Part shown: piece by piece, positions 1 to 30,672 of the stretch
Layout: every line of letters begins with the position of its first letter
How positions within the stretch are numbered: position 1 is the stretch's first letter
Program-made: the position numbers and the translations under genes
Notes under the pieces: model-generated
What the model saw: the letters and a program-made list of their open reading frames with translations, nothing else
Told to the model about the DNA's origin: nothing
Database searches by the model: none
Assembly: GCA_051439425.1 (NCBI GenBank)
Contig: JBFRWD010000049.1
Span: 1-30,672, forward strand
Direction: 5' to 3'
Length of the DNA: 30,672 nucleotides
DNA from: Synechococcus sp.
GTDB taxonomy: Bacteria > Cyanobacteriota > Cyanobacteriia > Thermostichales > PCC-7336

Positions 1-57
1 CGTTTTGTCCGCCAGCAAACCCAAGTTCGCATCGGCGTCGTAGTACATCTGTGCCAT
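1..57 (-). CDS. ilvC: Ketol-acid reductoisomerase, 5' end only (runs off the window)
   Basis: Minus strand from ATG at 57 reads MAQMYYDADANLGLLADKT, matching the cyanobacterial IlvC N-terminus (MA.MYYDADANL.LL..KT). Only 19 codons are visible; not in the ORF track. Confidence 0.85.
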   Translation of the reverse strand, partial: MAQMYYDADANLGLLADKT

Positions 58-124
58 GACGGTAGTTCCGAGGTGGTTCTGAATAGTAGAAAAGCCTAAC
101 TAGGATATCAAGTTCTGGGGAAGG

Positions 125-1378
125 CTAAAGAGTTTTCGCAAAATCCAATAGATGATGGGCCATTTCAAGCTTTGAACAGAATGGAATTTCTAACCTCTGT
201 CCCTCTCTGCCCAGTACAGTCGCCTGATTGAAACCACTGGCAAACCCACTGTCTCGACGGTCGATCGCATTCGCAACAATCGCATCCAGCCCCTTACGTT
301 CTAATTTGGACAATGCTGCCGGGATCGGATCGCCCACCTGCGCCGCAAATCCAATCACACGTTGCTGTTCGGTTTTGCGCTGGCACAGCGATCTCACAAT
401 ATCGGGAATCCCTGTCAGCGGGAGACTTTCGGGTAACTCCGCTTTTGGCAGCTTCTCTGTTGATTGAAACGAAGGTCGCACATCCCCCACCGCTGCCGAC
501 ATCACCGTTACATCCGCCTGCCCGAACCGTTCTTCCAGACCAACTTTCATCTGCTCGGAGCTAGTGACCGCTACCGTCTCGATACCATCTAGCAACTCCC
601 CTCCCCCCAACGTCAACGGAGCATGCACAAAGGTTACCTGCGCGCCGCGATCTGCAGCCGCCCGAGCGATCGCCCATCCCATTCGCCCGGTAGACGGGTT
701 ACCAATAAATCGCACCGCATCCAAAAATTCCCTCGTCCCCCCACCGCTAACCAACACCCGCTTCCCGCGCCAGTCAGGCAAGCCCTTTTTCCACAGAATG
801 GCCAACAACTGAGCGGCGATCGCCTCCGGTTCCGGCAACCGCCCCATGCCTTCTGCATCGCAGGCCAGCCGCCCTTCCCCCGGTGTCATCGAGCAGTAGC
901 GCGGATCGCTCAGCACCTGCTCCCAGTTTCGCTGTACCGAGGCCTGCTCCCACATCTGAGTATTCATGGCCGGCACCAGCAACACCGGGCAGTTGGACGC
1001 CAATAAAAGGTTGGTGAGTAAGTTGTCCGCCAACCCGTAAGTCAGTTTCGCCAATGTATTCGCCGTTAGCGGAGCAATAACAATCGCATCCGCCCAGTCC
1101 GCCAATTGAATGTGCAGCGGACGCCCCGCACTGCGATGCCAAAACTCAGCATCGGTATAAGCAGCATGTCTGGACAACGTTGCAAATGTTAGAGGAGTGA
1201 CGAATTCCGTAGCCGATCGAGTCAAAACCACCCGAATCTCTGCCCCAGCCTTGGCCAGCGTCGACACCAATTGGCAAATCTTGTAAGCGGCAATTCCCCC
1301 GCAAACCCCAATCGTAATCCGCTTCCCAGCCCAAAACTCTTGCAACGAACCGTCCCTACACATGCCCTTTAGCATCAT
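125..1378 (-). CDS. coaBC: Bifunctional phosphopantothenoylcysteine decarboxylase / phosphopantothenate-cysteine ligase
   Basis: GVCGGIAAYK, HIQLADWADAIVIAPLTANTLAK, PAMNTQMW, LACDAEGMGRL, GGTREFLDAVRFIGNPSTGRMG, AAVGD, KGLDAIVAN motifs. Exact start uncertain. Confidence 0.96.
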   Translation of the reverse strand: MMLKGMCRDGSLQEFWAGKRITIGVCGGIAAYKICQLVSTLAKAGAEIRVVLTRSATEFVTPLTFATLSRHAAYTDAEFWHRSAGRPLHIQLADWADAIVIAPLTANTLAKLTYGLADNLLTNLLLASNCPVLLVPAMNTQMWEQASVQRNWEQVLSDPRYCSMTPGEGRLACDAEGMGRLPEPEAIAAQLLAILWKKGLPDWRGKRVLVSGGGTREFLDAVRFIGNPSTGRMGWAIARAAADRGAQVTFVHAPLTLGGGELLDGIETVAVTSSEQMKVGLEERFGQADVTVMSAAVGDVRPSFQSTEKLPKAELPESLPLTGIPDIVRSLCQRKTEQQRVIGFAAQVGDPIPAALSKLERKGLDAIVANAIDRRDSGFASGFNQATVLGREGQRLEIPFCSKLEMAHHLLDFAKTL

Positions 1379-1545
1379 GCAAACCGCTCGCCAGTTTGTT
1401 ATGGCGTTCTTCGGCGGAGAGCGGCTGCACTATCACTCTATCGAAGTGCTTCGTCCTTTGTGGCATTCCCGCTGGTCACACTGGGTTTGCCCAACCTGAC
1501 CTCAACAGCCATCACAATAAACAAGACGGTTACCCATTAATTGCC

Positions 1546-2340
1546 GTGATTGACTCCACCCAACTGCGCCAACTGCTCGACGCTGTCGCTGCTGGAACCC
1601 TGTCTCCAGAAGACGTCTCATCAAAACTGCAGCTCGCGGCCATAGACGGCGCAGGCTATGAATCCGTCGGAGATTTTGCTCGTATCGATCATCAGCGCCC
1701 CATGCGCAACGGCATCCCTGAGGCTATTTGGGGTCAAGGAAAGACTCCCGAGCAAATCGCACAAATCTTGCAACATTTGCGCGATCGCGGCCAAATTGCG
1801 ATGGCCACTCGCATCGAGCCGCAGGTGTGGGATCGCTTGCGCTTGCGCCTCCCCAACCTGCACTATTCCAAAATGGCCCGCATCGCCTATTTCTCTAGCC
1901 CTGAAAGCGTAACGAAACTCCCCGGCCAAATCGGCATTATCAGCGCTGGTACCTCCGACTTGCCCGTAGCTGAAGAAGCTGCTCTTACCGCGGAGCTATG
2001 CGGAGCCAAGGTGGAGCGCTTGTGGGACGTGGGAGTGGCCGGAATTCATCGCTTACTGGATAACCGCGATGTCCTGACACGTTCGGACGTGTTGATTGTT
2101 GTGGCGGGAATGGAAGGTGCGCTGGCCAGTGTCGTGGCCGGATTGGCCAATTCTCCTGTCGTAGCTGTGCCCACCAGCGTCGGTTACGGAGCTAGCTTTG
2201 GTGGCGTATCCGCTCTGCTTACCATGCTCAATTCATGCGCAGCAGGTGTGGGTGTCCTCAATATCGACAACGGATTCGGGGGAGCTATCTTGGCACTGCA
2301 AATCTTAAGAACAGCGGCGCGCTTGCAAAGCAACATCTGA
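1546..2340 (+). CDS. larB: LarB / AIR-carboxylase-like protein (cyanobacterial CpmA family)
   Basis: FARIDHQR..RNG.PEAIWGQGKT, SAGTSDLPVAEEA, DVGVAGIHRL, VVAGMEGAL.SVVAGL, AVPTSVGYG, NIDNGFG. Start placed at in-frame GTG 1546 rather than TTG 1396, which adds non-conserved sequence. Confidence 0.92.
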   Translation: MIDSTQLRQLLDAVAAGTLSPEDVSSKLQLAAIDGAGYESVGDFARIDHQRPMRNGIPEAIWGQGKTPEQIAQILQHLRDRGQIAMATRIEPQVWDRLRLRLPNLHYSKMARIAYFSSPESVTKLPGQIGIISAGTSDLPVAEEAALTAELCGAKVERLWDVGVAGIHRLLDNRDVLTRSDVLIVVAGMEGALASVVAGLANSPVVAVPTSVGYGASFGGVSALLTMLNSCAAGVGVLNIDNGFGGAILALQILRTAARLQSNI

Positions 2341-2490
2341 GAGATGTGTTAATTTCTGTAAAGAAGCGATTATCTCGCGGCAGCCTCCTGAAAAAAGGGA
2401 CGTTGCGGGCGGCGAGCATTCCCGACAGCTGCAAGACTGTCGCACAGATGAATTCGCTGGCGATAATAGATTCACCCTTTTGGACACCGT

Positions 2491-3303
2491 ATGGACACCA
2501 TCAGTCTCGATCTACTCAACGATATTTTGCGATCGCTGGAATGGTCGGATTTGCTGGCAATTGGGGCTCTGGTACTGCTGGAAGCTGCCCTGTCGGCGGA
2601 CAATGCCGTCGCGCTTGCAGCAATGGTGCGTCACTTGGAAACCGAGAAGGAGCGCGATCGGGCCCTGCGCTGGGGAATTGTCGGAGCCTACTCCTTCCGC
2701 ATTGCAGTTATTTTGGCAGCCACCTGGATTATCGGTTTCTGGCCCGCCAAGCTGGCTGGAGCCCTCTACCTGTTCTGGTTGGTTATCCAGCACTTTCGAG
2801 ATAAAGCCGACGACGACATAGAAGCCGTTCCTAACACAGCCAACTTCTGGCAAACCATCATTTTGGTGGAGCTCACCGATATTGCCTTCTCTCTTGACAG
2901 TATTGCCGCCTCTATCGCCGTGTCATCCAAAGTTTGGGTGATCATTCTGGGGGGCTTGATCGGCATCACCTTGATGCGATACATGGCCTCACTGTTCGTC
3001 AATTGGCTGGAGGATTACGTTCGTCTGGAAGATGCGGCCTACTTCATGATTGCCCTAGTAGCTAGCCGCATGACCATTGAGCTGGCGACAACGGGATTAG
3101 AGCTTCCGGAATGGGGGCTGATGGTGGCGATTGGTGCGCTGTTTATATGGGGGTTCTCGGAGCGATCTCCAGACACTGACGATGTCTTAGACTCCCAGCA
3201 TCCCATCGACTTGCAAGCGCTTTCGTCAGAGGAGCGCCAAGGACAAAACTCTGACATCGAGCCGCTTGTTCTCGAGTCATCGATGGTAGAGCCAGATCGA
3301 TGA
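2491..3303 (+). CDS. TerC-family integral membrane protein
   Basis: LLEAALSADNAVALA, ALRWGIVGAYSFR, FWQTIILVELTDIAFSLDSIAA motifs; multiple TM helices; acidic C-terminal tail. Confidence 0.92.
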   Translation: MDTISLDLLNDILRSLEWSDLLAIGALVLLEAALSADNAVALAAMVRHLETEKERDRALRWGIVGAYSFRIAVILAATWIIGFWPAKLAGALYLFWLVIQHFRDKADDDIEAVPNTANFWQTIILVELTDIAFSLDSIAASIAVSSKVWVIILGGLIGITLMRYMASLFVNWLEDYVRLEDAAYFMIALVASRMTIELATTGLELPEWGLMVAIGALFIWGFSERSPDTDDVLDSQHPIDLQALSSEERQGQNSDIEPLVLESSMVEPDR

Positions 3304-3428
3304 CATTCAAAGAAGTAGCTTGACGGAACTCGTTGGATCGCTGTCTAAATGGTCAACGGAATTCTCGGGCTCCTGTTTGGACTCTCTGGTTGTCAGCGAG
3401 ATCGTAGATGTCCTCCCCCCTCAATCTT

Positions 3429-5207
3429 CTACTTTGTCAGAGTGAAGGATGATGGAATTTCGATTCCCCGCTCGGTGAAGAAGATATTCATAGATACGCG
3501 GTCAATCATTTCACCAGTCCCAGTCATCAATTGTTCGATCGCTGTTTCCATCTCCCGCGATATCTCCTCACCGTCTCCAGATACCCTTGCTGTTGCATGC
3601 TCGGCCTCAAGTGCTTGGCCAACGATCTCGTAATATCGCTGGTTATCGAGATGAATGCTCAAGATCGGCGATACATCGTCAGCATTCGCATTGAATAGAT
3701 CGGATAGTTGGTTAGCGGAAGACTCTCCAATCGCCACCGCCAAGCTATCGTCGGTCATGGCAACGTAGGTCGAATCAAAGGGGCCCGGCACAAACTGACC
3801 GGTCAGCTGCGACACATCCAGTTGGACGGGCTCACCATCTGGCTGCAGATTAAGACTAGCTATTTGGGGGTTGAAGAATCCGAGCATGCCCAGTAACGAC
3901 TGTGGGTCTTCGTTGGCTAGCAGCAAACGTGCCCCGATTGATGTTGGAGGCTGAGGGTTTGCGAAGTCTAGACCGTCAATGGTGTCGATGACTGCAAGGA
4001 ATCCCCGAATCCCGTTGAAGGGGGGAACCAGAGGTTGGTTCAGAGCTTGGCGTCCCTCCAGCAGGTTATTTTGTAGTTCTGCTAATAGGTCACATTTGTA
4101 CGGATCGGCTTCTAAGGCGTCCAATTGCCCGGCCAAGAAGTCGCGGGCGGCCAACATATCGAGACTGAGGCCAAACGAGAACAAACCACCGGGATCGATG
4201 CCCAAGCCGGAAACCGGTGCGGCCAAGGTGGACAATCCACTGGCGAGATCGCTGCGCAGCTCCACCACTGTATTCGAGCTGATTTGAGTGGTGGTCATGT
4301 CGGTGTAGCCCGAGACGACGCGAGGCATGACGGCAGACATGTCGCGAATTTCGCTGCGGCAAACATCGCTCAGCTCGCTAGCATCGTAGTCCGCCAGGAC
4401 CAGCAATTCTGCATTTACACCGATCGGTTCATCCAAGAATGTTGCGACCATGCGCTCCACATCAAAGAAAGCCAAGGCATATGGAGTAAAGTCGTAATTC
4501 TTGGCTAGCTCCGTCAGTTCACCAGATTGGGCCAGACTTTGTTCGGGTAACTCCAGACCGAGAACATCATCTAGTAAATCGTCGGATAGCTCTGTCGGGG
4601 TGATCGTGGCCACCAGTTGATCGTCAAAAATCCCCACGATTATGCGTGCGTCTTCATCACCGATATACCGATACGGGCGACCTCCGATCTCACTCTTCAA
4701 CATGTCCTCACCGGCAGTCTCTTCTAATTCGGCAATTTTGGCCTCAAACGCGGCAGGATCCTCCAGGCCAACACGGAAGACCGGAAGCAATCCGACACCA
4801 TAGACAGCGATCTGCGGATTGCGCGGTACGCCCACTGCTTGACGCTCTTCGCTGCGCATCAGCGCGGCTAAGTCTTTCACCAGAGTCAGAAATTGACGGG
4901 ATTCATCTTCTTGCCGGCTTTGGGAGCCAAGTTCGTTGACCTCGTCCAGCATGGCTTCGAACAGGGTCTCGTAGGAGGAAGAGATTTTGTCGGCACTGGT
5001 TTCAAGTTTGCCAAGGACGTCTTCGGGGATTGTTCCGGAGGTTGCGAACACGTAGGGGGTGTTTGCTGGAACGTACTGCAATACCCCGTCATTCTGGCCC
5101 AGCACGGACGCGCCATTATCAGCAGTATTTCGACCGCAGGCTACCATTCCAAGGGTTACGGCACCGAGGAGCAAACGTTTAGCGGGCTTAGATTGCAACA
5201 TTGACAT
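3429..5207 (-). CDS. Hypothetical acidic lipoprotein
   Basis: Long ORF; basic N-terminus, hydrophobic stretch and lipobox-like LGMVA|C. Start set at ATG 5207 (MSMLQSKPAKR); the ORF track starts at TTG 5252. Confidence 0.8.
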   Translation of the reverse strand: MSMLQSKPAKRLLLGAVTLGMVACGRNTADNGASVLGQNDGVLQYVPANTPYVFATSGTIPEDVLGKLETSADKISSSYETLFEAMLDEVNELGSQSRQEDESRQFLTLVKDLAALMRSEERQAVGVPRNPQIAVYGVGLLPVFRVGLEDPAAFEAKIAELEETAGEDMLKSEIGGRPYRYIGDEDARIIVGIFDDQLVATITPTELSDDLLDDVLGLELPEQSLAQSGELTELAKNYDFTPYALAFFDVERMVATFLDEPIGVNAELLVLADYDASELSDVCRSEIRDMSAVMPRVVSGYTDMTTTQISSNTVVELRSDLASGLSTLAAPVSGLGIDPGGLFSFGLSLDMLAARDFLAGQLDALEADPYKCDLLAELQNNLLEGRQALNQPLVPPFNGIRGFLAVIDTIDGLDFANPQPPTSIGARLLLANEDPQSLLGMLGFFNPQIASLNLQPDGEPVQLDVSQLTGQFVPGPFDSTYVAMTDDSLAVAIGESSANQLSDLFNANADDVSPILSIHLDNQRYYEIVGQALEAEHATARVSGDGEEISREMETAIEQLMTGTGEMIDRVSMNIFFTERGIEIPSSFTLTK

Positions 5208-5458
5208 AAGCTTCGTAGGGGAGCAGACCGCGCAGGCCAATTGAACCTGCAAACGTCATTTCACATAAGGTGCCCCTTGGTCACTGGAAATCTCGGCCGT
5301 GCTTGGATATGAGGACAATTACTTATATCTTCGAGTTTCCTGGGCAGAAAATGTATGCCAGACATCATTCAATTTGGCGAATTGCAACGATTTAAAAGTC
5401 AGGGTCGCCCCGAACGTTAAGTTAGAATAAATACAGTTATCAAATTCGTTTAATACCC

Positions 5459-6475
5459 ATGGCAAAGACCGGAGTTCTATTCCTCAACCTTGGGGGGCCG
5501 GAAACTATTGAGGATGTCAAGCCGTTTCTGTATAACCTGTTCGCCGACCCCGAAATCATCCGGTTACCCTATGCCTGGATGCAAAAGCCTTTGGCCCGAT
5601 TCATCGCCAACACGCGCGCGAAAAAATCGGAACGCAACTACGCCAAAATTGGTGGTGGATCTCCCCTACGCGCATTAACGGAAGAGCAGGCAGATGCTCT
5701 GAGCAATCACCTGAAATCAGAAGGGTACGACCTCCCGGTATACATTGCCATGCGCTATTGGCATCCCTTCACCGAGGATGTGGTGAAGCAGTTGGTGTCT
5801 GACAGTATTGAGCGAGTCATTGTTCTGCCGTTGTATCCCCAATATTCCATTAGCACCACCGGCTCAAGCCTCAAGCTACTAGATAAGTTATGGGCCGACG
5901 ATCCGAAACTGGCCAAAATTGAGCGCTTCACGATTAGTTCTTGGTACGACCAGCCAAACTATTTAGAAGCAATGGCGTCATACATTGCCAAAGAAATAGA
6001 CGCACTCGACGATCCTGATAGCGCCCACGTTTTATTTAGTGCTCACGGCATCCCCCAAAGCTATGTCACCAATGCTGGCGATCCCTATCAGAAAGAGATG
6101 GAAGCCTGCGTGAAGCTGATTTGGAAGCACCTCGATCGCCCCAATGACTACACGTTGTCGTATCAGAGCCGGGTGGGACCGGTGAAGTGGCTGACTCCGT
6201 ATACTGAAGACGCGTTACCTCAACTGGCTGCCCGTGGAGTTAAAGATCTGGTGGTCGTTCCCATCAGCTTCATTTCCGAGCACATTGAGACGTTAGAAGA
6301 AATCGACCAAGAATACTGCGAACTTGCACTAGAAGCAGGCATTCGCAACTTCCGCCGTGTCCCCTGTCTTAATAGCGATCCCACGTTCATTGCCGGGCTG
6401 GCGGATATGGTACGCGTCTTTCTGCGCGAAGAGGACAAGAGTGCTACTCCATCTGAGTTAAGTTCTGTTGCCTAG
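5459..6475 (+). CDS. hemH: Ferrochelatase (no C-terminal CAB domain)
   Basis: GVLFLNLGGPE, IGGGSPL, AMRYWHPF, LPLYPQYSISTTGSS, LFSAHGIP, YQSRVGPVKWL, FISEHIETLEEID. Confidence 0.97.
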   Translation: MAKTGVLFLNLGGPETIEDVKPFLYNLFADPEIIRLPYAWMQKPLARFIANTRAKKSERNYAKIGGGSPLRALTEEQADALSNHLKSEGYDLPVYIAMRYWHPFTEDVVKQLVSDSIERVIVLPLYPQYSISTTGSSLKLLDKLWADDPKLAKIERFTISSWYDQPNYLEAMASYIAKEIDALDDPDSAHVLFSAHGIPQSYVTNAGDPYQKEMEACVKLIWKHLDRPNDYTLSYQSRVGPVKWLTPYTEDALPQLAARGVKDLVVVPISFISEHIETLEEIDQEYCELALEAGIRNFRRVPCLNSDPTFIAGLADMVRVFLREEDKSATPSELSSVA

Positions 6476-6523
6476 TTCGGTTCTATTCGAGTGGTGAGCT
6501 GCGTATATTCGAGGACTTACCGA

Positions 6524-6558
6524 GAAAAAGCCAACGCTATTGCAGCGTTGGCTTTTTC
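6524..6558. terminator. Intrinsic, probably bidirectional terminator after hemH
   Basis: Perfect 15-bp inverted repeat GAAAAAGCCAACGCT-attgc-AGCGTTGGCTTTTTC with A/T tracts at both ends, between convergent genes. Confidence 0.88.
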
Positions 6559-6601
6559 GTTAGGACAGAGCACCTGATATGTCGCAAGAGATCGAGACCT
6601 T

Positions 6602-6704
6602 TAGCAATCTGCTGTAAGGTCTGGAGGGTGAGACCGCGAAAATACTTGATTTCAAGGAAAAGTAGTCAGGGAAATCTCCATAGCGGATTGCCGATCGCTA
6701 TAGC
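6602..6704 (+). repeat. ~105-bp dispersed repeat, copy A (MITE/REP-like)
   Basis: TAGCAATCTGCTGTAAGGTCT...CTCCATAGCGGATTGCCGATCGCTATAGC; aligns by eye with the copies at 7491, 16873 and 20711. Confidence 0.8.
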
Positions 6705-6724
6705 GAGATGTGCCAGAGTTTAGG

Positions 6725-7435
6725 CTAGTTGGCTGCTTGAACAGAGTCCGGCGAGATCTCTCCGTTACGCACTTTTTCGAGGTAGTCAAACACGGATTTA
6801 TCACCAATGTCGGGGGGAATCGCTTGCAGTGCTTTGCGGGCAGCAAATACCAAGAATAAGGAGGCCCAAATCGCGAGGAGAATGACTTCACCCTGCAACC
6901 GAATGAATCCTCCTAAGTGTCCTAAAAGCAACAGCGGCACGATTGGCGCAAGGATCTTGGTTTCCAACCGGTTAAAACAAAACGCCTCTTTGACAAACAA
7001 ACCGGTTAGGGATGCAAATGTAAATCCAATCCCCAGCAGCATGAAGGGGTGTTGGTAAGTAAGCAGGGCTAGCGGGTGGGGAAACGACGCTGCAGCAAGG
7101 GCCATCGCACTCACCGAACCAATTCCCCAAAACACCTGCAAGGCTCGATGTAGCGCTCTCATATAGATGTGAATCGTCCACAGTGCCACCCCCATCGCCA
7201 CCGAAAATAGTCCGAAAAGGCCAGTGACAATCCAAGCGATCTCGGAAGGGGAGAGAGCCTGCGGTTGCCACAGCACCAACCCAGACGAGACTGCAAAACT
7301 GAGTGCTGCCACCATTAATGCCGAGCGATAGACAACCACGCCTCGACGATCGCCATCCGTAATCGTAAATTCGCCGAATTGCCCTTGATAAACGTCGGAT
7401 TGAATCCCTTCTGATGACATGTTGTCTGATTGCAT
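6725..7435 (-). CDS. DUF2301-family membrane protein
   Basis: YQGQFGEFTIT..DRRGVVVYR, IHIYMRALHRALQ, GL..KEAFCFNRLE, DIGDKSVF: the typical cyanobacterial/plastid DUF2301 pattern. Start may be a nearby downstream ATG. Confidence 0.88.
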   Translation of the reverse strand: MQSDNMSSEGIQSDVYQGQFGEFTITDGDRRGVVVYRSALMVAALSFAVSSGLVLWQPQALSPSEIAWIVTGLFGLFSVAMGVALWTIHIYMRALHRALQVFWGIGSVSAMALAAASFPHPLALLTYQHPFMLLGIGFTFASLTGLFVKEAFCFNRLETKILAPIVPLLLLGHLGGFIRLQGEVILLAIWASLFLVFAARKALQAIPPDIGDKSVFDYLEKVRNGEISPDSVQAAN

Positions 7436-7490
7436 CGTGTAACCTCCATGCAGCCGTGCTTCTAGTGTGGCAAAGCTTTCTATTCTGTTC

Positions 7491-7597
7491 TATAGCAATC
7501 CGCAGTCAGGTCTGGCATGGGGAGACAGCTCACGGTCTTTATGCACAATTAGGAGCGCTTGGAATGCTCTCCATTGCGGAATTTCTGGCGCGATCGC
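7491..7597 (+). repeat. ~105-bp dispersed repeat, copy C
   Basis: TATAGCAATCCGCAGTCAGGTCTGGCATGGGGAGACAGCTCA...CTCCATTGCGGAATTTCTGGCGCGATCGC; shares GGGAGACAGCTCA with the reverse complement of copy B. Confidence 0.78.
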
Positions 7598-7613
7598 TGC
7601 GGGTGGGGAGTGG

Positions 7614-10600
7614 CTACAAAATTGGGAAGTTCTCAACTGCGGTGCGGCGGTTGGGGAAACGTCTTAGTCCTAACTGTATGGACTGGCTTCGTAGGAAAGT
7701 TTGTACATCAGCCGTTAAGCCCGACCAACACAGTTGGCCTCGCAGTGCCCGGCAATGGTTAGCTGTGGCGACAATTGCGCCCAATGCCAACATGTCTGCT
7801 GATGTCACTAAGCTCATATCCATGACTATATTTGGAGAAAGTTGCTCGGCGATATCGAATAGCTCTTGACGAAGTTGCTTGTGAGGTCGTCGCTCCAGTC
7901 GTCCCCATAACGTCACCACGCAGATCGAGCATCCTCCCCGGGTTTCGGCGAACTCAATATTCATGGGAAGCAGCAGTGGACGCTCTAGGGGCGATTCAGT
8001 ATTGGCGACGGATTTTGCCCGCTGGACTAGCGATCGCGCAAAATAGTCAGCTGTTGTCTGGCGGATCAACCCTTGCTCGGCCAGTGCAACCCCCAATGGC
8101 ATTAGTTTTTGCTCTTGTTGTAGGGAATTTAGCGTTAATTGAACTTGCCGAGATGTGACCAACTGGGCGTCTTGAAGATATTCTCCAATGCGCTTGCGTT
8201 CTGCTAAATGTCGCGACCACAGTGAATCACTGAAGAAATTGATTGTCCTCATTCCTAAGCCTGTCTCCTGCTGGAGAATCGTGGCGATCGCTCCTCCATT
8301 GTCTTGCCATAGGGTCTGAACGCAGGCTAGTTGCGCGACACTGAGCAGCTCGGCCGCCTCAAGGCGTCGGAAGATAGGGGCGTTAGCATCCACCTCAAAT
8401 TTGAGGCCGTGAACTTTTAGGAGCGACTCGTTCACCAACAATGACGGAACGGTCCGATTGGGGATGGGGCGCGATGCATTTATTGACGATGGATCGCTGG
8501 TGGGTTGAGCTGACGACTTCCGAGTACCGGTAACCATATCGGAGACTTTACCCGACCCCATTCGATCGAGATCGGTCGAGTCAGAGTTAAGCGTGTTGAG
8601 CCAGTGGGTGACCATCAATAATTCACGCACGTTATCCGCCGTTCGGAGGTTAATAGCGCTATTCGCCACTGTCTCAGACGAGAGCGGCTTGAATTCGGCA
8701 TCGGGTTGACGAACGTCCTCAGACTCCAAGTCACTCCACAGTGCCAATTCGGGTTGAAGATCCAAGCTGGGTTCGGTATCTGCTTCAGAGAGTTCATCAC
8801 GATCGGAACTGGATTCTAAATCCGAGTTCAGTTCTAGAACCGAGTCAACTTCAAGAGCCCGATTAACTCCAAGAGTTATGTTGTCATCAAGAGCTAGGTC
8901 GGTGTCGAGATTTGAGTTCGTACCCATCCACTCAAGAGCAGGCTCAATGGTGGAGCCGACTTCAGACTCACTTGGGACCTCAATTGACACTGGTTCCAGC
9001 GTGGCATTATCAGTGGTGCCGATACTTTCTAGTTCTGGCTGACGTTCGAGAACTTCATCTACGATCTCTTTGATTGCAGGACTATCCGATTCCAAGAAGG
9101 AGTCTGAATCAGTTGTGCCTGAAAACAAGTACGCTGTCACGAGGGAAGCATAAGCATCGGTTGGCAACGAAAGAGTTCCAGATATCTCGTCCTCACCTGA
9201 TGATTCGGAAACTGTTGTTCCGGAAGCTTTGGATTCGGATATTGGTATTTCACTCGGAACCGTATCTTCGTCCCCCAGTCGATCGCCGTCTAGCTCCACG
9301 TCGAAGTTTTCTAATGAGTCTTGAGGGGCGACATCCTCAACAGAGAGAATATCGTCAGCAGGTTCAGCGGCATTGGATAACGCCAAGTCAATGTCGGCCA
9401 GGCAGAAATCGCTCTCGTCAGCATATCCCTCTGGGTTAAAACTACTGGATGCGATCGCCTCTTCTAATGGTTCCTCAGTTTGTCGTTCATCGACTTCAAT
9501 ATTAGCCGTTAGATTCACAAGATTTGCATCATCGGCTGACTCGGTTACTCGTTCTCCAGCGCTATCACTGATACTGTCGACGGTTTGTTGCTTGTCATCT
9601 ACGTCTCTGTCTCGGTCGTCCCCAAAGCCAAGCGTATCTAAGGACTTGTACTCTTCTACAAAAGCCGTACTAGTTGAATCAGTATCGAGCAGATTAATAG
9701 AATCCCGTTCTTGATTGCGATCTGCTTCAAGAGCTCGACTACCCGGCTCGTTCACGCCTTCGGATGCAGTAGAGGTGCCCAATCCTTTAAATGTCGGAAC
9801 GGTAAAGTCCATATCAGACTGAGTTTGAAAGTCTGTTGCTTCACTCGCTGCGTTAGGTTGTGCGCGGACTCGAATATCTGTTGGGCGCCAAGAATCCATT
9901 GAAGGTATTGGGGAAAGAGTTGGCGACCTAACTTGTTGCATATCTTGCAATCGGACTTTCTGAGGCCCCCGCGCAACAGCCAGAGTCAGTACGGATACAA
10001 ACAAAACCCAAAAAATATTGTCGTGAGCATAGAGCGGATGTTCCGAAAAATTAGAGAATAAGAACAGGCAGAAAAATAAAATCGGGAAGAAGTAGAGGGG
10101 AGAACGGCGAGTCCCAATGGCCCGAGAGAAATTCAGCGTTGCTGACCACAAGCAAATACAGACGCAAAGGGTGCCAATAAAGCCGACGTTCAACATTGAT
10201 TCCAAAATGCCGCTGTGTAGGTGCGTGTCAGCGGCCGTACTGGCTATTTGGGATAAAGTCTCTGATGGAATATCTAAACTTCCGTTCCAAAAGCTTTGGT
10301 AACCGTAACCAAGCAGAAATTGTTGCTTGATGGCGGTAAAAACTTCTGGGTCGGCAGCAATTTCACTGGATAGGGGAGAATCGAACTTAAATACCCCCAG
10401 CAAGGAATTAGCATTCACGGCAAGAGCATACAGAGTGAATGCGAAAATCGGGGTAACTGCGAATAGGAAGATTGTGCCTGCCCGTCCTTTTCGCCAGCGT
10501 GGGACGGCGATCGCTGGTGCTGCTGCCAGAACAACCAGTGCGCATTCTTGGGCAACGCTAGAGCCAGACAGGAATACGCAAATAATCGATACTACACACA

Positions 10601-11240
10601 GGACAACCCACGCTTGCCGTCGTCGCCCCTCTTTTTTTTGCAGAGCCAGCAGAAGAAATACCACAGTACCCAGCAGGGTTCTCAGGCCAAACGCATCGGG
10701 GTTCGCAAACACCCCACGGATTCCGGTCGAGTCTTGACTGACATCGCCCATAACCCAGAAGGCAATGGTGAAGAGGATTGACAACCCTAACAGCCCTACA
10801 AGGGTGTATCCCAACAGGCGTAGGAGGGCCGGTAGCGAAAACCTCAAGCCGAGATAAATGCCAAATAAACTGGCCTGTAATACAGAGAAACCACCCCACA
10901 GCGTTATAGCAGGATAGTCCGACCACAACGCTGACAGCATTGGGAAGAGAGCCATAACCCATAAAAGGCTCTCCTTCGGGAGGAATACCAGGAGTTGAAC
11001 GCGATACCTTGTAAGCAGTAAACCGGTCAAGATCGCATAACTTGCCAGGAATAGTAGCTGGGTAACGAGGTCGGATGCGTTCCCCAGCACCACTCCGAAT
11101 ATGGCGTCGAAATAGAGAATCAAGGAAGTAACTGTAAATACTTGCTCCAAGGAGGCCGCTCGGCCACTACGATTGGCTAGGTTGATCGCATTGTGTATCC
11201 ATGCTTGAACGGAAACCATGTGAGCTATCCCGACTATCAC
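7614..11240 (-). CDS. Multidomain membrane protein: O-antigen ligase/ExoQ-like domain + acidic linker + MshEN-like motifs + STAS domain
   Basis: Uninterrupted 1208-aa ORF. N-terminal ~425 aa multi-TM (SALWSDYP, RGVFAN, LLGYGYQSFW, HLHSGILE); D/E/S-rich middle; RIGEYLQDAQLVT...LGVALAEQGLIRQTTADYF; C-terminal VVTLWGRL..NIVMDMSLVTSAD..LGAIV. Start is GTG 11240 or ATG 11219. Confidence 0.85.
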   Translation of the reverse strand: MIVGIAHMVSVQAWIHNAINLANRSGRAASLEQVFTVTSLILYFDAIFGVVLGNASDLVTQLLFLASYAILTGLLLTRYRVQLLVFLPKESLLWVMALFPMLSALWSDYPAITLWGGFSVLQASLFGIYLGLRFSLPALLRLLGYTLVGLLGLSILFTIAFWVMGDVSQDSTGIRGVFANPDAFGLRTLLGTVVFLLLALQKKEGRRRQAWVVLCVVSIICVFLSGSSVAQECALVVLAAAPAIAVPRWRKGRAGTIFLFAVTPIFAFTLYALAVNANSLLGVFKFDSPLSSEIAADPEVFTAIKQQFLLGYGYQSFWNGSLDIPSETLSQIASTAADTHLHSGILESMLNVGFIGTLCVCICLWSATLNFSRAIGTRRSPLYFFPILFFCLFLFSNFSEHPLYAHDNIFWVLFVSVLTLAVARGPQKVRLQDMQQVRSPTLSPIPSMDSWRPTDIRVRAQPNAASEATDFQTQSDMDFTVPTFKGLGTSTASEGVNEPGSRALEADRNQERDSINLLDTDSTSTAFVEEYKSLDTLGFGDDRDRDVDDKQQTVDSISDSAGERVTESADDANLVNLTANIEVDERQTEEPLEEAIASSSFNPEGYADESDFCLADIDLALSNAAEPADDILSVEDVAPQDSLENFDVELDGDRLGDEDTVPSEIPISESKASGTTVSESSGEDEISGTLSLPTDAYASLVTAYLFSGTTDSDSFLESDSPAIKEIVDEVLERQPELESIGTTDNATLEPVSIEVPSESEVGSTIEPALEWMGTNSNLDTDLALDDNITLGVNRALEVDSVLELNSDLESSSDRDELSEADTEPSLDLQPELALWSDLESEDVRQPDAEFKPLSSETVANSAINLRTADNVRELLMVTHWLNTLNSDSTDLDRMGSGKVSDMVTGTRKSSAQPTSDPSSINASRPIPNRTVPSLLVNESLLKVHGLKFEVDANAPIFRRLEAAELLSVAQLACVQTLWQDNGGAIATILQQETGLGMRTINFFSDSLWSRHLAERKRIGEYLQDAQLVTSRQVQLTLNSLQQEQKLMPLGVALAEQGLIRQTTADYFARSLVQRAKSVANTESPLERPLLLPMNIEFAETRGGCSICVVTLWGRLERRPHKQLRQELFDIAEQLSPNIVMDMSLVTSADMLALGAIVATANHCRALRGQLCWSGLTADVQTFLRSQSIQLGLRRFPNRRTAVENFPIL

Positions 11241-11963
11241 CCAAGACTTGTCTCCAAGTTGGTTGTGCTGTTGCGGCTCTTTGCGATGCGACTAGAAGTA
11301 GCTCATATCAGCGTTGCACTATTGCAGGAATTTAAGGACCTGGAACCAAGGCTCGATCCGGTTTCGGCTGAGAGTTAGAAATCGCTACGCCAGTCGCATT
11401 GACGGATGACACGCATAAAACAGGTGCACGGCATCAGACCTGGAGCAAGCCATCAGGGTTTCTACCCATATTCGTATAATTGTAATCCTAAGAGGCGCCT
11501 GCATATACTTAGGATTTACGTAGGCTGTAAGACATTTCTTACAGTGAAAAGAAAATACTCGCTCTGCTAAATCATTGTGCTGGTGCTGGCATCAGGACTA
11601 GAGAATCTAAGAGCTAATTTCTAAAGTAGAACCGAAGAGAGTTTCCAACCTGCCGTTTGGTGGCAATGCTCTGGAGATGGGCTTGGGTGTGCTTGCTGAC
11701 AAGTCGTAGAGGAAGAGTGCCTTGCAGCCAAAGCTTAAGCTTTTTCACCTTTAATGAGGCTTGCAGCAGTTTTGTGCAATCGTTAGCTTTACAAAATTCG
11801 TCAGGAGTTGGCACTGCGGACTCGAAAATGGACTCGTTTTTCTGGTTGCAGACAACCACTTTGCGGCCATTCCGTAGCAACCCTATGGCGATAGGGCGAT
11901 CTCACCTGGTGCGAACAACCTTGCACTACGAGGCTGAAAAACTGGAACCCTTATAAAAATGGA

Positions 11964-12035
11964 TGGCACAGACGTGATTTGAACACGTGACCAAGGGCTT
12001 ATGAGTCCCCTGCTCTACCACTGAGCTACTGTGCC
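11964..12035 (-). tRNA. trnM: tRNA with CAT anticodon, most likely elongator tRNA-Met
   Basis: GGCACAGTAGCTCAGTGGTAGAGCAGGGGACTCATAAGCCCTTGGTCACGTGTTCAAATCACGTCTGTGCCA folds into a cloverleaf: acceptor GGCACAG/CTGTGCC, T-loop TTCAAAT, G1-C72 paired so not initiator. CCA is not encoded directly after the discriminator. Ile2 identity not fully excluded. Confidence 0.93.
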
Positions 12036-12832
12036 TAACATGTCCCGGTGCATGCAGCATTTGCAGGACGGCTACTAAACTACCACCTTGGTGCGATCGC
12101 TGCCAACTATTTTTTGGAACAGTTGACTAGCAAATTTTCAGCGGGTTCAGAAACCAATTAGTATTTCAGGCGGAACATCACAGTCTGGACTTTGACGGTG
12201 TTTCTCCACGCCCAGTATTTATTTCTACTGCATAGCCAAGCTTGCGATGAGTCAGTGTCACCAAGCTGCATATTCTTGCAGCAAGCTAGATGAAGATAAC
12301 TAACTCATTGTTCCAACGTTGACAGAACATGAGCTGGAGAGGGCTTCCGTGCTTTCGCGACAAGGAAAAATACGGGAGAATTCTGCCTGACGCTCAGTCG
12401 AAGACTATATGACAATGCGTCCCAACGACAGAAAGATCGAACAGTTGGCGATCGCAAGATTTGTAGGGCTCTGGGATTTCATACAGATTTAAAGGGGGGC
12501 GATCAAATTCTCCCGAATACAGTGTATTCACCACTGAACCCACTGCTTTGAGCGCCCAAGTTTGGGCAGAGTTAATGAGGGCTGCTCCTTCAAGATAGTG
12601 GATGTATTCTGTTGCTAGAAGAGTTTAAGTGTCATCACACTCAGTGATAGTGTTTCTGAGTTGCTAGACTCGATCGCTGTCAGGCCCTGTTGGGTAAGAC
12701 GTATACTGCACTCTCAGATGTCGATTTCTTGAAACGTGGCTGTGGCTCTGTACTCCTTGATAGAGTTTATACCTACGGTTCATTCTCTGTTCATTGGTTT
12801 TCCTGTCTGCATCGAACGGTGCCCTTTCCAAG

Positions 12833-13195
12833 ATGGCTAACAGCTCTAGCGACACTTCAAAAGCAAACTGCCGACATGTTTTAGCGGTAGAGGACTGCGA
12901 TGGAGTTCGGGAGCATGCCCTCAGCAATCCGAAGTACTTTATTGGTCGGGATATTGCGAATGATATCTGCTTAAATTCTGAGTTTGCGTCCCGCTACCAC
13001 GCCCTTTTGTTGCGGGTGCCTACTCCTCAGAATGGGGAGTATCGATATCGGATTTTAGATGGTGACGTAGAGGGAAAGCCCAGCACAAACGGACTAACTG
13101 TGAATGGCGAAAAAGTCAGTGCACATCAGCTAAGCGAAGGTGATGTCATCACCTTCGGTCCCGATGCCAAAGCCATCTATCACATTATGCAGTAA
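12833..13195 (+). CDS. Stand-alone FHA domain protein
   Basis: IGRD, FASRYHA, DGD..GKPSTNGL.VNG, LSEGDVITFG conserved FHA motifs; ATG 12833 chosen as start. Confidence 0.92.
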   Translation: MANSSSDTSKANCRHVLAVEDCDGVREHALSNPKYFIGRDIANDICLNSEFASRYHALLLRVPTPQNGEYRYRILDGDVEGKPSTNGLTVNGEKVSAHQLSEGDVITFGPDAKAIYHIMQ

Positions 13196-13275
13196 GCCTA
13201 GTTCGTTGGAGCGCTGGTTATTCAGCAACTTTGCTCATAGCTTTGAACTTGGTCTCCAGCCTCACCATGGCACGA

Positions 13276-13860
13276 CTACTGTGATGGGGGAGGAGTAAAT
13301 CCTTCTGGCCACTGAGTGGTGTCATCGTAGGTGATTGCCATCAGATAAGCATTCGTCAGATTTGCAGTTCGTAGATCTGCACCTGATAGGTTAGCTCTGA
13401 CCAGGCTTACCCCCTTTAAATTGGCCTCTGAGAAATTTGTATTGGTCAAGTCTGCATCGTAGAGCCTAGAACCGCTAAAGTCAGTTCCTATTAGATTGGC
13501 TTCCCTGAAATTCGATCGAGCTAGGTACCCATTGATGAAAACAGCTCCAGAGAGGTCGGCACCAATCAAGTTTGCTTGGCGAAGAAATGCGCCATTAAAG
13601 TTGGCATCAGTCAAATCTGTCTTGCTTAGGTTCGTGCCTTGAAGCGTTGCTCCGATAAAACTTGCTCCGCTCATTTGGCAGCGATAGCATGTACCATTCT
13701 CAGACAAGTAAAGCAAGGCTTCATCAATGCTCAACTGACTGAGATCTGGGTTCGCAGTCTCTTCTATAGCAGTAGTTTCAGCCCCTACTAACTGGCCACT
13801 CACTGTAAATGCGGTGACCATACAGACGGCAGAAAATGATGCAATCTTAAAAACCTTCAC
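13276..13860 (-). CDS. Exported pentapeptide-repeat protein
   Basis: Signal-peptide-like N-terminus, CYRC motif, tandem A(N/D)LxG-type repeats, YDDTTQWPEGF tail; AGGAGG upstream of GTG. Confidence 0.92.
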   Translation of the reverse strand: MKVFKIASFSAVCMVTAFTVSGQLVGAETTAIEETANPDLSQLSIDEALLYLSENGTCYRCQMSGASFIGATLQGTNLSKTDLTDANFNGAFLRQANLIGADLSGAVFINGYLARSNFREANLIGTDFSGSRLYDADLTNTNFSEANLKGVSLVRANLSGADLRTANLTNAYLMAITYDDTTQWPEGFTPPPSQ

Positions 13861-14313
13861 GTTCAGCCCTCCTTTTTCTCAAAGATTCACGGCGCATTGA
13901 CACCAGTGCAAGAAGCAAAATATTTTTCAAACTATGCGGAGAATAAAAAAACAGGAAAAACGATTTTTCATCCACTTAAGTATTTACCACTATGTAACGA
14001 CAAAAAGGGTGTCAAAAAAAACAAATTACAAATTCGCTTTGGGGTCAGTATGAAACGGCGCAGGCAGCCAAAAGCTTATACTCTGCCATAGAGGGAAATT
14101 GGCTCAAGACTCGAAATATTGAAGCTTATCCACGACTTGAGTATCAAACTTGACGCACACACCAGAATTAAATTCTCTGTGCCGTGTCAGACAGGGTTTG
14201 TACGGACAATCGTTTGTTGTGATTGTAACGATGAACGGTTGGCTTAAGTGAATATAGCATGTATCACAGAGCCAAAATGTGTCTGCTCACTGGGGGGCCA
14301 GTACTACCCAATT

Positions 14314-14853
14314 ATGGACTGGATCGAGATCGTCAATTTTTGGTTCCACGAAATTAACCCCAAGCAGTGGTGGAGAAAAGATCCAGCGTTCGACTCCCTG
14401 CTGAATGAAAGATTTTGGACGGTGCATCAACGCGCTTCTCGGTGCGAATTGTATGCTTGGAGGAATTCTCCTTTAGGGCGCTTGGCAGAGATTATCGTTC
14501 TCGATCAGTTCTCTAGAAATATGTATCGAGGTACCACAAGAGCATTTGAAAATGACCCTTTAGCATTGGCTTTGGCCCAAGAGGCGATTTCAAGCAATGT
14601 TGACGAAGAATTGTCGCAGGCCGAACGAGGGATGTTGTACATGCCATTCATGCATAGTGAATCGTTGAGTATTCACGAGATTGCTGTCGATTTGTTCAGA
14701 AAAAACGGAATTCTATCTAACTACCAGTACGAGCTCAAACATAAGGCTGTGATCGAACAGTTTGGGCGTTACCCTCATCGTAATGACATTTTGGGACGGC
14801 AATCTACTCCGGAAGAACTTGAGTTTTTACGGCAACCGGGATCGAGATTTTAA
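14314..14853 (+). CDS. DUF924-family protein
   Basis: FWF..WW.KDPAFD, LAEIIVLDQFSRNMYRG, YMPFMHSE, IEQFGRYPHRNDILGRQSTPEE; start at ATG 14314. Confidence 0.93.
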   Translation: MDWIEIVNFWFHEINPKQWWRKDPAFDSLLNERFWTVHQRASRCELYAWRNSPLGRLAEIIVLDQFSRNMYRGTTRAFENDPLALALAQEAISSNVDEELSQAERGMLYMPFMHSESLSIHEIAVDLFRKNGILSNYQYELKHKAVIEQFGRYPHRNDILGRQSTPEELEFLRQPGSRF

Positions 14854-14867
14854 CTCAAGGTTTGGGG

Positions 14868-16604
14868 CTACCAACCCTTGCCGGGGGGTGGTGATTGGCG
14901 TATCGGCACGGTAATCGTTACTGTCGTGCCATCGCCAGAACAGCTCTGAATGTGCAACTGTCCATCCATGGCATCAATGGCTTGTTTGGCAATAGCCAAG
15001 CCTAGACCGGTTCCGGGAATGTGATAAACGTTGTGCCCGCGCACAAACGGCTGTACCACTTCACTCACCTCCTGTTCGGGGATTCCCAGTCCTTTATCGC
15101 TAACCACGAACTCGATGCAATCGTTAGTTCGACAATCGATGGAAAAGACGATGGGTGGTAGTTCGGGATGATTGCCACTGTATTTGACGGCATTGCGCAA
15201 AATGGGTTCTAACGCGACCTGTACGAGATAGCTATCAAGGTAGACAGTACCGCACGTGCCGTAGAATTTTAGGTCTATGCAAGTATGTCTGACTTCGCGA
15301 CAGCGACTGACCAGATCGGCACACAGTTGTGGGAGATTCACTGGGGCGAGTCTAGGCGCTAGGCTGCTTGAATCTAGATGGCGTAAGCTGACGATGCGAT
15401 CGAAGGTGTGAGCTAACCGACCAATTGCCTGCTCCATCACCTCTGTGTATCCCTTGAGCTGGGTGGGGTGGAGGGTGGTTCCATAGTCTGATAGCAGCGT
15501 TATGGCCTGTTTTAAGTTGGTAAGCGGACCGGTCATGCTGTTGGAAATGGTTTTGACAGTTTCGTCACGCTGCAGGCGAATTTGTTCTTGCTGTTCTTGT
15601 TGTCGAACTTGCCAAACAAGGCGTTCGCGCTCTGTACGTAACTCGCGATCGCGCAATTCTCCCCGAGTCTTTTCTGCCCGCTGATGATTGGCAACGGATA
15701 GCCCTACGGCAGTAGCAGCAGCGATGCCCCCAAGTCCAACCAGCCAAGCCGACACTAGGAGGTAAAAACTGTGACGCTCGAAGTCTTGATGCGGGATGGC
15801 TAATCCCAGTACCCAGGCTGCTTCTCTCAGGCGCGAGTGGGCCACGTACATATTGCGTCCGCCCACGACCATGGGAGAGATCCCTTGGTTGGAACTGTTC
15901 ATGACCCTAGCCAGTTCATGCCATTGTTCGGAGTCGGGAGCGGTCCAGCCATCTAAGTGCTCTGATGAAATACGTTCGGGGGTAAATAGTGGATGGCCGC
16001 TTTCGTCCAACATGAACCAGTAGCTGCGTAATTCTCCCCCGATAGATGGCAATGATGGAGTCAACAATTCGAGAGAGAGAGGGTCTATCCATTGGCACTC
16101 GTCTGGTGGCCCGTACTTCGGTCGTAACTGCGTGGGGAGTTTGTTGATGTCAACCGGAAGAGCGAACTGATGAGCATTCAGCTCTTTAGTTATGAACGGT
16201 ATGAATGTCTCGATTGGCAACACCTGATTCGCTATTGATGGGGTAGAGCGAGAAAAGCCTCTCTGTAATTGGGCCAAACGATTATCGGGAAATTGTTCTT
16301 CTAGCGGTAGTTGTTGAGGCAGGCAGACCTGGCCTTTCTCATCCAACGGCAAGTCCATGTCCGCCCTGAGCAGTGCGATCGAGCGATCTAATCTCGATGC
16401 CGCCAATTCAGCTTCGGCAAGTGCGTACTTCTGGGCAAAGGATTGAGATGCTTGAAAGGCATACTTGAAACTCAATCCGATAGGTATTACGAGCCCCAAC
16501 AAAACTGCGGCTGTTGCGCATGTGGCAGGCTGCTTGCGGAACCGTTCCCGAGCTTTAGCCATCGGTACGGCCATCGACATTCGTAGCCGTTCGAACACTG
16601 CCAC
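14868..16604 (-). CDS. Membrane sensor histidine-kinase-like protein (Cache-like sensor, degenerate H-box, HATPase)
   Basis: Two TM segments around a Cache-like region (YWFMLDESGHPL..MYVAHSRL..WVLGLAIP); N box LRNAVKYS, G1 DKGLGIP, F box PFVRG, G2 GTGLGLAI; AGGAG 6 nt upstream of GTG. Confidence 0.9.
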   Translation of the reverse strand: MAVFERLRMSMAVPMAKARERFRKQPATCATAAVLLGLVIPIGLSFKYAFQASQSFAQKYALAEAELAASRLDRSIALLRADMDLPLDEKGQVCLPQQLPLEEQFPDNRLAQLQRGFSRSTPSIANQVLPIETFIPFITKELNAHQFALPVDINKLPTQLRPKYGPPDECQWIDPLSLELLTPSLPSIGGELRSYWFMLDESGHPLFTPERISSEHLDGWTAPDSEQWHELARVMNSSNQGISPMVVGGRNMYVAHSRLREAAWVLGLAIPHQDFERHSFYLLVSAWLVGLGGIAAATAVGLSVANHQRAEKTRGELRDRELRTERERLVWQVRQQEQQEQIRLQRDETVKTISNSMTGPLTNLKQAITLLSDYGTTLHPTQLKGYTEVMEQAIGRLAHTFDRIVSLRHLDSSSLAPRLAPVNLPQLCADLVSRCREVRHTCIDLKFYGTCGTVYLDSYLVQVALEPILRNAVKYSGNHPELPPIVFSIDCRTNDCIEFVVSDKGLGIPEQEVSEVVQPFVRGHNVYHIPGTGLGLAIAKQAIDAMDGQLHIQSCSGDGTTVTITVPIRQSPPPGKGW

Positions 16605-16704
16605 CCATCAACTCCTTACAAACTGAGGACGTAAGTGGTAAGTAGATGCCAAGAGGTTCTCAATGAATACCACGATACTTACGCACAATGAATCCGTGTG
16701 TCTC

Positions 16705-16733
16705 AAAAACTAGCACATACTTGCTGTGCTAGT
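16705..16733 (-). terminator. Putative intrinsic terminator (minus strand) between gshB and the kinase gene
   Basis: Minus strand reads ACTAGCACA-gcaagta-TGTGCTAGT-TTTT: 9-bp stem followed by a T run. Confidence 0.55.
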
Positions 16734-16872
16734 CGATATAATTTTACTCACTCCTGGGCAAGATAAGGTGATCTAAGTACAGTCTTCTGCTGGAACTTCA
16801 CCGTAAAACCTGAGTTAGATAGCCTTTCGTTTCGGTCAAGAGGATTGCTCTGATGTGGCATAAAGAGTAACT

Positions 16873-16979
16873 GCTATGGCGCTAGGCAATCCGCTATAGA
16901 GAATTCTCCAATCATTTCTTCTTGCAGATTAAGGCTTTGAGCTGTCTCCCTACACTAGACCTTACAGCGGATTGCTATA
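16873..16979 (-). repeat. ~105-bp dispersed repeat, copy B
   Basis: Reverse complement reads TATAGCAATCCGCTGTAAGGTCTAGTGTAGGGAGACAGCTCA...TCTCTATAGCGGATTGCCTAGCGCCATAGC; internal inverted repeat GCAATCCGCT/AGCGGATTGC. Confidence 0.82.
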
Positions 16980-17061
16980 TCGAACCTCGGGACTGTTACG
17001 TGCGGACCCGACCTGGCAAATCATTGATGGAGCAATTAGAACAATTTGAGTAAGGGGTCTT

Positions 17062-18000
17062 TTAAGACGCCAGTCGTTTTTCTAGCCACTCTACAACTCT
17101 AGCTCCCAGGTTTTTCCCATTGAGCTGAGCGATTTCCTTCAGCATTGTTGGACTGGTGACGTTGACCTCGGTTAATCGCTCGCCAATCACATCAATGCCG
17201 ACAAAGTACAACTGGTTAGCTCGCAAAACAGGCCCAATCTCTGCACACATTTTCCGTTCGCGCTCGGTAATCTCTACCTTGGCAACACTGCCCCCAGCAG
17301 CAATATTCCCGCGAAAATCTCCTTGTCCTGGAATGCGATTGACTGCTCCTATGGGCTCACCATCCAGTAGCAGGATGCGTTTGTCGCCATCTTTGGCCGC
17401 CGGTAAATATTCCTGCACCATGACCGGGATCGCTCCAAAGCGTGTGCTCACTTCGATCAATGAGTTGAGATTGCGATCGCTAGCCTGCAGCACAAAAATG
17501 CCTTCGCCTCCTTTGCCATCTAAAGGCTTGAGTACGGCCCGGTCTCGGTTGGCCACAAAGTCCAAAATTGATTGCTTATCACGAGTAACAATCGTCTCGG
17601 GTGTCCAGTTGTGAAACTGAAGGGCAAACAATTTTTCATTGGCGATTAGCAATCTGGCAGGATCGTTGAGAACGAGCGTCTTTCCGCCTATCAATGACAG
17701 TAGCTGCGTTGCTGTTACATAAGCCTCATCGACGGGGGGATCTTTGCGCATCCATACGGCATCCATTGTGCTCAACGGTATGCGGTCCCGATCGATTACC
17801 TCATACCAGCTTGGCTGGCCGGGGAATAACTGGAGCTGTTGGACAGTCGCCCAAGTTCCGCCCGCCGCAACGAATACATCGGAGATCTCTAACGCAAAAA
17901 CATCGTGCCCCCTTTGTTGAAGTGCCTCCATCAATGCGACGCTGGTATCGTGGTGGGGCTGAAGGCGGTCGAGAGGATCGACAACAAAAGCTACGCGCAC
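17062..18000 (-). CDS. gshB: Glutathione synthetase
   Basis: HDTSVALMEA, WMRKDPPVD, NEKL, KPLDGKGGEG, GDKRILLLDG, DFRGNIAAGG, FVGIDVIG..LTEVNVTSPT. Confidence 0.97.
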   Translation of the reverse strand: MRVAFVVDPLDRLQPHHDTSVALMEALQQRGHDVFALEISDVFVAAGGTWATVQQLQLFPGQPSWYEVIDRDRIPLSTMDAVWMRKDPPVDEAYVTATQLLSLIGGKTLVLNDPARLLIANEKLFALQFHNWTPETIVTRDKQSILDFVANRDRAVLKPLDGKGGEGIFVLQASDRNLNSLIEVSTRFGAIPVMVQEYLPAAKDGDKRILLLDGEPIGAVNRIPGQGDFRGNIAAGGSVAKVEITERERKMCAEIGPVLRANQLYFVGIDVIGERLTEVNVTSPTMLKEIAQLNGKNLGARVVEWLEKRLAS

Positions 18001-18003
18001 AAA

Positions 18004-18267
18004 CTAGGCCAACTGCAACAACGAATCGAGCTTACCGTCTTGTTCGAGAGCGTGGATGTCGTCACACCCTCCAACGTGAACGTTATCGATGAAGATTTGG
18101 GGGAGCGATCGCCGCCCGTTTGCCCGTTCAGCCATTTTTGCCCGAGCGGAATTATCTCCATCAATTTTGTATTCGGTGTAGGAAACGCCTTTATCTTCGA
18201 GCAATTGCTTCGCTCGAACGCAGTAGGGGCACATTTGCCAGGTATAGATTTCGACAGTTGCCGACAT
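18004..18267 (-). CDS. grxC: Glutaredoxin 3
   Basis: VEIYTWQMCPYCVRAK, GRRSLPQIFI, GGCDD; 3 bp upstream of gshB, the usual cyanobacterial grxC-gshB pair. Confidence 0.96.
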   Translation of the reverse strand: MSATVEIYTWQMCPYCVRAKQLLEDKGVSYTEYKIDGDNSARAKMAERANGRRSLPQIFIDNVHVGGCDDIHALEQDGKLDSLLQLA

Positions 18268-18355
18268 AAGCTCGCTATTCCACTCTGCGCGAGAATTATA
18301 ACTTATGTAAAGACTCCTCTGGCTTAAAGCACAGGAACAGATTGCTCGGATGTCC

Positions 18356-19927
18356 TTATTCTTGAATTCCCCCCTGAACGGACAACACCGCTAAGTCACT
18401 CCCTTCAATCGCTAGTGGCGTATTCGTTGCGTTGTGAACATCGAATTGACCGTTCTGAGCAATCGCATTTTCCTGAATGATGGGGGCCGAAGAACCGATC
18501 GCGACAATCCCATCTTCACGATTCCGGGTGATGGTGTTTTCACGTAGGATGGGTCGGGCCGCTCCAGTCACCAACACGCCGCTGCGATTGTTCGAAATCG
18601 TATTCCCGACAACTACCGGACTAGCGGATCCGCTAATCGACACGCCATATCCACTGTCGCTTACCGTATTACCTTCGAATACACCGCTGCTATGGCGGGT
18701 AAATGAAATCCCATTGCCCCCATTGTTGGAAAAAACATTGGCCCGTACCTCTGGAGCCGAGGTGCCCGAGGCGAATACCCCCTCGCGGTGGTTGGCAACA
18801 AACGTGTTGTTCGCAATCGATGGAACTCCAGATTCAACCCAAATGGCCGTTCCACGTATGTCTTCATTGGTAAAGGTGATACCGGAAATCCGGGTCCGAT
18901 CGCCCGCAACGACCGTTACAGTTTGCCCTCCCCAAGTGGCACTTAGGTAGCGGCCCCCACCAATTACTCGAATATTCATGCCACGTCGCAGTTCATCGCC
19001 TACCAGTGCAATGCCTTCACCCACAATCAATGGAAACTCTTCTCCCGTGGCTTCTGAGTAGCTACCATCGGCCAAGCGGATAATATCTCCCGTTTTTGCT
19101 TCAGTTAATGCCCTCGAAATGGTTTGGAAGGGGGCGTCTAGACTGCCTGTATTGGCATCCGAACCGGCAATGGGATTGACGTGCAAAATTGCGGCGGTTG
19201 TCTCCACTTCCCCACGTTCTTCAGCGCGATTCGTCGAGCGGTTGGGGGGTGTGGCTACAGATTGAGGAGACTGCGGGGTTTGAGACTCAATAGTATTGCC
19301 GGACTCAACAGTATTTCTGGAATCAGTGTTGGGTTCGCGATCGGATTCAGATGATTCAGATGCGTCTGGGTTGCCTGCATTACTGCTGCTGCCGTCGGTG
19401 TTTCTGAGCACTTGCATGACACGTCCCAGTCCATAAGACACTTCGACGGTCTCTCCCGAGCGAAATGCCGTTGAAGTCTGGCGATAAGTGCGGCGATCGG
19501 TCGACAGATCGCCGTCCTCGCACTGGAGGAAGTAATCAACCTTGCGCACTAATGTCAGTTCGCTGCTATCTTCCAATCGTTCGGCAGCATTGTCGACAGT
19601 CTCGGGGGAGGGGCGAGGGGGAAGTGCTGGCCACCAAATGCCATCACCATCGGGTCCCGATACTGCACTATCGGGTTCTTCGCGATTGCGGTTGATCAGC
19701 TCGCTGCCTTCAAAGAATTCCGAGCGTTCCTGGATGCGGCTGCTAGTGGAACGACGGGGAGAATAGTCCACTCGCCATCGATAGCTGGCACGGGCGATCG
19801 CCGCACTGCATTGGGTGGTGCCGACCGGATCGGTATCCGCCGCACAACTTGCCAACAGTGCGACTAACACGCCGGAAGCTATTCCCATCCAACTGCGGGT
19901 ATTCTGACTGTGAAGCTTGCTTACCAT
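18356..19927 (-). CDS. Lipoprotein with N-terminal unknown domain fused to DUF1565 / right-handed beta-helix
   Basis: Lipobox LLAS|C after a signal peptide starting at ATG 19927; S/N/T/P-rich linker; LHVNP..GSD...G....PFQTISRAL....GEEFPL DUF1565 pattern, then NxIxxNxxGI beta-helix repeats. Confidence 0.85.
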   Translation of the reverse strand: MVSKLHSQNTRSWMGIASGVLVALLASCAADTDPVGTTQCSAAIARASYRWRVDYSPRRSTSSRIQERSEFFEGSELINRNREEPDSAVSGPDGDGIWWPALPPRPSPETVDNAAERLEDSSELTLVRKVDYFLQCEDGDLSTDRRTYRQTSTAFRSGETVEVSYGLGRVMQVLRNTDGSSSNAGNPDASESSESDREPNTDSRNTVESGNTIESQTPQSPQSVATPPNRSTNRAEERGEVETTAAILHVNPIAGSDANTGSLDAPFQTISRALTEAKTGDIIRLADGSYSEATGEEFPLIVGEGIALVGDELRRGMNIRVIGGGRYLSATWGGQTVTVVAGDRTRISGITFTNEDIRGTAIWVESGVPSIANNTFVANHREGVFASGTSAPEVRANVFSNNGGNGISFTRHSSGVFEGNTVSDSGYGVSISGSASPVVVGNTISNNRSGVLVTGAARPILRENTITRNREDGIVAIGSSAPIIQENAIAQNGQFDVHNATNTPLAIEGSDLAVLSVQGGIQE

Positions 19928-20285
19928 GACACCCTGCCCATAAAGCCACCACATCACAGCTCTAGTGTCCAGCAGATATGGATCGGAGGGAGTCTGTCTG
20001 GCAGTACATTCCTTTACCGTCTGCCGCAACTTTAGTGACTGTAACGGCGATCCTTGGCGATCCTTTACACTCCGAAAACGCCTGGCATCCTCGCCAGAAT
20101 CCGCAGCCACCCCTAAAAAGCCTTATCTTTCCATGCTGTTTGTCGTCATATAGGCGGGAGTCATATCAAAATTCTGGCAAAACTTGCGAGTTGTTGCGAG
20201 TTATCACACCCAGTGTCATGGTCGTCCCCAAAAACAAACTTGCTCTTATAGTGAGATTGTTAAAACAATCTAAAGGCGAGGAGGA

Positions 20286-20498
20286 ATGATGACCCCTTCC
20301 ACGATTCGCCAATTCTGGCAAACGGTCGATAGTCTCGACTGGTCCCGGATTCGCCGCCAAGACAATGACGAAATCCTGCCCCTGTTGTTGGCTGCTTGCC
20401 AACGTCAGCCAGCGTTCGATCAAACCGATCTGAATGCTTTAGTGTCTTACATCAGCAATCGCTTGCCACTGATTCGCGATATGGCCACCGGTCACTAG
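20286..20498 (+). CDS. Small conserved cyanobacterial hypothetical protein
   Basis: MTP..IRQFW..V...YI..RLPLIRD.A pattern recalled from a small cyanobacterial family; GAGGAGG immediately upstream (start 20286 or 20289). Confidence 0.8.
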   Translation: MMTPSTIRQFWQTVDSLDWSRIRRQDNDEILPLLLAACQRQPAFDQTDLNALVSYISNRLPLIRDMATGH

Positions 20499-20710
20499 TA
20501 TTCTGATCGATCTACAATCTGTGCGGTTTGTTGTATTGTCCGGCTTTGTGTCTGGCTGCCTCGGATCGGAATGAAACCACAGTTGTTTTTCAGGGAGGCT
20601 ATTTGGGGAAGCTATTCTCCAATGGCTTCTGTCTAAACAGTCAATTGAATTGACTATGCCGTCGATAGCAGTTCCATAGCAGTGGCCATACCACTGCGGA
20701 TATTTCAGCT

Positions 20711-20811
20711 AATCAATCCGCTGTAGGTTTTAGAGCCTAGCCTCTGCTAAAACCCTTGGCTTGCAATTAAATAGGGCGAGGACACTCCATAGTGAATTAC
20801 CGATCGCTATA
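20711..20811 (+). repeat. ~105-bp dispersed repeat, copy D (most diverged)
   Basis: CAATCCGCTGTAGG...CTCCATAGTGAATTACCGATCGCTATA versus copy A CAATCTGCTGTAAGG...CTCCATAGCGGATTGCCGATCGCTATA, with similar spacing. Confidence 0.7.
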
Positions 20812-20931
20812 TGCTCAATCCTGACTGCGATTGGAACCTGTGTCCTAGCTGAAATGGCAACCTCTATATCTGACACTGTGCGTACCGCTGGAGCTGCAAA
20901 TGCTTGGAGTTTGTAACTAATGTGGCGCGTA

Positions 20932-22497
20932 TTAAGTCGATCGGCGTGGTTGGCCGATGGTTGTTATGTACAACACGGCTTCTTCTGGGGGAATACCTAA
21001 GACTTCGTTCACTAAGTTGTCAAAGAAGCCTGCAATTCCGCTGACTCCTAGCTTGAGCCTCACGGCGGCAAGATTAATTCTTTGGCCCAAATGGCCAGCA
21101 TCGAGGTGTAAGTAGCGATACCCGCGATCTCCGTGTCGTTGCACTGCTTGCTCGAGATCGGCAGTGTGGACAATAGCTACGGCAGCATCTCGGCCTAAAT
21201 CTTGGCCCAAACAGAGATAGTGAACATCTTGGCGGAATGACTTGAAACGAATTTGGCGCAGTTGTTGGGCGTGGGCTGCATAGTAGTAACAACCATCATC
21301 CAGGCCCTCTACTCCATTGGCAACGACAAAGGTTTCAATTAAAGATGCATCAAAGTAATCGGGTTGGGGATCGAGCCCCTGGTCACGGTAGTGCTCTGGT
21401 TGGTAGGCAAAATCAAGCAATTGTCGCAGGCGATCGATATCGATGTTGCCCCCTGTAAATTGGCGGGTGGAGCGACGGTGCAGGATGGTATTGGCCAATG
21501 GCTGCAGCATCTCTCCCCAAGCGATGGGAAAGGCTTGGGCCTCAATGCGATCGCAGAACGGAAAGTTGTACTTATCCTCAATAGAGGTGGGAGTGTTGGA
21601 TTCAGGGGGCTCACCAGATATAGACGGACATTCTTGCCAGGTGCGCTGTATTGCCGATTCGTCTACGGCAATGCGGGTGTGTCGATGCAGGAAGTCAAGC
21701 CATTCTCCCCGACTGGGTTGAGTGGATGGTCGGTCAATAGATGCATCGCTACTTACGCGATCTCGATTGAGTCGGTATCGCCGGATCGATGGGTTCACCA
21801 ATAAATCCTGTAGGGGCAAGAGGGCAAGAGTACCCTCTTGTCGTTCGTCAAGCGAGAGTAGTCGCTCGATGGGTTCGTCTTGAAATTCCCCAATCGAGGA
21901 TGCCCGAAACCCGGTCATATTAGCGGATAGTTCAATGTTGCCTAACAGGTGACCGGTATCCAGGCACAATCGGCGATACGCACGATCTTCGTAACGCCAG
22001 GCCGATCGTTGAAAGACTGCTGTGAGGACAATGACAGCGTCCGATGCGGCCAATAGCGGATGGGAAAAACAGGCGTCGGACAGTATGCTCCAGTCGCAGT
22101 CATCCCAGTACTTCAGGAGGGCATGGTCGAGGACTTGATAGTTGTAGATTCCCTCAGGGAGTCCTGGCCTTCCTTTCGATACGAGATAGATTTCGGCAGG
22201 GTACAGACCTCCAGCAGATGGAGCACTGCGCAAAAAAATCGGGCGCTCTCTCGGGATAATCGCCGTAACACCGTAACTGAGATGCAGCAAACGCGATAAA
22301 CGTTGCAAGAAGCGCTCCCCACTCTCTGGATTGACAGCAGGTGAGGATAAGTGGGGTTTCAGCTCTAACGAATGGCCGATCGGATAGGTTTTGAAAGGAG
22401 AGGGTTGTTGAGACCAATCCAACGGGCGGCTGAGAGACGCGATGGTCTCTGGATCGTACTTGGTGAATTCGTGGTAGGACGGGCTGACGGCAATCAC
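20932..22497 (-). CDS. SagB/ThcOx-family dehydrogenase (tandem nitroreductase domains)
   Basis: YHEFTKY, LRSAPSAGGLYPAEIY, WRYEDRAYRR..LDTGH, RRSTRQF, RGYRYLHLDAGHLGQR, GIAGFFD. Confidence 0.92.
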   Translation of the reverse strand: MIAVSPSYHEFTKYDPETIASLSRPLDWSQQPSPFKTYPIGHSLELKPHLSSPAVNPESGERFLQRLSRLLHLSYGVTAIIPRERPIFLRSAPSAGGLYPAEIYLVSKGRPGLPEGIYNYQVLDHALLKYWDDCDWSILSDACFSHPLLAASDAVIVLTAVFQRSAWRYEDRAYRRLCLDTGHLLGNIELSANMTGFRASSIGEFQDEPIERLLSLDERQEGTLALLPLQDLLVNPSIRRYRLNRDRVSSDASIDRPSTQPSRGEWLDFLHRHTRIAVDESAIQRTWQECPSISGEPPESNTPTSIEDKYNFPFCDRIEAQAFPIAWGEMLQPLANTILHRRSTRQFTGGNIDIDRLRQLLDFAYQPEHYRDQGLDPQPDYFDASLIETFVVANGVEGLDDGCYYYAAHAQQLRQIRFKSFRQDVHYLCLGQDLGRDAAVAIVHTADLEQAVQRHGDRGYRYLHLDAGHLGQRINLAAVRLKLGVSGIAGFFDNLVNEVLGIPPEEAVLYITTIGQPRRST

Positions 22498-22605
22498 TGT
22501 GAAGTAATTGGTAGGTGATGGAACATCAAAATAGTGACTTCATTGTTAGAACTGACCCCGTTGCTGTCAACCAATCTAGTGTTTCTTTGCAAGTATTCGC
22601 GTGGC

Positions 22606-22987
22606 AGTTCTGTTGCAGGAAAGTGTTGAGTGACAAGAACCTTTCGCAGCTCTTGGATTGTTATACAGCAATCCCAAAGGGCTGATGGATGAAGTTTATC
22701 TGAGCAATGACGTCACACCGAGCGACACCATCCAGCTGCCCCTTTCTAATCATGTTGATAGTTGCATATCCCCTGAGAGTTCGTTGAGCACTCCAGGAGT
22801 TCTTGAAATGCTGGCTGGCTTATCCTCGATACCTCAAGTACCACCTTACCTGCCATGATGATGATCGAAGGGGGGAAGTGACGACTTTTGAACGGAGTAT
22901 CGTCTGGCACATGGTCGCTAATCAAGGGAACTACAGGGTCTTACACTACCATCTTTCTTCAGGTACTCCGAAGTTTGCAACAGTACC
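22606..22987 (-). mobile_element. Internally deleted IS6-family element (382 bp)
   Basis: Ends GGTACTGTTGCAAA (minus strand from 22987) and AGTTCTGTTGCAGG (22606) resemble IS26/IS257 termini; encloses both transposase termini. No matching 8-bp flanks (CGCGTGGC vs AGATAAAT). Confidence 0.88.
22661..22910 (-). pseudogene. IS6-family transposase remnant (N- and C-termini fused, DDE core missing)
   Basis: GTG 22910: PDDTPFKSRHFPPSIIIMA, frameshift, VRWYLRYRG-stop, then QHFKNSWSAQRTLRGYATINMIRKGQLDGVARCDVIAQINFIHQPFGIAV-stop at 22661. Confidence 0.88.
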
Positions 22988-25954
22988 AGATAAATAGGGA
23001 CTCAGCTTATCCGCCAAAACTTCAACATATGGTTCAGCTAATATTTGAAGATGTGAACCTGGCACTTCATGTATTGTTAGATTTTCTTCACTAACTATAT
23101 TGCCCCAACCAAGGTCATCCTTGTCATCAAACCTAACTGAAGGAAATGCAAAGAAGGGATCGACGGCTCTAAAAAGCACGACCTTACCTGCGTAGAACTG
23201 TGGAGTGTATGATTCCTTATTAGTTATTCGTATTCCTAGATAATTATTGAATGGACTTTCTGAGTGAAATAATTCCTTGTTAGTTACTGACTTGATTTTC
23301 TCTCTAATGAGATCACTTACTTTCGTTGCGAGCAAAAAGGGGTTTCTATAGCTCAAATTATACAGCTTGTACGCCATGCGAAAATATTTCTCCTGTCTTG
23401 ATATCTTTATTGTTCCCTCTTTGGTATAAGTATCAAACAACGCAAGAAGATTTACCTTTTCACCTTTATCTTGTAGTTGCTGGGTAATTTCAAAAGCTAC
23501 AATTCCACCCATAGAAGCGCCAGCCAGAAGATATGGACCTTTGGGCTGAATAGACTGAATTTCTTGAACATAGTGTGTCGCTATTTCACTTATGCTTAGC
23601 TCAAGAACTTTGTCTTTCCTTTTATCCCAATTAGCTAATCCATATCTTACGCCGTAAATTGGTATATTTACTTTTAGGTGACGTGCTAGATTGCGATATA
23701 AGTTTTTATTATTGCCATTGGAAAGAACATGAATTGCGAACAGGGGGTTATATAACGAATTCCCAGGCCAAATTCTTACCAAGGAATGCGGATGAACTGA
23801 ATGTTTGTATTGAGATTTATATTGAGAGTTGCCAGGATGGATTAGGAAGCTGCCTTTCTTGACTTCTGGGCTGTCATTCAGGATGGCTTCGATAAGAGTA
23901 GTTAGTTCAATTATAGTTGGGGATTCATAAAGAATTCCGAGGGGCAAGTCTATGCCTAAAGCTTCCTGTAATCGGTGGATGACCTGCATTGCTAGGAGCG
24001 AATGACCACCTAAGTCAAAGAAGTTATCGTGAATCCCCACCCGCTCAATCTTTAGCAGTGTTTGCCAAAGGTCAGCAACTCTTTGTTGCAACTCATTTTC
24101 TGGCGCAACGTAAATTATTGGCGTATAAGGAGCGCTTACGTTAGGACCTGGCTCGAATGTCTCAGTTGCGGTCGTTGCCCCAGGCAGCACCCAATAAGGG
24201 TGATAATCGAACTGGTAAAACGGGACATCAATGAACTGGCCTGGAAAAAATTGATACAGCTGCTCCCAATCAATCTGGATGCCCTCCAGCCATTGCTGAG
24301 CCAAGTAGCGGAGGAGGTCTGCTTGCTCTGAAATGGGGGTTTCTGGAGCAGGATAAATGAGTGCTGGAGGTTCCTTGCTCTGGCGACGACTGCTCTTATG
24401 CCCAAAGTGAGTGGTGGATTGAGACAGCAAATCATCGAGCTGCTGGCGTAAATCTTCGAGAGAGTGAGCCACGATCGCCAGCCGATAGGCAAAGTGAGAT
24501 CGTCGGGTGCTGGCTGTAAAGCATATATCTCGTAGCGCGCAAGCGGGACGTTCGCTAAGCTTGTCTCGATAGGCCTGTGAGAGCAAGCGCAAGGATGAGT
24601 CACTCTTGGCAGACAAGGTCAACAGAGCCGGTTCAATCATGGGGGCCGGGTTAGGCATCTGGTCAGGGACCGGGTCAGACTCGACACCGGTCAAAACGAC
24701 GTGGACATTCGTTCCGCCTAGACCGAAGCAACTCACGCCGGCTGTCGCCGGGGCATCCTGTACGGGCCAATTGCTTAACTCTGTCTGGATTTTCAGGGGT
24801 AATTCGTCAAAGGCCACGTAGGGATTGGGCTCCTGGAAATGCAGATGCGGCGGAATTTGTTGATGCTTCAATGCCAGGGCAACTTTAATCAACCCCGCCA
24901 TCCCAGAGACCACTTCGGTATTTCCCAAGTTCGTTTTCACAGATCCTAAGCGACAGGGATTACCCTGTGAGCGATCACGCGCCATGAATTCTCCCAAGGT
25001 TTTGAGTTCTAGGGAATCTCCAAGGGGCGTTGCTGAACCATGGGCTTCAACGTATTGCACTTGCCCAGGGGAAATACCTGCCCGGTGATAAGCAGTTTCT
25101 AAGAGGGCTTTTTGTGCCTTGGGATTGGGCGCAGTCAGCCCATTTCCCCGACCATTGTGATTAAGGGCTGTTCCCTGAATCACCGCATAAATGCGATCGC
25201 CATCCGCCTCAGCCTGGGATAATGGTTTTAAGATAACAGCTCCAACCCCTTCCCCCCGCGCAAAACCATCCGCCTGGGCATCGAAACTGCGACAGCATCC
25301 GGTTTGTGAAATAAGACCAGCTTTGGCTAAATTGGCTGTGCCTTGACTAGACAGTACCAAATTAACCCCACCGGCAAGTGCTAAGGTGGATTCCCCTAGA
25401 ATTAAACTCTGACAAGCTTGATGAACTGCGACTAACGAGGAAGAGCAAGCCGTGTTAATTGCGACACTCGGTCCCCGAAAATTAAACTGAAATGAAATGC
25501 GATTAGCCGAGATCGAGGTATTTTGAGTTGTCGAATCGTAAGGATTTTCTGGAGATGCTTCGAGGAGTTTAGTATAGCGATTCGCCGCGACGCCCACAAA
25601 GACGCCGGTTTGACTTCCTGCTAAATTCGTAGGAACCTGTCCTGCATCTTCTAAAGATTCCCAGGCCACTTCCAACAGGAGTCGTTGTTGGGGATCGATT
25701 ATCGCTGCCTCTTCAGGGGGGATGCCAAAAAATTTAGGGTCAAACCGCTCGATTCCCTTCAGAAATCCGCCCCAAGTCGCCCGTGACTCTGCTTCAGGAA
25801 TCGGGTCCAGCGTGTAGTCAATGCCTTGACGATCAGTTGGCGCAGCTCCCACTGCATTAACTCCATTGCGCAGCAATTGCCAAAATTCGTCAGGCGTCGC
25901 TGCCCCTGGAAAACGGCAGCCAATACCAATAATTGCAATTTCGATTTGACTCAT
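22946..25954 (-). CDS. AT-less type I PKS-like protein: KS - carrier domain (PCP-like) - thioesterase
   Basis: IAIIGIGCRFPGA, DPQQRLLLE, NTACSSS, EAHGSAT, GSVKTNLGNTE, GVSCFGLGGTN; no AT (no GQG or GHSxG); FFDLGGHSLLA carrier; GPYLLAGASMGG and VPGSH thioesterase. Confidence 0.93.
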   Translation of the reverse strand: MSQIEIAIIGIGCRFPGAATPDEFWQLLRNGVNAVGAAPTDRQGIDYTLDPIPEAESRATWGGFLKGIERFDPKFFGIPPEEAAIIDPQQRLLLEVAWESLEDAGQVPTNLAGSQTGVFVGVAANRYTKLLEASPENPYDSTTQNTSISANRISFQFNFRGPSVAINTACSSSLVAVHQACQSLILGESTLALAGGVNLVLSSQGTANLAKAGLISQTGCCRSFDAQADGFARGEGVGAVILKPLSQAEADGDRIYAVIQGTALNHNGRGNGLTAPNPKAQKALLETAYHRAGISPGQVQYVEAHGSATPLGDSLELKTLGEFMARDRSQGNPCRLGSVKTNLGNTEVVSGMAGLIKVALALKHQQIPPHLHFQEPNPYVAFDELPLKIQTELSNWPVQDAPATAGVSCFGLGGTNVHVVLTGVESDPVPDQMPNPAPMIEPALLTLSAKSDSSLRLLSQAYRDKLSERPACALRDICFTASTRRSHFAYRLAIVAHSLEDLRQQLDDLLSQSTTHFGHKSSRRQSKEPPALIYPAPETPISEQADLLRYLAQQWLEGIQIDWEQLYQFFPGQFIDVPFYQFDYHPYWVLPGATTATETFEPGPNVSAPYTPIIYVAPENELQQRVADLWQTLLKIERVGIHDNFFDLGGHSLLAMQVIHRLQEALGIDLPLGILYESPTIIELTTLIEAILNDSPEVKKGSFLIHPGNSQYKSQYKHSVHPHSLVRIWPGNSLYNPLFAIHVLSNGNNKNLYRNLARHLKVNIPIYGVRYGLANWDKRKDKVLELSISEIATHYVQEIQSIQPKGPYLLAGASMGGIVAFEITQQLQDKGEKVNLLALFDTYTKEGTIKISRQEKYFRMAYKLYNLSYRNPFLLATKVSDLIREKIKSVTNKELFHSESPFNNYLGIRITNKESYTPQFYAGKVVLFRAVDPFFAFPSVRFDDKDDLGWGNIVSEENLTIHEVPGSHLQILAEPYVEVLADKLSPYLSGTVANFGVPEERW

Positions 25955-26109
25955 AATGATACGTTTTGGCTAATAAATTTACATAAAATCAGGGGGAACC
26001 GTATCTAAAAATAGTTAGCTTCAAGTGAATTGCAAAAAAATCCCGTTTTTAATTTAATTTCCAATAACAAATAGTTTCACTTGCTCAAATACAAATTTGA
26101 TATGTGTCT

Positions 26110-27330
26110 TTAAACACTAGGATTAAATGTTATGGGTAAAGACGTTAGCCCTCTAAGGGTAATACTTTCGCGCCACTCAGGCTGTTCTGTCCTTAACATC
26201 ATCCCATTTAGTCGCTGAACAAGCGTCTGAATGCCAACTTGTCCTTGTATTCTGGCCAGTGCTGCTCCCAGGCAGTAATGCATGCCACCCCCAAAGGGAA
26301 GATTGGTATGCTGACGTTCCCAATTCAATTCATCAGGATTTGGAAACTGAGCCGGGTCGCGATTTGCCGCACCCAGACAGACAATTACTTTATCCCCCGC
26401 TCTAATGGTCTTACCTCCAATGTCCACGTCTTCAGTAGCTAGCCGGGCTAAGAACTGTACTGGGCTGTCATATCGCAGAAGCTCCTCCACGATCATCCTA
26501 GTTTTATCGGGATTCTGCTTAACAAAAGTAATTTTTTCAGGCTGTTGGAGCAATGCTAAGATACCATTTCCGATCAGGCTTTTTGTCGTTTCTTGACCCA
26601 CAATAAACAGCATGATGCAAAAGCCGAGGAGCTCATCTTTACTCAGTTGTTTGCCCTGGTCGCGGGCCACGATGAGACGTCCGATCAGGCCATCTCCGGG
26701 CTGCTGTTCTTGTTGGGCAATTAGATCCCGCAAATAGTTTCTCGCCTCAATTGCCATAGCGTTTTGTCGTTGATATCCTTCCAATGACATTGGTTGGTCA
26801 AAGACAAAAAAAAGTTCATGGGACCATCTCACTAGTTTGTGAAAATCTTCGCACGGTACTCCCAAGAGTCTCGTAACCGTCATTGCAGGCAGCGGTCCGG
26901 CAAAGTCGGCCATCACATCCATTTCCCCTTGATCCGCTACCCGATCAATTAAGTCATGGACTAAGGTTTGAATCATTGGTTTTATTGCATCAATGCTACC
27001 AGGTGCAAATGCTTTGCTGACTAACCCTCTAAGACGAGTATGATCGGGAGCTTCTAAGAAAAAAAGCCATTTCTCGATAGTGTGAGCCAGTGGGTTAAGG
27101 TCGCCCTTCTTCAGAAATCGATTCTTCTGTTGCAGGCGTTCTGGTAGATCATCCACTCTAAAGCGTTTATCCTTTAGCACTAGAGCCGCATCTGCATATC
27201 TAGTAATGACCCAAGCTTGCAGAAAGCTCCAGTGAATCGGATCCTTATCCCGTAAGCGTTGATAAGTAGGATATGGGTTTGAGTGAAACTCTGATGAGAA
27301 CGGATTAAATTTAACGGTTTCTGTTGTCAT
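26110..27330 (-). CDS. Cytochrome P450 (CYP107/BioI-like)
   Basis: PYPTYQRLR, PDHTRLRGLVSKAF, I-helix VGQETT, EELLRYDSPVQ, AANRDP, heme motif FGGGMHYCLG. Confidence 0.96.
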   Translation of the reverse strand: MTTETVKFNPFSSEFHSNPYPTYQRLRDKDPIHWSFLQAWVITRYADAALVLKDKRFRVDDLPERLQQKNRFLKKGDLNPLAHTIEKWLFFLEAPDHTRLRGLVSKAFAPGSIDAIKPMIQTLVHDLIDRVADQGEMDVMADFAGPLPAMTVTRLLGVPCEDFHKLVRWSHELFFVFDQPMSLEGYQRQNAMAIEARNYLRDLIAQQEQQPGDGLIGRLIVARDQGKQLSKDELLGFCIMLFIVGQETTKSLIGNGILALLQQPEKITFVKQNPDKTRMIVEELLRYDSPVQFLARLATEDVDIGGKTIRAGDKVIVCLGAANRDPAQFPNPDELNWERQHTNLPFGGGMHYCLGAALARIQGQVGIQTLVQRLNGMMLRTEQPEWRESITLRGLTSLPITFNPSV

Positions 27331-27442
27331 ACTGATGAATAAATTGAATAACTATTGCGATAGAGAGAGTGATCTGGGAAGCAAGACTTCTTCTATCCCT
27401 TGCATCTATTCAATAGTCTTACTTGTCTATCCGTTAACGTAT

Positions 27443-29578
27443 CTAGCCATGATGACCAGTCAAAGACTGGGTCTTGTGAAACAGGTATTGAGTCATTTCG
27501 GCGATGTTAGGATACTCCCAGAATAAAGTAGGCTCTAAATTGCAACCGAGCCAATCAGCAAGCTCCCCGGTCAAACTCATTGCCACAGAAGAATCAAGTC
27601 CATATGAAGAAAATGGAGCTTCAATGTCAATTTCATCGGGATCAACTTGAGAAATAGTTGCAAGACGTTCAATCAACCAATCTTGAATTGAGTCTTCAGA
27701 TACAGTGTCCACATCGCTAGGCTCTTCTTTGTCTGAAGTTTCTTCAACACTATCTTGATATCGAGTCTTTTCTTCAAGATTTTCCACTGCCTTGGGAGGA
27801 TTCACCACTTCAAGCCGGGATGGGTTCGTACTGAGACGCCACTCACCAACAATGTTAAGGTCACCGACAATTAAGCCCTTGCGACAGGCATAGCGCTGAA
27901 TTTTTCCACTAGAGGTTTTGGGGATACTGGCAGTCTTCAAGAGGGCAATTACAGCTACTGATAAATCATGCTGCTCTGCGATCGCCTGACGAATTGCTGT
28001 GGTAATCTCGCCAACATTGAGGTTGCGGAGATAGGTGCGCTCAACCTCCTGAACCACAACTAGACGCTCGACTCCATCCACCTCCATCGAAAATGCGGCT
28101 CCACATTCCGGACGTAAGGCCGGGTGACTCTGTGACACGTTCAACTCAATATCCTGGGGGTAATGATTGCGGCCCCACAGAATAATCAAATCCTTCAAGC
28201 GGCCAGTAATAAACAGTTCTTCTCCTCGCAGAAATCCTAAATCACCGGTGCGCAAGTAAGGGCCATCCTGGCTATTAGCTAAATAGGCTTTAAATGTGGC
28301 CTCAGTCTGCTCCGGGCGTTGCCAATACCCCTTTGCCACACTGGCACCAGCCACCCAGATTTCCCCAATCTGATCGGACGCACAAGGTAGGCGGGTTTCC
28401 GGATCGACAATCATTATCTGAGTATTCAGCCTGGAATAACCACATCCCACTAGCGATATCCCCTGATCCTCAGGCTGGATTTCGCGCACCCGATTCTGTT
28501 CCAGCTCCTCGGCCTTTACTGTGCAATAAAATGGATTGGCATTGACATTTCCCCCCGATACCATGAGTGTAGACTCTGCCATTCCGTAGCAAGGATAGAA
28601 AAAGCGAGGCAGAAATCCACAGGGACTAAACTTACTGGCAAAATTCTTCAGTGTTTTCTGGCGCACTGGTTCAGCCCCACTGTAAGCACTCTGCCAGGTG
28701 CCTAAATCGAGGTTCTGTAGCTCCTTTACTGGAATTTTTTGCGTGCAGATTTCATACCCCAAGTTCGGCCCACCACAATGCGTTGCTCCATAGTGCGAGA
28801 TGGCCCGTAACCAGCGAATGGGCTTTTGCATGAATGCCTCAGGCGGCATCAACACTCCGAGAAAGCCCGTGTAGAGCGGTTGAATAACTCCATCAATCAA
28901 CCCCATATCGTGGAAACTGGGCAGCCAGCTGACGGAGACACTTGCTGATGAGAGTTCAAAGGCTTTCCGGATATACTCTGAGTTGTGCAGGATATTGCTA
29001 TGGCTCACCATTACTCCTTTAGGGGTGCCTGTTGAGCCGGAGGTGTACTGCAAAAAAGCCAGGGTTTCAGGTAATGCCGAGGGCGGTTGCCAGCCGGCAG
29101 CTTGAATATCTGTCAGGCTATCGGTAGCTAGCCATTGCATATCTCTTAATGCTTGAGCTTTTCCGGGTCGTAGTTGAATACTGGCGAGCAGTTCAGTTGT
29201 TGTAAGGGCGATCGCCGCCTGGGCGTCTATAACAATAGCCTGCAAGCGAGATAATCGTTGATTGCTCCGGGGTGGATAAGCGGGAACCGCAATCACTCCG
29301 GCATATAGACAACCAAAGAAGGCGGCAATGAAATCTAACCCTTGAGGGTAAAGGAGCAACGCCCGCTCACCACGAGCAATCAGGGTCTGTAAACGAGCCG
29401 CAATTTTTCGTGCTTGCCAATCCAGTTCACCATAGGTCCAATGCCCTGTCTCAGTTTCGCCATCTGATAGGAAAGTGTAGGCTCGCTGGTCAGGTTGGTG
29501 ATTAGATCGCCATCGCAGCAATTCCACTAAGCTAGAGAGCTCAGCCGGCAACTGTACCTCAGTGGTTTGACTAATCAT
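27443..29578 (-). CDS. Fatty acyl-AMP ligase fused to acyl carrier protein (FAAL-ACP)
   Basis: AFLQYTSGSTGTPKGV, SWLPSFHDMGLI, PCYGMAESTL, LRTGDLGF, ITGRLKDLII, NHYPQDIE, PKTSSGKIQR; C-terminal ACP FSSYGLDS. Confidence 0.95.
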   Translation of the reverse strand: MISQTTEVQLPAELSSLVELLRWRSNHQPDQRAYTFLSDGETETGHWTYGELDWQARKIAARLQTLIARGERALLLYPQGLDFIAAFFGCLYAGVIAVPAYPPRSNQRLSRLQAIVIDAQAAIALTTTELLASIQLRPGKAQALRDMQWLATDSLTDIQAAGWQPPSALPETLAFLQYTSGSTGTPKGVMVSHSNILHNSEYIRKAFELSSASVSVSWLPSFHDMGLIDGVIQPLYTGFLGVLMPPEAFMQKPIRWLRAISHYGATHCGGPNLGYEICTQKIPVKELQNLDLGTWQSAYSGAEPVRQKTLKNFASKFSPCGFLPRFFYPCYGMAESTLMVSGGNVNANPFYCTVKAEELEQNRVREIQPEDQGISLVGCGYSRLNTQIMIVDPETRLPCASDQIGEIWVAGASVAKGYWQRPEQTEATFKAYLANSQDGPYLRTGDLGFLRGEELFITGRLKDLIILWGRNHYPQDIELNVSQSHPALRPECGAAFSMEVDGVERLVVVQEVERTYLRNLNVGEITTAIRQAIAEQHDLSVAVIALLKTASIPKTSSGKIQRYACRKGLIVGDLNIVGEWRLSTNPSRLEVVNPPKAVENLEEKTRYQDSVEETSDKEEPSDVDTVSEDSIQDWLIERLATISQVDPDEIDIEAPFSSYGLDSSVAMSLTGELADWLGCNLEPTLFWEYPNIAEMTQYLFHKTQSLTGHHG

Positions 29579-29764
29579 CAGCCTCTCTCAATCTGATAAA
29601 AAAACTTTCAGTGCAGAAATTTTAAAGGGGCCATGGAGCCCTCAATTCCCCCCCCCTACTCATTTAATTAGGCCATGTTATCTAAACACAACCCACAAGT
29701 AGGTGATGTTATCAGTTTTACCTATTCAAAATGTAGCTGAACTTAATGCTTGGGTAGTGCCTCA

Positions 29765-29849
29765 GGTACTGTTGCAAACCTCGGAGTACCTGAAGAGAGA
29801 TGGTAGTGTGAGCCCCTGTGCTTCCCTTGATTAGCGACCGTATGCCAGC
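29765..29849 (+). mobile_element. Left-end fragment of a second IS6-family copy
   Basis: Begins GGTACTGTTGCAAA; 29765-29848 matches the reverse complement of 22904-22987 at 76/84 nt; breaks off just after the transposase ATG (29842). Confidence 0.88.
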
Positions 29850-29863
29850 TGCAAAATGACCGA

Positions 29864-29968
29864 AACTTCGGCACCGAATTCACGCGTAACTTCGGCAGGC
29901 AAATACAGCCAAACTTCAGCACCTAATTGACGCCATCTTCGGCAGGCGATTCACGCATAACTTCAGCC
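29864..29968 (+). repeat. Five A(A/T)CTTCRGC(A/C) repeats with 23-24 bp period (IS21 terminal repeats)
   Basis: AACTTCGGCA 29864, AACTTCGGCA 29888, AACTTCAGCA 29912, ATCTTCGGCA 29935, AACTTCAGCC 29959. Confidence 0.85.
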
Positions 29969-30002
29969 CCCATAATCAGAGTTCATGAGTAACGCGAGAG
30001 GA

Positions 30003-30556
30003 ATGGGTGGAAAGAAACACCGAGGCCAAGGAGGCCTTCTGCCGATGGTGATATTTCGAGAAATCTTGCGACTCTACGAGCCGGGGTACAACCAATCGGA
30101 GATCGCCCGTAGCTGTTTGGTGGCGGAGCCATCGTGCAAGATTACATCCGACGAGCGAAAGCCAAAAGCCTGATGTTCGAACAACTGCAACAGTTAAGTG
30201 ATAGCGAGGCTCAAACTCTTCTGGGAAAAGGTCAGCAAAAAACGCCAAGACCAGCAGCCCAATTTGAATTCGGGCGCGTGCACCGAGAGTTAAGCCATAA
30301 AGGTGTAACTCTCGCCCTGCTCTGGCAGGAGGGACTAGACCGTCAAGAGTGGGACTGTAGTTACGGCAACTTTTGTCGTCGCTACAACCAGTGGAAACGT
30401 CGTCACAACTTATCGATGCGGCAGGTGTACCGATGCGATGACAAACTGCTGGTGGATTACTGCGGGAAAACGGTGGAAGTGGTTGACCCACAAACCGGCG
30501 ATCTGACTACAGCTCAGATTTTTGTGGCTTGTTTGGGTGCGAGCAACTACACCTTC
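30003..30556 (+). pseudogene. istA: IS21-family transposase IstA, frameshifted and 3'-truncated
   Basis: MVIFREILRL..GYNQSEIARSCLVA, 1-nt frameshift near 30126, then VQDYIRRA..ELSHKGVTLALLWQE..SYGNFCRRY..SMRQVY..VDYCG..IFVACLGASNYTF; similarity then ends with a stop at 30568. Confidence 0.9.
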
Positions 30557-30672
30557 ACAGGAAAGTAGGAGTGACAGTAGGCTAGATGGCCCAAGTAGAA
30601 GTCCACTCGGTTACTTTGAGGCTTCTGGGCTGATGTTGCCGTATCAACCTGAGTGGCCAATCCCGCTTCGGT

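What the first reader, a model, noticed from the sequence alone, without database searches (positions are those of the whole stretch)
7614..11240. O-antigen-ligase-like membrane domain fused to an acidic spacer, MshEN-like motifs and STAS
Seen: one 1208-aa ORF joining a multi-TM WaaL/Wzy_C (ExoQ-like) domain, about 400 aa of D/E/S-rich low-complexity sequence, RxGxxL-type repeats and a terminal STAS fold. Established: MshEN binds c-di-GMP, STAS domains are regulatory partner modules, and WaaL/ExoQ proteins handle lipid-linked glycans. I do not recall this combination. Inference: a membrane-anchored hub coupling c-di-GMP or partner-switching signals to surface polysaccharide or pilin glycosylation.
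Basis: partly seen in the sequence, partly recalled or inferred. Interest (0 to 1): 0.78.

Follow-up and report, generated by a model that had tools for sequence, protein, structure and literature searches.

The report
Glycan ligase with tethered signalling tail
A rare cyanobacterial membrane protein joins an O-antigen-ligase-type enzyme, through a long acidic flexible tether, to a cytoplasmic module built from two MshE-like helical bundles and a STAS domain, a combination not described before whose signalling input is still unknown.

Summary
Window 7614-11240 (-) is one 1208-codon ORF; the likely start is the ATG at 11219, giving 1201 aa. It encodes four parts.

1. A 12-helix WaaL/PglL-type Wzy_C domain: Pfam 41.2 bits against a cut-off of 31.7, and model Z 19.9 to WaaL 7TPG.
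2. A hypervariable linker of about 430-490 aa with net charge near -80.
3. Two GSPII/MshEN-type four-helix bundles.
4. A STAS domain: Z 15.4, TM 0.78-0.82 to SpoIIAA and RsbV.

It is not an assembly artefact. Orthologues from several other assemblies keep the same order. A contig from an independent run bridges the tail and the linker, with an in-frame 180-nt gap.

The MshEN match is below threshold (21-23 bits against 38). The first bundle has lost both motifs. The second bundle keeps R-I-G and L-G but lacks the Gly18 and Arg38 equivalents. The STAS domain has Met in place of the phospho-serine in all 8 family members, so classical partner switching is unlikely.

The tail also exists as a free 298-aa paralogue in the same genomes. 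The whole module occurs in only 6 of 1.84 billion representative proteins. I read it as a glycan transferase carrying a tethered adaptor or sensor module. Whether it binds c-di-GMP is open (about 35%). It is a new variant of known kinds, of moderate interest.

The parts
7614..11240 (-). Whole ORF, 1208 codons from GTG 11240 (stop codon included). Probable true start is ATG 11219 (1201 aa).
   Evidence: Orthologues and the database copy start at MVSVQAW. A 2-nt gap at 11238 in the independent contig of run X2.
9951..11240 (-). N-terminal membrane domain, aa 1-430: WaaL/PglL-like GT-C fold of about 12 TM helices. The Pfam Wzy_C core covers aa 214-360 (nt 10161-10601).
   Evidence: Pfam 41.2 bits against 31.7; 45.6 bits. 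AF2 model pLDDT 81.4, pTM 0.83. WaaL 7TPG_B: Foldseek E 8.8e-6; VIA Z 19.9 with 358 residues aligned, next best FtsW at Z 12.0. Family profile against PDB: O-OTase 9RMK_A 3.3e-10, WaaL 3.6e-6.
10173..10223 (-). Periplasmic-loop motif H-L-H-S-G-x8-G-x2-G (aa 340-356), just before the antepenultimate TM helix. It aligns with 'HAHND' of WaaL and 'HSHN' of the O-oligosaccharyltransferase, the segment that holds the proposed catalytic His.
   Evidence: H335, G337, G346 and G349 (P0002 numbering) are invariant in 9 of 9 sequences. In the 23-row alignment G346 and G349 stay invariant and H335 is nearly invariant (at least 90% of rows). HMMER alignments to 9RMK_A and 7TPG_B. Proposed catalytic His of WaaL/PglS as described in passages of PMC12800693.
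8655..9950 (-). Acidic, S/T-rich, hypervariable linker (aa 431-862), predicted to be cytoplasmic and disordered.
   Evidence: Composition and net charge -82. In the 4 long orthologues the linker is 377-470 aa, D+E 21-25%, net -69 to -105, and 27-37% identical, against 51-64% for the TM domain and 64-69% for the tail. In-frame 180-nt gap at 8915-9094 in run X2. No Pfam hit at E<=10.
8379..8654 (-). Conserved segment before the module (aa 863-954). It includes the conserved islands around S-E-A-D-T-E-P and V-R-E-L-L-x2-T-H-W-L-N-T-L.
   Evidence: Invariant columns in alignment A1. Function unknown.
8217..8378 (-). GSPII/MshEN-like four-helix bundle 1 (aa 955-1008). It is degenerate: neither motif keeps the R/K-h-G start.
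   Evidence: AF2 helices 31-80, pLDDT above 90. It aligns with canonical motif pairs of relatives P0047 and P0132 and with PilF GSPII-A (6F8L, 9G1W) in the profile search.
8001..8198 (-). GSPII/MshEN-like four-helix bundle 2 (aa 1015-1080). Motif I starts at R1017 (R-I-G), a 7-residue spacer follows, and motif II starts at P1048 (P-L-G).
   Evidence: NF053729 18.2-23.1 bits against a cut-off of 38. VIA: MshE 5HTL_B Z 6.3, rmsd 2.0 A, 59 aligned, 25% identity, model 91-153 on chain 7-65; PilF GSPII-B 8PDK_A Z 6.0, rmsd 1.5 A. The profile aligns in register with MshE residues 7-63. Relaxed motif: 8/11 and 10/11.
7617..7982 (-). C-terminal STAS domain (aa 1087-1208), with D1149-M1150 in place of the D-S phosphorylation site.
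   Evidence: PF01740 25.2 bits against 22.6. Foldseek: SpoIIAA 1TH8_B E 7.6e-6, TMt 0.78; RsbV 6M36_B TMt 0.81. VIA Z 15.4 (3F43_A), 14.6 (1TID_B). Ser-to-Met seen in the alignment to 1TH8_B. 8 of 8 family members lack the Ser.

Best explanation
This is a real single gene for a bitopic 'enzyme plus tethered module' protein.

The N-terminal domain of about 12 TM helices is a WaaL/PglL-type GT-C transferase. It most likely moves an undecaprenyl-pyrophosphate-linked glycan onto an acceptor (lipid A-core, a protein or another glycan) at the periplasmic face. The loop His motif is intact.

After the last helix the chain enters the cytoplasm and continues as a polyanionic disordered tether of about 430 aa. 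The tether carries an autonomous module of about 260 aa: two GSPII (MshEN-type) four-helix bundles followed by a STAS domain that cannot be phosphorylated at the canonical site.

I propose that the module is a binding switch or adaptor, not a catalytic part. It binds a cytoplasmic protein partner through STAS, and possibly a nucleotide through bundle 2. That would couple the partner to the site of glycan ligation, either to regulate the enzyme or to place the partner at the membrane. The same module exists untethered in the same cell, so the tethered and free forms probably share a ligand or partner.

Shown: domain identities, order, folds, the His motif, the rarity, and that it is one ORF.
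Inferred: enzymatic activity, cytoplasmic location of the tail, and the adaptor role.
Unknown: the acceptor, the partner, the ligand.
For: One ORF. The same architecture occurs in P0003, P0004 and P0005 (44-61% identity by BLASTP), and in P0006 with a shorter linker. The source assemblies are listed. An independent contig bridges 7429-9845 with an in-frame 180-nt gap.

Enzyme part: Pfam Wzy_C over its cut-off. WaaL is the only Foldseek hit at E<=1e-3. VIA Z is 19.9 over model 18-420 against 12.0 for the SEDS proteins. The His/Gly motif is conserved and aligns to WaaL and an O-OTase.

Topology: there are three helices after the His loop, and Arg/Lys-rich stretches follow the first and third of them (sequence; helices). 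The tail domains belong to cytoplasmic families.

Tail folds: pLDDT 89.1; STAS Z up to 15.4; MshE Z 6.3 at 25% identity. Family profiles hit SpoIIAA at 3e-14, PilF at 1.3e-9 and MshE at 1.3e-4 to 1.4e-5.

Autonomy of the module: a free 298-aa paralogue (47-48% identity) is present in G000 and in G005.

The theme of glycan enzymes carrying MshEN-type units recurs in this genome, for example WecG/TagA GT26 plus two units (L006). c-di-GMP signalling is present: 15 GGDEF matches.
Against: No polysaccharide or LPS gene cluster surrounds the gene. Its neighbours are ferrochelatase, DUF2301, a tRNA-Met and an FHA gene.

The Wzy_C score is the lowest of the 8 copies in the genome. The nearest tail-less relatives are only 24-29% identical, so the substrate and even the activity are uncertain.

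No partner for the STAS domain was identified.

In the tail model pTM is only 0.55, so the packing of the domains against each other is not defined.

A linker of 230-470 aa argues against a tight docking of the tail on its own enzyme domain in cis. Direct allosteric control is therefore not favoured, and the purpose of the tether is unexplained.
Confidence: 0.5

Rival explanations
1. A true c-di-GMP receptor of the NfrB type. Bundle 2 binds c-di-GMP as MshEN does, and this binding switches the ligase or polymerase on. Surface glycan output would then follow c-di-GMP levels.
For: Bundle 2 aligns in register with MshE residues 7-63 and superposes on the c-di-GMP-bound MshE and PilF GSPII-B structures. 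It keeps R-I-G, L-G, the Gly47 equivalent and most hydrophobic positions; motif II meets 10 of 11. Pro at motif position 1 is allowed in the published relaxed motif (PMC5013675, passages) and is common in paralogues that pass NF053729. Relative P0007 passes at 43.2 bits. In NfrB and MshE more than one substitution was needed to abolish binding (PMC8669469, passages). The genome has 15 GGDEF matches.
Against: NF053729 scores 18-23 bits against a cut-off of 38 for the target, the free paralogue and P0006. The Gly18 equivalent is Q/E/H/Y in 8 of 8 family members, and the Arg38 equivalent is P in 7 and M in 1. In PilF GSPII-A, a Ser at the Arg38 position abolished binding, and small deviations together with inter-subdomain contacts prevented it (PMC12002112, abstract and passages). 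Bundle 1 has lost both motifs. The long linker makes allosteric transmission to the membrane domain hard to picture.
Confidence: 0.3
2. Anchor or decoy. The Wzy_C domain serves mainly as a membrane anchor, or as a sensor of lipid-linked glycan. The biologically relevant activity is that of the GSPII-STAS module, which competes with or recruits its free paralogue or a shared partner. This would be a phosphorylation-independent partner switch between membrane and cytoplasm.
For: The free and fused forms are both present in both GTDB genomes that have either (G000, G005). Both are also listed for MAGs J06597_1 and P01_G01_bin.4. The tail is more conserved than the enzyme domain (64-69% against 51-64%). 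The Wzy_C domain is the most divergent of the 8 copies. Seven ordinary Wzy_C genes could cover the housekeeping ligase and polymerase roles.
Against: The His/Gly loop motif and other residues of the enzyme domain are invariant across the family and its distant relatives. That is not expected for a mere anchor. No evidence of an interaction between the tail and the free paralogue was obtained.
Confidence: 0.15
3. Artefact: a chimeric assembly or a frameshifted join of two genes, an O-antigen ligase gene and a STAS gene, with a non-coding spacer read through by chance.
For: In Logan's own contigs of the probable source run X1, the gene is split into two contigs that overlap by only 23 nt (9318-9340), in the middle of the linker. 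The linker has no family match.
Against: The X2 contig from another study bridges 9095-9845 and 7429-8914. Four orthologous proteins at 44-61% identity, plus P0006, keep the same order in one frame. The indels seen inside the coding part are multiples of three (180 nt and 3 nt). The linker keeps its composition while its sequence drifts.
Confidence: 0.02

Closest known systems
WaaL O-antigen ligase (Cupriavidus metallidurans, PDB 7TPG/7TPJ) and the O-linking oligosaccharyltransferases of the PglL/PglS type (PDB 9RMK)
   Same: Pfam Wzy_C. A GT-C fold of about 12 TM helices (Z 19.9, 358 residues aligned). A periplasmic loop with the conserved H-x-H-[NS] segment followed by G-x2-G.
   Different: Only 14% identity to WaaL. 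It carries a cytoplasmic extension of about 780 aa, which the 403-residue WaaL chain does not have room for. Acceptor and donor are unknown. There is no LPS or pilin gene context.
NfrB of E. coli (GT2 glycosyltransferase, TM helices, C-terminal MshEN; c-di-GMP-activated exopolysaccharide synthase; PMC8669469)
   Same: A membrane glycan enzyme with a C-terminal cytoplasmic MshEN-type unit. There are weak NCBIfam matches to the NfrB models over aa 1013-1065.
   Different: The enzyme is Wzy_C, not GT2. The MshEN unit is degenerate and sub-threshold. There is an extra degenerate bundle, a STAS domain and a linker of about 430 aa. c-di-GMP binding is untested.
MshE N-terminal domain (PDB 5HTL) and the PilF GSPII domains (8PDK, 9G1W)
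   Same: A four-helix bundle with two tandem 24-residue motifs aligned in register; 25% identity and rmsd 2.0 A over 59 residues.
   Different: The Gly18 equivalent is Gln, the Arg38 equivalent is Pro, the Gln32 equivalent is Leu, and the spacer has 7 residues instead of 5. There is no ATPase. It resembles the non-binding PilF GSPII-A case as much as the binding ones.
SpoIIAA/RsbV anti-sigma-factor antagonists and other single-domain STAS proteins
   Same: STAS fold (TM 0.78-0.82, Z 13-15). The family profile hits SpoIIAA at 3e-14.
   Different: No phosphorylatable Ser (Met1150). It is fused behind GSPII bundles and a membrane enzyme. TIGR00377 scores 25.7 bits against a cut-off of 53.45. No cognate kinase or phosphatase lies nearby.
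Cyanobacterial Wzy_C proteins with long extensions
   Same: Wzy_C genes with frames of 680-1000 aa are common in the phylum.
   Different: In the 11 long ones examined, the extra parts are TPR repeats (4 of 11) or have no Pfam family. 0 of 11 have STAS or MshEN-like domains.

Membership tests
Wzy_C / O-antigen ligase superfamily (PF04932; WaaL, PglL, ExoQ-like) | Match to the Pfam model above its gathering score | tested here: met
   41.2 bits against 31.7 on aa 1-460; 45.6 bits in the genome search. The match was not listed when the whole 1208-aa protein was scanned. The precomputed Pfam annotation of P0002 lists PF04932.
Wzy_C / O-antigen ligase superfamily (PF04932; WaaL, PglL, ExoQ-like) | WaaL-like multi-TM GT-C fold | tested here: met
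   AF2 pLDDT 81.4, pTM 0.83. 7TPG_B: Foldseek E 8.8e-6, TM 0.52/0.55; VIA Z 19.9, rmsd 5.4, 358 aligned, next best 12.0.
Wzy_C / O-antigen ligase superfamily (PF04932; WaaL, PglL, ExoQ-like) | Conserved His in the large periplasmic loop (proposed catalytic base) | tested here: met
   H-L-H-S-G aligns with HAHND of WaaL and HSHN of 9RMK. The His is invariant in 9 of 9 sequences and nearly invariant in 23. The catalytic role of the His is taken from passages of PMC12800693. The pattern H[NSQ]x9Gx2[GTY] is recalled, not from a call.
Wzy_C / O-antigen ligase superfamily (PF04932; WaaL, PglL, ExoQ-like) | Ligase, polymerase or O-OTase activity on an Und-PP-linked glycan | not testable with these tools
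   Needs genetics or biochemistry. The family profile hits an O-OTase (3.3e-10) better than WaaL (3.6e-6), so the subtype is open.
MshEN / GSPII c-di-GMP-binding domain | Match to a curated model above its cut-off (NCBIfam NF053729; Pfam T2SSE_N) | tested here: not met
   NF053729 scores 18.2, 21.2 and 23.1 bits against 38. No T2SSE_N hit at E<=10. Paralogues L003, L005, L007 and L008 and relative P0007 do pass.
MshEN / GSPII c-di-GMP-binding domain | Four-helix bundle superposable on MshEN_N | tested here: met
   5HTL_B Z 6.3, rmsd 2.0 A, 59 aligned, 25% identity. 8PDK_A Z 6.0, rmsd 1.5 A, 57 aligned. Z is modest for a small helical bundle. The register agrees with the sequence profile alignment.
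MshEN / GSPII c-di-GMP-binding domain | Two 24-residue motifs RLGxxhhxxGhhxxxxLxxxLxxQ | tested here: inconclusive
   The relaxed published motif is matched in full 0 times. Motif I meets 8 of 11 positions and motif II 10 of 11. The Gly18 equivalent is Gln and the Arg38 equivalent is Pro. Paralogues that pass the HMM also mostly score 10 of 11.
MshEN / GSPII c-di-GMP-binding domain | Binding of c-di-GMP | not testable with these tools
   Needs DRaCALA, ITC or MST on the purified tail.
STAS / anti-sigma-factor antagonist (SpoIIAA, RsbV type) | STAS model match and fold | tested here: met
   PF01740 scores 25.2 bits against 22.6 on the cut tail and 21.7 bits on the whole protein. Foldseek E 7.6e-6, TMt 0.78-0.82. 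VIA Z 13-15.4.
STAS / anti-sigma-factor antagonist (SpoIIAA, RsbV type) | Phosphorylatable Ser/Thr in the D-S-S-G loop (partner-switching control) | tested here: not met
   D-M in the target, aligned to D-S of 1TH8_B. In 8 of 8 module-family sequences the residue there is M, A, I or L. Of the 12 STAS-only rows in the same alignment, 10 carry D-S, 1 carries D-R (P0075) and 1 carries S-H (P0148).
STAS / anti-sigma-factor antagonist (SpoIIAA, RsbV type) | NCBIfam TIGR00377 above its cut-off; cognate kinase or phosphatase gene adjacent | tested here: not met
   TIGR00377 scores 25.7 bits against 53.45. The neighbouring genes include no RsbW/SpoIIAB-like or PP2C gene. The rest of the genome was not searched for these.

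The most novel reading that the evidence does not exclude
The GSPII-GSPII-STAS module, in a tethered and a free copy, is a new phosphorylation-independent membrane/cytoplasm partner-switch. It reports or controls the state of lipid-linked glycan transfer at a WaaL-type enzyme. The polyanionic tether of about 400 aa is itself a functional element, setting reach, excluding other molecules or sensing cations, rather than a passive spacer.
Probability: 0.15. Interest if true: 0.75.

Novelty: new variant of a known kind. Interest (0 to 1): 0.5.

Why it matters
WaaL, Wzy and PglL-type enzymes work on the outer face of the inner membrane, and cytoplasmic control of them is little known. A member of this family with a large, well-folded cytoplasmic signalling module would be a natural entry point for asking how the last step of surface-glycan assembly is regulated from inside the cell.

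It also adds two things to the MshEN/GSPII family: a new context (Wzy_C) and a new partner domain (STAS). The degenerate motifs of this family are a useful test of which deviations still allow c-di-GMP binding.

The practical weight is limited. The family is confined to a few uncultured marine cyanobacterial genomes, and no phenotype or ligand is known.

Tried and rejected
1. Complex prediction, fused tail against free paralogue: no verdict (scores 0.26 and 0.19; the mark is 0.32). This counts neither for nor against binding.

2. Gene context as a clue.
- The window has no glycan cluster.
- DUF2301 lies directly downstream in G000 and G005. It is a core gene that is present without the target, and with other neighbours, in G004 and G006. 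The adjacency may therefore only reflect shared ancestry.
- The free paralogue sits beside two Pfam-less ORFs (213 aa, membrane; 147 aa) in both genomes. It is not in an EPS cluster. A Wzy_C gene 11 kb away is separated from it by clpX and the trigger-factor gene.
- The 213-aa ORF is unrelated to DUF2301.

3. Search for more family members.
- The metagenome scan found 3 weak partial loci only.
- Two genome-contig scans found only the J06642_12 MAG.
- Among the 30 genomes of the order, the whole module occurs only in G000 and G005.
- The ESM Atlas gave a best score of 0.76, which is only a lead.

4. RNA evidence: no RNA holder is listed for this stretch.

5. Promoter and terminator scan: no more sites than in shuffled sequence.

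6. Tandem repeats in the linker: one weak 15-nt array only.

7. Earlier notes of this scan: none for this place.

8. Single-sequence search of the tail against PDB sequences gave only weak SpoIIAA hits (E 0.02). Profiles were needed.

9. The first N-terminal profile (9 sequences) hit WaaL only at E 0.41. The 23-sequence profile reached 3.6e-6.

10. Literature. 'O-antigen ligase' with 'STAS domain' gave 1 paper, by its listing on Leptospira transcription profiles. 'MshEN' with 'STAS' gave 6 papers. Five are by their listings off-topic; the sixth, on M. xanthus PilB and EPS, was not opened. I found no description of this architecture. The library lacks most subscription journals.

Full report
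**Observation**

The start is probably the ATG at 11219, giving 1201 aa.
- The database copy P0002 and the three full-length orthologues all begin seven codons later, at MVSVQAW.
- A contig from an independent sequencing run has a 2-nt gap at 11238, inside that GTG.

**Enzyme domain**

- A Pfam scan of the whole protein listed only STAS.
- The first 460 aa scanned alone give Wzy_C (PF04932) at 41.2 bits against a gathering score of 31.7, over aa 214-360. A genome-wide search with the model gives 45.6 bits at 10161-10601.
- Hydrophobic segments run from aa 33 to 427.
- An AlphaFold2 model built from a 23-row alignment (pLDDT 81.4, pTM 0.83) has WaaL (7TPG_B) as its only Foldseek hit at E<=1e-3 (8.8e-6, TM 0.52/0.55).
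- With VIA-align, WaaL scores Z 19.9 (358 residues, model 18-420 on chain 5-407), well above FtsW and RodA (Z 12.0 and below).
- The 23-sequence family profile hits an O-linking oligosaccharyltransferase (9RMK_A, 3.3e-10) better than WaaL (3.6e-6). In both alignments the target's H-L-H-S-G segment lies on HSHN and HAHND.
- That His and the following Gly residues are invariant in 9 of 9 sequences. In the 23-row alignment two of those Gly stay invariant and the His is nearly invariant.
- Passages of PMC12800693 describe this His as the proposed catalytic residue of WaaL and PglS.

So the domain belongs to the WaaL/PglL/Wzy_C superfamily. Whether it is a ligase, an O-OTase or a polymerase cannot be told. 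It is the lowest-scoring of 8 Wzy_C copies in this genome; the other seven lie in frames of 442-478 aa. The nearest tail-less relatives are 24-29% identical.

**Topology (inferred)**

Three helices follow the periplasmic His loop. Arg/Lys-rich stretches follow the first and the third of them. The chain therefore ends in the cytoplasm, which fits the families found in the tail.

**Linker**

- Residues 426-920 are 12.3% D, 10.3% E and 13.3% S, with net charge -82.
- They have no Pfam match at E<=10 and only one weak, short tandem array.
- In the four long orthologues the linker is 377-470 aa, D+E 21-25%, net -69 to -105. It is only 27-37% identical, against 51-64% for the membrane domain and 64-69% for the tail.
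- P0006, a 922-aa relative with the same end domains, has a linker of about 230 aa that is not strongly acidic (net -9).

**Tail**

An AlphaFold2 model of aa 925-1208 from a 31-row alignment is confident (pLDDT 89.1). Its pTM of 0.55 leaves the packing between domains undefined. The model shows eight helices forming two four-helix bundles, followed by an alpha/beta domain.

*STAS domain*
- The alpha/beta domain is STAS: SpoIIAA 1TH8_B E 7.6e-6 with TMt 0.78, RsbV TMt 0.81, and VIA Z up to 15.4.
- PF01740 scores 25.2 bits against 22.6 on the cut tail.
- The Ser that is phosphorylated in SpoIIAA is Met here.
- In all 8 of 8 sequences of the module family that position is M, A, I or L. Of the 12 STAS-only rows in the same alignment, 10 carry D-S there.

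*Helical bundles*
- The second bundle superposes on the c-di-GMP-binding subdomain of MshE (5HTL_B: Z 6.3, rmsd 2.0 A, 59 residues, 25% identity, chain 7-65) and on PilF GSPII-B (Z 6.0, rmsd 1.5 A).
- A profile of the helical region aligns in register with MshE 7-63 (E 1.4e-5), with PilB and with PilF (2.6e-10).
- In that register the target has R-I-G for MshE R9-L10-G11, Gln for Gly18, Leu for Gln32, Pro-Leu-Gly for R38-L39-G40, Gly for Gly47, and a 7-residue spacer instead of 5.
- The curated NCBIfam model for this motif scores 18-23 bits against a cut-off of 38.
- Of the relaxed motif published by Wang et al. (PMC5013675, passages), motif I meets 8 of 11 constrained positions and motif II meets 10 of 11.
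- The first bundle aligns with canonical motif pairs in relatives but has lost the R/K-h-G starts of both motifs.
- Work on PilF GSPII-A shows that small deviations can abolish binding; Ser at the Arg38 position did so (PMC12002112, abstract and passages).
- On the other side, single substitutions in NfrB and MshE only weakened the function (PMC8669469, passages). Pro at motif position 1 is also common in paralogues of this genome that pass the model.

c-di-GMP binding is therefore open. I put it at about 35%.

**Is it one gene?**

Yes.
- Full-length orthologues P0003, P0004 and P0005 (44-61% identity) and the shorter P0006 keep the same order.
- They come from several MAGs and from ENA and Logan assemblies.
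- In run X2, from another study, one contig covers 7429-8914 and 9095-9845. It joins the tail to the linker with an in-frame 180-nt gap, and further contigs tile the rest at 95-99% likeness with one 3-nt gap.
- Logan's contigs of the probable source run break at 9318-9340, but the X2 contig spans that place.

**How rare?**

- In 1.84 billion representative proteins, 151 match the tail at E<=1e-3. Only 6 match the whole module at E<1e-30: four Wzy_C fusions, a 492-aa protein with extra MshEN-like units, and a free 298-aa form.
- Among 30 genomes of the order, only G000 and G005 have it. Both are in the same genus, and two other members of that genus lack it.
- Scans of 185,579 species genomes and of the metagenome collection added nothing beyond the J06642_12 MAG.
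- Long Wzy_C proteins are common in the phylum. In the 11 examined, the extras are TPR repeats (4 of 11) or have no Pfam family. None has STAS or MshEN-like domains.
- Two literature searches found no description of this architecture.

**The free paralogue**

G000 and G005 each also encode a 298-aa protein that is the tail module alone, at 47-48% identity. The module is therefore an autonomous unit.

The helical region alone is widespread in cyanobacteria:
- at the C-terminus of many coiled-coil proteins of 550-830 aa that have no Pfam family;
- in front of FHA domains;
- twice behind a WecG/TagA glycosyltransferase in this genome (L006).

The genome has 15 GGDEF matches.

**Mechanism I commit to (confidence 0.5)**

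This is a WaaL/PglL-type glycan transferase whose cytoplasmic end carries a GSPII-GSPII-STAS binding module on a long polyanionic tether. The module binds a cytoplasmic partner through STAS without phosphorylation control, and possibly a nucleotide. That couples the partner to the ligation site.

- Shown: domains, order, folds, the His motif, the single ORF, the rarity, and the autonomy of the module.
- Inferred: enzymatic activity, topology and the adaptor role.

Rivals:
- An NfrB-like c-di-GMP-activated enzyme (0.3).
- An anchor or decoy in a switch with the free paralogue (0.15).
- An assembly artefact (0.02).

**Verdict**

This is a new variant built from known domain kinds, confined to a few uncultured marine cyanobacteria. 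Interest 0.5.

Noticed in passing
window 11964-12035 (-): tRNA-Met (CAT) lies in the 1.5-kb gap between the target gene and the divergent FHA gene (12794-13195, +). No ORF of 100 aa or more lies in that gap.
   Followed up: no
window 20932-29578 (-): A run of natural-product-type genes: a nitroreductase-family protein (521 aa), KS-ACP-thioesterase (1002 aa), a cytochrome P450, and a fatty-acyl-AMP ligase with ACP (711 aa).
   Followed up: no
window 6725-7435 (-); L009 13860-14555: A DUF2301 membrane-protein gene lies directly downstream of the target in both genomes that have it, while the other neighbours differ. DUF2301 also occurs without the target in G004 and G006, so the link may be ancestry only.
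   Followed up: partly
L006 670-1968 (G000 contig C103): A WecG/TagA family (GT26) glycosyltransferase is fused to two MshEN-like units. This is a second glycan enzyme with this kind of tail in the same genome.
   Followed up: partly
L003 991-2277; P0017, P0018, P0021: The same two-bundle helical region occurs in front of an FHA domain in several cyanobacterial proteins. A stand-alone FHA gene also lies near the target in the window.
   Followed up: partly
P0009, P0011, P0012, P0014 and others: There is a large set of coiled-coil proteins of 550-830 aa without any Pfam family. They carry the helical region at the C-terminus. In P0009 and P0011 they also carry canonical MshEN motifs near the N-terminus (NF053729 139.9 and 109.1 bits).
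   Followed up: partly
L020 4611-5747 (-); L019 282-1427 (-): In both genomes the free 298-aa paralogue is followed by a 213-217-aa membrane ORF and a 147-aa ORF, neither with a Pfam family.
   Followed up: partly
window 8915-9094, 10628, 11238: Strain differences in run X2: an in-frame 180-nt gap in the linker, a 3-nt gap in the membrane domain, and a 2-nt gap in the annotated GTG start.
   Followed up: yes
window 3429-5252 (-): A 607-aa ORF has no Pfam match at E<=0.001. Its start looks like a lipoprotein-type signal; this is read from the sequence and was not tested.
   Followed up: no
window 8379-8654 (-): There are short conserved islands at the end of the otherwise hypervariable linker, around S-E-A-D-T-E-P and V-R-E-L-L-x2-T-H-W-L-N-T-L. 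They are invariant in 4 of 4 long orthologues and may be docking motifs.
   Followed up: no

Follow-up and report, generated by a model that had tools for sequence, protein, structure and literature searches.

The window is a stretch of 30,672 nucleotides and makes up contig C49 of a 4.8-Mb assembly (182 contigs, 96% complete, ~4% of the genome unassembled). Three intact open reading frames lie on the minus strand between 22946 and 29578 (6.6 kb), separated by intergenic gaps of 112 and 155 bp. They encode a FAAL-ACP, a P450, and an AT-less KS-carrier-TE protein, and their coordinates confirm the three co-oriented genes named in a preliminary description of this DNA. The features of the locus are as follows.

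22607..22987, minus strand: IS6-family element of 381 bp, internally deleted, with both terminal repeats; its ends match copies on contigs C108, C121, and C46.
22946..25954, minus strand: AT-less KS, PCP-like carrier, and type I thioesterase, 1002 aa (Pfam, alignments); the last 13 residues are IS-derived.
26110..27330, minus strand: cytochrome P450 of the BioI/PuwJ type, 406 aa, with intact catalytic motifs; sequence and fold matches to P450BioI-acyl-ACP entries in the PDB, 49% identity to PuwJ.
27443..29578, minus strand: FAAL-ACP didomain, 711 aa (Pfam, NCBIfam, structure matches), 54% identity to the FAAL-ACP beside PuwJ.
29765..29848, plus strand: another IS6-family element, represented by its left end and oriented opposite to the downstream copy; part of an 87-bp inverted repeat, 89.7% identical to 22904-22990.
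30134..30568, plus strand: IS21-family transposase fragment near the contig end (NF033546, E 2.1e-18, below the cut-off); a boundary and not part of the pathway.

Pfam searches of the three proteins find no AT, KR, desaturase, sulfotransferase, or NRPS C/A domain, in agreement with the earlier reading, and the ORF list and Pfam reveal no glycosyltransferase, acyltransferase, or transporter in the bracketed segment. A search of the rest of the assembly found no second part of a cluster, be it a PKS KS, an NRPS C domain, a FAAL, or a TauD gene; the sole other KS match is FabF-like. Predicted promoters and terminators do not exceed those in shuffled sequence (8 versus 10.1, and 2 versus 7.7). A neighbouring gene for a SagB-type nitroreductase (20932-22497) was considered as a cluster member and rejected because it is found in 3/3 same-genus genomes that lack the cluster. 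Among the sequencing runs listed, none of RNA contains this DNA. The one DNA run that does gives even cover and overlapping contigs across 22687-29842; this run may be the source of the assembly, so the cover is not independent support.

The FAAL-ACP is composed of a FAAL domain (approximately residues 13-581) and a PKS-type ACP with the motif GLDSS and Ser663. Pfam places AMP-binding at 22-419 and PP-binding at 633-699, and NCBIfam ranks FAAL models highest, although none of them reaches its cut-off. The closest solved structures are 7r7e, 7r7f, and 7r7g (E 2e-194), which we take to be the FAAL of the olefin synthase (OLS), followed by 3kxw and FadD32/FadD23. The FAAL-specific insertion is present, as residues 13-581 align to 7r7g across this region with one-residue gaps. 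In EcFAAL, the bulky residues W224, M231, and F279 block the CoA pocket, according to the available text of PMC8460268. The window FAAL has W218 and M225; the position matched by eye to F279 holds Leu (PNLGY), and most clade members have Leu or Gln there. That the enzyme is fused to an ACP with Ser663 hints that it may acylate holo-ACP and reject CoA.

The comparison with the puwainaphycin/minutissamide cluster (BGC0001952) bears on chain length. At locus L160 (loci are given by L numbers below), the P450 is letter-identical to PuwJ (AXN93596.1), the adjacent FAAL-ACP agrees in length and spacing with the PuwI entry, and the stand-alone FAAL is PuwC. The window FAAL-ACP is 54% identical to PuwI; in the FAAL tree, the window FAAL is nearer PuwC than PuwI. 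Over residues 199-245, a segment picked by eye, 38/47 residues are identical to PuwC versus 22/47 to PuwI. The chain lengths given for PuwC disagree: C6-C12 in the accessible part of PMC9016887 and C12-C16 in a supplementary table of PMC12820801. The latter, in the portion available, also notes that FAAL phylogeny is no guide to chain length. A medium-chain fatty acid is our guess for the substrate. A gloeolactone-type C18 product, an idea taken from an excerpt of a review, was rejected; it draws on architecture alone, and the FAAL pocket region resembles PuwC.

The P450 has the E247-T248 pair, E283-x-x-R286, and heme Cys353 in FGGGMHYCLG, the three motifs already noted in the preliminary description. 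Its best PDB matches, both by sequence and by the fold of a predicted model (pLDDT 81.7), are the BioI-acyl-ACP complexes (CYP107H1; 3ejb, 3ejd, 3eje) at 38-39% identity. The named close homologues are all cyanobacterial. By convention, members of a P450 subfamily share over 55% identity. PuwJ, at 49%, is below the same-subfamily level with the window P450. The two closest P450s, at 78-80% identity, belong to NRPS-feeding versions of the cluster (L015, L141), which weighs against the minimal-pathway reading given below. Against L015, dN is 0.12 and dS is 2.1, and dS is saturated in the other six cluster-gene pairs; dN far below dS against relatives speaks of past selection only.

P450BioI acts on ACP-bound fatty acids, and is the closest relative of the window P450 with a solved structure. 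It uses the ACP of primary metabolism and cleaves the chain for biotin. A window P450 that cleaves its substrate in the same way would yield a short diacid, e.g., pimelate, for biotin synthesis or another use, and several homologues are indeed named 'pimeloyl-ACP synthase' by JGI. This outcome is highly improbable. The JGI names look automatic, PuwJ is closer in sequence, no biotin gene is recognised beside the cluster in the loci examined, and bioF lies on another contig. The homologues are also patchy, with P450 matches at E<=1e-100 in 31/401 genomes of the class (window genome included) and in 10/48 genomes of one genus; at E<=1e-140, matches occur in 5/401 and 4/173 genomes of two orders.

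Related neighbourhoods were assessed by BLAST with domain queries, with Pfam run on selected genes. The close group is made up of 22 loci in 21 genomes (L014 and L143 are the same genes and are counted once). The KS-carrier-TE ending is present in 17/22 of these loci (16 genomes), and exactly three genes, beside unrelated genes, are found in 7/22 (L143, L147, L148, L150-L153). Six of these seven come from one genus and are thus not independent. One or two TauD-family genes are added in five loci (L026, L144, L149, L189, L193), and L189 has a second P450 too. A second P450, whole or broken, occurs together with a shortened AT in L154, L156, and L170, while L192 combines a shortened AT with a fragment of a P450. 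Two unassigned ORFs separate the P450 from the KS in L188. Three loci (L015, L141, L145) feed an NRPS, L190 is composed of the FAAL-ACP and P450 only, and L191 stops within the KS. The preliminary description had offered a fragment of a larger cluster as its alternative and had proposed searching other genomes for the three-gene set. The set does recur, its homologues are not always within larger clusters, and the counts of lone three-gene copies and KS-carrier-TE endings argue against a fragment.

The P450, KS, and FAAL share a history. A quick maximum-likelihood analysis of 42 P450s gives one clade (SH-aLRT 99) of 19 rows from 17 loci, including the window, with PuwJ outside it. All 17 loci have a KS that is AT-less or AT-dead. 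The KSs of the same 17 loci group together in a 34-row tree with support of 88, and the subclades are those of the P450 tree. In the FAAL tree (FastTree), 18 of the 29 rows form one clade with support of 98; part of the related loci entered this tree only. The tree rows are kin, so they show one inherited module rather than independent origins. The FAAL-ACP and P450 also occur without an adjacent KS in L032, L035, L162, and L190, suggesting that oxidation takes place on the first ACP.

The third protein is ordered by Pfam as KS, KS-AT linker, PP-binding (624-688), and thioesterase. Its carrier, the second of the pathway, is PCP-like, with GGHSL and Ser652. The KS triad is Cys170-His305-Asn345, in which Asn replaces the second His, and the AT is absent. 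DTACSS is replaced by NTACSS, and HGTGT by HGSAT. Across 16 aligned KSs of the family, Cys is present in 16/16 and HGTGT in 0/16; the second His is lost in six and the first in three (both in two), and nine keep both. The two that lack both are members of the window KS's own 6-row clade. Among nine outside KSs, by comparison, HGTGT is found in 8/9 and both His residues in 9/9. Three loci keep a shortened AT that lacks GHSxG. The window KS has the features of the KS0 type seen in cly and fsh (Cys kept, one His lost, AT absent or dead), with a TE after the carrier; passage of the chain to an NRPS condensation domain, the further mark of that type, is seen only in L015, L141, and L145. From these residues, the KS is predicted to be non-elongating, and the pattern fits transacylation without decarboxylation.

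A single elongation by this KS is quite unlikely. Malonyl would be supplied in trans by the host FabD, the beta-keto chain would stay unreduced, and the TE would free a beta-keto acid, from which decarboxylation could give a hydroxylated methyl ketone. His305 is kept, and so are both His residues in the nine family members above. A Cys-His-Asn triad is the active one in KAS III enzymes. The genome has a FabD-like gene (contig C95), the KS retains AT-flanking linkers, and L159, outside the clade, has an AT-less KS with canonical motifs. Against elongation are the loss of both His residues within the window's own KS clade, the absence of HGTGT throughout the family, and the decay of the AT in three loci. 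ClyE, moreover, was predicted to be non-elongating by its authors from the same losses, and its whole chain was traced to dodecanoic acid, according to the portion of PMC7923214 available.

The TE has Ser814, Asp841, and His968 as its catalytic residues. For the carrier-TE half, nearly all of the top hits are terminal modules of NRPSs, with identities of ~28-40%. Compared with 14 TEs of related loci, the window TE is 26-32% identical, and three of these have a Cys nucleophile. GC content is 0.38 in the TE region versus 0.52 in the KS, and a donor search among database representatives found no close TE (best 49% or less). TE identity, Cys nucleophiles, GC content, and NRPS-type matches depart from the co-descent of P450, KS, and FAAL, from which we infer that TEs were repeatedly grafted onto the module. 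With TEs this dissimilar and an AT-rich TE region, the product need not be common to the family.

This diversity of TEs, with three Cys nucleophiles, could also reflect a TE that passes the oxidised chain to an acceptor. The acceptor would be a sugar, an envelope lipid, or a hydroxy acid (estolide/dimer), and the product a glycolipid or ester. A UDP-glycosyltransferase lies inside the clusters L141 and L154; 20/22 related loci have none in the cluster as annotated, and the bracketed segment itself is without a glycosyltransferase, acyltransferase, or transporter. Acyl transfer of this kind is an improbable role for the TE.

Taken on sequence evidence, the three genes probably form a complete minimal pathway (probability of about 0.6) in which a fatty acid would be loaded, oxidised on the first ACP, handed over unextended, and released either as a lactone or as an acid bearing a hydroxy or oxo group. 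The FAAL would adenylate a fatty acid, probably of medium chain length, and load its own ACP. The P450, with a host ferredoxin, would hydroxylate the ACP-bound chain at a mid-chain position, possibly continuing to the ketone. Cys170 of the KS would then take the chain and transfer it unextended to the second carrier. The TE would finally release the chain, either through hydrolysis or by cyclising it onto the newly introduced hydroxyl. In the relatives, the number of oxygenases varies and the exit is swapped for different TEs or an NRPS. The preliminary description had already proposed that a fatty acid is loaded, oxidised, relayed or extended once, and released. Comparison with the relatives supports this logic, and between its two options 'relayed' is the better fit, given that the KS has neither the second His nor an AT; 'extended once' agrees less well.

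The closest known counterpart of the front half is PuwI/PuwJ. The order of FAAL-ACP followed by P450 is common to both, and both pairs precede a KS. The chain from PuwI/PuwJ, however, passes to PuwB/PuwE, which are elongating PKSs, and to an NRPS, whereas no further PKS KS and no NRPS C domain was found in the window assembly. In the available text, PMC9016887 assumes that PuwI/PuwJ yield hydroxyl- or oxo-substituted chains, and the part of PMC10088813 at hand calls their role in chain oxygenation likely. The activity of PuwJ has been inferred from gene-product correlation.

The chlorosphaerolactylate cluster ClyA-F is similar in having a FAAL, carrier-bound tailoring, and a KS lacking an active-site His, as PMC7923214 describes it. 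As described in the accessible sections of that paper, ClyE has a KS without an active-site His and a dead AT, and is proposed to be a decaying PKS that shuttles the tailored chain. ClyA-F differs from the three-gene cluster in that halogenases do the tailoring, the FAAL is not fused to the ACP, and a depsipeptide synthetase receives the chain (PMC7923214). The fischerazole cluster Fsh, likewise compared by description, shares with the three-gene cluster a FAAL, an ACP, a P450, non-elongating PKSs, and transposases on both sides. In the excerpt of PMC13548996 available, FshH is described with the same KS losses as ClyE and likewise as a shuttle, and the P450 FshL is proposed for C-8 hydroxylation. 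Fsh is much larger, with halogenases, a desaturase, a methyltransferase, and an NRPS (PMC13548996).

OLS resembles the three-gene cluster in its FAAL-ACP, one KS, carrier, and TE. As set out in the available portions of PMC11837247 and PMC11730487, it has an AT, a KR, and a sulfotransferase and no P450; none of these three domains is found by Pfam in the window proteins. BioI is set apart by its 38-39% identity and by the lack of biotin genes beside the window P450. Each part of the pathway works like a known part, and membership in puw, cly, BioI, or OLS fails each time on a defining feature. The earlier statement that the locus fits no recognised cluster thus stands for the whole and not for the parts, as the front half is homologous to PuwI/PuwJ and the KS agrees with what is described for the cly/fsh shuttles.

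The cluster is bracketed by the 87-bp inverted repeat (89.7% identity), and both copies begin with GGTACTGTTGCAAAC and point outwards. The left end of the downstream IS6 remnant codes for the last 13 residues (990-1002) of the KS-carrier-TE protein and for its stop, beyond the aligned TE fold. The remnant alone (22607-22987) has no Pfam match, while the longer copies on C108 and C121 match PF13610 (DDE_Tnp_IS240). No target-site duplication was found around the downstream remnant. The IS21 fragment lies upstream of the cluster, near the contig end. None of the three same-genus genomes has a P450 match at E<=1e-60 (0/3), and in 3/3, where the contig reaches, other genes lie upstream of the neighbouring nitroreductase. 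From the inverted IS6-family ends together with these absences and differing upstream genes, we infer that the cluster is a mobile acquisition between IS6-family ends.

The host may not be equipped to run the pathway. One PPTase was found in the assembly, a 137-aa protein of the AcpS type. A profile of seven Sfp-type proteins finds only the AcpS gene (E 0.058) in the 96%-complete assembly, and leave-one-out controls of this profile score 180-336 bits each. An Sfp-sized match (frame of 221-250 aa) is present in 8/8 of the other cluster carriers checked. AcpS enzymes generally prime PCP-type carriers poorly. With only an AcpS-type PPTase in the assembly, the window copy may therefore be silent, though an Sfp gene could lie in the ~4% of the genome that is unassembled.

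It is accordingly conceivable, though on the unlikely side, that the family is real but the window copy lies idle, having been carried between IS6 ends into a genome without an Sfp-type PPTase, so that at least the PCP-like second carrier would remain unprimed. Descent of this copy from an NRPS-feeding cluster that has since collapsed is a further possibility. The sole AcpS, the IS6 ends and IS21 fragment at the borders, and the missing P450 in the same-genus genomes are in keeping with an idle copy. So are the NRPS or TauD genes of the closest relatives and the replacement of the native TE stop codon by IS sequence. On the other side, 2105/2105 counted codons are open and all catalytic residues are present, whereas ~14 nonsense changes are expected at 5% neutral drift, a figure which presupposes that the two IS ends were initially identical. 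The TE is complete beyond its catalytic His, and AcpS may yet be able to prime these carriers. This possibility is limited to the window genome and is compatible with the minimal-pathway reading for the family.

In the literature searched, whose coverage excludes most subscription papers and MIBiG, no three-gene FAAL-ACP/P450/KS-carrier-TE pathway or product is described in the titles and opening lines of abstracts. What is new is likely the stand-alone three-gene combination that would release the chain directly; its logic is familiar to the specialist. Cyanobacterial P450s for ACP-bound fatty acyl chains (PuwJ, FshL, and the arz P450s) are assigned by inference and inside large clusters in the parts of the sources available. 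A 6.6-kb three-gene system with direct chain release would ease testing of the P450 chemistry and of the non-elongating KS role. The family is also a natural series, with one or two P450s, zero to two TauD genes, a Ser or Cys TE, and a TE or NRPS exit, and it suggests that several cyanobacterial families make small lipids of a kind not yet described.

A more far-reaching and doubtful reading is that this is the smallest carrier-based oxylipin synthase family. Decayed KSs would act as gates that let only the oxidised chain pass, a grafted NRPS-type TE would close a medium-ring lactone, and the number of P450 and TauD enzymes would set the number of oxygens. If true, cyanobacteria would be able to make lactone signals or allelochemicals without a lipoxygenase, and the three genes would be a portable tool for site-selective oxidation of fatty acids.

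Outside the 22-locus count, more distant P450s (~40-55% identity) are found with elongating PKSs, with PKS-NRPS hybrids, or alone. A metagenome scan, in which neighbourhoods were examined for 3 of 80 loci, likewise matched mostly distant P450s.

The second-closest P450 to the one in the window (78%) is located in a large cluster (L141-L142 and L171). A second cluster (L030-L031) recalls, at the gene-content level, the tailoring set of the fischerazole (fsh) pathway; one of its AT-less KS genes ends in a TE. A third locus, L166, also encodes two P450s. The gene content is as follows.

L141-L142 and L171: FAAL-ACP, UDP-glycosyltransferase, hydrolase, GT11, KS-ACP, PTPS/QueD-like gene, PEP-mutase-like gene, several NRPSs, and a fusion of a deaminase with an A-T module
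L030-L031: two P450s, FAALs, cyclopropane-synthase-like methyltransferase, desaturase, and AT-less KS genes
L166:1697-14231: FAAL-ACP, two P450s, OlsE-like and OlsC/LpxO-like hydroxylases, phosphoserine transaminase, and KS-AT-C protein

Four other loci (L032, L035, L162, and L190) contain a P450 and a FAAL-ACP with no KS next to them. At L162 a radical SAM gene lies close by, as do putative glycosyltransferases. Outside the cyanobacteria, distant P450s (39-42%) adjoin adenylation-carrier-TE proteins at L016 and L017, which come from a MAG of the Acidobacteriaceae and from a genome of Sphingomonas.

Related P450s are also found at L157, L158, L159, and L173, beside a PKS with a terminal aminotransferase class I/II domain (Pfam run on L158 and L159) and a short-chain dehydrogenase. 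This arrangement is suggestive of a sphingoid-base-like pathway.

The sole PPTase in the host assembly is AcpS-type and is located on contig C141 (L194:1420-1833). Two same-genus genomes possess both AcpS-sized and Sfp-sized genes (L195, L198, and L200), and transposase-like ORFs often adjoin the latter.

The IS6 remnant at the cluster border has a 68% match in a same-genus genome (L185:7321-7464). Because the match and the remnant share one position, upstream of the nitroreductase gene, this may be a long-standing insertion site. At window 20709-20821, contigs of X1, a DNA sequencing run possibly from the source, skip 110-111 bases and there is a fourfold rise in read depth, which suggests that a small repeated element separates the nitroreductase from the DUF1565 gene.

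Elsewhere in the window, a Pfam search of the 607-aa ORF (3429-5252) returned no match, and the 1208-aa ORF (7614-11240) has only a weak C-terminal STAS match.
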